Below, one piece after another: positions 1 through 64,000 of a stretch of 64,000 bases of DNA (within the stretch, counting starts at the first letter, position 1; each line of letters begins with the position of its first letter). Below the pieces are notes generated by a model. The model did not search any database and had not been told where the DNA came from. It saw nothing but the letters and a program-made list of their open reading frames with translations. The stretch covers positions 1-64,000 of the forward strand of contig NIVC01002236.1 of NCBI GenBank assembly GCA_002269645.1, read 5' to 3'. This stretch comes from Macrostomum lignano (Eukaryota). A program made the translations under genes and the position numbers.

Positions 1-707
1 GATCATTGGTGCACGAGAAACAGGCAAAAACAGGCTTCCATTTACACGAAAGTCACACCAGATGCAGGCGGTGGTGGCGACTATTAGTGGCAAAGCAATG
101 CAAAATTACGTAGTTTTATTCACATTAAAATACGTCTGCATGCACGAGAATGCACTAACACAAGTGTACTTTAAAGAAAACAAATTTGTAAACGAAAATT
201 TCCTGCAAAGTGCAGCGTTTTCGTTTCAAATTAAAGTGTCTTTTGACGTGAAACTACCAGCGCAGGTCTATTTGAAAATAAATTTTAAGAAAGAAATTAA
301 AAAATTCCGTACTGAACAAACCGAATTATGAAACTCGACGTGCTCTGTTAACAATATCGGTACAAACACGCATTTTTATCATCAGAGCGAGAACTGGATA
401 CGCCTAAAAAAAACTTTTCTGCTAAAAAACTATACAGCTTATATACAGCTATAAAGCAAAACACGCACAACAACAATTCCTATCGTTTCTTCGACTTTGC
501 TTTTTCGAACCGCTCTGCAAAACAAGATACTGGTACTTCGAAGTACGTAGTTCCGAGTCTTACTTTAGTGTACCAAAATATCCAGCATCCTAGACGTTGC
601 ATAATAACTGCTATATGAAATATTTTCCTTAGTCCATATCAAAGCTCAGCCGCTTCAAAACACAATTCTGAAAAAGAGAAACGCCAATCTACGCAGCGTC
701 AGCCGGT

Positions 708-2880
708 TTAGTAGTTTCGGCAGCTTTCGCCTGACCTGCCGCGGAGGCCGAATTCTTGCAGCTCCACCAGCTGCTGCAAGCCGCCGTCCTGATTGTCTTC
801 CTGGTCCGAGTTGCTGGACAGCCGCGGGGGCGGCAGGGCGCTCTCGCAGTGTGTTAGGCAGTCCGCGTCAACGATGCTGCTGTTGCAGCCAAACGCTCGA
901 TCTCTGGCGGCAGCATTCAGGCGACCGGCTCCTCCGGAGCTGTCCGCGCGCCGAATCTCGGTGCCTCCCTGGCGTCGGTGCAGATTGGCGCTGCTCTGGC
1001 GTCGCGAGTCGAAGCTATCGGCCCCAACGTGCCAGTCGAAGCAGCAGAATATTTTAGCGAGAACGCGACGGTAGCCGAGACGGAAGCGCTGCGACATGAA
1101 GTAGTAAACCACCGGGTTGGCTGTGGAGTTGGCAAAGCCAACCAAGTGCAGCATCACCATGGTGAACCCGTAGTTTTTGGCGTAGATGTCTCTGTAAAAT
1201 AGTCCGGCAACGTTCACGGCAAACCATGGCGTCCACGAAACGAGGAACAGAGCCGCGACCACGATCATCATTTTGGCGACCTGATTGGGTGAGAATAATC
1301 ATTGGCTTGATCGGTCTCAGTCAAAATTCTTTTTGTATGCTTATGCCTTTTGCCAGCTAACTAACATGACATTATGTGGCTTAGTTTGTAGAAGACTGGT
1401 TGGTTCCTCCGATCCCTGAGAACGAAAATACTCACCTGCTGGTATGTATCCAGGCGAACATTATTTAAACTTTATGAAAACCACAAGAATTTCTTGTTAC
1501 AGTGAACCCCAACTTTTTTGGCCAAGGGATCAGGACCTCCCTTTTCATTCACCTTCCTCTTGCTCTCCTCCCTGGAGGTCTTCTCCCTGACCGAGCTGCC
1601 CCTGCCGCGGCCATGCCTCCTGGAGCTGACAGCCCGCACGCTGCTCTCATTCTGCCCCGGCACCGGCCGCTGCAAAACCCGCACAATGGAGGCCGAGGTG
1701 AACACCACCACGCAGAGTGGCAGCAGGAACAGCAGGCAGAAGGCGGACATGACGTAAGCGTACCGGCCGCTCGGGCTGAAGCTGTCCATGCAGTGCTGGC
1801 TGCGCATGTCGCCGTAGCCGCTAACGCTGTGGAAGGCCTGGGCGGCCGGGTGCATCGCCTGCACCAGGCAGAAGGCGGCTGGGACGCACCAGGTGAGCAG
1901 AATGAATAGGCAGGTGCGACGGCTTGATTGGAATAGCAGACTGCGCAGCGGGTGCACGATGGCTAGGAACCTGGTTTAGGAGTAAGAGAGTTGCTTTTGA
2001 GCAAATGAGCTCCAAACCATTAAACGAATCTTAACGGTCTGACGACAAAACTTCAAGTTAGCAAAACAGATTTCGGGTTAATATGCCTTTCGCCAAATGC
2101 TCTCACGGTGTTGTAGCCACTGGTTAGAGCGTCGGAACAATTTTCTCGACCCATTCGGAATAAATTGTGTCCTTGAGCAAGACACTTAACTCTGCATTGC
2201 TTCAGTTCACCCAGCTGTAAAATGGGTGCCAGCATTAGCTGGGGTAATTGCTGGTGTGTGTGGCGACCCCCCAGCTCTTGGACTGAACAGCCGTACGCAG
2301 CCTTCAATGCGTACGCTCTAACATTTGTCTTAATTTTTGCATCTAGCTAGTACATGTAGGTCAAATCGTCCAAGAGTCGGATATGCATGCCCCCAAGCCC
2401 CCTTCAGTTAACCAGCATTCTAAGCTAAGGAAGCAAGTCCAAGATAGTAGGCAATGCAATCAGTATAGAACCCGCTCTCAGTTGTCTAACAACTCACCTC
2501 TCAATGCAGATGACAACCAGCGTGAACAGGCTGGCAAAAACCAGCACCATCATGCAGAAGGTGACGAACGCGCAGCCCAGCCGATTGAACAGCTTGGCCG
2601 CAAGCCAACAGGGTCCCAGTAGCTGAAGGCCCTTCAGCGGCACCACCAAGGCGGCGGCCATGAGGTCAGCCGCTGCCAGGTTCAACACGTAGCAGTTGGT
2701 GACGGTTCGCATTGCTCTGTGCAGACAGATGGTGCAGACAACCAGCAAGTTGCCGAAGAACATCATCAGCCCGACGCTGATCCAGACAGCCGCGAGCCCG
2801 GCGCGGACAGCGGGCAGCTGCAGGAGGTCCCAATACTCGGTGGAGTTCACCTCGTGGCAGGTGACAGCAGAAGATGACAT
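708..2880 (-). CDS. Class A peptide GPCR (QRFP/orexin-receptor-like), 3 exons: 2880-2498, 1970-1553, 1280-708; 457 aa
   Basis: GT-AG junctions in matching phase join the exons into one 1374-nt frame. Motifs: TM1 GNLLVV, MRTVTN..LNLAAADL, ERFLAIVHP (rebuilt across intron 1), TM6 SWTP, TM7 NSTANPVVY. The subfamily call rests on recalled motif similarity only. Confidence 0.9.
2105..2310 (+). mobile_element. tRNA-derived SINE with CORE-like domain (family 1, copy 1), in GPCR intron 1
   Basis: Contains GTGTCCTTGAGCAAGACACTTAAC...CTGTAAAATGGG, which resembles the MIR/CORE domain. Alignable by eye to copies at 5216 and 14670. Confidence 0.7.
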
Positions 2881-2968
2881 CGTGCAACTGAGCCAACTAC
2901 TGAGTTGTGTGACAGCCGCACTGTTTAAGAAACTTTAGATGAGTCAGTTGGAGAAGCTGGCACCCCAG

Positions 2969-3022
2969 TTTATAAGCTGCCCGGCCCCCAGATCCCAGCC
3001 CCCGCTCCGCATCACAGCCAAT
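2969..3022 (-). promoter_or_regulatory. Putative TATA (TATAAA, 2974-2969) and CCAAT box upstream of the GPCR
   Basis: Motifs lie about 90 and 140 nt upstream of the ATG at 2880. Motif match only. Confidence 0.35.
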
Positions 3023-3699
3023 GGAAGAAAGAGCGAGAGAGGCGAGAGGAGAGGAAGCTCCTGGTTAGAGGCTGGAGGGAGAGTCTAATTATTAGCGGTT
3101 CGTTTCCAGGTGGAAAGTCATTTTTTAATCATTTTGACTGCCGTCGACCAGATTGCGGCAACTCACCGCCAATTTGATGCTCTTCCGGTTCCATTTTCGA
3201 CTCGTCATGCCGATTGAAGTCGTGAAATCTCCTCAGGGGATTGACGAGATTCAGAGATTGATTCCTATAGTCAAAAGCCTGTCAACAATTAGAAGGCCAA
3301 GGTTAAAAAAACTTTACGCATTTCAGTATCCTTCGGTTTAACGCACTTTTATCATTCTTTTCTGCGCACCAGCCTCAGGATAGCGTCTGGTTCGTTTAAA
3401 CACCATTTCAGCCTGAGCTGGGTTGCTATAGAAACAATTTTGCTCGGCCCGTAAAATATCCCAATGCGCAAATATTTACAGTGCCGAGAAAAAATTCAGT
3501 GCAAACCTGCTGTTTGGGGATATTTTAGACAGTGTCTGCAAGTGCTCTTAAAAATTTGATATTTTACGCACTGGTACACGTGTACCGACCTGTTGAAACA
3601 CATAATTCTTTCGGACACCGCCTAGTCCGTGTGTTTGCTTATAACTTGAACTGCAGGAGCGGCAAGAACTTTTATTGGAGGCCGCAACCGGACGCCAAG

Positions 3700-3990
3700 G
3701 TTTGGTGCCTTGGTGGACGAACCTGTCTCTTGGTGAGCGACCCTGTCTCTTTTGGTGGACGAACCTGTCTCTTGGTGAGCGACCCTGTCTCTTTTGGTGG
3801 GCGCCCCTGTCTCTTGGTGAGCGACCCTGTCTCTTTTGGTGGGCGCCCCTGTCTCTTGGTGAGCGACCCTGTCTCTTGGTGAGCGACCCTGTCTCTTGGT
3901 GGGCACACTTGTCTCTTGGTGGGTGCCCCTGTCTCTTTGTCTCTTGGTGGGCGCCCCTGTCTCTTTGTCTCTTGGTGGGCGCCTCTGTCT
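3700..3990. repeat. Degenerate tandem repeat (CCTGTCTCTTGGTG-based units), part of a dispersed repeat family
   Basis: Repeated cctgtctctt(tt)ggtg units. A related array with a similar flank occurs inverted at about 34650-34820. Confidence 0.8.
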
Positions 3991-5215
3991 TCTCAAAGGC
4001 ACCCTTATTTCGAAAGAGGGTGCTCCTACCCCTGCTTTTTAATGCTCTTTGGATACCACGGTCAAAAGATGACAAAAATAGGTTTGCCATTCGAAAACGC
4101 AGTTTGTCCAGCTTGGTTGCCTCTTTTCGTCAATTTTTGGAGATGCACGATTTTCGTGGGGTTTTCGTGGGGGCTTCCCCGGCCCCTCTCCCTTTATGGT
4201 CCTATCCCATGACCTTGACAGAGAACTTCCCATCAATTGAGAGCTGGAGCAATTTTCGACGATTTTGAAATTCAGCACTGCTAAACAGTGCGAATGAAGC
4301 TGGTCGTTACTCGCTATCCTAAGACCAATTAGATATCAGCGCAGCGTAATCTGCTACATAAATGATTTCGGAGCTCTATAAGCACTCAGCTAAGTCGGTT
4401 AAAGTATAACAATAGGCAGTTTATGCTGAAAATTGCCCTGGGCACCAAAAACTGCTGTATTGCAATTAAACTGTCTGGCTCAGTGTCTCACTGATTTTCG
4501 TGAATATGGACATAATCAAACAGTTTAGGGTGAGGGGGTGCAGACAGAGACGCTTCTTAGCCCAAGGGCTCAGCTCATATGCACTTCAATAAGACTCTTA
4601 GTGAGGCTGTCTTAATGCTCGTAATTCTCAAGATATTCGCAATGATTCGTAATGACTCCTCGAGGTAGGCGGCTCGAAAAAGAGGCTCGAATTCGGTCAT
4701 TTTAAGTAGGAAGCAAAGCGAATAGAAAGGAGCAAAAGCGAATAAGAAAACTGTCCAAGCATGCTCTCTCTCGAGTTCAAAGCTCGAAGCTGTCTCAAGC
4801 TGCCCACTGCTTTTCGCAGAATACTGCGAGTAAGAGCTGGAGACAGGAGAGAAGTAATTCTAAGCAGGTAGCAACTGGTCTCACAGCGGGAAACTTACGG
4901 GTAACCTTACTTGATAGGCAGTCTTTAAATTCTATTTCATTATGCATGCTCGTAAATAATGAAAATTTTCCTGATTTTCCCACGTGTCATAGTCGTCCTT
5001 ACAAGAAGATTTTGGTTGGCTGTTGTGCTTTTTAATTACAGCACTACCATCTAAATGTACGCTGGCATCGCCCTGGCTAAAGCTTTTCTAATGCTGTTGC
5101 ATGTGGCTCGCATTTATATTGTTTATAGTTAAATGTGCAATAACAACATGCCGTAAACACGCCTGATACCCAGAAGAAACCTCTGAACAAATTCTAAGCG
5201 GATCTATTGCAATAG

Positions 5216-5425
5216 ATGGCTAGTGGTAGCCTTGTGGTTTGAGCGTCTGACTCCCCACTTGAAGGTCGGGGGTTCGAGTTCCGATTCCGCTGGAACAATT
5301 TGTATCCATTCTTGAGCAAGACACTTAACCCTGCATTGCTTCGTTCACCCAGCGGGGTAATTGAGGGTGGGTGTGGTGACTCCCCAGTCCTTGAACTGAA
5401 CAGCCGTACGCAACCTTCAGATGCG
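5216..5425 (+). mobile_element. tRNA-derived CORE-like SINE (family 1, copy 2)
   Basis: A-box-like TAGCCTTGTGGT, B-box GGTTCGAGTTCC, then CTTGAGCAAGACACTTAAC core and the shared 3' end GAACAGCCGTACGCAACCTTCAGATGC. Confidence 0.75.
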
Positions 5426-6593
5426 CCGCGCAATAGCGGCGGCTGAGCTGTCGGTAGCACATCTGGCCCAATCGGGGCAGTTTTAATCAGTTATTATTAT
5501 TACGCGTATTATTGCAATACACAAATTCTAGTTAGAGCTACACAATAAAATATAAATATAGTCTAGGAAAAAATGATGCTTCAGTCACACAATATTATTG
5601 CATGCTTTGGTTTTCATGATTTTAACGCTTGTCATGCTGGGTGAGGGGGGGTGACTAATTAGCCGTGTTTGCATTGCCCAGTCAGTCAATTTTTTAAACT
5701 TTACACAGGTAATCTGAGAACTAAGAATTTGCCTCTAACAAACGGCAAAACTGAAAATTTGACAAGCCAAAATGAAATTAGTGCAAGGTTAGCTTGGCTT
5801 TGCTTAAGAGTATTAAATTTCATTTTCTCAGTGATATGGCCTGAAGAAGCCAGAAAAAACTCAAAATTGGTTTTTAGTTTGCTCAGAGCAAAACTGATCT
5901 TGCGGCACGACTTTTACAGCTAATTGCACCCAGCTTTGAATGTTTAATCAGGTTTATAGCGGTGGTTAGTAAGCTTTTCGAGTATATTATGGAAGGACGT
6001 TGTGTCATGGCAATGTCTCGACCAAGGACCACTGGAATGTTATAGTTCTAGTCTAGTAGTCCTTATATTACTCAGGGTATGTTCTCGATTCAGAAACTCA
6101 GACGGTCAGATGCGCATAAATTTGATTAGTCAGTGATAAAAACTGACAACTTTCCATCTCGCTTCAGTAAAATATGTAAGTGTAGCGTCCTTATGATTGT
6201 CCACGCATTGGCTCTAAGGCAACTCTTTGATTCTGCAGCAAACTTGGCTCTGTTGGGTTCAGGCAGACAAACAGATGCAAACCTCAAATTCACTATAAAG
6301 TGTGTCTCTTTATGATTTTTTGCATTACGTTTTTTTTCTCACACACGATAAACTTGTATTCCATCTATCTCAGGCACTACTGCATTTGCGCATTTGCTTC
6401 TTCAACAAAACTTTGCATTCAAGCACAGAATTTATGGCAGCACTTAGCGGTAGGGCCGTAGGGCACGTTTTGGCAAGAACGTCACGTGCTACGAAAATGT
6501 CCAATAAATTTCGTTGGCCCCGAGCTGAGCTCTGGAAAACGTGCTCAGAACCCACACCGCAAACGCACGCATTCGCAGGTGATAGGGTGTGTC

Positions 6594-6656
6594 TATAAAA
6601 GCAACGAATTTCAAAGACCTTTCTTTTCTTGTCAAGCCCGAACCGCACCTGAGTCA
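6594..6656 (+). promoter_or_regulatory. TATA box (TATAAAA 6594-6600) and AP-1 motif (TGAGTCA 6650-6656) of the peptide gene
   Basis: Exact motif matches upstream of ATG 6698. AATAAA at 7332-7337 lies downstream of the stop. Confidence 0.55.
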
Positions 6657-6697
6657 TTGAGAATCTTGCAAGTCACCAACAACGCCAAAGCAACAAC

Positions 6698-7137
6698 ATG
6701 CACCGCCTGACTGTGGCTCTGCTGCTTCTGTCTCTGACTGCTGTGTTTGTCTGCTCGGCCTATGAAGATTCCGATTATGCCGATGACTACGGTGAGACCC
6801 GCATAAGTGGAGATCGAGTTTTTTAAATTAGGTTTTTAGCTATCGGCATAGCCAGCATTTTTTTTTGTAAAAAATTTCAGCCGAGGAACCGGCTCTGGAA
6901 TCTGATGAGGCCGATGACGATGAGGATCTTCAGAAGTGAGTCCAGTGTGGCTTGTAGCTAGCTGCTTCACTGTCTTCTATCTCAAATATTCCTCAAGTTA
7001 TCCCAACTCTTAACTCTGTGTAGCAAAACTACGTAGAAATTAATTTGGCACCAACTGAAATTCCCCCTTATAATTTCAGGCGATGCAGGTGGGTGTACCG
7101 AAGGAAGCACAAGCGGCACACACTGGCGTGTCCTTGA
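6698..7137 (+). CDS. Secreted prepro-peptide, 68 aa, 3 exons: 6698-6791, 6881-6935, 7080-7137; candidate cationic single-disulfide host-defence peptide
   Basis: Strong splice sites (G|gtgaga, tttcag|CC, AA|gtgagt, tttcag|G) in matching phases give MHRLTVALLLLSLTAVFVCSA-YEDSDYADDYAEEPALESDEADDDEDLQ-KR-CRWVYRRKHKRHTLACP*. Hydrophobic signal peptide, acidic propiece, dibasic site, TATA and polyA signal. Confidence 0.85.
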
Positions 7138-7472
7138 GCTGCTCAAGCCAGCCACTTCTCACGGAGGCGACAAATACTTCGAAATTTAGTTTAACAACAA
7201 ATAGTTACTTCAGTGTTCGCCAGAAGCAGTAACCTCTTAAAAAATCTTGTTAAGTCTCTCTAACAGAGTTCTTTCCCCCCGAAGATCGGATGCTAACTTT
7301 TCCATTACACAGATAGCTTGTATATCCACAAAATAAAACACCTGTATAACTTCTCTTGTTTTTTGGCAAAAAGTTACCGCGAAACAATCTAAATATACGA
7401 GTAGCTACTTCAAGTTACCTATCACAGCTTATATTTCTTTCCATACAAATGGAGTGTCAGGCTTTTGTTTGT

Positions 7473-8163
<691 letters not shown>

Positions 8164-8640
8164 GTAGTCGTAGATAATACTTAAAAAGCTTTTGCCCGCC
8201 CGATGCTACTGCAGGTTTGAGCGCGTGCTTATGAGCATTGAAAGCTCTTATCGTAGCGTAGCAAGCCACTCTGGTGCGTCCCTTTTTATTTTGCTTTATA
8301 ATTGCGGCAGAGAATCGAAGCCGCAGCGTTTGTTTATGCCTGGAATTGGGTTTACTTTCTGTCCATTGTTGAAAGCTTCTTTCATTTTATCATCCAGTCT
8401 AAATTACTGTTGCAGTCTCACTTTTGTGCTTTGGGTTGGTACTGTTGTCCACCCCGGGGCAGCTAAGGTGCGTTCATTATTTCAGACGGATTATAATGCA
8501 GAGCATCGTATGCAGGTAAGAGACGAATTAAGTTGCTTAAAGCTTCACAGAGAGTTTGCACAATTTGTTTCGGCTGAAATTAGACAAGCGAACGATTTAC
8601 AGAATGCTGTTATTCGAACTTTATGAGACTCGTTTTTGGC

Positions 8641-9155
8641 CACTGATACTCGAGCTTTGGGGCACTGAGACTCGTACCGCGTGTTTGAGTCACTGAGACT
8701 CGAGTTTTGGGCAACTGAGACTCCTACGTGTTTGAGTCACTGAGACTCGAGTTTTGGGCAACTGAGACTCCTACGTGTGTTGAGTCACTGAGACTCGAGT
8801 TTTAAGCAACTGAGACTCCTACGTGTGTTGAGTCACTGAGACTCGAGTTTTAAGCAACTGAGACTCCTACGTGTGTTGAGTCACTGAGACTCGAGTTTTA
8901 AGCAACTGAGACTCCTACGTGATTTGAGTCACTGAGACTCGAGTTTTAAGCAACTGAGACTCCTACGTGTGTTGAGTCACTGAGACTCGAGTTTTAAGCA
9001 ACTGAGACTCCTACGTGTGTTGAGTCACTGAAGACTCGATTTTTGGGGCAACTGAGAGAGGACTCCTACGTGATTTGAGTCACTGAAGACTCGAGTTTTA
9101 AGCAACTGAGACTCGTACGCTCGTACATGTTTTGAGTCACTGATACTCGAGTTTG
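8641..9155. repeat. 48-bp minisatellite, about 11 units, 10 carrying TGAGTCA
   Basis: Unit GAGTCACTGAGACTCGAGTTTTAAGCAACTGAGACTCCTACGTGTGTT. 48-bp period confirmed at 8781/8829/8877/8925/8973/9021. Confidence 0.95.
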
Positions 9156-9843
9156 GGGCCACATGCGATGGACCAAAATTCATATAAATCTGATTACAGT
9201 ATATGATTAAAGACGAACTTTAAATTTATTAAGTAACCAAGAAAATACAAAATGATGTACTTGAAAAAGTCTTATAGACTTTAGACTTTTTGCGAAAGTC
9301 ACTCACAAAACCGTTAGAACACTGAGTTAAAAACAGAGGATTAGAGGTGGTAGAAGTCACTGAATGAGAATGTATAGCTCTGTGCTTGAGTTTCCTCACG
9401 AATTGCTCTTTCTTTAATACCCCTTGGCTACCAGAGAACTCTGCATTAATTGAGCTGGAGCACTGAAGTTAACTGCAATTGCAAAAGCAATCAGTAGCTA
9501 TTGCAATGGTTAGAGAAGTGGTTAGCGTATTGCGTTTTCTGGTTTTGGCCGCACATAATGACTGCATAGTAGCCAGGGCAATCAAAGGTTTCTATTTTAT
9601 GAATATGAGTCTGATGAGCAGTACTGCACACGTGAGCATCGGTTGTTAGTCTAAGACACGTGAGCTAGTTTCGAGCTGAAAATTCTCTAACAAATTACTG
9701 CATTACCAACAATAAAAGGCTGGCCTTTTGAGTCAGTCTGCATATTTGGGTGGAAGGTTTAGCAATATTTTTGCCCGTGAGTCACGCGCTTCTAGTGCTA
9801 CAACAGCTTTGGCTAAATCATCTGAAACCACTGCGCTGCCATC

Positions 9844-10462
9844 ATGAGCCGCTTCACTGTGACCCTTCTATTCGTGTCTCTATGGTGGTCATGCTAGCTC
9901 GCACAAGTCTTGCGGAATTCAACGGCGATTCTAACTACGGAAATTATGGCGATTGCAGTTCTTTTGCTTTAAAGCAGCTTTTTTCTTGTGATATGCATGT
10001 ATTATGCATTCAGATGAAACAACCAAGGGTACTGCTACGTACTGTATTAATTAATGCATCCATGCTTTTGTGACGGTGTTGTTCAGAATTTAAGAACTCA
10101 CCGAAAGAACGGAGACAGAGTGACAAATATTGGGGCCGTGCACAGGTGTCAAAGTCAATAGCAAAATTCAAAAGATGCTTCAATATATTTATGTACCTCT
10201 GTATACATGCACTTTGCCTCATGCATATTACTTTCCAGGTGCTTTAGAAGAGCCCGCGACAGTCGACGAGTCTGAGACTTCTGATGACGAAAGCGGCGAT
10301 GTTGAAGAGTAAGTTCAAAGCACTGATAAACTGCACAGTTTAATATGAGTTATTGAGAAGTCACAGAACTAACACCTACTACATGTACATGTATATCGCA
10401 ATTTCAGACGCTGCAAATGGAAGTTCGACAGGAAAATTGGTTATTTCAGAAACTTCTGCTAA
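9844..10462 (+). pseudogene. Paralogue of the 6698 peptide gene: exon 1 from 9844 (frameshifted), exon 10239-10308, exon 10408-10462; mature peptide CKWKFDRKIGYFRNFC
   Basis: MSRFTVTLLFVSL matches MHRLTVALLLLSL, then a 1-nt frameshift (TAG 9895-9897); the shifted frame continues SLAEFNGDSNYGNY. The acidic exon (phase 1 to 2) contains EEPA. The last exon encodes R-CKWKFDRKIGYFRNFC* with the same C-X14-C spacing. The exon-1 donor is non-canonical (g|gcgatt). Assembly error cannot be excluded. Confidence 0.75.
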
Positions 10463-11433
10463 AATGATATTTGCAACATTTGAATTTAGTATATACAGCT
10501 GGATAAATTGGGCCAGCTTAAGGTCTTCATTTTTTCACTGCGCTGCACGTACTCCACCAAGGGTTGAATGGAAAAATTTAATTATATAAAATCAATAAAA
10601 TTTATTTACTTTATGACTTGTGTAGAAATAACATGTGGCAAAAAAATGACAAAATTTTCTTAATAGTGAAGTCACAAAGCTCTTGCATGGTTTTTCGCTT
10701 AATTGATGTGGTAACTATACTTGCATGCTTATGTACTCTAATGTATAGCGCGCTGTTCAGTCTTGAGAACTACATGTACTGTATAGCCTCCATTACGTTT
10801 ATCCTTAAACGTTTATCCCATAAATTTCGTTTTCTTCATCATTCTAGATATCATGACAAAGAGCTAGAGTTACCTTTATATGAATTACATGCTGTAACTA
10901 CCACGAACTAGCAGCTTTGCATACAAAAAGTACACGTACCGTTACCAATTAGTAACAATGCAACACTACATGCAAGGACATGTATACTTCAATGTACATA
11001 CATGTACATGTACATGTACGTGGTCTTTTTAATTTGGCAAGGACCACTGCTGTATATAACAGTTATATACTGCGGCCCTTGCATTTTGGTACAGTATCAA
11101 ATATTTTGTATGACTAAATTTACTATGGAATTATTAGTACAAACCAATAATGTTTTTAGGAATAAAGTTATTATCCTAACCGCCACAAACCCTCTGTAAA
11201 AAAATTGTTCAACTGACAAATGCACTCATAACTGAACGTAATCAGCCAAGTAGATTTTGTAAGATTTCGTAGCAAAACTTACCGGCATCTAAATATTGTT
11301 TTAACTGACAATTTTAAAATATGTAATTTGTAAGAAACACTTACGATGAACTCTGACGTGAGGCCGTGAGCATTTGACTCGACACTCGAGGCTGACACAA
11401 ATGATACCAACTGTCAATAATCAAGATATTTTA

Positions 11434-11962
11434 GGCAGTGCTTATCCCCACGGTACCGTAGGAATAATTTCTGTCTTATTCCAACGGTACCGTGCGAATA
11501 ATTTTCTGTTTATCCGCACGGCACACTGAGGAGATAGCTGCCCTATCTTCTACATATGCCGTGTGGGAAGTTTAGTACATACGATTTGAGTGCAGTATAA
11601 CAACTTTGTTGAATTATTGTTGAATAAGTATACAGAAGGGTATCAGTAAAGCAGAATAACACGCATTTACACATGCATATACTAGTCTAGAACTGATTCG
11701 AGTTTATACATCATCAAGATCAACAGCTTCTTAGTATCCTCAGTTCAAATTCCCTTTCAATAAGCTATAAACTATTCACGCACAGCATATGTAGCAGATA
11801 AAAACCGATAGGGCAGCTAGTAAAGCAGAGGGAATAAAACAGAGGACGTGTAGGGCAGCTATCTCGTCAGTGTGCCGTGCGGATAAGCAGAAAATTATTC
11901 GCACGGTACCGTTGGAATAAGACAGAAATTATTCCTACGGTACCGTGCGGATAAGCACTGCC
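11434..11962. mobile_element. Non-autonomous DNA transposon (MULE/Mutator-type MITE), 529 bp
   Basis: About 111-bp near-perfect TIRs (GGCAGTGCTTATCC...GCTGCCCTA) and a perfect 9-bp TSD GATATTTTA at 11425-11433 and 11963-11971. Confidence 0.9.
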
Positions 11963-12237
11963 GATATTTTAACACATCGCAAATGCAAAAAACACGGTTT
12001 ACAACTTTAATAATCTTTTTTAGATGAATTATTTTTTGTTGTTGTGCTCACCATAAAATTTTCTAATCGACTAAATGTTTATTTTACTAATACCATGCCA
12101 TGGTACTTTTTCTTGTTGAATCACTTAGGCGTGTAAACCTGGACCTATAGGCTGTACGAGTATTATACAATGGGATTTGTATTGTATTTGTATTGACCAT
12201 CCATATTGTTAGCCTGATTTTCATATTGGTTCATAGG

Positions 12238-12681
12238 CATAGGCCTAGGAACATTTCAAAAAGTGGGGGGCCAGATAGGCCCTAACCCAGGTTCAGTGGC
12301 GGATTTGAGGGGGGGGGGCGCACACGGTGCATGCCCCCTGTCGAGTTAGATTTAGATTTTTCTATTTTTATATGGAAAAAGCAAATTATCATGTGCCAAT
12401 TATTTTTAGAATTGGTATTGTCAGCACTCATTTTAGCACTACAGCCACAGGCACTCATTTTAGCACTGCAGGCACTCATTTTAGCACCACAGATGCTATG
12501 TTTTGTTGCTATGTAGCAAAATACATTCATGCAAAGCAGCAAAATAGTAAAAGAAAAGATCAGCAAAAAGTCTACATTCTACATTTAAAATGTGGAATGG
12601 CCAAATACCATTATGGGCCCCCCACTTTAAAAAGTAAAGAGGGGGGCATGGCCCCACTGTCCCCTCATTCTTACACCTATA
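12238..12681. mobile_element. MITE-like composite element with imperfect inverted ends and internal GGCACTCATTTTAGCAC repeats
   Basis: AAAAGTGGGGGGCC near the left end versus GGCCCCCCACTTT near the right end; CATAGGCCTAGGAAC versus TCTTACACCTAT termini. No TSD confirmed. Confidence 0.45.
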
Positions 12682-14092
12682 GGCCTATAATATTGATTTG
12701 CTGGCTATCTTGTAGTTTTGCATGTTAAATTATTTTTTTTGAAAATAATATCTTTTAAGTAACTTTAAGCTTAGTAAGGGACAGAATAGATAATAAGGGA
12801 TAACACGGAGTAAGATAAACATAGAAGCAACTGTCTAGGCCTAATTTTGTTAGTCTGCAATTGAAATGGATTATAATGGATAATATTAATAATGTGATAC
12901 CCAGTAGAGGAAGTTCCCAAAAGTCTTGTTCGGGAAGAGGTGTTGCCAGAGGTACTCTTGTAGGTATGACTCAAATAGTCCATCGGATGTACCATGCATC
13001 TAGCAAAATTTGGCCTTCACGTGAGCCTATGATGGTGTTAGTATAGATGTAGCTTGGTAACAGGCAGGATTGTTGTTGGGGCAGCAGGTTGGCCAACCAG
13101 CCATGAATTGCACTCAAATGTCCCTGATTCTTTAAAAACTATAAGGTTAAAGATTGTTTATTGGTTATTTCTCTAACTATTTAATCTAAAAAAAGCATAG
13201 TGGCTTGCCATGGCTATATATATGGTAATTTAATTATTGAAGGTTATAGATACAAATGTTTTATATCAAACATACCAATATAGATATGATTATGTGAACA
13301 CATTTTTCATGTCTAATAATATTTGTTAATTAATAACAATATTTTTAATAATATTTAATATTCATTATTATAATATTATAATATTATTATTTATTATTAA
13401 ATAATTATTATTTAAAATTTAATATTTTTAATATTTTAAAAAGACTTTTAGAGCCCTTGATTTCATGGGTTAGAGCAACTTAGAAATTAATGAATTTTGC
13501 TAGTTTTTTTAAGCTTTTATAAGAGGAACTTTCAAGTCCCTAGGCTGGCAACAAGGACTTAATCAATAGAGATTTTGATAGCTACCACATATACATTGTT
13601 TGATTGGATAGTAGGGGCTAAAGTAAAGATAAATGTAGTTATAGCCATTTTTATGCAATAAATATGTTTTACTTTTTCTTGGGTTCTTGAAGATGTTCCT
13701 AGAAATAGAACCCACTGCTCCTGAAGTAGCTAGATAGTACCATTGTACTACCTATCAATTTGCCTGAAAATAAACCTAAAACGTTAGCCTTGACTTGGTA
13801 GGGTTGCTGCCACCTTGGTGTGCGGACTCGACGCATTGGCAGAGTTGTCTATCTGTCACCTAAAAAAAATAATGAAGTCGCTTGGAGCAAAGGCAAATCT
13901 GAAAAATGTCTTGACAGTTGATCGTCTTAGTAGAATGCTGCTCAAACCTGAAAACCTGAAAAACCTGAAATGAGAGAGGAGAGCTCGGAGAAGGCTTCAC
14001 AAGTCAGCCACGATGCTCCGCGAGACAACGCAGTCTGGAGAAAAATGGCTCCCAGATGCTTTGTATTTATAGCCAAGTGGACCCCCAAAAGT

Positions 14093-14597
14093 CACGTGAG
14101 TTTCATACGGTGAGCGTGTGAAACTTCCTCATTTGGTCACAAAAATCGTGCGAGCGACGCGTGATTCAAGGCCAACATCCAAATAAGGCAACCCTGTCAT
14201 GCAGCAGTGGCGTGACTCAAGGTCAGTGGCCACGCACAGTGTGCGTGCACAGTCACGTGCTTTTCTATGCTAAAAATAGAACATGGGCAGATGAGTCATC
14301 TTGTTTACTCCCTCTAGGCAGCCATTTGACTCCGCACAGGTGATGAGTCATTCTGCTACACCTCCTCAGCGCGAGTGGGAAGACATTAAGTGTGGCTGCC
14401 CGCGCCTGCTTTGGCGATGAGTCATCAGGCAGTAAACACTTAGGCCCAGCACAGGGTATCTCTCTCACTAGATCAGGTGGACTGAGCTACTGTGCAGCGG
14501 ATCACAGCACTCTTAGGGAAAGCTAGTGAATGCTTTTGAATAACCATCTAGCCTAGCAGCCAGTCACTACAAATGCAAAGATATTGTTAATGAGTCA
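14093..14597. promoter_or_regulatory. Cluster of 5 AP-1 motifs and 2 CACGTG E-boxes
   Basis: TGA(C/G)TCA at 14213, 14292, 14344, 14418 and 14591; CACGTG at 14093 and 14254. Non-repetitive context. Confidence 0.5.
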
Positions 14598-14669
14598 GGT
14601 TAAACTGTTGTTATAATTTTATAATAAAAATAATTATTATTAACTGGCAGCTCAGCTACAGCTATTTCA

Positions 14670-14870
14670 CAATGCATCTGAAGGCTGCGTAATACTGTTC
14701 AGTCCAAGGACTAGATACTAGCACAGCACCCATTTTACTAGCACCCATTTTACAGCTGTGTGAACTGAAGCTATGCAGAGTTGAGTGTCTTGCTCAAAGA
14801 CAAATTATTGCAGTGGGCTTGGGAATTGAAACCCCAACCTTTCAATTATTAGTCAGATGTCATTCTTTAC
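14670..14870 (-). mobile_element. tRNA-derived CORE-like SINE (family 1, copy 3)
   Basis: The reverse complement contains TTTGAGCAAGACACTCAACTCTGCATAGCTTCAGTTCACACAGCTGTAAAATGGG and the same 3' end as copies 1 and 2. Confidence 0.7.
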
Positions 14871-15617
14871 TTCCTAACTATATTATATATAGTGAATGCT
14901 AACAGAACTGTTGCCATTGGATTTAATATAATTCAAAGTTTTAAAGGAAATTTTAATTTGAGTACAGATGGATAGGAAAATTTTGGTTATAGAGCAACTC
15001 TAGATAAGCATAATCCTTGGATTCCAGATTCCAAAAGCTTGTAATCCCAGAATTTTGAATCCTAATAAATCTTGGAATCTGGGATTGAAATCCCTAGTCA
15101 ATTACGAGTAATATTGACATCTTGCAGTTTTTCTTACCTCTGGTGTTACTCTTTTGGTTTTTCACCAGTTTTTATTAGTTCACTGGCTGATATTGCTACT
15201 TAAAGCAGTAGAAGCTGATGCAAAAATTTGTATGGCACTCGCTTAGGTAATGTTTTATAGCATTATTCTATGCCATTAAAAATTCTCCACGTCTGTTCCT
15301 TCTGCTTGATGGTAATTTTTCCTTGGCAGTGATTGCCAACCCTGTTGTCAGTTGCTGAATAATTAATGTTGTTCTTGTCCAGTTAGATCTTTGATGTCAT
15401 GGAAACATGTCATTAAAAATTCATTCCTAATCCTCATACCTACTCTAGTTTTTTATTAGTGTCTGGTTGGTCTCTATCTCTTCCACCGGACACTATATTT
15501 TTGAGCGAGCATTCTTAGTAGCATCCTGACCTCTGAGCCACCTTCGATCAGAGCAGGCAGAGAAAATTCGGCAAAACTCAGATTTTAGTTGACAGGATTG
15601 CCAAATTGTTAAACAAA

Positions 15618-16967
15618 ATGGCTCAGACTAAGCCTTCATCAACAACTGAGAAGCCACAGCCGCCTCAATACTTTGGCCCGCGCATTTATCACGAAGTGCC
15701 TGACTGCAGAGAGGGTGAGTTGCCTGGTCTAGTTAGGTTTCTGCTAAAAGCATCTTAGTAAAGATTAAGATCGACAACCCCATTGAGTCAAAACGTTTAT
15801 CTACCAGATGAATTTATACAGTCTTTCTAACAAGCTAGATGAACTTTATGCTCATAAAGTGGAGCCCGAGTAACCTATGTACACAAAAGAAACGCCATTC
15901 TGCTCATAGTGACACCAGGAAGCTGGGTTTGGCAAAAAAGCGACTAAAATTGGACTTGAGAACGGGGAGAACAAGCCAAGGGATAATTAGGGACTCCACC
16001 TTATGAGCTTTAGTTGACACGCCTTTCACATCCTAGACTACTTAATATAACGAGAAGACCATGCAGTAGTAGCGTTGTAAAATTTCTTATGAAGCCTCCC
16101 ACAAAAAACGACTTTGAAATGCAAGCTCTTTATCATAGTAGCCTCGTTTTTATTGTGATATTTGCTTAATAGACTTCGGTAGTATTGCTTTCAACTGCAC
16201 TTACTCAACATCCAACAGTTGCGAGCAACGCTGACCCGCTCTCCAGCTGGCTTGGCCGGCAGCCGCGCTGCTGCCGCTGCCCCTCCTTCTGCTCCACTCC
16301 GGCTCGGCTGTTTCTGAGCCTGACTGGCATAGCCGTCTCCTTAGCTCTAATTGCCGCCATTCTTCTAATTGTTGGCGGCAGGTTCTCGCTGTCGGCTAGT
16401 TCTATTGCTGGCTTAGTAACCATGGCAACTGGCGCTTTAGTTGCTTGTCTAGCTGTCTGTCTCTGGCTAAGCCTGCTCTGCCGCTGCCGGTGCACCTGTC
16501 GAAGGCGTTCATTAATCGGCGCTAGCACGGCTGGCAGCTGCGGAAGTGTCCGTCAGAATGATCGAGATGCCATCCTCACTGACGAAGCTGGCGAGCCGCA
16601 GTTGTCCGACTGTGCACCCGGGCTTCAGCAACAGCATAAGCGGCCGAATTGCAGATTTCAACCGCCTCGTCTTGAACCAGTGTACCAGCATCAGCAAGAG
16701 ACTGTTAATAACGGCGCTGTTGTTGCTGTTAAACCCTTCTCTGCAGAGCCCGGCTCTGCATCGGAATCATCAGGCTCGCTCTCGAGCTCATCGAAGTCTT
16801 ATTCCTGCACTTCTTCGTCTCCTTATTCGTCGTCAGCTTCAACTGAGACTTCTTCCTCTTCTGGCTCGAGCAGCTGTTCGAGTTGTTCGTCTTCTGGAGC
16901 GTCTTCAGAGGTCGATAGAAGCAGCAAAGACAATAGCGGAAATCTTCGCACGGTTGTGAAGTCGTAA
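15618..16967 (+). CDS. Uncharacterised two-TM membrane protein, 281 aa, exons 15618-15714 and 16219-16967
   Basis: ATG in AAAATG context, G|gtgagt donor and caacag|TT acceptor in phase 1. Two hydrophobic helices flanked by Cys clusters, and a long Ser-rich tail. Confidence 0.75.
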
Positions 16968-17909
16968 CTGCTCCCGCTGCTGCAGCCTGCTTGACGATTT
17001 TGATTTACCATGCTGTTTTTCTGTCCGTTTATATTCTCTAATAAGCCACGATTTAAGTATTGATTTTAATTTTGAGCACGCTGAGCACCTGCGCAAGTCA
17101 ATGTTGTTTAAAATAAAAGTTGAACATTTATCACCAGACTACGGATATGATAACTAACTTTCTTGAATACAGTAAATGCCATATCTGTGTCTAGTAAACT
17201 ACGTTAATTAAAATATATCGTTTTACGAGCGACTACAACCAGCGCTGAAGAAATTCTGCCTATTCCGCAGGCGCGCAGGCACGCAATCATACACACGCTC
17301 ACACAGTGTGTTCAGCGCCCAGACTGGAGCTTCTGGTAAAAATTGCTCCGTAATTTTCAAATAAGGAGGCTGCATTGATCAAAGCTTCTTGCTAATTTTC
17401 TTGTTCTGTTTTCTTTCTCTGTTTGTGACTATTTTTTTCATTCTTTATATTATCTATTCTTCGAAAAGAGTGTATTTCTGCCGAGACTAGCGTCTTTAAA
17501 ACCTTATTCTTGAATGTAGAATTTAACTTAAGAGCAGATCCTTGATCATTATGTCCTGGGAAGTAGGTATTAGTTGAATTTATAATTGATTTTATTAAAC
17601 AAAACTGGCTTCCTTGTAAGGAATATCGCTTGTCCGCCTTGTAAGCGTCAAAATGCTACTAATGAAAATTCGGATACTTTTTATTGATACGTGCTTTTTG
17701 TTTTTCAATAGTTTGCTTAAGTTGAATAGAAAGGGTCATAATTTAACTGTAGGTTCGTGCTTTTTCGTTAGTATTATTGATGGAAGACCTTTGCAAAAGT
17801 AGGTCCTAATAAGTGCTAACATGTTAACTGAAAGGGAAACTTATCTTGTCACTACCGCTTAACATTCGTCACTTAAATCCTAATAACGAATGTTTAAATT
17901 GATTTGCAG

Positions 17910-20096
17910 TCTCGTCTAATCTTCCGGGCATTGTTTAGTCCTCTTGGCGCCTTTGTGGTGCCCTCTGTTGGCAAGACTTGGACCGCGTCGGCAGCCTCTG
18001 CGCCGTTGCTGCTGAGCCGCCGGCTAGCGGGCCACTCCCGCTGGCAGAATGTCCGCGGCGACAAAGAGGCCGGAATGGCCCAGAAACGGACTTTGATGTC
18101 TCTGTACACAAGAATGCTGCGCCAAGCGGTTATTAACGGAAATGGCAGTACAAATGTTCAGACTAATGTTCACCTGAAAGCAGTGTTTGACAAAGCCAAA
18201 TCGGATAATGTGCCGCTGAAAACTTTGGAGCGAATGCTGGCGGCAAAGTCGGTTGAAGCGGCTGAGTCCTATGCTGTTGAGGTTCGGGGCCGCGGTGGCA
18301 TCTGCCTCTTGGTGGTGTCTAATAGTCCGCACCGAACTAAGTGCAAGCATGAGGTTAGCCCGTCTGTTTGATCAGCTATGGACGTCATAATTAAAGATCA
18401 GGCCGTTCTCTCTGTCTCTCTCTCTCTAATTGATATTTCTGGCTTTTAACTTTTGCCAGCATTCGAAAAAGGAGATTATCAGTCTCACTCTTTGATTCTT
18501 TACTCTAATTAAAGACAGATTAAAGGCAAATACTTCTCGGTGCTAGCTTGTAATAAGAGTTTCCATGTAGATATTTCTTTACGATATTCCTGTGCTCTCA
18601 AGGGATATCGGCATGCCGCAGATCAAAGGCAGTCCTTAGATATTAGAGTGCCAATGTGCCTTGGGATTCGCAACCTTGGCTGAGATTGTATTTGAAATCT
18701 AAATCGCTCCTTAAAGCCTCCCATTGCTGTCTTGAGATTTCTATCAGAATCTCAAACAATCGTCAATCTAAAAGAAGATCCTTGACGTTTTAAAGGCTGA
18801 ACTGCCTAAGAAAATTATTTTTTTCTGATCTAGAATGGAGGGTCGAAGGCACGTGTTAAATGATCTTATAGCTTTTTTATGGCTCTATAGCTTTGGATAT
18901 TAAAATTAACATAGAATGCTAATTTTCAAAACAAATAAAAGCTTTATGAATATCAATCGAGCGATACGAAATGCTTGTTTCGGGCTCCGTTTCGACTCTC
19001 AAGTTCACATCCTCTTTTCATGAGTACAGGCCTGATACAGTGGTAACTTGACTCAATTTTCTGCTTAAATTTTTCTCAAACTGGCACCTCATGGAGTTAT
19101 TATATTAAAAATGATATTGTGATTTTACAACTGTATTGTGCCTTTTAGAAGTTCAAAAGCGGAATATTGTCAATTTAGTACTTAGAACTCCGCATTTCTA
19201 GTGCAATTGTGCAGCCAAAACAACTTCCCATAACGATCACACGAACTGCGAGTTTAAGGGGTCTTCTGCTTTAGTTCTCCATTGTCTGAAACTGATCAGA
19301 TGGTGCCGGGAAGTCAAGTTGAAACGGTAGGAAAAAGAGAGAGAGCGTATGCCAACTGGACAACAGCTTCATTATATTTATATTTATCAGTTGGGCAACA
19401 CGAATAATTAATTGAAATGCCAATGTACGGAACGCTAGGGACTGGTGTGAGGTGGCGTGATCAGCATACGCGGGTTAGAGAAAACTGGAGGGTTGGGGTT
19501 GGCTAGAAGGGTTGGGGTAATGTACGAGAGAAAAGGGTACGATTGCAAAACACCGATCAGATCTCCCACCCTCTGGAACTTTATTGACTTTTGCAGCCTT
19601 GGTGCTGGAAAATGTAATTAAAAATGCTTCGAACTATTTGTTAATTTCACCCCAGGTGGCCAGCCAGGTGAAACGAATCGGCCTGGAGGTAGCCGGCATT
19701 GATTCGTCCATCAGTAAGAACTTCTATGAAAAGAAAGGCTGCGTAGAGGTGGCCCACGATCCGGAGCGGCTGCCCAATCTGGACCGGGCCACTGAACTCG
19801 CGCTGGAATTCGACTGCACCGATGTGCGCTTTGAATCTGCTGGCGACAGCGTTGAAGGTGGCAGCGGCGCCTTCGTGTTCGACTGCGCCCCGGTCGCCAT
19901 CAACTCGGTCGCTGACGGGCTTCGCTCTGCCGGCTTGTCCGTCTTGGACGCGTCAGTGCGTTACGAGCCGTTCGAACGGGTGGAAATTGACGAGCAAACA
20001 ATGAAGCTTTTGAACGAATTGGCTGACCGACTGCGCGACTCTGTTGGTGGCTTTGTTGAATTGTTTGACAATGTGGCCCCGGTTGGCGCCACCTGA
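17910..20096 (+). CDS. TACO1: Translational activator of cytochrome c oxidase 1 (YebC/PmpR family), exons 17910-18353 and 19656-20096; start codon unresolved
   Basis: AGHSRWQNV motif (family AGHSKW) after an Arg/Ser/Leu-rich presequence; YEKKGCVEV; phase-0 intron GAG|gttagc...cccag|GTG. The 294 codons match the expected family length. Confidence 0.85.
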
Positions 20097-20139
20097 GATC
20101 CGCTGCGTGAATAGTTGGAATGACCTGGTGAATCGAAGG

Positions 20140-20433
20140 AGCTTGTGAATGGAGTGAGCTTGTGAACGGAGTGAGCTTATGAACGGAGTGAGCTTGTAAA
20201 TGGAGTGAGCTTGTGAATGGAGTGAGCTTGTAAATGGAGTGAGCTTGTGAATGGAGTGAGCTTGTAAATGGAGTGAGCTTGTGAACGGAGTGAGCTTGTG
20301 AACGGAGTGAGCTTGTGAACGGAGTGAGCTTGTGAACGGAGTGAGCTTGTGAACGGAGTGAGCTTGTGAACGGAGTGAGCTTGTGAACGGAGTGAGCTTG
20401 TGAACGGAGTGAGCTTGTGAATGGAGTGAGCTT
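20140..20433. repeat. 17-bp minisatellite (GTGAACGGAGTGAGCTT), about 17 units, just 3' of the TACO1 stop
   Basis: Direct inspection of the period. Confidence 0.95.
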
Positions 20434-21872
20434 ACAATGTAGAGTGGGTTGAGTTTTAGACCACAAAAAGATTAGTCGTATTGGTTTTATAGTATTTTAA
20501 AGTGTCCAGGCAAGCCTTGTTATCGAACTAGAGTTTCAACATCCTAATGTGTGCTTTGCATATCAATATTGGCGTTCTTGTCTCAACTGTCGATGACTTG
20601 CATTGAAGTCCGCATGCTGTCGGGCCTAACTGATTTATAAATTTCAAAAGTTTTTATGTTAGACCTATTGTGTGAATTATATTTTTGTCATAATTAAAAT
20701 AAAACTTTGCAATTAAAGTTTCTTAGAATTTTTGTTTTGCCATAACATTTTTAGCCTCGAAAAGAGCAGCCTCGTGTTTTAACCTTTCTTTAAAGCAATA
20801 TACTGTCTATTTTCTATTCTGGAGTAGTTAAATGTTTTAGACTTAATTCAATAGTATTTAAGGCCCCTCCCTATAAAGATATTTCGTTAGCTAATATCTT
20901 TATTTCGTTGAAGCTTTTATGTATTTAGAGTTCGTGAACTATCATTGCCGTGTGAAATTCCTGAAACTCCTTAAAGCAGTGTGTATATCAGGTGTAATAA
21001 TAAAGTAGCCACTTTAGCTTCGCAATAATGAATTAATATTGTGTGCTTAGTTTATATTTAGTAAAATGAATATTTATTGAAAAAAACCAGGTTACTAAAA
21101 TGTTACAATAGCCAAAAAAATTACTTACATGTACTAATAGAAAATATGCTGCCACGCACAACACTAATTAGAAAAAGTGCTGGTTCTTCGAAGGTGATTT
21201 CGTTAAGACTGCATATCAAGCGTAATTTTCAAGGGAAAAAATAACATGAATTATGAAGCTCTTGACCGGCAATGATAGCTCAGCTTTAAACACGATTCTG
21301 CAGCTGCAGCTGCAGCGATCAGCCATGCAAACTTCCTTAGCAGATTTATCAGACTTCATTTCTCTACACTATAATTTGACTTGTATGCTTTCATTTAAAA
21401 AAATTGAAAAATCTTATGAGAGCTCACGACACAACGAACAAAACAAAAGAAAAAATTAAGTACAAAAAGTTTCGTGCCGTTACAATAATTAATTCCACTA
21501 TAATTTAAAAAGCAAATGAGGAGGAAAAAATAACTATTAATTCCGGTTGTATGGAAATGTCGGTAAAAAGACTGCTGAAAACGTCAGTGCCGTGTGGAAT
21601 ATGACAGTTTAAATTTGACAAATGAAGATACGTTTTCGTGTCTGTGCATCATTCGATCCTCGATAACAAAGTGTCATTTTTGATTAGACATTTAATTGCT
21701 CTTAAATGTAATCCGATTAATAAAGATTTCTGTCTGCTAAATCAGATTTAATCAAGGAAAAAATCGTCTTGACATCCATTGCTATATATATCACATTCTG
21801 CCAGTTAGTGGCATCCGTCACGATTCTTTAAAGATGATTAGATTTAAAACTGTCAGAGAAAAAAGCCAAAAT

Positions 21873-23271
21873 CTACAGGTCTTTGCTGCGCGCTTCGTTG
21901 CCATCCTCCATGCCCCCTGGGTTGTTCGTAGCAGTCGTCTTACTAGGGAGATTGTTCATATCGACGCTGCGGTTTGTGCCCTTCTGGCTGACGAAGGTGC
22001 TGGCTCCGATGCTGCCCTGCAGTTTGCACCAGCTGCCACAGATGAGGCGCAGCAGCCTGCCGCAGGCAATGCGGTAGCCGGAGCGGAACTCCTTGTTGCT
22101 GAGCCCGTAGACGAAAAAGTTGACGCTCGAGTTGGAGTGGGCAAATAAGATCGCATAAGCGTGCACGTGAATCGGGAAGCTGTCGTCCCAGTCCAGAGCC
22201 ACGAAAGCCGCGTACGGAGCCCAACAGAGAGCGAACACGGCGAACACGATGAACAGAGTGCGGGCCAGGCGGATCGAGTCTAGGCTGCCACCAGGTCGGT
22301 CGTTTCCGCTGTTCGGAGCTCCGCCCTGCGCATCTCTGGCATTTCCCAGCTGCAGATGGCGCACCCGAGCCATCGCCTGCCTGACGTGCACGAAGATGCG
22401 AAAGTAGCAGATGAGGATCACAATGCTGGGCGCAACTACAGCGCAGCACGAGAAGAAGATCGTGTAGGACCTGTCAGCCATGCGGTTCCACACGCAGGCA
22501 AAGTTCTTCCTGTCGTAGGCAAAGTCGCCCCAGCCCACAAAGTTGGGAAACTGCAGCAGCCAGCTCACAATCCACAGGCCGACGCAGAGCGCTACGCAGC
22601 TGCGCCGGTTGAAGAATCTGTTGTAGCTGGCGTTGTTGCAGATAAAGACGCAGCGGTTGACGGCTACAGCGGTAATGCTGAGCAGCGAGCAGTAGCAGGA
22701 GGTGAGGCAGGTCGACGCCACGAACTCGCACAGAGCAACTCGCTGCTCGAAGTAGATCTCGCCGTGCATTACGCCTGGAATTGCGTTTTTGATTTGGATA
22801 GTCTGTGTAGTTGAAGTCAACGTCTGTGAAGGCAGTCAGTGCAGTGACTTACCAGTGATGGCGAATGGGTCAACGAATATCGTAATGCACAGATCGGCGA
22901 TGGCCAAGTTCACGACGAACAAATTTCCCACGTGTCGCAGAGTCTGAAAATGCATACAAATAATTGTTCATTTTTACACTCGACTTGAGTACGTGTGCTG
23001 CCCATTTGCTTGCTCACCTTTTGGAGGAACACGGCGCAGATAACCAGGATATTGCCGATGGTCCCCACCGTTGAACCGAATGTCAGAAGGAACAAACCAG
23101 GAAATGTAATCTCTGTGGTATTGGGTTCGAATGCAAGCTTCTTTCTAGACACAAGCAATTGCACGGTTTTTAGTCTGGCTTGTTTTTTGTAAAATATATC
23201 TTACCTGGCACGACGTACAGAAGACTCTGCAGCGTGTAGTTAAACTGTGGCGATATCCCAACGATATCCAT
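21873..23271 (-). CDS. Melatonin-receptor-like class A GPCR, paralogue A; exons 23271-23205, 23112-23018, 22943-22853, 22774-21873; 384 aa
   Basis: Intact 1155-nt spliced frame. GNILVI, NLFVVNLAIADL, AVNRC (the NRY of melatonin receptors), YDRKNFACVW, CWAP, NSSVNFFVYG. Confidence 0.88.
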
Positions 23272-23929
23272 TTTTACGGTGAAATGCTGCTTGTTGCTGA
23301 AAAAAATAGCTCAAATTTTTTAAAATGCCTGTCATGAGTCTATGGACATCGAAAATTTAAATCACAGTTTTTTATTTCAGTCCCAATTTATATTATTTTC
23401 AAAAATGGGCCAGCTTTAGGATCTGAAAGAATTTGAACTGGCAACGTTTCCCGGGCCAATCATGAGCGAGGAAGCTTTTCCTTTTAAAAGTAAAATTTCA
23501 TTATATTTTTATCCCAAAATTTCTCTTACCTCTCACTTTCCTCTCTAGTTTCGTACATGGATCAAGTAACTTCTTTTAAGGGGGAGGGTGACAGAGCAGC
23601 TCAATGGTGACCACTGTCTGACTCTCACGCCACGACCCACCTGGTCATATTCGCACAGAATTTGTACATGCCAGGCGCGATGTACACCCTGTCTAAGCTT
23701 TTGTATGAGTGTGTTCTTGCGTGCAGTATTGTCGCGCTTGTGTGTGCGCAAGTCGAATGGGCAGAATTGCCTCAGCACTGTTCTGGGTCGAATTCGTCGA
23801 AGGCGGTCGCTCCAGTGTTTCCCGCAACACTTCTGAGAACTTTTTTTTACTTCTAGTCCATTTTTGCGATTTGGAATATTCTAGTTCGTTCATCACCATC
23901 TCGATGCTGGCATTTTATTAATGGTAAAG

Positions 23930-24413
23930 TCGGGAATCCGAACAGTAGACAGAATAAGGAAGAACAGAAAGAGCTGATGACAGATTGCACCCATATCTCC
24001 ATTCCTTTCTATGGACCTGCTTCTGTTCATTTTTAAAAGAACCTTATCAGAGCGTTTAATAAGTATTTAAATTTGAAACTCATGGTCACTTTCCGGTGCG
24101 AGAAAATCGGTCAATTATTTAAGAATTTAAAATGCCGCGTTCCCAGCTCCTTACGGGCAGGTGTCATTTACCAATTTCAATGCTTTGGCGACCATGAGTA
24201 TCACCTACATAGGTGAAACTACCCGACACCTGTAATGTGAGAAGTAGAGAACATAGGCAAAAGATGTCGACTGTGCACGACCACCTGGTGATATGCAAAG
24301 AATGCTATGCTCTAATGAGTACAGACTAAAAGTGCTTGAGGCCCTGTACATAAAATCACGTAAACCAATTCTAAATAAGCAACTTGCCAATCTTTGGTGC
24401 CAGTGCCCTCCTT
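23930..24413 (+). mobile_element. Degraded Penelope-like element fragment (RT C-terminus and GIY-YIG endonuclease)
   Basis: Translates with stops and shifts to ..SIPFYGP..VIYQFQC..TYIGETTRHL..RLKVLEALYIKSRKPILNKQ, typical of PLE GIY-YIG domains. Confidence 0.75.
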
Positions 24414-26082
24414 AGAGTATTCTAGGTGTACACTTGTTCTCATCTCTCTCTCTCCATCTCTCCCCCTCATTGCAACTCTCCGCCGGACTGTGCAATCAAC
24501 TGTTAATTTGTATACATTTTCTGACTTATCAACCCGTTTTTGTCTAAATTGCTAAATATAAGTATAAATAAGCAAATATACTCAGCATTGGGTCAGCAAC
24601 ATCGAAAAGTCGCCACCACGTAAGATTCCGTCTGGTCGCCAATTTTGAGAGTGCAGGTAGAGTCTCTTAATCTTGCGAGTGACGCAACTTAGCTACGCCA
24701 CGCGGCAGACTTGGGTTGAGGAATGAAGTGGGGGCCGAACGGTGTGCGAGGGTTGGACGGATTAAAGCTACCCCTCAGTTTTTTCGTACCTTTTATTTCA
24801 GAATAGTCCAAGAGAAATTGCTCACTGGTGAATTTTAAATGTTGCTGAGTATACATCGCAACTAAAATTTTAAGAGCCTGAGTCCTGGCGATGCCTGACG
24901 CGAGGCGAAACATGTCGCATAACAAAAAATGATAGCGCTCACGTTCTTAATTTTGCTTTTATAAAAAAAAACTGAAAAAGCTGTCAATTGGCATACATTG
25001 GGGTTATGGCTATACAAATTGAACGAATTCCAATTACATTTCTTTCATGGCTAAAAATTCCTTTCGCTGTTTTGTCTCTTTGACCACTCAGTATATTTGA
25101 TATCAGCTCGTACTTTGATAGTTTCTTAGGATTCGTTCTAGATGGAACGATTTCATTTGATTCAATGCCGTCTTGATTCGCTTTAAAATACTCGTTGGAT
25201 AAGGTAAAGGTAGTAAGCATCGCTTTATACGGGCGTACGAAACGTACTTATTACAAAAAATATTATAAATTAGCTACTCATCTTCTAGAATATCAATACA
25301 ATATGTCATAGCATGGCTATCTACTTTTCGACTAAGCTACTAGTACAATATTATAAAGGTTCTACTCATCTTCTAGAATAAATGGTATGTCATAGCATGG
25401 CTATCTACACTAAGCTACTAGTACAACTAAACTGTTTCGGTGAGGTTCGGATGAAAGATTAAATGGTGCAAAACAGATTTTGCTGGTACAACGCGGTCAA
25501 ATATGCCGTTCTATATAAAATTTAAAGTATCTACGAATATTGGGTTTGCCAGAGAGAAAAATAGACCATTGAATACGAATATCTGTTAGGGTTAGTAAAT
25601 ATAAAAGTATATACTCGGTGCCTACTGTTTATTATTTGTTGCGCATTGTGCAGAATGAGAATTAACTTGTGAATTGCTTCGTGAATTAAAGCCTTTTAAA
25701 ACACCCTGTAAAGCACAAAGCCAAAATGGATATTTTTATAACATTAAGCGATGTTAAATCCAAAAATTTTCCTTCGATTTGGGTGTAAAACCTTAAAGCT
25801 AATGATAAACAGCTGCTTACATGTGCATGTACATCCGCAACCTTCAGATAGGTTGGTTTACTAAGTGACTCTACAACGTGCAAAGTGTACGCTTACATCT
25901 CTTGCTGTTCTGTCTTTTTTAAACTATCGTTCTAAATAAATATGTATTTTCTTTCTGTGACATGTTTCACGTGACTCATCGCTGACACGTGCCAAAAATT
26001 TTTAAGCCTCAAATATCACTCGATGTTATAGAAAATCAATATTCTGTTGCTCAAAGTCACGCTGCACTGAACATAACCATCG

Positions 26083-27603
26083 TTAATTACCCTTGACACG
26101 CGGACGCTCCGATTCCCTGTTAGATGTGGACGCCGTCAAAGTGTCGAATGCGGTTTTTTTGAGCTTAGTGGCTGCAGTGGGTTCCATCTCCATTACAAGA
26201 ATGCTGTTAGCGGCTCCAACGCTGGCCTGCGGATTGCACCGACCGCCGAAAAGCAGGCGCAGCACTTTGACTAAAACGAATCGATATCCGGTGCGAAACT
26301 CCTTATTAGTGAGCCCGTAGACGATAAAGTTGACGCTCGAGTTGGTGTGCGCGAAAAGCACAGCGTAGGCGTGCACGTGGATCGGGAAGCTGTCGTTCCA
26401 GTCCAGAGCCACGATGGTCGCGTACGGAGCCCAGCAAAGAGCGAACACGGCGAACACGATGAACAGAGTTCTAGCAAGGCGGATCGAGTCAAGGCTGTTG
26501 CTGCCACCGCTCCCTCGGCCAGCCCCTTGCGCCGAGTCTCCGATCTGAAGTCGCCGTACCTGCGCCATTACCTGCTTGACGTGCACGAAGATGCGAAAGT
26601 AGCAGATGAGGATCACAATGCTGGGCGCAACTACAGCGCAGCACGAGAAGAAGATCGTGTAGGACCTGTCAGCCATGCGGTTCCACACGCAGGCAAAGTT
26701 CTTCCTGTCGTAGGCGAAGTCGCCCCAGCCCCAGTCGCCCCAGGAAACTGCAGCAGCCAGCTCACAATCCACAGACAGACGCAGAGCGCTACGCAGCTGC
26801 GCCGGTTGAAGAATCTGTTGTAGCTGGCGTTGTTGCAGATGAAGACGCAGCGGTTGACGGCTACAGCGGCGATGCTGAGCAGCGAGCAGTAGCAGGAGGT
26901 GAGGCAGGTCGACGCCACGAACTCGCACAGGGCGGGTCGCTGCTCAAAGTAGATCTCGCCGTGCAGCAACCCTTTAATACAAGTAGGGAGCATGTATTCT
27001 GACGTACATGTAACATAAAAGTTGCTTTGTTAACGATAGTAACTCCACTCTCACCAGTAATTGCCATGGGGTCGACAATAGTGGTGATGCACAGATCAGC
27101 GATAGCCAGATTCACAACGAACAGGTTGCCCACATGCCGCAGTGTCTGCAAGTGCAGCGCTAATTATTTGATTTGTCAGATTAAATTAAACAGTTCCAAG
27201 CTTGTTCATATTACTGCTGCGTCAAGATTTACTTGTATTGAAATATTTCTAAGTTTTTTTAGCAGGCTGTTTTATCTTTCTGAGCAATAATAAAACAGCG
27301 ATTGAATCACGAGCGTGTATTACACATAGAATTTTGTAATACCTTTAGCAGAAAGATGGCGCTGATGACCAATATGTTGCCCAGAGTTCCAATTGTGGAT
27401 CCAATAGACAGCAGTGCGAGTCCGGGATAAGTCAGCTCTGCAGTTTTTGTTGAGAAAGGGGTACAGTTGAACTACGAGCGTATAAGGTGATAGTTGTATA
27501 GGTGACCTGTAAAGAGTTTATTGTCTAAAAATTTACCTGGCAAAATATGCAACAGACTCTGCATTGTGTAGTTGAAGCTTGGCGCCATTCCTGCAATGTC
27601 CAT
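26083..27603 (-). pseudogene. Melatonin-receptor-like GPCR, paralogue B, frameshifted in ECL2; exons 27603-27537, 27437-27343, 27145-27055, 26971-26083
   Basis: Same 67/95/91-nt exon sizes as A and C. 11 nt present in A/C are replaced by 13 nt (a local copy of AGTCGCCCCAG) at 26731-26743, a +2 shift with an early stop near 26631. Confidence 0.85.
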
Positions 27604-27922
27604 TTTTGATAATTTATTCTTTAATAAAAAGCTCTGGGTAAGGAAGTTGACTTGCTTTCGCTGAACAGGTTATCTGCTTTGCTGAACTTGAGACAAAGAA
27701 ACTGATGGCTTGTATTTATACTCATCTGGATCATCTTTGCAGTAATTAACTGGGTGTTGCGCCAGCCACCTTTGATTGGCAGCCTACTGAAAGTTGGCTT
27801 TTAATCAGTGCGTCGATGCATGGCAAAAAGAGCAATTGCCATTTTTACCTGGCTGTTCTTGCCCTCATTATTCCATAATTAATGCTGTGGATGAGACAGG
27901 CGTCAGTCTAGTGGCTCTGACT

Positions 27923-30900
27923 GCCTTACTTTACTTAGCTGCAGGGGGCTACGTGCGTCAGGAAACAGCGAGGAGGCGTTGCCGCCCATTTTGCTAACCC
28001 CTGGCGACCACGGGCAGCTAGTGCTGCGGTGTCGCGCAGGGAGTTCTGGTGGTGCCGGTGTCCGCAGCGCGCTCCCCTCCGGAGAGTCCAGGAGGTGGAT
28101 GGTCGATCGCCCGGTAGCCCTTAGGTAGCGGACGAGCTGGCAGAGATTCTCGGACCTCGGTTTGGGCCGAGGTAGGTGAGCCTGACCTGAGTAAAGGCGG
28201 GGCATTCACAGATGATGCTCCGCATTCTTGACACCGGAGAGGCAGAAAGGGAATTTCTCGCTGCGGATTCTTCCCTGAAGGTGGTGATGCCTGGCAAAAC
28301 AGCCATGACCCGAGAGGGCCATTGTCACCGCCTTGATGTCCCTGCTGCGCAGGGCGGAGGAAGACAAGGGACAGCCGCGCGGGATTGCCGGAAGTCAGGG
28401 GATTTTTCCACCTCTCCCTGTGCTTTGAAGCCAACCCACTGGTTGACCCGAGTGGTGACAACGGCGGTGGGGGTCGGGGCCACGGGCAGTGGACCAGTAA
28501 AAGAACCGGTCGAGCCAGCCTTGGCCAGGCGATCGGCCAACTCGGGCCAACCAGGGGTGGCCCGAGTGCCCACCTTAGTGACCACCGAGGGATCCACCTT
28601 AGGGACACCTTGCTGAAGGCGCCTAAGCGGTTGAGCTGCCCGATGCAGTCAAGGACTGTACGCGAGCAGGTGGTGGTGCGCTCAAGGGCGTGAATCGCCG
28701 CTTGACTGTCCGAGTGGAGGGTAATCTCCTTCTCCCAGACCCGCTGATTATACAGCTCCATGGCGCAGGAGCTGATGGCGAGAACTTGCGAGCCGAGAAC
28801 TGGCGAGCTCCATGGGGAAGGTGCCGGTGTGCAGGGAGAAGGTCGCCACAGCTCTCCCTCCAGATACGATGCAGTAGCCGTAACCAGAGGCGGAGTTGAT
28901 TTGGGACCCGTCAGTGAAGCAGTGGATTTCACGGGATTTCCAGTTGTCCCTTGCTTCATGGCGTGGTGGAATGCTGGTTTTGAATTTGAGCGGAGGGCAG
29001 GGCGTGGACGGGATCCCGTTCAAGAGGGTCAGCAGGTCTCCCGCTGCTTCCAGGTCTCGCAGGCTAAGGTCGCTGAGGTCGTCGTGCGGCCGGAGGTTCC
29101 GCTTTCTGAAGGCGAACTGCTTCTGGATTAGGACACCCTGACGCGGGTGGTCTTCATTGCCTCCCCTTGAAGAGGTCAAGGGGGGAATGTCCAGGAAGGA
29201 GTTCATGCCAGCGAAGGGCGTTGAGGGAGCCGCGCTCATGATAGCTCGACAAGCGCGGCCTTGCACCCTATTTAGAGCCTCAAGAACCCCTTTCACCTCT
29301 AGGGCACTGTTCTAAATGAAGCCGGCGAAGGAGATGGCCGGTCTAACAATGTCAGTCTAGATCCACCAGAGGCGACGGGGATGAGGCCCCAGGTAGCGCC
29401 GAAAGCTCTGCGGATCTGTGCGAGAGTCGCGAGAGCTTTGCGGGCTTTGGTTTGGACGTGCGGGGTCCGACTCAACCTGTGGTCGAGGGTGACGCCCAGA
29501 CATCTGGTTTGTTTCTCCATGGCAACGGGTTTGCCATAGAGGGAGAGCGGTTAGATCCTCCAGTTTCGGCGGCTCGTGAACTGCCTCAAGTGAGGTGAGC
29601 AGCCTCAAGCAGAAAGTGAGCAGAATCTGAGGCCACAGCCGTGTGCCCAGCGTTCGGCACAGTGGATGAAGGCTTTAAGGAGGTCCCTGAGGACCACGAG
29701 TGATAGTCCAGCCACAGTGGCGGTAACATCGTTCGCATAGCCGACCTTCTGAACTGGATCCGGATGCGGGCTACAAAGCAGCGCGTCCATGACTAAATTC
29801 CAGAGAATCGGGCTGAGGACTCCACCTTGCGGTCCGCCTTTCTGGACCTCTGAGCAGGAGTGTCCCAGGAGGTGCGAGGTGGCAGTACGATGGGAGACCA
29901 TGTACATGTTCCAGCGGGTAAGGTGCTCGTGCGTGCCCCGGGATTCCAGGGCCCGCCTAAAGGCTTCAAAGAGCACATTATTGAAAGCACCATCAATGTC
30001 GAGGAAAAGCGACAGCTTGTATCCACTGCCAAGCACGGCGCGCTCCAGCTTGTCGATACTGGCGTGCAGCGCACTTTCGATGGAGCGTCCAGGACGAAAG
30101 GCGTGCTGAATGGGGGAGAGCGGGAGTTCCTCAGCTCCACGAGGAGGAGGCGCCAGAGCAACAGCTGTTCCATCAGTTTGAGGAAGAAAGACGTCAGATT
30201 GATGGGGCGGTAAGCTTTGGTAGAATGATAGTCTCCCTTCCCTGGTTTGGGTATGAAGACCACCGTGGCCTCTTGCCAGGCTTTTGGCACGTACCCGAGG
30301 GTAATGCTGCCCTAAAAAGGGGTTGCAGAGAGACCAAGAAACCCGTCATTTTTCACTACCTCATGGAGGAAGGCAGGATAAATGTTGTCAGGTCCCGGTG
30401 ACTTAAAAGGAGAGAAGGATTTAGCGGCGCGAGCCGTCCTCTCTCTAGAAATGATGATTGAAACCAGGATCTGTCCACCCGGAGAGTGGTCCGGTGGGCC
30501 TAGCTGCGGTGCGGCACATGGGAAAGAGCTGGTGAGCATGATGTCCAGCGATTCCTTGGGGTTCTCAGCGAGCCGGCCATTCGGTCTTTTAAAATGACTG
30601 AGAGCTTTGAACTTTTGTCAAGGGTGAGAGCCTTAACCACGCGTGAAGTACGGCGGGTGCCTTCTAACTCCGCGCAGTATTGGCGTCAGAGCTTTCTGTT
30701 GGAGGCAATTTGCCTTGCGCCGGAGAGATCCAAGTGCTGGGTGCCACCAAGGGGCGGATTTTTTTCCTTTGTAGGCTTTAAGAGGACAGTAAGCCTCATG
30801 AGCTGTCAGAACGGTTTTGCTGAGCAAGTCAGCAAGATCATCCACTTCCTGACAGGTGGTTGGAGCGGCGGTGGTCAGCTGATCAATCTGGCATTTAAGG

Positions 30901-33472
30901 GTTTGCGCGAAAGCCGTCCAGTCAGTCTTCCGAACGTTCCTTTTCCACAGGATGTTAGGTTTGGGGCAAGAGGATTGCATTCGAAAGCGAACAAAGCGAT
31001 GGTCAGACAGAGACTCCTCTTCGTCCCACACCTCCCAGTCCTTGACCAGAGGAGCCAGGTCGTGGGAGACGAGGGTCACGTCGAGGGCCTCCGTCCATCG
31101 TCCGTTGTCGAAGGTGGGAGTTCCACCTATATTGCAAAACTCAGTATTGGTGGTGCAATGCTTCCTTTTGAGAAGACGCACGAGTCGGCGGCACCCGGAG
31201 AAGCGGCTCTCCGTTCTCGGCTACGCGGACGACCTCGCGCTACTTTCATCGACGGCTGAAGGAGCCCAGCGGCTGCTTGATGGCCTGACGGCGGCAGCGT
31301 CGCGGGTCGGCCTTAAGCTGAACGCGCGGAAGACGGTAGTGTTCACGGTGCCTCCGACTTGCCGGCCGAGATCAATTACCGAGACGCTGCCGGGAATGCA
31401 TTTATGCTTACCCGCTGCGAGCGCTTTGTGTACCTCGGCGGTTCCGTGCCGGGCGTTGCCGACGACCTGAAGAGACGACGAGGACTGGCCTGGGCCGCAT
31501 TTTGATCTGTGCGCTCCGTGCTCCAATCTGAGGCCCTGGACGACGGGCTCAAGGCTCGGCTGTTTCAGGCAGTCGTCGAGACTGTCCTGTTGTACAACGC
31601 CGAGACTTGGACCCTGACGGACGCCTTGGAGAGGCAGCTGGACGCTGCGCATGCGGCAATGCTGCGTGCGGCTTTCGGAGTGCGCAGCGGCCCAGGCAGC
31701 GAGACCAACTCTGCGCTCTACACTAGGGCGCGCCTGACGCGGCCTTCTGACCTGCTGCGCGGGCGGCGACTTCGACTGGCTGGCCACGTCATCCGGTCGG
31801 AGGCCCGCTGTCCTGAGCCGCTACACGACGTGCTGCTGCTCAAGCTGCAGGGACCGCGGAGGCGAGGCCAAGGGCGAACGGTGCGATACCCTGACCGACT
31901 TCTGAGTGACGCTGGCGCCCCGGACCAAGCAGGGGGATGCGACTTCCTGAGGGCAATGTCCCAGAGACGCGCTTTCTGACTGCTCCCCCCTTTCTGGCTA
32001 CTGCGTGGCCGGCGGGAGCAGTACCTTGTTGTTGTTGTGGTGCAGATGTAAGAGGAGTTCCTCGCCTCTGCTGTTTGAGGCGTTACTGCCCCAGGTGTGG
32101 TGCGCGTTAATGTCGCCCGCCACCAGCAGCTCGAACCTGCGGTCAGAGCAATAATCCACGAGGGAGGTGAGGTTAGGCGGAACCGCGGGACCGTCGCCAG
32201 GAATGTAAATCGAGGCGATAATGATCGTGTGGTAGGCGATGATGTGACTGGATTGAATGACACAGAGGTCTCTGACAGAGAGGTCCGGTCTGTGCCAAGC
32301 TTTGAGGTGGGTAGATACTATAATGGCTGCTCTGGGATTTTGGGGGTCCTGAAAACAGTCAAAACCAGCAGGAATATTTGGAATCTTACCTTTATTCACC
32401 CAGGGCTCCTGAAGTAGGATGATGCCCGGTTTTGCGAAGTTGGCCAACTGCATCAGGTTGGTCGAGGCCGCGATGCAGTGGTGCAGGTTCAGCTGCGGGA
32501 TGTCCACTCCCGGAATTCCACGGGTGGTCCGTGCAGCTTCCTGCTTGCTCAGGGCGAGTTGTGCAGGAGAGCTGCCTCTTCCACCTCGCCGATAGCTCTA
32601 GGCTCCAGTTCCATGGGCTCCTCCTGGATAGTTTCCATGGTCGAGGGCGGGGCTGCCACAGGGGTGGCATTCGCACTCTCGGCCCGTTTTTCCGGGGGGG
32701 GGGCGCAGTGGTGATACTGTTGGGGGTTGCTGCGGTTTTGAGCCTTGGCGGTGTCCAGCAGCTGTTTCGGCGCTGAGTCAGACCAGAGCGGATAGTGTTC
32801 CGGGCGGGTTTCCGGTCCTTTCCAAGTCCGTCTGTTGTTGCAGCTTTCGCGGCTTTCCTCTTAACGGGGTCCTCGGCCTTGGAGGGGTCGTGGCGCACAG
32901 GCTCCTTTTCCAGAGCGCTTTGGCCCGGCAGAGCTCCCGCTTGCCCGCTTACGCTTCTCCGCGAGCGGTGGACGGGTGGTGTCAGATTCAAAACTAAAGA
33001 TTTTGATCCACATCAGCCCGGCAGAAATAAGGGAAATGTCCGGATAGCGGAGCATCCAGCTATCTGACAGTCGGAGGATTGTCGTGAAACTGTCTCCGCC
33101 CGGCTTGGAGGTAGTTTCATGAACCACGACGCCATTTGCCGGCAGTGCCGGATTGGTTGCCAGCAGCAGGCGGCGCAGCTCGTCGGCGTTGGTGATGGCG
33201 CTGCGAGCCGGAATCCAGGCACGGTGCCGGTGTGTCCGGGGTCGCTCGTCCTCCCTGTATATCAACAGGTTTCCCAGCTCCGCACCCCAGTCGAAGGCTT
33301 TCAGCGTCTCAAGGAGCTGCTGCCCAGACTGGCTGTCGGCGGGCTGGATGTGGAGGGCCTGGTCCTTGACATTCGTCTTCAGAACTTGAATGCTCTGGCT
33401 GCAGTGCGCTGTCGAATGCCAAACAAATTTATTACAGGCCTGCTGTCCAAATTGAACGTAGCTAATTTGCAA
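27923..33472 (-). mobile_element. Non-LTR retrotransposon, R1/LOA-like (ORF1, APE, RT, RNase H), inactivated and 5'-truncated
   Basis: APE start QLNLHH..AAS and ILLQEPW, GDINAH, SDHR; RT FIPKPGK, YRPINLTSF, LDIDGAF, QGGVLSPILWN, GYAND; RNase H CFTDGS; (AAGT)-like 3' tail near 27923-27936. Many frameshifts. Confidence 0.92.
31158..32036 (+). mobile_element. 5'-truncated RTE/RTEX-like LINE inserted antisense into the APE domain of the host LINE
   Basis: RT C-terminus (GYADDLALL, GLKLNARKT, FVYLG, LFQAVVETVLLYNAETWTL), stop at 31977-31979, (TTG)n tail, 8-bp TSD GTGGTGCA at 31150-31157 and 32037-32044. One frameshift and one internal TGA. Confidence 0.88.
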
Positions 33473-33914
33473 TCGATTTTTATGTGTTGAATTTATATCT
33501 TCAGATTTAGTTTCTTGTAAGAACTACTGATGGATAACTTCTTCTATTTAACGCAGTTTTACGACAAGCAAGAAAGATAAGAGTGTAGACATAGATAAAA
33601 GACAAAATTACTGACGGCAAAACATAATTCGTGCACGAGACAAGTTTTTCGCATTTTCTCGACATATTTCTTAGAAAAAAGAAATTGGTCCAATTCCCAT
33701 AAAATTAAATTGACAAAACGAGCTCCATGCAGTGTTGGTACCAGCAACTACTTCTATGTTGAAATTAAGTCAAATAAATCCAGTGAATTCGTGTAGATCT
33801 TACAGATTGTACTCTGACAACAGATTTGTCGTTGAAAAATGCGACTAAGCTTCCAGAATTGAAGTGGTCACTTTTCATTGTCAAGGTTGGAAAAATAGGC
33901 TTTTTAATGGTATC

Positions 33915-34135
33915 GCGTCTGGGGCGCCAGGTGCGCACTGTGCATAGTACACATGACTTTCTAATCGTGAGGCATGTGCACTCTCTGAGCCTTGGGAGGG
34001 TTGGCCCTGATGGCTTTGAGTCGCGCTACAACCCCGGACCCTCGAATTACTGTGGCCGCACATGGAATCGAACCATTGCTTAACCCTTGCATGTATATGA
34101 GGATTCGCCAGCAGTTCAGTGCTTCCGATGGCTAA
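33915..34135 (-). mobile_element. Diverged tRNA-SINE related to family 2
   Basis: The reverse complement has B-box GGTTCGATTCC followed by TCAAAGCCATCAGGGCCAACCCTCCCAAGGCTCAGAGAGTG, alignable to the 34950 copy. Confidence 0.5.
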
Positions 34136-34649
34136 TGTATAATATTTAATCATCTGCCAACGCAATTCATATTATTTTAGGATTCCTAAAAAGCACGAGT
34201 GTGCCCTAAAATAGAAGCAATCAAGCACTAGCATGTGCTGTGTGCTAAAAAAAGTACTTAAAGTTATTTTCCATAAATCCTCCTCAAAAGCTTTTGCCCA
34301 ATCATCAGATTGGAGTGTATATTGAGCCTTCAGGTGCTTCTCGGTCTAATGAGATTGCCCAATGCATGCATTCTATATTCAAGAGCCTTCTCGAGAGCAC
34401 TGGATTTGTCACTGGTCCACGAACCCCTGGTCGCAGGTGCAATTGCGTTAAAACAAGATAGCACTCAACTTCTGGTCGACTGGTTCTTTCAGATTTTTTC
34501 ATTGATTTTGCCTTGGCTTTTCGGCCGGAATATTTTACATGTGCAGCTGCAAATGTACATATGTGCAGCTGCTGCAAGTTTTTAACAAAAGTATATGGAA
34601 GAATAAACATGTGCTAAAATTTTTACATTTTTTAAATTTTTAAAATTTC

Positions 34650-34760
34650 TACCAAGGAGACAGGGCGTCTACCAAGGAGACAGAGCGTCTACCAAGGAGA
34701 CAGGGGCGTCTACCAAGGAGACAGGGGCGTCTACCAAAGAGACGGGCACCCACCTAAAGG
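34650..34760. repeat. Short tandem array (CTACCAAGGAGACAGGG(G)CGT), inverted relative of the 3700 repeat
   Basis: Direct inspection and flank similarity. Confidence 0.7.
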
Positions 34761-34949
34761 ACACCAAATATTGGCGCTCTTTAGGTGGCAGCCCCGCCAA
34801 CAACTAAAATTCCTGCGTACTTCACTTGACGGACTTGCACATCTGTTGAACTAATGTCCGATGTTGTTCTGATTCAGAGAGGACTTTAAAATGTTGCATT
34901 GTTTTCACAGGCAAGATTTATTACTGAAACACAGCCTCAAGTATAGCTC

Positions 34950-35160
34950 GACCGTAGCCCAGTGGTATAGTGCGGCGCTCTATTGTGCCAGCGGCCCAGG
35001 CTCGATTCCAAGTGCAGTCGCATTCATTTGGGTCTACATGTAAATTGGAATCTCGGCTTGGCTCTGCTCGTGCAATCAACGCCCTTGAGGACCAACCTTT
35101 TAGGCACAGTGAAGTGTATCTGATACATGTCTAACAATAAAGTTAGGGCTGCTGTACACT

Positions 35161-35207
<47 letters not shown>

Positions 35208-35360
35208 CTCTGCACACAACTGCGTATACATCGTTGCACTTGTGTGCCTGCTCAGTGGAATCGGCGGAATGGACAGAATGCCTCCAGCCGGTTGTGATAC
35301 AATCCCGTTTAAAGTTCGCCAGGGTGCACACAGCCTACCAGAATTGCTATTGTACTGAAC
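34950..35360 (+). mobile_element. tRNA-derived SINE family 2, copy with an internal (TG)n microsatellite (35163-35206)
   Basis: A-box TAGCCCAGTGGTA, B-box-like GGCTCGATTCC. The body aligns along its length with the inverted copy at 43700-44062. Confidence 0.8.
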
Positions 35361-36766
35361 AGTCAACAAAAAGACACCGAAACGAACGCTAAACCTTACA
35401 ATCAAAAGCAATTCAGGATCTCGGGAATAGTCTTAGATCCATCCCCATGCATGCGATAACCACCTGTCTTTCAAGCTGATCAGGTTTGCACTGAGCATTC
35501 TACTGTATTTACTACTACCAGTAGCCAAATTCTGCTTCCTGATTCGGATTTCAGAGAAAATTCACGCCACTTTCACCGGCTATAAAAAAATCGGTAAGAT
35601 CTTGAACGCTCTATAATCTAACGTAGCAGTAGTCATGTTGCAATCGCGAATACAGTTAGTTATCGTTTGGGTTCACTAACACTACAACAAACCCCAATAA
35701 GCAACTCTCAACCTAAAACTACGCGCATATTTAGCGCGTTCAGATTCACTCAGGCGAATTGGTATTTGCATGTCATAGGCGCACTATGTAGGGGAATTGA
35801 TGGGTTTGGCCTTTCAGGGGGCTCAGAGTGCAGAAAATTATCACTGAGCGCGATCTGACCTTCTCCGAAGTCCGCCGAAGCATCTGTCCGATGGTCAGCC
35901 GCCGTCGAAGGTGTGACAACTAGCAGCTAGGTCATATGGCTATAAGAAGACAGTCAGAGACAAGAAGGAAAAGGTAGGGGATGGGGATCAGCTAATCCTG
36001 AGATTAGTCTGACCCATAGCCACCAATCCGTGAGAACTGGCTCACAAAACCAGCTTCTTCAAAAACTGGTTTCCGACTAGAAGGGGGCACTGAACTTACC
36101 TCACTGGACTTACCTCCGCTGGGAATGAATCGCATTGACCATGCAGGGACAGGGAGGAATTTTGCAGGGGACTCTCTTGCACTGGCGAGTTTCTATACAA
36201 CGCTGAATGCACTATGAGATGATTGAACTCCCAGAAAGTACACGTACATGTTCGAGTTATGTTGTACATTTTCACGATTTTGGCTTTAAATGGTCAGCGA
36301 TCGTCGACAAATAGCGCTAACGGAGAACTACATTTATCAGAGCCTTCAAGAGACTTCTAATCAAATCACCCTAGCGCTGTTATTCATTCTGCCCCTTGGC
36401 TGCTTATGACTGCACAAATGATGGACACGCCTCGCAAATATTGCATTTTTACATAATTTCCTATATTGCTTTTGGTTCACAGTGACTTTCACCAAAATAA
36501 ATTAGCTAATCGTTTTGGCTATGTGAAAAGAAAGAAAGCCCACTAATGTCACACTCAGTTCAGACTGAGTTCGAGCGAATAGATGCATATAGCTCGTAAT
36601 TGTTCTATTGGATTCCAGCCTCTCGAATTCAGCTCATGAAGCGAATTGGTAAGCTACAAATTCTACGAGCTGTATAGCAAACTATTGAAGAAGTGGTGCA
36701 GTACTAAAGGTTTCTGACCGGTAAAACAGGTCTAGAAGAGCTCTCACAAAAGCGATAAAAATACTC

Positions 36767-37232
36767 TGTCAGTCACCGACCGAATCCGGTGCGCCAGCGT
36801 CAGTCAGTCGGCCAGTCGATGAACCGCCGAGTGCTCGCTTGTCCTTGCCGGTAGGGCAGCCTGTGGCGTCAGCAGCAGCACCTCCTGCGGGTGGCACGAG
36901 ACCAGCGTCCACGTCACGCCCCTGGACACCCCGCCAATGTGGCAGGAGCTCCGTGCGTCCCTGCCATCGACGGGAGACGAATTGGTCTCGCCTCCGGGTA
37001 TGCAGCCTGGGGGAGCTGTCCCCCACCGTTGGGTTGGCGGTGGATGGCGGTTTTTACAGCGTAAGTTGGTCTGGGGAGGAGCCCTGCGCACCAGGACTCG
37101 GGTCCCCACGCTCTCTGGCCACCCGCCGCAGGCCGCAAATTGGATTCCGCCGTTAACTACCCGCCCGCGCAGAGTCAGCGCCCCGGCTGCATGGTGCTAC
37201 GCACCCGGTCGCATTAGCTACGTCTAGCTACA
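36767..37232 (+). mobile_element. Possible LTR (TG...CA) followed by a degenerate PBS-like GTGACCCG
   Basis: GC-rich block starting TGTCAG and ending CTACA. No second LTR or TSD seen. Confidence 0.3.
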
Positions 37233-39229
37233 ATTTCCGTGACCCGAAGAAGAAGAAGCACCTCCTGCACTGGCTGTGGGCAGCACGACTCGGCGCGGAT
37301 GATGTGACCTGCCAGCTGGAGTCACCGATGTCGCAAGAGTTCGCTTGGATGAATTCAAGCAACAATCTAATCTAGTCTCGACCACCATCTAGAACAGCCT
37401 CGTAGAGCCTCGAACTGCAATACCGTCCTTACAGAACAAAAAGCACTCCAGGCAAAACCACGGCAACGCCGCAGACTCTTGCGGACATCGGGAACCAGTC
37501 ACTCAGACAATAAGAGAGTCAAAAGCTCTTAGACTGCAGGAGATCTACAAGTGACCGGCCGCATCAATCAGATTGGCGTCTCACAATGACCGCCGCGGTT
37601 CATGGAGATTTCCAGAGATCGAATTTTTAATACCAACGCAGAATTACTAACTACCTAACTCTATTTTTAATTGGCTGAACTAAGGACTTAAAACACTCTC
37701 AGAGAACTGGACAGGTGCGATAGTAAATGGTATAAAAATTGGGGGAAACGCAGCCAAAAGTGACTTTTCCAGACACTTTTGCGCCGAAAGTGACAGGCCA
37801 TAAATCATAGGAGACGTGCAGTAAGTAACTGAATTTAAGAGAAAAATCAATAGGAGCCAACTCTAGACGTAAACAGCTCAATAAAAATTAACATTATTAC
37901 CAGCTATCATGACCTACAAAGTAGCACTACATGCAAGTCTAAGAATAAAAAAGGAGAAAACCTAACCTAGCCTACTAGAAGTAATATGCTACTATGAAAA
38001 GCAAGCCACACATGTATATCGATAATACATGTATAAGGAACTGTGAAGCCTTGCTTTTCATTTAACTCTTAGATGCATTGAAATATGATGCTATTAATTC
38101 AGGGAGAAAACACCAGCACAGTGGGGAATGTTATTTGATAAGGACTTAAACAGATTGACTTTATTATGAAAAGATTACATTATTCGCGCGAAAAAATGGT
38201 GCTTGCTTCAACTTTAAGCAATGAATGCGATTGATTGAAAATCACACAATTACATTGAAATCTACTGTGTGTACATGCACTGTGTGTGCACATGTACTGT
38301 GCGTAGATGTACAAGTTAAAAGTATGTCGTGACCGCTTATTACAATATTTTCGGGCTTTCAGTTTTGCTCAATTTATTCTTGCATTCGTGTAGACTAGAC
38401 TACAGCAGCGTCGTCACATAGTGCCAGGCTGTTAATTGGCGCATCATGTGCGTTTCCCATCCGAGTGGCTTCCTGAGAGCGCGCGGTCGCTGTGAAGCGC
38501 CGTCCGTTGTCCTGTGGTCGCAGGTGCAATTTTAATTTTCGACGCCGCAGACTCACCACGCAGCTTGCAGTCGATCTTTCCAGAAATTCTTTACCTATAG
38601 GTCTTTTTGTCTTTTCTTTGAAAAACCAGAAAGGTCGGGGATGCTCGATAGTCTCATTTTCATTCCGAAATTCAAAGCAGCAAGCTTCTTTTAAAGGTGC
38701 CTTACAATTAACGGTACTAAAAATCTATCACAAAGACTTATCTGAGATTCGATCGATTCGTCACCAACCCGGGGGACCTTGGACACGAGGGAAATTAGGC
38801 TCTGGTTCCAGTCCAAATAGAGCGATTAAATTTAATTCTTCTGTCTTTTAGTTGATTCGTTTTAATCTGACTGCAAGTGGATACAGCGGGCTTAAATTTT
38901 AATGAAAACTGAAATTTTAATGCTGCTATTTTTTCTGTTTCAAATAATTTATCCAACGACTAGCAAAAAAGTCTCAAGAGGTAAAGAAAAATAAATTGCG
39001 TGACTTTAATAATTAAAGTTAATTTCACTAGACATAGTCAGAGCACGAAGGAAGGCAGACGACGCGAAGGCCCGCATGGTTGAGCGAGGCGCGAAAGTGA
39101 ACAAAAAGTCCCGTAAGCTTCGCGCAGTTAAAACAAATATATTTCGACGCGAACGAGTAAAAAAATTGCGATTGAAAAAATCAAGAGGAAAAGAGTATCA
39201 ATAGTGAAAAAGAATAAAGGCCACCACAC

Positions 39230-40200
39230 CAACAGACAGGCCAGCCAAGTCAACGAGAAGGCTTTAAGACTGGAGCGAGGAGGTGGGTGCGCGGTGGAGA
39301 GAGAGCAAGTACGCAAGGCGTGTACAAAGTACGACGCCACTTGGCAAGACAGAAGTCGCCCGCCCTGCGCTAAATAAATCAACCAAGCTAACCTACCTGT
39401 ACAACAATCCGACATCGAAGACCTCTGGCCGACGTTCCAGACGTTTATTTGCGTCGAGGACAAAGATTTGATTTTAAATTAAATCTACGGATAACGAATG
39501 CATGGTTGATTAAAGTGCAAAGTAACGGGTTAAAAAGACTCGTTGCCCCAGCGCATACCAGTGTCAGCCCTCTTCAAAGCGATTCACCTGCACAAGACCG
39601 AAGCCCGCGTCAAACAGCTCGCCTACCTGTATCGAGTAGCGTAGGTAATTCATCATATCTGCAGCTTCATATTTGTTAGTCATTCGCGTCATCTGTCTGT
39701 AATTGTCTATCATATGCTCTGCTGATTCGCCTCACCAGAACCAATATTAGCCAGCACTTTCCCCTGCTCAAAGCCGTCAAGGAAATCACAAATCAAAAGA
39801 TCATTGCGCCGGCCAGAGCACTTGATCTGTTGTTCATTGTTGAGCCGCACTCAGTGACACCAATCTATCAAGCAGCTCATGCCATTATCTTCCCCCAGGT
39901 TTAATCCGACATAATCGCACACATCAGGATGAACGCAACTGGGGCCAGCAGGCTTGGCACAATAGCCGCGTTTAACAGGTCTCGTGGTTGGACACTCGCA
40001 TTGCAGATCACCGACCTCCCTCTTAAGTTGAGCGGCTTTCCTGCGTAGCTTCAGCAGTCTGATCACCGCGTCTCCGCCTTTGCGTTGTTCTCGTCCGTGC
40101 CTGCCGCGTTTATCGTATATCACGCGACACGCACGGTTCGTGTAATTTTTTTGGAGGCAGAATTTCCATTAGCGTTTAATATAGCAAGCATTGAAATAAT
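39230..40200 (+). mobile_element. Highly decayed reverse-transcriptase remnant, possibly R2/NeSL-type
   Basis: Stop-riddled frames give LDL..HSV...I.QA....P...DII.HIR..TGASRLG and RVSAFA, echoing the order of RT motifs. The match is by eye only. Confidence 0.35.
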
Positions 40201-41627
40201 CTTATCATTGAATGCAGATCTTTTTTCAGAAGGTCTTTGTATCTGCTCCTGAGCCGCCTCCGCGCTGATATTGTCATCTGCATCGTCTTCTTGAGCAGCT
40301 TGTTCCTAATGCCCCCAAGGACTACTTAAGTACGTTACTTTATATATTTATATAAATACGTTACTTTAGTCGTCCTTGAATGCTCCATGTTCTGCAGCAG
40401 CGAATCCGCAGCTGCTTGCGTTAGCGCGGGCACGCAAGGCTTGCGGAGACACCATGCTAAGGTGAATGAGTTTCTCGCGGTAACGCCTCTTGGCGAGACA
40501 GTAGCCCACCAAACTTTCGGGGGGATCACGTGACCTTGGCATTGCCCACCATCACTCGTATCAACGCACCGGCTCCATGCCCCACGGTTTCAACACCAAC
40601 CAAGCTAAACCCGGTCGGACTAAATAGAAAATATTAACACATGAATTCAATTTTCATCGACGTCACTGCGAACATCAAAATACTTTTGAATTATAGTTTT
40701 TACTCGTGTTTACCTAAAGTGTATAAAGCTTCTTGTAGCATGGACATACGATAAACAAAAAAGCTTGGTTTAACTATCTCATCTTAGTATCTTGGTAGCT
40801 TTCTGAAGGGTTGGGAATGGAAACTTGAGGTTGACGAACAATGTCCTAGCCAGTTACCCAGCTCAGATGAGAGTCAGGTGGGACTTGGGAGAGAACAAAA
40901 AGTAATTGAAACACACTCCCATGCGCAAAAAAGTATCGGGTAGAGTAAATAGGGGTAATTACAATAATACACAACACCAAGTTTTCATATACGAGTACTT
41001 TAGATATATAGAGTCAATTTCAAGAGAAAATTCGATTTTTTACCCGCAAAAGTTAGCTCTAGGATTATGAAACCAATCTGTGCTTCGAACAGAAAGCTGC
41101 TCATCATAAAATATACTGAACCAATTTTTTTAGCACAACAAAACAGAAAAATATAGGGAGTAGTAGCTAAAGTGTATCACAGGGCACTAATAATTAAGTG
41201 TCTGGTTAAGCCTGTTTAAGACAACAGATTGGTAAAAACGTGTCAAGGGACGGACAATTAAGAACAAAGCATAAAATGTTCTTCTGAATTAAAAATTTGA
41301 ATTTACATAAAATTAACAAAAATAAAAACTCAAACACAGAACAATCTAGACGCAGATTAATAAGTAAGGATCAGTATGATGTATACAACTTACAAGCTTA
41401 GGCTAATCTGGTGTGCACTGAACTATAGTTTTCAAATTGATATTGAAGAAAACACAAGAACAATGGTGCAAAACGACACCCAACTGAAAAAAAACAAACG
41501 CACGTAAAGTTTCTTATTTGTAGTTTAGGAATTCAATTTTTGAGTTGAATATCATCTCTCACAGTTCCCAAGCATCATGCTCCAATCACGCGACAGGTTT
41601 CAGGCGGCTTCAGTTCCGCTGATTTGG

Positions 41628-42922
41628 TTATTTTTTCTTATTAGCTGTTGCCACCTCCATCTCCATCCTGCTTGTCAGATTCACCGCTCCAGCGCTGGTC
41701 TGAGGGCTGAACCGCCTGCCACAGATGAGGCGCAGCAACCGCTCGCAGACTGTGCGATATCCGGTGCGGAACTCCTTGTTGCTGAGCCCGTAGACGATGA
41801 AGTTGACGCTCGAGTTGGTGTGGGCAAATAAGATCGCATAGGCGTGCACGTGGATCGGGAAGCTGTCGTCCCAGTCCAGAGCTACGATGGTCGCGTACGG
41901 AGCCCAGCAGAAGGCGAGCACGGCGAACACGATGAACAGAGTGCGGGCTAGGCGGATCGAGGCCACGCTGCCGCCGGGTCGGACGCTGTTCGAAGCTCCG
42001 CCCTGCGCATCTCTGGCATTTCCCAGCTGCAGATGGCGCACCCGAGCCATCGCCTGCCTGACGTGCACGAAGATGCGAAAGTAGCAGATGAGGATCACAA
42101 TGCTGGGCGCAACTACAGCGCAGCACGAGAAGAAGATCGTGTAGGACCTGTCAGCCATGCGGTTCCACACGCAGGCAAAGTTCTTCCTGTCGTAGGCGAA
42201 GTCGCCCCAGCCCACAAAGTTGGGAAACTGCAGCAGCCAGCTCACAATCCACAGGCCGACGCAGAGCGCTACGCAGCTGCGCCGGTTGAAGAATCTGTTG
42301 TAGCTGGCGTTGTTGCAGATGAAGACGCATCGGTTGACGGCTACAGCGGTAATGCTGAGCAGCGAGCAGTAGCAGGAAGTGAGGCAGGTCGACGCCACGA
42401 ACTCGCACAGAGCAACTCGCTGCTCGAAGTAGATCTCGCCGTGCATTACGCCTGGAATTGCGTTTTTGATTTGGATAGTCTGTGTAGTTGAAGTCAACGT
42501 CTGTGAAGGCAGTCAGTGCAGTGACTTTACCAGTGATAGCGAACGGGTCAACGAATATCGTAATGCACAGATCGGCAATGGCCAAGTTCACGACGAACAA
42601 GTTGCCCACGTGGCGCAGCGTCTGGACATTCAAGACGTAGTTCGTGTTATTTACGGATTTGTAAATAATACTGAAAGAAAATTTTACCTTTTGCAGAAAG
42701 ATGGCACCGATGACCATGAGGTTTCCCATCGTTCCAACGGTAGCGCCGAACGTCAGAAGAATCAGCCCGGGATAGGTCACCTCTGCAGTGGGTATTTAGT
42801 TGTGGTGGTTATTGTAAAATGAACTTTCTGAAAGCATGTTCTGTATGTTGCTTACCTGGTATTACGTGCAATAGACTTTGCAAAGTATAGTTAAACTTAG
42901 GTGCCAGTCCTGCAATGTCCAT
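41628..42922 (-). CDS. Melatonin-receptor-like class A GPCR, paralogue C; exons 42922-42856, 42782-42688, 42621-42531, 42451-41628; 358 aa
   Basis: Intact 1077-nt spliced frame with the same exon sizes and motifs as paralogue A. Confidence 0.88.
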
Positions 42923-43699
42923 TTTTGCGCTGTATAGGTTGCCGATTTCTGGCTGGTCTGGCAAGAAATTGTAGAGCCTTCTTCGTGCTTTTCTACTGCT
43001 TTTTGTAGAGAACATCTGCTGCTCGTCTTTTTACTGGCTCCCATGATCAGGGCCCATGGGAAATGCCTCAGCAACAGGCAGTGACGTCCTCTGCGCCGAG
43101 CAGTCGACTAGAGACGGAAATTCCGAAAAATTCCGTGCGTTCGTTTGATAACCAATTGATAAATCATTCCCTGTCTTTAGAGTTTTTGGACTGCGCTTGT
43201 CTTAGATAGACTTTAGCTACTAAATCCTGGGAGGAGCTCCGCCTAACAAAGGTCAGCTTTAGCAAGTAGAGATGCAAAGTTTGCAAATTACAGAATGAAT
43301 TAGGTAATAAAAATCGCAGTTTTCACATCAGCAATGGTACTGTTATAGAAGAACAAACTTTCTGAAATTACGTGTGACCTTGAATAGCACCAAAACCTTG
43401 TAAAAGGAAAGCCCGCTTGTTTACATTGCAGCCACAGAACTAACAGTAAATTCTGTGATTGCAGCTAAACCTAAAATACTCATATCTTCGATCAGTTGCA
43501 CTTAAAATGAAAATTTTTGCCATGTTGTTGAAATTAAATGTTGTTTTTAAGATGGCGCAAAGTTTAGCATTATATCCACATGTTGGAACGGCAGGAACGG
43601 TCCCTGCAAATAAGTTTCTCTTACTTAAACTATAAATAACTATCATTAATCGTTCATTTCTATGGCTTATAGAAACGTTTTTCATGCTGGATAATTTGA

Positions 43700-44062
43700 G
43701 TTGAAGTCACAGGCAGGATGCTGTGTGCACCCTGGCGCACTTTGAGCGACATTGTCACACAATCGACGAGAGGCATTGCTGCCCATTCTGCCGACTCCTC
43801 TGAGCAGGCACACAAGCGCGCGGATTCGTACACAGTCACACACAGGCACACACTCACACAGAAGTGTACAGCGGCCCTAACTTTATTTATCGTTAGACAT
43901 GTACACTTCACTGTGCCTTTGGGGTTGGCCCTCAAAGGCGTTAATTGCACAAGCAGACCCAAGCCGAGATTCGATCGAATGAAGGTTACTGCATGCACTT
44001 TAAATCGAGCCTGAACCGTTGGTACAACAGAGCGCTCCGCTAGACTACTAAGCTACGGCCCC
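43700..44062 (-). mobile_element. tRNA-derived SINE family 2, second copy
   Basis: The reverse complement starts GGGGCCGTAGCTTAGTAGTC..GGCTCGATT and shares CACAGTGAAGTG..AATAAAGTTAGGGC.GCTGTACAC and the 3' body with the 34950 copy. Confidence 0.8.
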
Positions 44063-46357
44063 GCCCCCTTCGAACTTTACCATACATTGTACCTTGAACT
44101 ACTTTGTGCTTTCACCTTGAAATTCAAAATTTCTGCTGCGATGAGGGGTCTATATTGGAGTCAGAATTGATAAGTCTGCTTGCCCCAAAGAAGACAGGCA
44201 TTTTTCAATTGATACACGGTGTGCACGTAGAGCTAGTACAGCAGGCCATCTCCCTTTGATGATATTTTCCCTTGATAATATGTTCGTTGTGACGAACAGG
44301 AAAATCTAAGAAGATCATCCCAAATACGTGCGTACTATGTTTGGTTAAAATGCTTCAATGCTTCATAAAGCCAGCTGCTTTTAGCAATAAGTTTACCCTC
44401 CGCAACAATCAGCTCATCAATTCAAGCTCACAGAATGCATAACTCTATGTACAGGAACACTAAAGAGATACTCAAATTACACTTCTGACCGCTAGGAATA
44501 CCTGGAAAAAATGAAACAGAGCCAAAAGACAGGCACAAGAAAATATTCAGTCCGAGGGTGAAAACGGCAATCGCAAAGATTTCGCCTCAAGATTTCGAGG
44601 TAGCTACATGCAAACCATTTTGCAGCCAATTCCTGTGGGCATTGCAGATTCGCTCTTTGATTAAATTTTCCCGCGAAATCTTGATTTTTTTTAAGTAGCT
44701 GGCGTCAAAGAGAGCTGGATTGCGACGAAAATAGCAGCAGATATGCTCGTTGATGCCCCAGCTGTTGCAACGCGTCAGTTGGTACGAGCGTACATGCAAT
44801 TGGGCTCTGGATAAAATTCATCAAAGTTTCGCTACTCAAATGTCCTGCTGAGTTTCATTGGCCGACGTCAGTCGTGGTCAAAGTTTTACTTTCGAGTAAA
44901 TAATATGCGTGTTCGTCAGTCAAGTAGCTATTGTTCTATTGAAACCCAGAAGTAGTAGTCGGTTGACCCGACTCCCGTATTTTGGAACGGTTTAACAATA
45001 TCTAAAATAATTTTTTAATCAGATTATATCAGATTTTTTAAGATCATATTTTTTTGCAAGGACATCTGCTCTCTCCGGCTCCATCGCCTGCAATAGCCTT
45101 GAGAAGCTTTTGCTCCATCGAATGAGTTGACTTGGTATCATCAGCGATATTGAGGATCTAGATAGTCCAGCCTTACCGACTGGATGATGAGTTCGTTTAT
45201 ACTTGAAGTAGCTGCATTCAATTTTCTTGAATTTTCTCGATCTAAGTCGAAATTTTCGTAGTTTTGCTGCCCGCGCAACATTCCGATAGACTTCGCGAGT
45301 AAATGGGTCTTTCACGTTCCATTGTTGATGGCGACATTATACGTTGGCCAAACGTCATTGTGGCTAAAGTAAAACGTCAATAAGCGTTGGATACGTGGCT
45401 CTCCTCTCACCGACGTTGGATGACGACACCCGTAGTGAAACGTTTACGCTCAAAATAAAGGTAATAATTATAGATTCGAAGATTTAGATTTAAGTTATAT
45501 AGTAAACGCCAGAGTAAAGAAATTATAAAAATGATACAATTTTTGTTTATTTTTTCGGCTAGCTATCACGAGAAAAACTACTCTCTCAGTAGTTTCACGG
45601 TAGCTCAACTACATGTGTATGTCAAATCCATAAAAGTTTTCCCTAAACGCGCTGCAAGTAAATTGTTTTTGTTTGTCTGAACCAATAAATGCATGTACGT
45701 AGATGTAAGGAACATTTACTGTTTTGAATTGTGAGGCTTTCGAATAGGCCAGTAGTAAAACTCGCTGTCAGTAGGCTTGAATCTGTCTGAATCTGTAAGG
45801 CTCAAAGGGGATGCTGATGTCTTAGGCCAGGTAGCTAGGGCTGATGCTTTTGGTTTTAACCGTCAATTTAAAAATTTCCCCACTCTGTTGCCTTTCCAAC
45901 GTGGTCGCTTGAGCTTAATATATTTCAGTCAGATAGTTGTTAGTCATGGCATGAGGTGGGTGTTAGACTCAATTACAAGTAAGGTGAATATTGCATAATA
46001 GATCGATTGAGGTTGGGGGAAGAGCTAAAAAATGGGGTCTTTAACTCGCGTGCTACAGCGATGTACATCACACTGGCTACTAGCCTTATACGTACAAAAG
46101 TCAACTATTCCACTCCTTCCAAACAATTATTTGTATGCGATTTTGCCCCAGGATATGTATATTAATGAGTACAATTGAGTATTCAATTTTTGCTTTACCG
46201 CATTGTAAGTCTTCTTTTAGGCCTTACTGACTTTTACCTAAGTTGGTCTCTTATGTGCTTCCGTTCTAACTAATTCTTAAGCCTAAAAGATCTTACAACC
46301 GAGATCGTCAACCGGTTGGCTACAAATTGTGCCTTTAGCTCAAAGGACAAACATATA

Positions 46358-47746
46358 CTCAGCAACAGTCAAAGTTCCACCCCTATCGCGCCTAGTCAGA
46401 GATAACTTCTCGCTCACAATTCAACCCGCGAGTTACGCAACTACGCCGCGAGGAGGGAAGGGTGATTGAATCAATATTAAACGTCAAAATAGTCGCACAA
46501 AATCACAAGTTTATTTTTTATGCAAGATGCAGTTAGAATCGCAATGCTTAATACCGCGTGTGGAATCCCCTCGCACGCAGAAGAGCGGTGACTCTGCGTG
46601 GCATCCCCAAGATGAGGCGGCGCAGAAAGTCCTGGGGAAGCTGCTGCCAAGCGTTTGCAATTGCGTGACGTAGCTCCGCAACATTCTGTTGTGCATTCTC
46701 TTTTCGAATGCTGCGCTTTAGAAAGTCCCAGACATGCTCGATTGGATTCATGTCTGGGGACCGGGAAGGCCAGCGCAGAGTGCGGATCTGTAGCAGCTCT
46801 TTCACTTGACCAACAGCATCGGCTCGGTGTGGCGGCGCGTTATCATCCTGGAGAATGCAGTTGCCAACTCCTCCGAAAGCAGCATCGGCAAACGGTAGGA
46901 ACCGAGTCTGCAGATGATCTGCGTAGCTATTAGCGTTCACGTTGGCATCCAGGAAGACGATATCCGTCCTTGAATGTAGCGAGATGCCGGCCCAAACGTG
47001 CACTGAGCTGAGGCAGCCTGGCTCTCAGCGCACTGTACATGCTGCTGCAGCATCTCCTGCCGCGGTTCTCGCCAAACGCGGGTGAGACCATATGCTTGGA
47101 AAAGTCAGAACCGGCTCTCGTCAGTGAAAACAACGCATCGCCACTGCTGCTGCATGCCTCCAGTGGACGCGCTGCATCGCCCACTGCTCTCGGCTGGCGA
47201 TGTGGGCAGGACTGAGTCGAGGCCGCTTGCGCATCTTGCGAGAGCGGAGGCCGGCCTCCCGAATTCGACGTCGAACTGTCTGGGCGCTCAGGATGTTTCC
47301 TGCTCTGCTTCTCTCACCCCCATCAGACGGAGCAGGGTGACTGGCAGGGTGGGAGTTCGCCTTACTATTCGCGGCAGACGGCGATTTGCTCTGGCTGTTG
47401 AGCCACGGAGATCAAGGCGCTGACTGCCTTTCGCAGCGTGCTCCACGCTGCCAGTCTCACGGGACTTTGTCAGCAGTTTTCGGATTGCCGCTCGCGATCT
47501 TCCAAATCTGCAAGCAACTTCGCTGATGGACACACCGACTTCTAGCATTCCAACAGCACGCCATCGTTCAGCATTAATCGTTTGCTGGGCCATTTTTGAA
47601 ATCGTGTGTGTGTGGATTAGACTGAACATTTGTCCTCTTAAAGTTACGCAGTTTTGTACCATTACACAGACCCAAGCCCCCCAAGTGACAATAAGTGAGA
47701 AAAATTCCATCTCGCTTGGAGGGTGGAACTTTTGACTGTTGCTGAG
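46358..47746 (-). mobile_element. Full-length Tc1-family DNA transposon (DD34E), 1389 bp, transposase ATG 47593 to stop 46548, inactivated
   Basis: 25/26-bp TIRs CTCAGCAACAGTCAAA(A)GTTCCACCC flanked by TA. HTH N-terminus, TDESRF, QDDNAPPH, and SPDMNPIE with 34 residues between D and E. Several frameshifts and one stop. Confidence 0.95.
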
Positions 47747-50359
47747 TATAAGTCGCTGGATCTGAATGAACTGCACAGGAGTTCTAACTATCACTTAAGG
47801 TCTTTCTTTTTGAGCCCCATTTCGGGGCCGAGGACGTGTCTATTTTATAGATTTTTAGATACACGTCATCCCTCGCCGCTGATTAGCAACGGCGGGGTGC
47901 CAAAACAGACGCAGCAATATTAGATTAGCACGTTGCTACGGGGCGAGAGAGATAATTTAATATCTGGTAGTTGGTCGCATCAGGCGATGGTTAAAGGTCA
48001 GTTCAGGGTTCATTATTCGAGTCGATTCGCACCTCAGACCACCCGTGCGTCCCTCGGTGAGTCGTGCTTTCGCTCCCTGGGCCGATCCACGTACGTCACC
48101 GCTGCCCTTGGCCTGTTGACCATCGCTCTATCTCGCCCGCCAGTCGGGGTATCTTGCTGTATCGATTCTCCTGGCCCCGCGCCGACTGACTCTGCCTGTT
48201 ACCTCGGCCGGCTTTGAAGTCATCTCGTTTGGTCTGAAATCTTGGGGGAAAGTGACAGTTAAGTTCTTATCATATCTATGATTTATTTCGCTTTCTTGCC
48301 GTTCTTTTAATTTCTTTTACTTAAGTATCTTATCTCAAAATTGAAATTTCGCCCCCTGATTTTTGCTTCTTACTTTGCCCTTTAGCGAACCTTTTTATTT
48401 GCTCAGACTTTTTCTAATTTCTAATCCCCATACGCATGATTATACGAGAAAGATATAGTACGTATTTAAACGGCGTGTAAAATTAACATTGGTTATTGTA
48501 ATCAATAATTCTATTGTTTTTTTCCTCCTCCTGATTGTTTTAAGTCGTACTTTTCATATTAGTTATAATAATGCTCCTTAGCCAAATAATGCCAAAACAC
48601 TGCGTGTTATACTTGTTCGCAGACGGACGTCCTTCTCTCTAGTTCTGGGCTGTAAATTCCATGGAAATTCCATGGTAAGTCCATGTACTCGTAATATCCT
48701 ATTCCAATGTACACACTTCACACAAATTTACCAGTACTATGAGCGCAAAGAACTTTTTTTGAAATTGAACATTCAATCTACGCTCGTAGAATAGTCAGAA
48801 ATTTTTAGTGCTGTCCACAAGCGCACAATGCCTTCACCACGGGCAGAAAAATATTTCTGCCCCAAGCTTTTTTAAACATGTGAAGTTCCACTTTTTGTCC
48901 AATTAACATACTCGTCGCAAAACGTTGCCACTGCTCTTCTTTGCTTGTTTTTCCTTGAGAGCCAAGCTGACAGGATATTTATTTGGTAAGACATAGTCTA
49001 CCGTGGTATATTACTGGAAAATACGTGCTTACATTACATATGTATACCGAGGTTCATCAGTAAAAGTCAAAAAGATTAGTAGGTATTGATGAGTAACCTT
49101 TATACATGTATAGTGTATATCATACGAGTAAGTTACGTACATGTACATGCATTGATTCAAATTGCAAAGTATCTCAATTTCTGATAAATTTCTATTTTAG
49201 AAGAGGCTGCAGCATGGTATTTAACGAACTTACTACTCAAGACATAAAGCACAAGCGAGAAATAATCAGATCCAGCAATCAATGCAACACTAGGCTGTAC
49301 GTCGTTGAACTCTTGAAAGACTGGTCTCCAGAGGGATTTCAGAGAAATCTGCCGCAAAACAACGTCGACTTATCTAACAAGTTTAGGAAGGGTGAGACGG
49401 TGGTCATCAAACTGTTCGTGAATGGGCCGGAAGAAGAGCGTCGGGCGGATGCGAAAAGAAGACGCGATAACGAGCTCAAGAGACTGCGCAAGCTCGCTCA
49501 GCTTGAACCCGATAAAAACTGGTTCGTGATGGCTCTCGGTGTAGGAGAGTACTTGCAGAATTCGAGCATCTGCGGCCCATTTGTCATACTTGAGCAAGGA
49601 GAGTGCAGTCTCGGACATCTTCTGCATCGTAGGACCGACTGCCGAACTCATTTAAATGATCAGCCGTTGGGATCCGATCCGGAAGTCAATTCTTTTTACA
49701 CCCAAGACCATTGTTTCAGTTTTATTGTGCAAATTCAAGGTGCTGTAAAGTTCCTTCACAAGCAAGGCATGATTCATCGAGACTTGAAAAGTTACAACGT
49801 GCTACTTTTCAATGAAAAGACCCTCTGCAAACTGTGCGACTTTGAGGACTGCAGAGACATCAACCCCAGGATGACGGCAAAGATGGGAACAACCTGGTGG
49901 CGCGCTCCAGAACTGTACTGACCATCGATTCCGACGGTAAGACAGACTACGGATTTGCTGCAGACTGTGTTTTCATTTGGGCTGTTTATGTGCGAACTAC
50001 TGTTTCGAGAAGAGCCGTTTGTATGCTACTACACCGGACGAATGCACGAACACCGGCTCGACGCATCGAAAGTATTTGCCGACAAATTTCTGAGCACCTT
50101 GCCCAGATTCACTGAGGTTGATAGGCGCGCGATGTGCATTGACCACTCGACTAACCCAGGGCAACCGCGAGTGCTGCTCAACACCGACATGTGCGTCTTC
50201 CCGGCATTGAGGGACAGGAAAACGGCCTCGAAACTTTGCAGCTGATCGACCACTGCTGGATTGGAACCCGAAGAAGCGAATTTCTGCAGATTTGAGTGGC
50301 CGCTTCGATAATGATATCCGGCCATTTGCCACAGGATCTCCGCCGCATTTCCCTGCCCG

Positions 50360-50492
50360 NNNNNNNNNNNNNNNNNNNNNNNNNNNNNNNNNNNNNNNNN
50401 NNNNNNNNNNNNNNNNNNNNNNNNNNNNNNNNNNNNNNNNNNNNNNNNNNNNNNNNNNNNNNNNNNNNNNNNNNNNNNNNNNNNNNNNNNNN
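50360..50492. other. Assembly gap (133 N), followed by a (TGTC)n tract to about 50568
   Basis: Run of N in the sequence. Confidence 1.
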
Positions 50493-50569
<77 letters not shown>

Positions 50570-51148
50570 TCGAGTCGATATGAAAGGATTAAATCTTGAA
50601 TTTAAAATGCACTTCAAGAATTCGAGCGCGAGCGGACCCGCTTGGCTGAGGACCTCGCAGACACGGCGGCCGAGAAGGAGAAGCTCACTGTCGAAGTTGT
50701 TGGTCTGAAGAATGCGCTGCAGTAAGTTACCAATTTAGTGTATTGTCTACTGTTAGTAGCTAACCAAAGAATTCGGCCAACTGAACAAATTTATCAATAT
50801 TATTTACAAAACTTCCAGAACCAAACACAGGGACAATATTGTACTGCAAAAATTTGTTAAAAAGCACAATAAACTGCAGAAGTACTTGGACTCTGTAGTT
50901 AGTGCGGTAAGTTGCTTTCATCAGCTAATTTTCGGCAAACCCAAACGTAACTAAATGATGAAACTTTTTTGTCAATAAGATTTTTCTTTGGAATTGCAGG
51001 CTACAAATCTGCAAAGCGAACGAGACGCCTTCAGGGCAGCAGTGAGTATTTTTATCAATTAATCACTATTTCTATTCAATATTAGTCAATCATAATCAAT
51101 AACAATCAATTAAGTAATCAATCATAGTCAATCATAATAACAATAACA

Positions 51149-51241
51149 ATCAATCACAATCAATCACAATCAACCACAATCAATCACAATCAACCACAAT
51201 CAACCACAATCAACCACAATCAACCACAATCAACACAATCA
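51149..51241. repeat. 10-bp minisatellite (ACAATCAAYC), left block
   Basis: Direct inspection. Same unit as 53466-53990. Confidence 0.9.
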
Positions 51242-51404
51242 AATTCAGTGATCACTTGCTGTTGAGGGCTCCTCTTCTTTGTCGGGCAGGTTCTCCGAGC
51301 TCGTTTCTTCAGTCCGTTTCCTCCTGAGTAGTCTTCTTGAATTCTAAAATCCGACCGAATGTGAGAGCGTCACGATTTAATCCGTCGACGTCGAAGTATT
51401 CTTC

Positions 51405-52869
51405 GAGTGCCGAAATCAATACAATTCCTCAAGTGCCGAAATCAATATAATTCCTCAAGTGCCGAAATCAATATAATTCCTCAAGTGCCGAAATCAATAT
51501 AATTCCTCAAGTGCCGAAATCAATATAATTCCTCAAGTGCCGAAATCAATATAATTCCTCAAGTGCCGAAATCAATATAATTCCTCAAGTGCAGAAATCA
51601 ATACAATTCCTCAAGTGCAGAAATCAATATAATTCCTCAAGTGCAGAAATCAATATAATTCCTTAAGTTCCGAACTCAATATAATTCCTCAAGTGCCGAA
51701 ATCAATACAATTCCTCGAGTGCCGAAATCAATACAATTCCTCAAGTGCAGAAATCAATACAATTCCTCAAGTGCAGAAATCAATATAATTCCTCAAGTGC
51801 AGAAATCAATATAATTCCTCAAGTGCCGAAATCAATATAATTCCTCAAGTGCCGAAATCAATATAATTCCTCAAGTGCAGAAATCAATACAATTCCTCAA
51901 GTGCAGAAATCAATATAATTCCTCAAGTGCCGAAATCAATATAATTCCTCAAGTGCCGAAATCAATATAATTCCTCAAGTGCCGAAATCAATATAATTCC
52001 TCAAGTGCCGAAATCAATATAATTCCTCAAGTGCCGAAATCAATATAATTCCTCAAGTGCAGAAATCAATACAATTCCTCAAGTGCAGAAATCAATATAA
52101 TTCCTCAAGTGCAGAAATCAATATAATTCCTTAAGTTCCGAACTCAATATAATTCCTCAAGTGCCGAAATCAATACAATTCCTCGAGTGCCGAAATCAAT
52201 ACAATTCCTCAAGTGCAGAAATCAATACAATTCCTCAAGTGCAGAAATCAATATAATTCCTCAAGTGCAGAAATCAATATAATTCCTCAAGTGCCGAAAT
52301 CAATATAATTCCTCAAGTGCCGAAATCAATATAATTCCTCAAGTGCAGAAATCAATACAATTCCTCAAGTGCAGAAATCAATATAATTCCTCAAGTGCAG
52401 AAATCAATATAATTCCTTAAGTTCCGAACTCAATATAATTCCTCAAGTGCCGAAATCAATACAATTCCTCGAGTGCCGAAATCAATACAATTCCTCAAGT
52501 GCAGAAATCAATACAATTCCTCAAGTGCAGAAATCAATATAATTCCTCAAGTGCAGAAATCAATATAATTCCTCAAGTGCCGAAATCAATATAATTCCTC
52601 AAGTGCCGAAATCAATATAATTCCTCAAGTTCCGAAATCAATATAATTCCTCAAGTTCCGAAATCAATATAATTCCTCAAGTTCCGAAATCAATATAATT
52701 CCTCAAGTGCAGAAATCAATATAATTCCTTAAGTTCCGAAATCAATATAATTCCTCAAGTTCCGAAATCAATATAATTCCTCAAGTGCAGAAATCAATAT
52801 AATTCCTTAAGTTCCGAAATCAATATAATTCCTCAAGTGCCGAAATCAATACAATTCCTCGAGTGCAGA
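51405..52869. repeat. 26-bp satellite (AATCAATATAATTCCTCAAGTGCCGA), about 56 units, with higher-order blocks
   Basis: 26-bp period. The variant CCTTAAGTTCCGAACTC recurs at 51661, 52129 and 52415, which are 18 and 11 units apart. Confidence 0.95.
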
Positions 52870-53465
52870 ATCAGCGATGCGCCCTAATAACAAAATCAAT
52901 TATTTAACAACGAAGAGGTTCTCCAGAAACCAGAAAAGGCGTCTTCTTCTAGAACTAACGGAATCGGAGTCGGGTGCTCCTATCGGTTACTCTAGGGTAA
53001 CAAAATCAATCAATAATCCTCTAAGGGTATCGGAATCGGTCCGCAGATCCTATCCCATACCTTAGGAAAAGGGAGGCCTCAAACTCAATAGTCTCAATAA
53101 AATCGACTGAACAGTAACGGCCGGCAATAACAATCGCTCCCAATAATCAAAATAATGAAGACTTGAACAAAGCTTACCAATTGGTGTTTATCTCTTCCTC
53201 AGCGATATAGCCTCGTTTGGCTGCTCTTGTAAGGCCCAAGATCTTTGGAGGCTGCTCCAAGTCTGAGATTTCAGCTCGGATTTTGATTTGTATTTATAGG
53301 CAAGTTTTCGATATATTTAATAGTAACATGATTCATCTTTCATCATAAGTCGCAACATGATTCATATTTCATCATAATTCGTAAAATCCATCTTTTATCA
53401 TAGTTTTGCTACGCATGTTTACGTTAGTCTACTTACAGTAGCTTTTTATAGATAATGGTACTCTA

Positions 53466-53990
53466 CACAATCAACCACAATCAATCACAATCAATCACAA
53501 TCAACCACAATCAACCACAATCAACCACAATCAATCACAATCAATCACAATCAACCACAATCAACCACAATCAACCACAATCAATCACAATCAATCACAA
53601 TCAATCACAATCAATCACAATCAACCACAATCAACCACAATCAACCACAATCAATCACAATCAATCACAATCAACCACAATCAACCACTATCAATCACAA
53701 TCAACCACAATCAACCACAATCAATCACAATCAATCACAATCAACCACAATCAACCACAATCAATCACAATCAATCACAATCAACCAAAATCAAATCACA
53801 ATCAACCACAATCAATCACAATCAATCACAAATCAACCAAAATCAATCACAATCAACCACAATCAATCACAATCAACCATAATCAACCAAAATCAACCAC
53901 AATCAACCACAATCAACCAAAATCAATCACAGTCAACCACAATCAACCAAAATCAACCGCAATCAACCATAATCAATCAAAATCAATCAT
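53466..53990. repeat. 10-bp minisatellite (ACAATCAAYC), right block
   Basis: Direct inspection. Confidence 0.95.
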
Positions 53991-54399
53991 ATTCATTGAT
54001 AATCAATCATTATCAATCCATTCAATCATCACGCATCCTTGTGTTTCCAGATGGAGAGCAGGAACAGCAGTTAGCCCGACTTGCCAATCAGCTGATCGAA
54101 GAGTTAAAGTTGCAGAATGTTTTCAACGAGAGAAGCAAAAGCAAGGTTAGAATCGCTCCAGCTCTGCTTTAGGGCTTCTGCTTTCACTCCTCTGTGATCG
54201 ATTTTGTATTTCTTTAGCGTCATCTTTTGTGTCAATTTAGCATTAAAAACACGCTATTGGCTGAGAGCAGTCACGTGACTACTATTCTGTCCAATAGCGA
54301 TTTACATGTGTGTGTTGCCAATAGAAACGGCCGGGTGAATCCCAAGGTTGCGCATATATGAAATAAAAATGTTTCTGTGGCGCCAGTCGGGTGAATTTG

Positions 54400-54645
54400 A
54401 CGCCGATTCGTGTAATTTGGCGCAGATTAGAGTATAATAAGGCGCTAATTAGAGTAATTAGGCGCCGATTAGAGTAATTAGGCGCCGATTAGAGTAATTA
54501 GGCGCCTATTAGAATAATTTAGCGCCAATTAGAGTAGGTTGGCGCTGGTTAAAGTAATTTGGCGCCGATTAGAATAATTAGAGTAATTTTGCGCCAATTA
54601 GAGTAATTAAGCGCCGATTAGAATAATTCGGCGCCGGTTAGAAGA
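54400..54645. repeat. Degenerate 20-bp tandem repeat (GGCGCCGATTAGAGTAATTA)
   Basis: Direct inspection. Confidence 0.85.
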
Positions 54646-55530
54646 ATTTGAAGAATTTGAGTAATTTGGTACCAAAAACAGATTTATTTTGCAAAGTTAC
54701 TTTTTGTAAAAGAAACTATTTTTATTCAACGTGCATTTTCTAGATCGACGAAGAACTAGATGATGTAAACGGGCTTGCAAATTTGTTTTTAATAAAATTC
54801 GCGTTTCTGTGAAAATGTACAGATAACAGTTTGAATTCGTACTGTGAGCTCAACTTTAACAAAAAGTTTATTTAGGCATAATTTAAAATAAATACTCACG
54901 CAGTATGCAACTCTGAAGTGCAATGCAAATGATAAGTCTTGATGGTTTTGCAACTAATACAAACTGTTCATGCCCTAACAACAGTTATTTTTAATTGAAA
55001 TGCAGTTCCATCACGCAATGATCGAAATTAAACTTAAATTAAATTAAATTAAATTAATTTTTCAGACAAAGCCATCAATAAAACTCGAGAAGTTGATTCA
55101 AACGTGAGTGTTTTTTAATCGGAAAACTGATAATTTTCAATACTTGCTACTTACACTTGTCTATCAGTAATAAAAATGGCGCATTATATTCCACCACCTC
55201 AGAATCGTCACCCTGCTAAAAGAGAACGAAGGCAAAAGAGACGACCTAGAAAAGGAGGTTCGCTATCAGCAGTCGCTGCTCAGACAGAAAACCAGCAACT
55301 GGAAAGTGCGGAGGCTGAGAGGAGGTTTGTTTTTTATTTATTTCTCTTGCTCAAACTGTCTTGATTGGAGGCCGGGTTGCATTGCAATTACGAGCGTATT
55401 GTCAGCGCTTCAGTTTAAGGTTTGAGTTGGTCGGAAGACAATTTTTGGCAATCGATTCGTGACAGTGGGATCTCTGGAGCGATCCTGTAGTTTAAGAGAC
55501 TCCGACGGACGCTAGCGAGGACAATGTCAC

Positions 55531-56082
<552 letters not shown>

Positions 56083-57798
56083 AGGACAATGTCACTATTT
56101 GACCCGCACACCCGACTTGTGAAAAATAAGAACTTTGCTTTGTACCTACCTCCAAGATTTTGCCTACTGAAAACTACTGCATGTTCAGTAGTGTGATGCA
56201 GGACTGTATCGTTTTCTACGCTTCTACTTCAGTAGAGTATATTATCTGCTAGAATTGAATTAGATTCCACAAACTAATTTCTGCTGTTTTTTTTAGAACT
56301 GTTGAAGACCAGCTGGAAGACGCATGGAACACTGCGGTAGCCAACTGAAAAATTGATTTGCCATGCTTAGACAACTTTCAGCGAAATGCTTTAGTTCTCT
56401 TCTAACTACTCTCGAATAATTTCGCAATTTAGAATTCATATTTGTACATTTATTTTTGTTAATTTACAGTATGTTTAACTTTGTTTAAGACAGGACAGTT
56501 CGTACGGTTAGAATTCTTTTGAAGGCAAAAGTTTTTCGAAAACTTAATAAATTGTACTCGATGCACTAAAAATTCACTTCGATTTAATCCTTCATAAAGA
56601 TTTCTTAGAATCGAAGTTTCCTGTTTTCGTACTTCATAAATGCACTTTTAAAGGCTCTATGTATGTTGTTTGTCTTTACTCGAGTATTTAATAAGCATAT
56701 AATAGCTTAGCTACAAATCAACAAATGCTCCTAAAGTTAATCGTTGAAAGAAAATCTCATAACACCGTTACTGACGGTTTTTATTGTTTCTTTTGGCTAA
56801 GTACAGGTTGAACTTAAAATGTTGTCAAACTACGCGTCACTTCAACAGTCACATTTCTTTAGTTTTTATTTTTTGTTTGTCAAATATTCCTTCAAAATTT
56901 CCGCCCTCGCTATAAGTGTTTAGCTATAGTATAATTATTAAATTAGTGATTTTAATATGTGTATTAAAAATCCTAGAAATTATGTGCTTTAATTTGCAGG
57001 TCAAATTTTAAGCGTTCAAATTTGATTTGTTCTATTTAAACCGCTGGTCGTCAAAAAACGCTTTCAGTGAATTTCAACTATTGCGATATTTATAGGTATT
57101 GGTTGAGCTTTACGAGCAAATTTGGCGCCCAACGCATTCGCTTTGTAATTTCGTTTCACATGCTGCATTCGCTGTGTAACAAAAGTTGAAAATAAAACAT
57201 GTAAGCCCAAGTTTCTCTTCTGAATGAGCTGTGCAAGTACAGTTGTACCGAAGCACTTCTAATTGTTTGTTTACTCACAGAGGTCTAATAAAAAACTCGA
57301 CAAAATTTTTATTTTTGGTTTTATTTTGTTAGAATTACAACAAATATTTCTTTCGATCGAACATATTTATAACATGTATTCGCGAACAAAATGTCACGAA
57401 TTGCAGAAATTGATTTGTTTATATGAGGTCATTGTGCGGTTTCCATTTAACCAGCAGTAGACTATACTCTTGCTCCGAAAATATTTTATAAATGAAAATA
57501 CTTAGCGTGAAGTTTCTCTTGTTTATAAGCATAGCGCACGAACCAACCACTAGGCTAACAAAGGGCAGTTATGATTATGCTTCTAATATAGATGGGCAGT
57601 GGTTTAACTAAAACATCCGAGCGCATGAGGTCAACATGAATCTCTGCTAAATACAGATAATCTCTATATATTAGTATCATGCGAGTGGGTAAAAGTACAT
57701 TTTGATGCAATTCGTCAGTTTAACTGGGACAGATTTTGAATTCATCGATATGAAGTTTTAAAGAAACAGTGCTTTATCATGAGGTACTCAGCGCAGTT

Positions 57799-60523
<2,725 letters not shown>

Positions 60524-62622
60524 ACTGGATATTTCGAATGTTTTAGTTTCGAATAGCCACTGGGTCAGAATGCGGGAGATCTGCAGAGGAGCGAGTGAGG
60601 AGAGGCCGCTGACTTGACGGTTTTATCCTGCCGGCTCCGAGGAGGGGGGATGGGGAGAAAGAGGGGGGAGAGAACAGGGGACGCAAATGCCATGAATGGA
60701 ACGCGGGGAAATCTTGGTTAGAGAATAGCTGGCCGCTCAAGGAGTTCGCTAATCCTGCAGAATGAAGATTTTGGATTGCAAGACTTCCGCTAGAAACGGA
60801 AGCTCATTGACGAAATATCTGACGAAAAATAAAATGAAATTTTTATTCAGTTCTTGACAGAGTTAGCGCACGATTCGGACCTCAATGAAACAAGCTACGA
60901 GTTTGTAACATCAGTCAGCTCCATCTCCCATTCCAGATGTGGGCTTCATAGTACATGTACTCCAGGGCCAGAATCACGCAAAAGCTGCGCGCTAATCTGC
61001 ATTCCGCGAGCTCGTATCACGCCACGAGCTTCAGACGCTTCCCAAGAAAATGCCCCAGCCGAAAAGATAATGCTGAGTGAGCTGCAGTATCCAAGAACAC
61101 ACCCGGACCGCCCACGCAGAGCCATTGGGGTTCCAGGAAACCCGAAGCCCTGTCAACCGGGCCGCCTCCGGGGATCAGGAACGAGCTACGCTGGAGGGGA
61201 TCAAAGGATCAACTGACGGTCGAGTTGGGAGGAGGTTGGCACTGGTGGGTCTGCGTCTATTTTTAGCGATTCTCCATACATAAGGAGCGGCTGGTCTCCT
61301 GGAGTCTGATAAAGGAGTTTTCTGACTTTACAATACCCCAGCAAACTCAAACAACTCCTCTCCAGTATGTCTTGTATTTGCCAGGAAGTGCCGGCCCCCG
61401 GCTGCTCAAAGCATTCATGCGGGGCTGGAAACAGAGCTGGGGTGACGCTTCCGCCCAGCCGTTTTTGGTTCTCAGACTGGAGCGTCTCCTGTTCAGCCAG
61501 AGCAGGCAGGCAGTGATTGATCGTGGCCTCCAACTTCACCCAGGGCTAAAAGCAGACTGTCCGACACAAGCAGTTGACAGCGATATCTGCGGCCATTGAG
61601 TTGGCAGTCGCCATGTTTGGGGTTAAAAATAGATGCTATTTATTTTTCTCGAATTTGGTCAACTAAGCTATGAACCGTGGGTTTAAGAAACAGTTTGCTA
61701 CAAAATAATGACTGCTGAAGAGGTCATGTAAATAGATAGAGGGTTATGTAACACTGATCATGAATTGGAAATTATCTATCGAGTGTCATGCACATTGATC
61801 ATTGGGAATTATGTATCGGAGATCATGTATTGCGGATCATGTATTGAGATATTCGGGGATGTTCGGATATGATCGGGGATTGAGAATCATGTATCATATA
61901 TGATCATGTATGGTCTGCATGTATTGGAGATCATGTATTGGAAACCTTGTATCGAGTATCATGTATTATGTTTTAGGGACCATTGACCAGTTATCAGGGA
62001 TCACTATTTAAGCATATCTGGGATCGCAAGTTGTGTATTCTGCAATGTTTCCAAGAGCCAATACAAGCGAACTACGAGTAAAGCAAAACTGATTTAAAAA
62101 CAAAGTTTTTTTCTATCAGCTACTGCTGGTGACAACCGAACAGCGCTGTTCCAGTTTTGTGCAATTCCATGATCGCGTATATTCTAAATGAAATACGATT
62201 GTTATAAAAAAATAATTTCCCACTAATATTCTGAAACGTATAGCGAAATTCTTTTGTAGACCAGCTACAAATTGTGAAACCAAAAAAATTATCATCAATC
62301 GTTTGTGCCCTAATTGAAAAATAAAATATATGTCTATCTTCCTATCGTTACTAGTTTTATAGAAAAGTAATCGCAGACTTACATCGAGCGAATCCGTTGA
62401 AAACATACTACTGTTTGATACACTAAAGTCGGTAGTAAGTAAAATACAAGCATAAATATTTTTGCACAGTAAAGTAACCATGTGGACGGATTTTACAAGC
62501 AATGAAAAGCGACTAATTCAACTAAAATATAGATTAAAGGTGAGAAAGAACATTTATGAGATTGATGCGTGCTGATTAAATTCGCATTAATTGTTTGTTA
62601 ATCCCTTGGCTCGAAGTAAAAA

Positions 62623-63931
62623 TTAGTTGGCTTCGAGACGTTTGGTCAGCTCGCGAAGCTTCTCCGCCCAGTACTCGCTGTTCCGCTGCAGCTGGCCTGA
62701 TAACTGTTAAAGTCGGAAATTCGTGTGTCGGCTGCTGTTATCATGTTGCTAATAACCCTTACCCAACTAATGCACCCACCACCTGACTCCCCGTTTTCTC
62801 TGTCTAGCCTGCACCCACCACCTCACTCCCCGTTTTCTCTGTCTAGCCTGCACCCACCACCTCACTCCCCATTTTCTCTGTCTAGCCTGCACCCACCACC
62901 TCACTCCCCATTTTCTCTGTCTAGCCTGCACCCACCACCTCACTCCCCGTTTTTTCTATCTAGCCTGCACCCACCACCTCACTCCCCGTTTTCTCTATCT
63001 AGCCTGCACCCACCACCTCACTCCCCGTTTTCTCTGTCTAGCCTGCACCCACCACCTCACTCCCCGTTTTCTCTATCTAGCCTGCATCCACCACCTCACT
63101 CCCTGTTTTCTCTGTCTAGCCTGCACCCAACACCTCACTCCCCGTTTTCTCTGTCTAGCCTGCACCCACCACCTCACTCCCCGTTTTCTCTATCTAGCCT
63201 GCACCCACCCCTCACTCCCCGTTCTCTGTCTAGCCTGCAACCAGCACCTCACTGCCCGTCCTCTCTATCTACCTATAACATGAAGTTCAACTCACCTCGT
63301 CGCACTTGCTTATCCAGTAGGCTTTGTCCAGTTTTTCCGGGTCAGTAACGCCAGCCTCGCGCATGGCCGTTTCTACAGTTTGCTTCACCTGCGGGGCGTG
63401 AAGCATTATATAGTCTAACGGCTGTTACAAAGATTAATTTCTCAAGTTCCACTTATAGTAAGTAGTTTTAGACGAAGTGTGTCAGACGAATTTACACCGA
63501 AAATTTTAGTTTTACGTTTGTCTGAAGTGAGTATTATCTAGAACTATGTGATGCTCAGATGGCAACTCTACAACTCTAGTGCTTGATGAATAACGAAGTT
63601 CGTATCTTGCTTTGCTTGTTTATTTGGCTTTAGGACTACATTAGTGATAGCGGGGCTTGTAACAAGATTATGGAGATAGGACACTTATATATTAGGGAGG
63701 GATGAGGGAGGCGGCATTTGGGCGCAACGGCCATAAAATATTGCACGAGCGTATGTCAAACTAAAAGGCACGCAAGAATGGTACCGCAAGTCTGTACGAT
63801 TGTTAAGATTTTGCATTATTATCTTTAGTTATATTTTCTAAAAGCTAAAATTATAATATTAAATTATGCATGCTTTAAAGCCCACGATGTACTTTTTCCA
63901 CATCGGCATTAGCCAGTCCGAGTTCAGAGGC
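62623..63931 (-). CDS. 3' exons of an unidentified gene continuing beyond the window: 63931-63893 (tentative), 63388-63296, 62703-62623
   Basis: Phase-0 GT-AG junctions give ASELGLANADVEK-VKQTVETAMREAGVTDPEKLDKAYWISKCDE-LSGQLQRNSEYWAEKLRELTKRLEAN*, a helical or coiled-coil-like sequence. Confidence 0.55.
62772..63250. repeat. 39-bp minisatellite (CCTGCACCCACCACCTCACTCCCCGTTTTCTCTGTCTAG), about 12 units, intronic
   Basis: Direct inspection. Confidence 0.95.
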
Positions 63932-64000
63932 CTGTGAAGTTGTACCAACAAAAGTCAGTTATTGTCATGCTCAATGTAAAATTATATAAAAACTGAGTCA

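What the first reader, a model, noticed from the sequence alone, without database searches (positions are those of the whole stretch)
6594..7337. Hidden 3-exon gene for a candidate new disulfide-bridged cationic (antimicrobial-type) peptide
Seen: three micro-exons invisible to the ORF track splice in phase into a 68-aa precursor. It has a 21-aa signal peptide, a 28-aa propiece with 15 Asp/Glu and no basic residue, KR, then CRWVYRRKHKRHTLACP (6 Arg/Lys, 2 His, one Cys pair with a 14-residue loop). TATA, AP-1 and AATAAA are in the expected places. Known: an acidic propiece neutralising a cationic C-terminal peptide is the layout of alpha-defensin and frog-skin peptide precursors. Single-disulfide beta-hairpins are seen in arenicin, thanatin and bactenecin. 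A signal/pro/mature exon split is typical of conotoxin genes. I do not recognise this sequence as any named family, and unlike arenicin precursors it has no BRICHOS domain. Inference: a lineage-specific host-defence peptide or toxin.
Basis: partly seen in the sequence, partly recalled or inferred. Interest (0 to 1): 0.88.

Follow-up and report, generated by a model that had tools for sequence, protein, structure and literature searches.

The report
Flatworm cationic disulfide-loop peptide precursor gene
The three-exon gene is real and is already in GenBank as an unnamed "hypothetical protein" of the flatworm Macrostomum lignano; it encodes a small secreted precursor whose tail is a strongly basic 17-residue disulfide loop with no known relatives and no tested function.

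Summary

The window is the first 64 kb of Macrostomum lignano contig NIVC01002236.1. The same CDS is already annotated as hypothetical protein BOX15_Mlig016089g1 (PAA59732.1). That annotation was built only from RNA-seq transcripts, so a spliced mRNA exists and the gene is not hidden.

New findings:
- A 98%-identical second genomic copy lies on another contig.
- A tandem paralogue lies 3.1 kb downstream, with the same exon plan and the same loop motif, C[RK]W.[YF].RK.{7}C. It is broken in this window and intact on the sister contig.
- Synonymous sites between the two paralogues are saturated, yet the architecture is kept.
- The cationic loop diverges about twice as fast as the signal peptide and the acidic propiece.

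No homologue was found in Pfam, PDB, a 5.8-billion-protein index or a full HMMER scan of 1.84 billion proteins. These searches could not have detected even the in-locus paralogue.

The antimicrobial role is untested. It is plausible, and a signalling-peptide role is a close rival. This is a new orphan family of a known kind, of moderate interest.

The parts
6594..6601 (+). TATA box (TATAAAAG), 104 nt upstream of the ATG of gene 1
   Evidence: Identical in the second genomic copy.
6650..6656 (+). TGAGTCA (AP-1/bZIP-type heptamer), 48 nt upstream of the ATG and downstream of the TATA box, so probably in the 5' UTR
   Evidence: The stretch 6600-6697 is 98/98 identical between the two genomic copies, against 2.8% divergence further upstream.
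6698..6791 (+). Gene 1 (BOX15_Mlig016089g1) exon 1 CDS: signal peptide (aa 1-21) and the start of the acidic propiece; ends in phase 1
6792..6880 (+). Intron 1, 89 nt, GTGAGA...AATTTCAG
   Evidence: Introns 1 and 2 together show 11/231 mismatches between copies, against 3/207 in the CDS.
6881..6935 (+). Exon 2: acidic propiece (EEPALESDEADDDEDLQ + first two bases of the Lys codon); ends in phase 2
6936..7079 (+). Intron 2, 144 nt, GTGAGT...AATTTCAG
7080..7137 (+). Exon 3 CDS: last base of the Lys codon (K of KR), then R, then CRWVYRRKHKRHTLACP and the TGA stop
   Evidence: The range matches the GenBank CDS end.
7332..7337 (+). AATAAA polyadenylation signal, about 195 nt after the stop
   Evidence: Retained in the second copy.
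9778..9784 (+). TGAGTCA 60 nt upstream of the paralogue's ATG. Conserved in the sister-contig copy, whereas the nearby site at 9729 is lost there.
9844..9948 (+). Paralogue (gene 2) exon 1, disrupted in this window. A 2-nt insertion near 9882-9883 gives a TAG at 9895-9897 after 17 codons. A 5-nt insertion destroys the GCAAGT donor.
   Evidence: The intact version is in L002.
10239..10308 (+). Paralogue exon 2: acidic propiece (ALEEPATVDESETSDDESGDVE..); same phases as gene 1
10408..10462 (+). Paralogue exon 3: last base of a Glu codon (E of ER), then R, then CKWKFDRKIGYFRNFC and the TAA stop. C-x14-C spacing as in gene 1.
   Evidence: 55/55 identical in L002.

Best explanation
This is a genuine, transcribed gene of Macrostomum lignano. 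It encodes a 68-aa secreted prepropeptide of a lineage-restricted (orphan) family. The family has at least two tandem members, and the locus is present in two genomic copies.

Proposed route:
- A 21-aa signal peptide sends the precursor into the secretory pathway. This is inferred from the sequence.
- The 28-aa, Tyr-rich propiece (net charge -15) masks the basic tail during transit. This is inferred by analogy with other acidic propieces.
- A Kex2/furin-type convertase cuts after Lys50-Arg51. This is inferred.
- The product is CRWVYRRKHKRHTLACP, closed by one Cys52-Cys67 disulfide into a 16-membered loop. Predicted mass is 2207.158 Da.

I commit to the released loop being an extracellular effector of the host-defence type, that is, a cationic Trp/Arg loop that binds anionic microbial surfaces. 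The reasons are that the loop is the fastest-evolving part of the precursor while its Cys frame is fixed, and that the family shows duplication with decay of one copy.

What is shown: the gene, its splicing, the paralogue and their conservation. What is inferred: the processing, the disulfide and the activity.
For: - Gene and splicing. The identical protein and CDS range are in GenBank, and that annotation was made solely from RNA-seq-guided transcript assemblies.
- Second genomic copy (L002): the CDS has 3/207 differences (one V6A in the signal peptide, two synonymous) and no indels. The introns have 11/231 differences plus indels (Fisher p = 0.06).
- Tandem paralogue: same three-exon plan, same intron phases and the same C[RK]W.[YF].RK.{7}C motif. 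It has the same layout: signal peptide, an acidic propiece with no basic residue (13 Asp/Glu in 36 aa), and a cationic loop of net charge +4.
- Age and constraint: synonymous sites between the paralogues are saturated (pS 0.58-1.17). dN is 0.50 for the signal peptide, 0.35 for the propiece and 0.99 for the loop. Conserved prepro with a variable mature peptide is the pattern of toxin and antimicrobial peptide families (established knowledge).
- Decay: one paralogue copy is pseudogenised in this haplotype or subgenome.
- No alternative ORF or RNA family explains the region.
Against: - No expression site, induction or peptide data could be found. Supplement searches of seven M. lignano papers gave nothing.
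- The loop is very hydrophilic: hydrophobic fraction 0.29 and GRAVY -1.29.
- The paralogue has Glu-Arg, not Lys-Arg, before the loop, and an Asp inside it.
- Gene 1 has internal RRK and KR sites that a convertase could cut.
- The N-terminal half of the loop keeps specific residues (basic residue at position 2, Trp, an aromatic residue, Arg-Lys). That looks more like a receptor pharmacophore than a pure charge pattern.
- AlphaFold2 without an alignment gave a low-confidence helix, not a hairpin (mean pLDDT 64, pTM 0.29).
- The difference in selection between CDS and introns of the two copies is only marginal (p = 0.06).
Confidence: 0.42

Rival explanations
1. Signalling peptide (neuropeptide or hormone). 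The precursor is processed in neurosecretory or endocrine cells, and the C-terminal disulfide loop is the ligand of a receptor, probably a GPCR. The paralogues would serve different receptors.
For: - A single cyclic peptide at the extreme C-terminus after a dibasic site, preceded by an acidic spacer, is the layout of somatostatin, urotensin II, MCH and allatostatin-C precursors (established knowledge; Aplysia UII example in PMC3493602).
- The conserved positions cluster in one half of the loop, C[RK]W.[YF].RK, as a pharmacophore would.
- The paralogue contains W-K-F, which recalls the W-K-Y/T core of urotensin II and somatostatin.
- The C-terminal Pro would protect against carboxypeptidases.
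Against: - The loop is the least conserved part of the precursor (5/16 identical, dN 0.99 against 0.35-0.50). Most neuropeptide precursors show the opposite.
- Ring size is 16 residues, against 6 for urotensin II, 12 for somatostatin, 10 for MCH and 8 for allatostatin-C.
- No Pfam hormone family matches. There is no amidation signal.
- The internal RRK and KR sites would be cut by neuroendocrine convertases.
- The nearby GPCR genes give no specific link. The apparent galanin/somatostatin-receptor similarity of a C-terminal fragment disappeared with the full-length model. The other receptors are melatonin-receptor-like.
Confidence: 0.3
2. Another gland secretion, in which the conserved acidic Tyr-rich propiece is the functional or co-functional product. 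Examples would be a sulfated acidic peptide or a zwitterionic secreted mini-protein of reproductive, adhesive or epidermal glands. The basic tail would be a variable partner or would stay uncleaved.
For: - The propiece is the most conserved segment between the paralogues (15/30 identical, lowest dN at 0.35).
- Shared DS[DN]Y and EEPA motifs.
- Tyr residues flanked by Asp/Glu are typical tyrosine-sulfation contexts (established knowledge).
- The paralogue lacks a dibasic site before the loop (ER), so cleavage is not assured.
- Small, fast-evolving, lineage-specific secreted proteins are common among reproduction-related genes in Macrostomum (PMC7336406 and PMC8662610, abstracts listed).
Against: - Mlig016089 does not appear in the held supplements of the reproduction-related gene studies. 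This is weak evidence, because stored files may be truncated.
- KR directly before the first Cys in gene 1 is a textbook convertase site.
- The Cys spacing and the loop motif are conserved, which would not be expected for a mere variable appendage.
Confidence: 0.15
3. The RNA is transcribed, but the short ORF is not translated or has no function. It would be a young or decaying lineage-specific locus.
For: - There are no homologues outside the species in any search.
- One paralogue copy is already a pseudogene.
- The intact paralogue copy is not in the transcript-based annotation.
- CDS-versus-intron constraint between the two copies is only marginal.
Against: - The paralogues have saturated synonymous divergence, yet both keep the signal peptide, acidic propiece, intron phases, Cys spacing and loop motif. 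That requires long purifying selection.
- The CDS has no indels between the copies, while the flanks and introns do.
- The homology searches were shown to be blind at this divergence: the paralogue would score E = 0.89.
Confidence: 0.08

Closest known systems
Single-disulfide cationic antimicrobial loops: lactoferricin B ([25 protein letters not shown]), thanatin, bactenecin, arenicin (sequences recalled from memory)
   Same: - One Cys pair closes a strongly basic loop rich in Arg/Lys with Trp/Tyr.
- The start of the loop, C-R-W-V-Y-R-R-K, resembles [10 protein letters not shown] of lactoferricin B.
- Net charge is +6, as in arenicin-1 and thanatin.
   Different: - There is no sequence homology.
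- Lactoferricin is a proteolytic fragment of a large protein.
- Arenicin precursors carry a BRICHOS domain, which is absent here.
- Bactenecin is a cathelicidin.
- Hydrophobic content (0.29) is much lower than in arenicin or bactenecin (0.50-0.57).
- Activity is untested.
Precursors with an anionic propiece and a cationic mature peptide (alpha-defensins, frog-skin peptides, Hydra arminins; conotoxin-style signal/pro/mature exon split)
   Same: - Signal peptide, then an acidic propiece with no basic residue, then a dibasic site, then a cationic C-terminal peptide.
- One exon per module.
- The prepro region is better conserved than the mature peptide.
   Different: - Two Cys rather than the six of defensins.
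- The Pfam Conotoxin model is below threshold (14.4 bits against 25.1, E = 0.075) and matches only the signal/pro region.
- There are no sequence relatives.
C-terminal cyclic neuropeptide precursors (somatostatin, urotensin II including Aplysia apUII, MCH, allatostatin-C)
   Same: - A small precursor with one disulfide-cyclised peptide at the extreme C-terminus after a basic cleavage site.
- Aromatic and basic residues inside the ring (W-K-F in the paralogue).
   Different: - The ring has 16 residues, against 6 in apUII (CLWKVC), 12 in somatostatin, 10 in MCH and 8 in allatostatin-C.
- No family HMM matches.
- The loop is poorly conserved between the paralogues.

Membership tests
Arenicin / BRICHOS-derived beta-hairpin antimicrobial peptides | BRICHOS domain in the precursor upstream of the mature peptide | tested here: not met
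   Pfam scan of the 68-aa precursor and of the paralogue at E up to 1 found no BRICHOS domain. The precursor is only 68 aa.
Conotoxin superfamilies (Pfam PF02950) | Score above the Pfam gathering threshold; conserved signal sequence and Cys framework | tested here: not met
   14.4 bits against a cutoff of 25.1, E = 0.075, covering residues 4-57 only (signal/pro). The paralogue gave no hit.
Alpha-/beta-defensins | Six cysteines forming three disulfides in the mature peptide | tested here: not met
   The mature region has exactly two Cys. No Pfam defensin hit.
Somatostatin / urotensin II / allatostatin-C type peptides | Ring of 12 (somatostatin), 6 (urotensin II) or 8 (allatostatin-C) residues with an F-W-K-T / W-K-Y core; family HMM match | tested here: not met
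   The ring is 16 residues (C-x14-C) in both paralogues. Gene 1 has W-V-Y and only the paralogue has W-K-F. No Pfam hit. The apUII ring is CLWKVC.
Melanin-concentrating hormone | C-x8-C ring containing R-V-Y-R-P; so far described only in deuterostomes | tested here: not met
   The spacing is C-x14-C. V-Y-R occurs in gene 1 only and is not conserved in the paralogue. No Pfam hit.
Generic convertase-processed secreted prepropeptide | N-terminal signal peptide | tested here: met
   By inspection and hydropathy only. The 12-residue cores have mean Kyte-Doolittle 2.75 and 2.93, with small residues at -3/-1 (CSA|Y and SLA|E). SignalP was not available.
Generic convertase-processed secreted prepropeptide | Dibasic (KR/RR) site immediately before the mature peptide | tested here: inconclusive
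   Gene 1 has Q-K-R|C. The intact paralogue has E-E-R|C, which is monobasic with no upstream basic residue. Actual cleavage is not testable here.
Cationic membrane-active antimicrobial peptide (functional class) | Net positive charge with an amphipathic, sufficiently hydrophobic structure | tested here: inconclusive
   Net charge is +6 (gene 1) and +4 (paralogue). Hydrophobic fraction is 0.29 and 0.38, and GRAVY is -1.29 and -0.78. AlphaFold2 gave no confident fold.
Cationic membrane-active antimicrobial peptide (functional class) | Measured antimicrobial activity and/or induction by infection | not testable with these tools
   No expression or activity data were found in the held literature or supplements.

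The most novel reading that the evidence does not exclude
Mlig016089 and its tandem paralogue found a previously undescribed, Macrostomum- or flatworm-specific family of disulfide-cyclised cationic peptides with the motif C[RK]W.[YF].RK.{7}C. The family would be either the first gene-encoded antimicrobial peptide family characterised in a free-living flatworm model, or a new cyclic ligand family for orphan flatworm receptors.
Probability: 0.4. Interest if true: 0.55.

Novelty: new member of a known kind. Interest (0 to 1): 0.36.

Why it matters
Macrostomum lignano is a transgenic, RNAi-amenable regeneration model, and almost nothing is known about its secreted effector peptides. I found no described antimicrobial peptide for the genus in the held literature.

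A validated small cyclic cationic peptide family would give a handle on flatworm epithelial or gut immunity, or on a new peptide-receptor pair. It would also provide a compact 17-residue scaffold that is easy to synthesise.

The practical result for the scan is more modest. The gene model is already public and transcript-supported. What is new here:
- the family definition, meaning the tandem paralogue and the shared loop motif;
- the pseudogene status of the paralogue copy in this contig;
- the pattern of conserved prepro region with a divergent loop.

Tried and rejected
1. Homology searches found nothing real.
   - The word-indexed search of 5.8 billion proteins, with the precursor and with a three-sequence alignment including the paralogue, returned only the gene itself.
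   - A full phmmer scan of 1.84 billion representatives returned only long proteins matched through acidic low-complexity stretches.
   - Pfam and PDB sequences gave nothing.
   - Control: the in-locus paralogue would score only 25.7 bits, E = 0.89, at that database size. Absence of hits is therefore weak evidence.
   - L002 never appeared in the Python file area. The intact paralogue was therefore typed in.
3. Expression evidence. The full-text search for Mlig016089 and supplement searches in seven M. lignano papers gave no occurrence.
4. Link to neighbouring receptors. The C-terminal fragment of the GPCR at 708-1271 hit galanin and somatostatin receptors best. The reconstructed 470-aa receptor is equally close to beta-2 adrenergic, CCK and TRH receptors. 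The other three receptors are melatonin-receptor-like. I rejected these as evidence.
5. Urotensin II-like idea. The Aplysia apUII ring is CLWKVC, so ring size and motif do not fit.
6. AlphaFold2 on the single sequence gave mean pLDDT 64 and pTM 0.29. This is too poor for a fold search, so none was run.
7. Planarian prohormone papers describe no comparable cyclic peptide in their main text.
8. An Rfam scan of 5500-11500 found nothing. No other ORF explains the region.

Full report
**Where the window comes from.** The spliced 68-aa protein is 100% identical to GenBank PAA59732.1, [quoted passage not shown]. Its gene lies at 6698-7137 of contig NIVC01002236.1 in assembly GCA_002269645.1 (Mlig_3_7). 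The first 17,137 bases of that contig are identical to the window. The window is therefore the first 64 kb of a contig from a free-living flatworm. Its content fits an animal genome:
- long microsatellites and minisatellites;
- a non-LTR retrotransposon and a Tc1/mariner element;
- several rhodopsin-class GPCR genes;
- a TACO1/YebC homologue.

Exon 1 (6698-6791), exon 2 (6881-6935) and exon 3 (7080-7137) are joined by introns of 89 and 144 nt. The donors are GTGAGA and GTGAGT, and both acceptors are AATTTCAG, in phases 1 and 2. The product is MHRLTVALLLLSLTAVFVCSAYEDSDYADDYAEEPALESDEADDDEDLQKRCRWVYRRKHKRHTLACP.

- the propiece is 28 residues with 15 Asp/Glu and no basic residue;
- KR follows the propiece;
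- the tail is 17 residues with 6 Lys/Arg, 2 His and two Cys separated by 14 residues.

TATAAAAG (6594), TGAGTCA (6650) and AATAAA (7332) are present. The TGAGTCA lies downstream of the TATA box, so it is probably in the 5' UTR. Without splicing, the ORF stops after 42 codons. No other ORF or Rfam family accounts for the region.

**The gene is not hidden.** The GenBank annotation of this assembly was produced only from RNA-seq data. It used StringTie/TACO genome-guided assembly, a de novo transcriptome, and the TBONE boundary pipeline. An annotated CDS with exactly these exon limits therefore means that a spliced transcript exists. I could not see the reads themselves.

**A second genomic copy.** Protein PAA57557.1 (BOX15_Mlig016089g2) differs by V6A and lies on contig NIVC01002472.1 (locus L002). 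M. lignano has extensive genomic duplication, so this is an allelic or homeologous copy. Over 1.36 kb the two loci are about 98% identical.
- The CDS has 3/207 differences: one non-synonymous change in the signal peptide and two synonymous changes. It has no indels.
- The introns have 11/231 differences and a 2-nt indel.
- The 98 nt between the TATA box and the ATG are identical.

This direction fits purifying selection, but the test is only marginal (Fisher p = 0.06).

**A tandem paralogue defines a family.** A tblastn search with the precursor against the window found three weak, collinear hits 3.1 kb downstream. Reading the DNA shows the same three-exon plan:
- exon 1 from 9844;
- exon 2 at 10239-10308;
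- exon 3 at 10408-10462, encoding ...E-R-CKWKFDRKIGYFRNFC-stop.

In this window the copy is broken. A 2-nt insertion near 9882 gives a TAG after 17 codons, and a 5-nt insertion destroys the donor of intron 1.

On the sister contig the copy is intact and uses a canonical GC-AG intron (TATG|GCAAGT). It encodes a 76-aa precursor, MTRFTVTLLFVSLVVMLARTSLAEFNGDSNYGNYGALEEPATVDESETSADDESGDVEERCKWKFDRKIGYFRNFC. That copy is not in the annotation.

The two proteins share:
- intron phases;
- a hydrophobic signal peptide;
- an acidic propiece free of basic residues, with DS[DN]Y and EEPA motifs;
- a C-x14-C loop with the common pattern C[RK]W.[YF].RK.{7}C.

The back-translated pattern matches exactly twice in the window. 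None was expected or seen in 100 shuffles. It matches twice in L002 as well.

**How the family evolves.** Synonymous sites between the paralogues are saturated (pS 0.58-1.17), so the duplication is old. The architecture has nonetheless survived, which argues for long-term selection. Non-synonymous divergence is uneven: 0.50 in the signal peptide, 0.35 in the propiece and 0.99 in the loop. Only 5 of 16 loop residues are identical, and all of them are in positions 1-8 or are the closing Cys.

A conserved prepro region with a divergent mature peptide inside a fixed Cys frame, together with tandem duplication and decay of one copy, is what toxin and antimicrobial peptide families typically show (established knowledge). 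Most neuropeptide precursors show the opposite. With only two sequences this is a pointer, not a test.

**Comparison with known families.** Nothing matched.
- Pfam gave only sub-threshold noise. Conotoxin scored 14.4 bits against a cutoff of 25.1 and covered only the signal/pro part. There was no BRICHOS, defensin or hormone family.
- PDB sequences gave nothing.
- The 5.8-billion-protein word index returned only the gene itself, with the single sequence and with the family alignment.
- The exhaustive phmmer scan of 1.84 billion representatives returned only long proteins matched through acidic low-complexity segments.

As a control, the true paralogue would reach only 25.7 bits, E = 0.89, at that database size. 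These searches cannot see relatives at paralogue-level divergence, so "orphan" means "no close relative".

Ring size (16 residues) and motif exclude membership of the somatostatin, urotensin II (Aplysia apUII ring CLWKVC), allatostatin-C and MCH families. By eye, the nearest functional analogue is the lactoferricin B loop ([10 protein letters not shown]..., recalled from memory), set against C-R-W-V-Y-R-R-K here. That similarity is convergent at best.

**Function.** No expression, induction or peptide data could be found.

Physicochemically the gene 1 loop has net charge +6 but is very hydrophilic: hydrophobic fraction 0.29 and GRAVY -1.29. That is close to thanatin and far from arenicin or bactenecin (reference sequences from memory). 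If the loop is drawn as a two-residue-turn hairpin, W3, Y5 and L14 fall on one face. This is inference only. AlphaFold2 without an alignment gave an unreliable helix (mean pLDDT 64, pTM 0.29).

Points against a simple antimicrobial reading:
- the ER rather than KR site in the paralogue;
- the Asp inside the paralogue's loop;
- the internal RRK and KR sites of gene 1;
- the residue-specific conservation of the first half of the loop.

The neighbouring GPCR genes give no specific ligand-receptor hint.

**Verdict.** The gene is real, transcribed and already annotated as a hypothetical protein, with about 0.93 confidence. It is very probably a secreted prepropeptide. I rate four explanations of what it does:
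- an extracellular host-defence-type effector, about 0.42;
- a signalling peptide, about 0.30;
- another gland product in which the conserved acidic Tyr-rich propiece matters, about 0.15;
- a non-functional or untranslated ORF, about 0.08.

It is a new sequence family of a known kind, and of moderate interest. The value added here is the family definition, the pseudogene call for the paralogue in this contig, and a set of directly testable predictions: junction reads, in situ hybridisation, and peptide masses of 2207.158 and 2108.024 Da.

Noticed in passing
window 8641-9139 (and L002 14053-14370): A 48-bp minisatellite lies between the two peptide genes, about 700 bp upstream of the paralogue. 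Each of its ~10 units carries a perfect TGAGTCA (AP-1-type) heptamer inside a short GAGTC...GACTC inverted repeat. The array is kept, with 7 units, on the sister contig. The window holds 25 TGAGTCA sites against 9.4 expected. It could be an enhancer-like array or just a satellite.
   Followed up: partly
window 14213-14597 (and L002 18868-19252): A second local cluster of six TGAGTCA heptamers within about 400 bp, also conserved on the sister contig.
   Followed up: no
window 708-2880, minus strand: An apparently unannotated three-exon rhodopsin-class GPCR gene (exons 2880-2498, 1970-1514, 1280-708; 470 aa) with E-R-F in place of D-R-Y. The full-length protein is about equally similar to beta-2 adrenergic, CCK, TRH and galanin receptors, so the ligand class is open.
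   Followed up: partly
window 21873-22820, 26083-26928, 41628-42780, minus strand: Three paralogous melatonin-receptor-like GPCR ORFs (best PDB matches MT2/MT1, E ~1e-20; N-R-C motif). The copies at 21.9 kb and 41.6 kb share near-identical stretches, which suggests a recent segmental duplication. At least one copy (26 kb) looks truncated or frame-disrupted.
   Followed up: partly
window 17904-18371 and 19584-20096, plus strand: Two exons of a TACO1/YebC-family gene. Pfam matches are TACO1_YebC_N (E = 2e-11) and Transcrip_reg (E = 1e-12).
   Followed up: partly
window 28000-33500 and 46548-47794: A GC-rich (0.59) non-LTR retrotransposon remnant with an endonuclease-reverse transcriptase domain and many overlapping ORFs. 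A separate Tc1/mariner element has a DDE_3 transposase and a Tc3 HTH domain, split over two frames.
   Followed up: partly
window 7473-8163, 58703-59111, 51398-52870, 53466-53986: Very long simple repeats: (TATC)n of 173 and 102 copies, a 26-bp satellite of 57 copies and a 10-bp repeat of 52 copies. The (TATC)n array starts about 135 bp after the polyA signal of gene 1. Repeat-length differences probably account for most of the ~1.9 kb difference in intergenic distance between the two genomic copies; this was not checked.
   Followed up: no
window 49106-49921 and ~50200-50450: A protein-kinase-domain fragment ORF (Pkinase, E = 9e-17), followed by a run of N (an assembly gap, seen as X in ORF 49997-50617).
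   Followed up: no

What the first reader, a model, noticed from the sequence alone, without database searches (positions are those of the whole stretch)
9729..10600. Second family member 3 kb downstream defines the motif C[RK]Wx[YF]xRKx7C but appears broken in exon 1
Seen: the signal start (MSRFTVTLLFVSL versus MHRLTVALLLLSL), the acidic middle exon (both contain EEPA, both phase 1 to 2) and the last exon (R-CKWKFDRKIGYFRNFC*, net +4, same C-X14-C) are all homologous to the 6698 gene. This independently supports both gene models. Only C1, W3, R7, K8 and C16, plus a basic residue at position 2 and an aromatic at position 5, are shared. Exon 1 has a 1-nt frameshift and a GC in place of the GT donor, and a possible 15-nt phase-1 microexon lies at 10014-10028. 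Inference: birth-and-death evolution with a rapidly diverging mature loop, as in immune effector clusters, or an intact gene with assembly errors.
Basis: partly seen in the sequence, partly recalled or inferred. Interest (0 to 1): 0.75.

Follow-up and report, generated by a model that had tools for sequence, protein, structure and literature searches.

The report
Broken copy of flatworm peptide gene
The flatworm Macrostomum lignano has two neighbouring genes for small secreted, positively charged, disulphide-looped peptides; the second gene is damaged in this stretch of DNA but intact in a near-identical duplicate region, which is ordinary gene decay after genome doubling in a peptide family with no known relatives.

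Summary
The window is the first 64 kb of Macrostomum lignano contig NIVC01002236.1 (assembly Mlig_3_7).

An unannotated three-exon paralogue (gene B, 9844-10462) lies 3.1 kb downstream of the annotated 68-aa gene Mlig016089.g1 (gene A, 6698-7137). B has the same exon phases as A, a related signal peptide, an acidic EEPA spacer and a terminal cationic C-X14-C loop. Composition-preserving shuffles give z of about 3-4 for each of three segments and 5.2 combined. Synonymous sites are saturated. The loop has diverged about twice as fast as the signal.

**The window copy of B is broken, and the lesions can be named.** A 94.5-97% identical duplicate locus on contig NIVC01002472.1 carries an intact 76-aa gene B. 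Compared with it, the window copy has:
- a 2-nt TA insertion (9881-9882), which gives a stop at 9895;
- a 5-nt insertion that destroys the splice donor.

**Two points in the finding change.** The GC donor is not itself a defect, because the intact copy has consensus GCAAGT, a GC-AG intron. The proposed microexon is not needed.

**Reading.** This is an old tandem pair in which one duplicate of B was recently disabled, or less likely mis-assembled. There are no relatives among billions of proteins and no Pfam family. The host-defence function is inferred only.

The parts
6594..6601 (+). TATAAAAG box of gene A, about 100 nt upstream of the ATG
   Evidence: Read; pattern positions. Promoter function is inferred.
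6698..6791 (+). Gene A exon 1 (94 nt, ends in phase 1): signal peptide MHRLTVALLLLSLTAVFVCSA followed by YEDSDYADDY. Donor CG|GTGAGA.
   Evidence: The annotated gene range 6698-7137 and its 68-aa product match exactly.
6881..6935 (+). Gene A exon 2 (55 nt, phase 1 to 2): acidic spacer AEEPALESDEADDDEDLQ(K)
7080..7137 (+). Gene A exon 3 coding part: (K)R processing site, the loop CRWVYRRKHKRHTLAC, then P and the stop codon
7332..7337 (+). AATAAA poly(A) signal of gene A
9711..9719 (+). AATAAAAGG, a TATA-like element upstream of gene B. It is conserved in the L002 copy.
   Evidence: Function is inferred.
9844..9948 (+). Gene B exon 1 as it stands in the window (105 nt; the intact copy has 103 nt). 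MSRFTVTLLFVSL is in frame 0 and VVMLARTSLAEFNGDSNYGNY in frame +2.
   Evidence: alignment to the intact copy
9881..9882 (+). 2-nt TA insertion (equally placed as AT at 9882-9883) that shifts the frame. It is absent from L002, and gene A reads TCTCTG at this point.
   Evidence: outgroup read
9895..9897 (+). Premature TAG stop, 17 codons after the ATG
9949..9956 (+). Damaged donor of intron 1: GCGATTGC, where the intact copy has GCA(AGT). This is G9951 in place of A plus a 5-nt insertion at 9952-9956.
10239..10308 (+). Gene B exon 2 (70 nt, phase 1 to 2): (G)ALEEPATVDESETSDDESGDVE(E). Acceptor TTTCCAG, donor GTAAGT. It is 3 nt (one Ala) shorter than in L002.
10408..10462 (+). Gene B exon 3 coding part: (E)R, the loop CKWKFDRKIGYFRNFC, then the stop codon. 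Identical in L002.
10594..10599 (+). AATAAA poly(A) signal of gene B

Best explanation
**What it is.** Two three-exon genes in tandem encode small secreted prepropeptides of one family found so far only in Macrostomum lignano: gene A (6698-7137, annotated as Mlig016089.g1) and gene B (9844-10462, unannotated).

**Exon layout, shown by the sequence**
- Exon 1 gives a signal peptide and the start of an acidic spacer.
- Exon 2 gives the rest of the spacer. The spacer has net charge -15 in A and -13 in B.
- Exon 3 gives a basic cleavage site (KR in A, a single R in B) followed by a 16-residue loop rich in Arg, Lys and aromatic residues, bounded by two Cys (C-X14-C), and then the stop codon. The loop has net charge +6 in A and +4 in B.

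**How it probably works, inferred**
- The signal peptide is removed and the two Cys form a disulphide.
- The anionic propiece masks the cationic loop during transport.
- A furin or prohormone-convertase type protease releases the loop.
- The loop acts outside the cell, most likely as a membrane-active host-defence peptide. I put this last step at about 0.4.

**History**
- The A/B duplication is old: synonymous sites are saturated.
- Signal and spacer were conserved while the loop diverged.
- Much later, the whole locus was duplicated with the rest of the genome.
- The window carries the duplicate in which B was disabled by a TA insertion (stop after 17 codons) and by a 5-nt insertion that ruins its GC-type splice donor.
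- The other duplicate (L002 15076-15688) keeps an intact 76-aa reading frame with a consensus GC-AG first intron.

**What the confidence covers.** The figure of 0.7 is for the structural and evolutionary account (paralogy, layout, disabled duplicate of an intact gene). The host-defence function on its own is about 0.4.
For: **Organism, locus and annotation**
- Identity of organism and locus.
- Gene A's model equals the deposited protein. That annotation was built from RNA-seq transcript assemblies (PMC5730564).

**Homology of A and B**
- Reciprocal best tblastn hits, collinear.
- Shuffle tests.
- Same exon phases.

**Old duplication under constraint**
- pS is 0.5 to above 1. pN is 0.22 in the signal, 0.27 in the spacer and 0.53 in the loop. 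Signal against loop: P=0.012.

**The duplicate locus**
- P0003 (Mlig016089.g2, with V6A) lies on NIVC01002472.1.
- L002 is collinear with window 1-15765 at 94.5-97.3% identity.
- Substitution divergence is 1.4-2.8%. This matches the 2.2% reported between the three subgenomes of this species (PMC10733133).

**Intact B in L002, and the lesions in the window**
-.
- No canonical rescue model exists in the window.

**Charges**
-.

**Conserved loop positions**
- Positions 1, 3, 5 and 7 are conserved, plus 2, 8 and 16. Conservation at every second residue is what a beta strand with one conserved face would show.
Against: **Gaps in the evidence**
- No reads, no expression data and no peptide data could be reached.
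- Gene B is not annotated in either copy. It may be silent, or dead for reasons not visible in the reading frame.
- B has ER where A has KR, in both copies. Release of the B loop is therefore uncertain.

**Structure**
- AlphaFold2 without an alignment gave a low-confidence model (mean pLDDT 64). It drew a helix, not a hairpin, over the loop.
- The two-face hydrophobicity test on a hairpin register goes the expected way in both peptides but is not significant (P=0.15 and 0.19).

**Assembly quality**
- The assembly comes from PacBio reads and was polished with short reads. 93% of short read pairs map to multiple loci in this genome. Errors near 9881 and 9951 cannot be excluded.

**Sample size**
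- With only two independent mature sequences, the 'motif' is a pairwise consensus. The loop interior alone gives P=0.03.
Confidence: 0.7

Rival explanations
1. The window copy of gene B is intact in the animal. The TA insertion and the 5-nt donor insertion are assembly or polishing artefacts of Mlig_3_7.
For: - The assembly is Canu on PacBio reads, polished with Pilon using Illumina and RNA-seq data.
- 93% of read pairs map to multiple loci, and 36% of assembly length is in chimeric scaffolds.
- Exon 3 and most of exon 2 are identical to the intact copy.
Against: - Two separate multi-base differences (2 nt and 5 nt) sit within 75 nt. As I recall, typical residual PacBio errors are single-base homopolymer indels, and neither site is a homopolymer.
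- Indels between the two loci are common everywhere: 6 events in about 1260 non-coding nt around B. Three events in or at B's exons is what neutral divergence predicts.
- Polishing copies variants from real reads. It rarely invents them.
Confidence: 0.17
2. The peptides are signalling molecules (neuropeptide or hormone-like cyclic peptides), not defence effectors. The conserved N-terminal half of the loop, C[RK]Wx[YF]xRK, would be the part that contacts a receptor.
For: - The prohormone layout is present: signal peptide, spacer, KR site, C-terminal disulphide loop.
- The conserved residues cluster in one half of the loop.
- Rhodopsin-type GPCR genes are frequent in the window. This is weak and probably coincidental.
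Against: - The mature part diverges faster than the signal and spacer. As I recall, neuropeptide paralogues usually show the opposite.
- There is no amidation Gly.
- B lacks a dibasic site.
- No homologue was found in any other flatworm or animal, and there is no Pfam hit.
Confidence: 0.15
3. The peptides belong to another class of fast-evolving secreted products, such as seminal fluid or prostate proteins or gland secretions used in feeding or against predators.
For: - The family is lineage-restricted, small, secreted and rapidly diverging.
- Reproduction-related genes of Macrostomum are reported to evolve rapidly (title and abstract of PMC7336406, seen).
- Gene A has a sub-threshold resemblance to the conotoxin precursor profile.
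Against: - Mlig016089 was not found in the held supplementary tables of the papers searched, but those tables are partly truncated.
- Nothing links the genes to reproduction.
Confidence: 0.2
4. Gene B is dead in both copies. The open frame in L002 is only a remnant that has not yet collected a lesion.
For: - B is unannotated in both loci, although the annotation is transcript-based.
- KR has become ER at the processing site in both copies.
- The first intron has a GC donor.
Against: - Since the old A/B split, with synonymous sites saturated, B has kept its ATG, a plausible signal peptide, all splice sites and phases, the Cys spacing and the stop position.
- The GC donor has the full GCAAGT consensus.
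- A short, possibly low-expressed or inducible gene is easily missed by transcript assembly.
Confidence: 0.2
5. The resemblance of B to A is chance between two short low-complexity stretches.
For: - Exon 2 alone is acidic low complexity and is not significant at the DNA level.
- The exon 3 BLAST hit ranks only eighth in the window.
Against: - The combined composition-preserving shuffle gives z=5.2, 0 of 5000.
- The three hits are collinear, on one strand and within 620 nt, with matching intron phases and splice signals.
- The arrangement is preserved in the duplicate locus.
Confidence: 0.02

Closest known systems
Single-disulphide cationic beta-hairpin antimicrobial peptides: arenicin-1/2, thanatin, lactoferricin B, ranacyclins (reviewed in PMC13001179)
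   Same: - Short length (16-17 residues here; 17-25 in those families).
- Strongly cationic, with Trp, Tyr or Phe residues.
- One Cys pair closes a large ring.
- Released from a larger precursor.
- From my memory of the sequences, lactoferricin B ([25 protein letters not shown]) and arenicin-1 (RWCVYAYVRVRGVLVRYRRCW) have a similar C-R-(R)-W / C-V-Y start to the ring. This is a lead, not a test.
   Different: - No detectable sequence relationship: phmmer against all PDB chains finds nothing at E up to 10.
- Ring size is C-X14-C, against C-X16-C in arenicin and lactoferricin B (from memory) and C-X6-C in thanatin (from memory).
- The precursor has no BRICHOS domain, unlike arenicins.
- Hairpin fold and activity are untested.
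Precursors with a conserved signal and propiece and a hypervariable mature peptide: conotoxins (Pfam PF02950) and frog-skin peptides
   Same: - Signal peptide, then propiece, then a basic site, then a short Cys-containing C-terminal peptide.
- The signal is more conserved than the mature part.
- Gene A gives a weak hit to the Conotoxin profile over residues 4-57 (E=0.075).
   Different: - The score of 14.4 bits is far below the family cut-off of 25.1, and gene B gives no hit.
- There are only two Cys, with no cystine-knot framework.
- The animal is a diatom-eating flatworm (my own knowledge), not a venomous one.
Computationally predicted flatworm AMP-like peptides and mesco-2 of Mesocestoides corti (PMC10414684, PMC13149500)
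   Same: - Flatworm origin.
- Secreted, cationic and Cys-containing.
- No homology to the classical lophotrochozoan AMP groups, which that study found absent from flatworms.
- The Mlig_3_7 proteome was part of that screen.
   Different: - Mesco-type peptides are helical with a small C-terminal CXXXC loop. Here the whole mature peptide is one 16-residue ring.
- Neither Mlig016089 nor the peptide string was found in the held part of their table, which was truncated when stored.
Loss of one redundant copy after whole-genome duplication, giving an unprocessed pseudogene; three subgenomes in M. lignano (PMC10733133)
   Same: - Two collinear loci with 1.4-2.8% substitutions and many indels, as reported for the S, L1 and L2 subgenomes.
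- The broken copy keeps its introns and flanks, and its lesions are derived.
   Different: - Which subgenome each contig belongs to was not determined.
- A possible third copy was not reached.
GC-AG introns
   Same: The intact gene B donor is ATG|GCAAGT. From established knowledge, the minority GC donors compensate with a near-perfect match at the remaining donor positions.
   Different: - Use of this donor is not shown by any transcript.
- In the window copy the consensus is destroyed: GCGATT.

Membership tests
Cationic disulphide-cyclised beta-hairpin AMPs (class, not a homologous family) | Short mature peptide (about 11-25 aa) with net positive charge | tested here: met
   17 aa at +6 (A) and 16 aa at +4 (B), assuming cleavage after KR in A and after R in B.
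Cationic disulphide-cyclised beta-hairpin AMPs (class, not a homologous family) | Intramolecular disulphide closing the hairpin | not testable with these tools
   Exactly two Cys, at ring positions 1 and 16, in A and B and in both loci. Disulphide formation is not shown.
Cationic disulphide-cyclised beta-hairpin AMPs (class, not a homologous family) | Beta-hairpin conformation with an amphipathic distribution of side chains | tested here: inconclusive
   - AlphaFold2 single-sequence model has low confidence (pLDDT 49-67 over the loop) and is helical.
- The face-hydrophobicity test goes in the expected direction but gives P=0.15 and 0.19.
- Conserved residues fall at positions 1, 3, 5 and 7.
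Cationic disulphide-cyclised beta-hairpin AMPs (class, not a homologous family) | Antimicrobial activity | not testable with these tools
Arenicin / BRICHOS-related AMPs | BRICHOS domain in the precursor | tested here: not met
   No Pfam domain in either precursor. The precursors are only 68 and 76 aa long.
Conotoxin precursors (Pfam PF02950) | Score at or above the Pfam gathering cut-off (25.1 bits) | tested here: not met
   Gene A scores 14.4 bits (E=0.075). Gene B gives no hit.
Neuropeptide prohormones | Signal peptide plus mono- or dibasic cleavage sites flanking the bioactive peptide | tested here: met
   KR before the loop in A and a single R (ER) in B. This feature is shared with AMP and toxin precursors, so it does not discriminate.
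Neuropeptide prohormones | Mature peptide conserved among paralogues and orthologues, or membership of a known peptide family | tested here: not met
   - The loop is the most diverged part: pN 0.53 against 0.22 for the signal.
- No relatives.
Unprocessed (duplicated) pseudogene | Homologous to a functional-looking gene, retains introns and flanks, carries disabling mutations | tested here: met
   - The gene-2 region (window 8777-11433) is 97.3% identical to the locus with an intact gene B.
- Frameshift with a stop at 9895-9897, and a destroyed donor.
- No canonical rescue model.
- Whether the lesions are real in the animal is not testable here.
GC-AG intron | GC donor with strong consensus at the other positions, and an AG acceptor | tested here: met
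   L002: ATG|GCAAGT ... TTTCCAG|G, 285 nt. Actual splicing is not testable here.

The most novel reading that the evidence does not exclude
A and B would be the founding members of a Macrostomum-restricted family of single-disulphide, beta-hairpin-type host-defence peptides with an anionic, Tyr-rich propiece that may be sulphated. I know of no hairpin-class antimicrobial peptides described from Platyhelminthes, a phylum reported to lack the classical lophotrochozoan AMP groups. On this reading gene B is a live, unannotated gene that uses a GC-AG intron.
Probability: 0.3. Interest if true: 0.55.

Novelty: new member of a known kind. Interest (0 to 1): 0.35.

Why it matters
**If the functional reading is right.** This is a compact, easily synthesised pair of candidate defence peptides. 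They come from a transgenic-ready flatworm model whose innate immune effectors are almost unknown. A screen of flatworm proteomes found none of the classical lophotrochozoan AMP groups (PMC10414684).

**Whatever the function.**
- A real gene, B, is missing from the Mlig_3_7 annotation at two loci.
- A GC-AG intron could easily be mistaken for a lesion.
- The locus is a clean small example of one duplicate decaying after the recent genome duplication while its twin stays intact.

**For the scan.** An apparent 'broken exon' in this neopolyploid assembly should be checked against the other subgenome copies before it is called a pseudogene or an assembly error.

Tried and rejected
- **Rfam** on the whole window: nothing.
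- **Homologue searches** with gene A, with an A+B profile through the word index, and with a full HMMER scan of 1.84 billion representatives: only gene A itself, plus one spurious acidic low-complexity hit, P0002. In libraries this large, a paralogue as diverged as B is from A would probably score below threshold. Further diverged members in M. lignano are therefore not excluded.
- **Chimeric query of neighbouring ORFs**, meant to reach the duplicate locus through annotated neighbours: 8000 candidates and none significant. That search was wasted. The duplicate locus was reached instead through the 90% cluster of gene A.
- **Pfam** and **PDB sequence searches**: no membership.
- **AlphaFold2** on gene A alone: low confidence, so not used as evidence.
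- **Supplementary tables** of seven papers searched for Mlig016089 or the peptide string: no hit. Several files were truncated.
- **Rescue models for the window copy** (alternative ATGs, every GT or GC donor, with and without the 15-nt microexon):
  - From the ancestral ATG, only a poor GC donor (CAT|GCTAGC at 9892) gives an open frame.
  - Models from the internal ATGs at 9882 and 9891 lack a signal peptide.
  - All were rejected.
- **Microexon 10014-10028**: rejected as unnecessary, because the intact copy is in frame without it.
- **Weak 'RCRW' and 'AYSDSDY' hits at L002 1846-1950**: different frames and the wrong order, so chance.
- **The 2.7-kb L002-specific insertion**: no family member in it.
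- **TGAGTCA enrichment** (25 matches against 9.4 expected): due to one minisatellite, so not treated as regulatory evidence.
- **dN/dS**: not interpretable, because synonymous sites are saturated.
Full report
**Where the window comes from.** The conceptual product of the upstream gene is 100% identical over 68 residues to NCBI 'hypothetical protein BOX15_Mlig016089g1 [Macrostomum lignano]', PAA59732.1. The gene sits at 6698-7137 of contig NIVC01002236.1 of assembly GCA_002269645.1 (Mlig_3_7), and the window starts at base 1 of that contig. The DNA is therefore eukaryotic, from a free-living flatworm. Rfam finds nothing in the window.

**Neighbours.** The surrounding genes do not form an immune cluster:
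- rhodopsin-type GPCR genes;
- a TACO1/YebC gene;
- a GC-rich non-LTR retroelement;
- a DDE transposase;
- a kinase exon.

**Checking the observation.** Both gene models are in the sequence as described.
- Gene A has exons 6698-6791, 6881-6935 and 7080-7137, with GT-AG introns.
- A encodes a signal peptide, an acidic spacer (net -15), KR, and the loop CRWVYRRKHKRHTLAC followed by P (net +6, plus two His).
- Gene B starts at 9844. Exon 2 is 10239-10308 and exon 3 is 10408-10462, ending ERCKWKFDRKIGYFRNFC* (loop net +4; spacer -13).
- The middle exons are 55 and 70 nt, both running from phase 1 to phase 2.
- The strict motif occurs only at these two places in six frames. That count is circular.

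**Independent tests of homology.**
- With gene A's exons as tblastn queries, the top non-self hit for exon 1 (tied) and for exon 2 lie in gene B, in order and on the same strand. The exon 3 hit is weak, ranking eighth.
- DNA shuffles give z=4.1 for exon 1 and z=5.5 for the acceptor plus exon 3. Introns, UTRs and upstream DNA show nothing.
- Shuffling residues within each segment controls for the signal-like, acidic and basic compositions. It gives P=0.003 (signal), 0.010 (exon 2) and 0.006 (exon 3), with a summed z of 5.2 (0 of 5000). The Tyr-rich tail of exon 1 is not significant, and the loop interior alone gives P=0.03.
B is a paralogue of A.
- The 'motif' rests on two independent sequences only and should be read as a pairwise consensus.

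**Age and pattern of divergence.**
- Synonymous differences between A and B are saturated (pS 0.5 to above 1).
- Non-synonymous differences are 0.22 per site in the first 13 signal codons, 0.27 in the spacer and 0.53 in the loop. Signal against loop gives Fisher P=0.012.
- The tandem duplication is therefore old. Both genes were under constraint for most of that time.
- The mature part changed fastest. From established knowledge, this is usual for defence peptides and toxins and unusual for neuropeptides.
- dN/dS proper cannot be estimated.

**Is B broken?** In the window, yes.
- From the ATG the frame reads MSRFTVTLLFVSLWWSC and stops at TAG 9895-9897.
- The rest of exon 1 (VVMLARTSLAEFNGDSNYGNY) is open only in frame +2, and the donor is G|GCGATT.
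- I enumerated every ATG and every GT or GC donor, with and without the proposed microexon. No canonical model from the ancestral start gives an open frame.

**The decisive comparison.**
- The 90% cluster of gene A has a second member, PAA57557.1 (Mlig016089g2, differing by V6A), on contig NIVC01002472.1. I fetched 20.4 kb around it as L002.
- L002 is collinear with window 1-15765 at 94.5-97.3% identity.
- In L002, gene B is intact. Its exons are 15076-15178, 15464-15536 and 15634-15688. The product is 76 aa: MTRFTVTLLFVSLVVMLARTSLAEFNGDSNYGNYGALEEPATVDESETSADDESGDVEERCKWKFDRKIGYFRNFC.
- Compared with it, the window copy shows:
  - an extra TA at 9881-9882, which is the frameshift;
  - GCGATTGC where L002 has GCA at the start of intron 1 (a substitution plus 5 inserted bases, 9951-9956);
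  - one Ala codon fewer in exon 2;
  - a Ser-to-Thr difference at codon 2;
  - an identical exon 3.
- Gene A reads TCTCTG at the frameshift site, as L002 does. The TA insertion is therefore derived in the window copy.

1. The frameshift is a 2-nt insertion, not a 1-nt change.
2. The GC donor is not a lesion. The intact copy has ATG|GCAAGT, the consensus that functional GC-AG introns show (established knowledge). What is damaged in the window is that consensus.
3. The intact copy joins exon 1 (103 nt, phase 1) directly to exon 2. The 15-nt microexon at 10014-10028 is not needed and has no support.

**What the two loci are.**
- Substitution divergence is 2.8% around A and 1.4% around B, with frequent indels.
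- M. lignano DV1 is a recent polyploid whose assembly holds three paralogous subgenomes. They differ by about 2.2% in SNPs (1.1% in coding sequence) and by many indels (PMC10733133). The assembly has 180 Mb in duplicated blocks of at least 95% identity (PMC5730564).
- The two contigs fit that description.
- The simplest account is that one redundant copy of B lost function after genome duplication.
- The number of indel events in or at B's exons (three) is what the non-coding indel rate around it predicts (about one per 200 nt). This is consistent with relaxed constraint on this copy.
- Gene A shows 3 substitutions (1 non-synonymous) and no indel in 207 coding nt between the copies. That is too few to test.

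**Could the lesions be assembly errors?**
- The assembly is Canu on PacBio reads, polished with Pilon, in a genome where most short reads map to multiple loci. I cannot exclude errors.
- The lesions are two separate multi-base differences at sites that are not homopolymers. I put the artefact reading at about 0.17. Copy-specific k-mer counts in the raw reads would settle it.

**Is B a live gene at all?**
- Neither copy is annotated, although the annotation is built from RNA-seq transcript assemblies.
- Both copies have ER instead of KR before the loop.
- Against this, B has kept its start codon, signal peptide, all splice sites and phases, the Cys spacing and the stop position across a duplication old enough to saturate synonymous sites.
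- I judge the L002 copy probably functional (about 0.7), possibly low-expressed or inducible.

**What the peptides do.** Nothing here tests function.
- *Shown:* a secretory signal, a strongly anionic spacer, a basic site, and a C-terminal cationic aromatic ring of 16 residues bounded by Cys.
- *Inferred:* disulphide closure, convertase release, charge masking by the propiece, and extracellular action.
- *Loop conservation:* conserved positions are 1, 3, 5 and 7, plus 2, 8 and 16. Conservation at every second residue fits a beta strand with one conserved face (Cys, Trp, Tyr/Phe, Arg).
- *Hairpin register:* on a hairpin register, the face holding the conserved odd-position residues carries most of the aromatic residues in both peptides. 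The test is not significant (P=0.15 and 0.19).
- *Model:* AlphaFold2 without an alignment is uninformative.
- *Nearest functional analogues:* the single-disulphide cationic hairpin AMPs arenicins, thanatin, lactoferricin B and ranacyclins (PMC13001179).
- *No membership anywhere:* no PDB sequence hit, no BRICHOS or other Pfam domain, and only a sub-threshold resemblance of gene A to the conotoxin precursor profile (14.4 against 25.1 bits).
- *Screens of flatworm proteomes:* a screen that included Mlig_3_7 found none of the classical lophotrochozoan AMP groups and predicted many Cys-rich AMP-like peptides (PMC10414684). Gene A does not appear in the part of their table that is held.
- *My weighting:* host defence about 0.4; other fast-evolving secreted roles (seminal fluid, gland secretion) about 0.2; signalling peptide about 0.15; the remainder unknown.

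**Verdict.**
- The family is an orphan pair of prepropeptide genes. A is annotated as hypothetical and B is unannotated.
- The copy of B in this window is a disabled duplicate of an otherwise intact gene.
- The GC donor is native to B, and the microexon is unsupported.
- The finding is a modestly interesting new member of a well-known kind of gene, not a new kind of system.

Noticed in passing
window 7473-8163; L002 10774-10827: A (TATC)n microsatellite of about 173 copies lies between the two peptide genes. The same site in the duplicate locus has only 13.5 copies.
   Followed up: partly
window 8641-9119; L002 13999-14390: A 48-bp minisatellite lies 0.7-1.2 kb upstream of gene B, with 9.8 copies in the window and 7.7 in L002. 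Each unit contains the AP-1-like heptamer TGAGTCA. This array accounts for the window-wide excess of that heptamer (25 found against 9.4 expected).
   Followed up: partly
window 6650, 9729, 9778: Single TGAGTCA heptamers lie between the TATA-like element and the ATG of both genes. The one at 9729 reads TAAGTCA in the duplicate locus. Possibly regulatory, possibly chance.
   Followed up: no
L002 11127-13831 (breakpoint at about window 8465): A 2.7-kb AT-rich (GC 0.34) segment is present in the duplicate locus and absent from the window. It has no match elsewhere in the window and no family member in it.
   Followed up: partly
window 21873-22820, 26083-26928, 41628-42497 (minus strand): Three near-identical rhodopsin-family GPCR reading frames (7tm_1, E=1e-30 for the first) carry an NRC motif where most receptors have DRY. 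From memory this resembles melatonin-type receptors. They suggest local segmental duplication about 20 kb apart.
   Followed up: no
window 708-1957 (minus strand): Two adjacent reading frames match consecutive parts of a rhodopsin-type GPCR (7tm_1 positions 88-190 and 204-260). No gene is annotated here in the deposited record.
   Followed up: no
window 28000-33500: A GC-rich block (0.59 against about 0.42 around it) holds overlapping minus-strand reading frames, including an endonuclease-reverse transcriptase domain. It is a non-LTR retroelement, apparently degraded.
   Followed up: no
window 46548-47794 (minus strand): DDE_3 transposase reading frames, a Tc1/mariner-like DNA transposon.
   Followed up: no
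window 17904-18371 and 19584-20096 (plus strand): Two exons of a TACO1/YebC-family gene. A 17-residue-unit tandem repeat runs on the opposite strand at 19900-20466.
   Followed up: no
window 50360-50492: A run of 133 N (a scaffold gap). A short repeat borders it; ORFs running into the gap translate as (DRQT)n on the minus strand and (CLSV)n on the plus strand.
   Followed up: no
window 9921-9927 and 9947-9953: The damaged donor region of the window copy (GGCGATT GC) repeats the heptamer GGCGATT found 26 nt upstream in the same exon. The 5-nt insertion may therefore have arisen by local templated copying.
   Followed up: no
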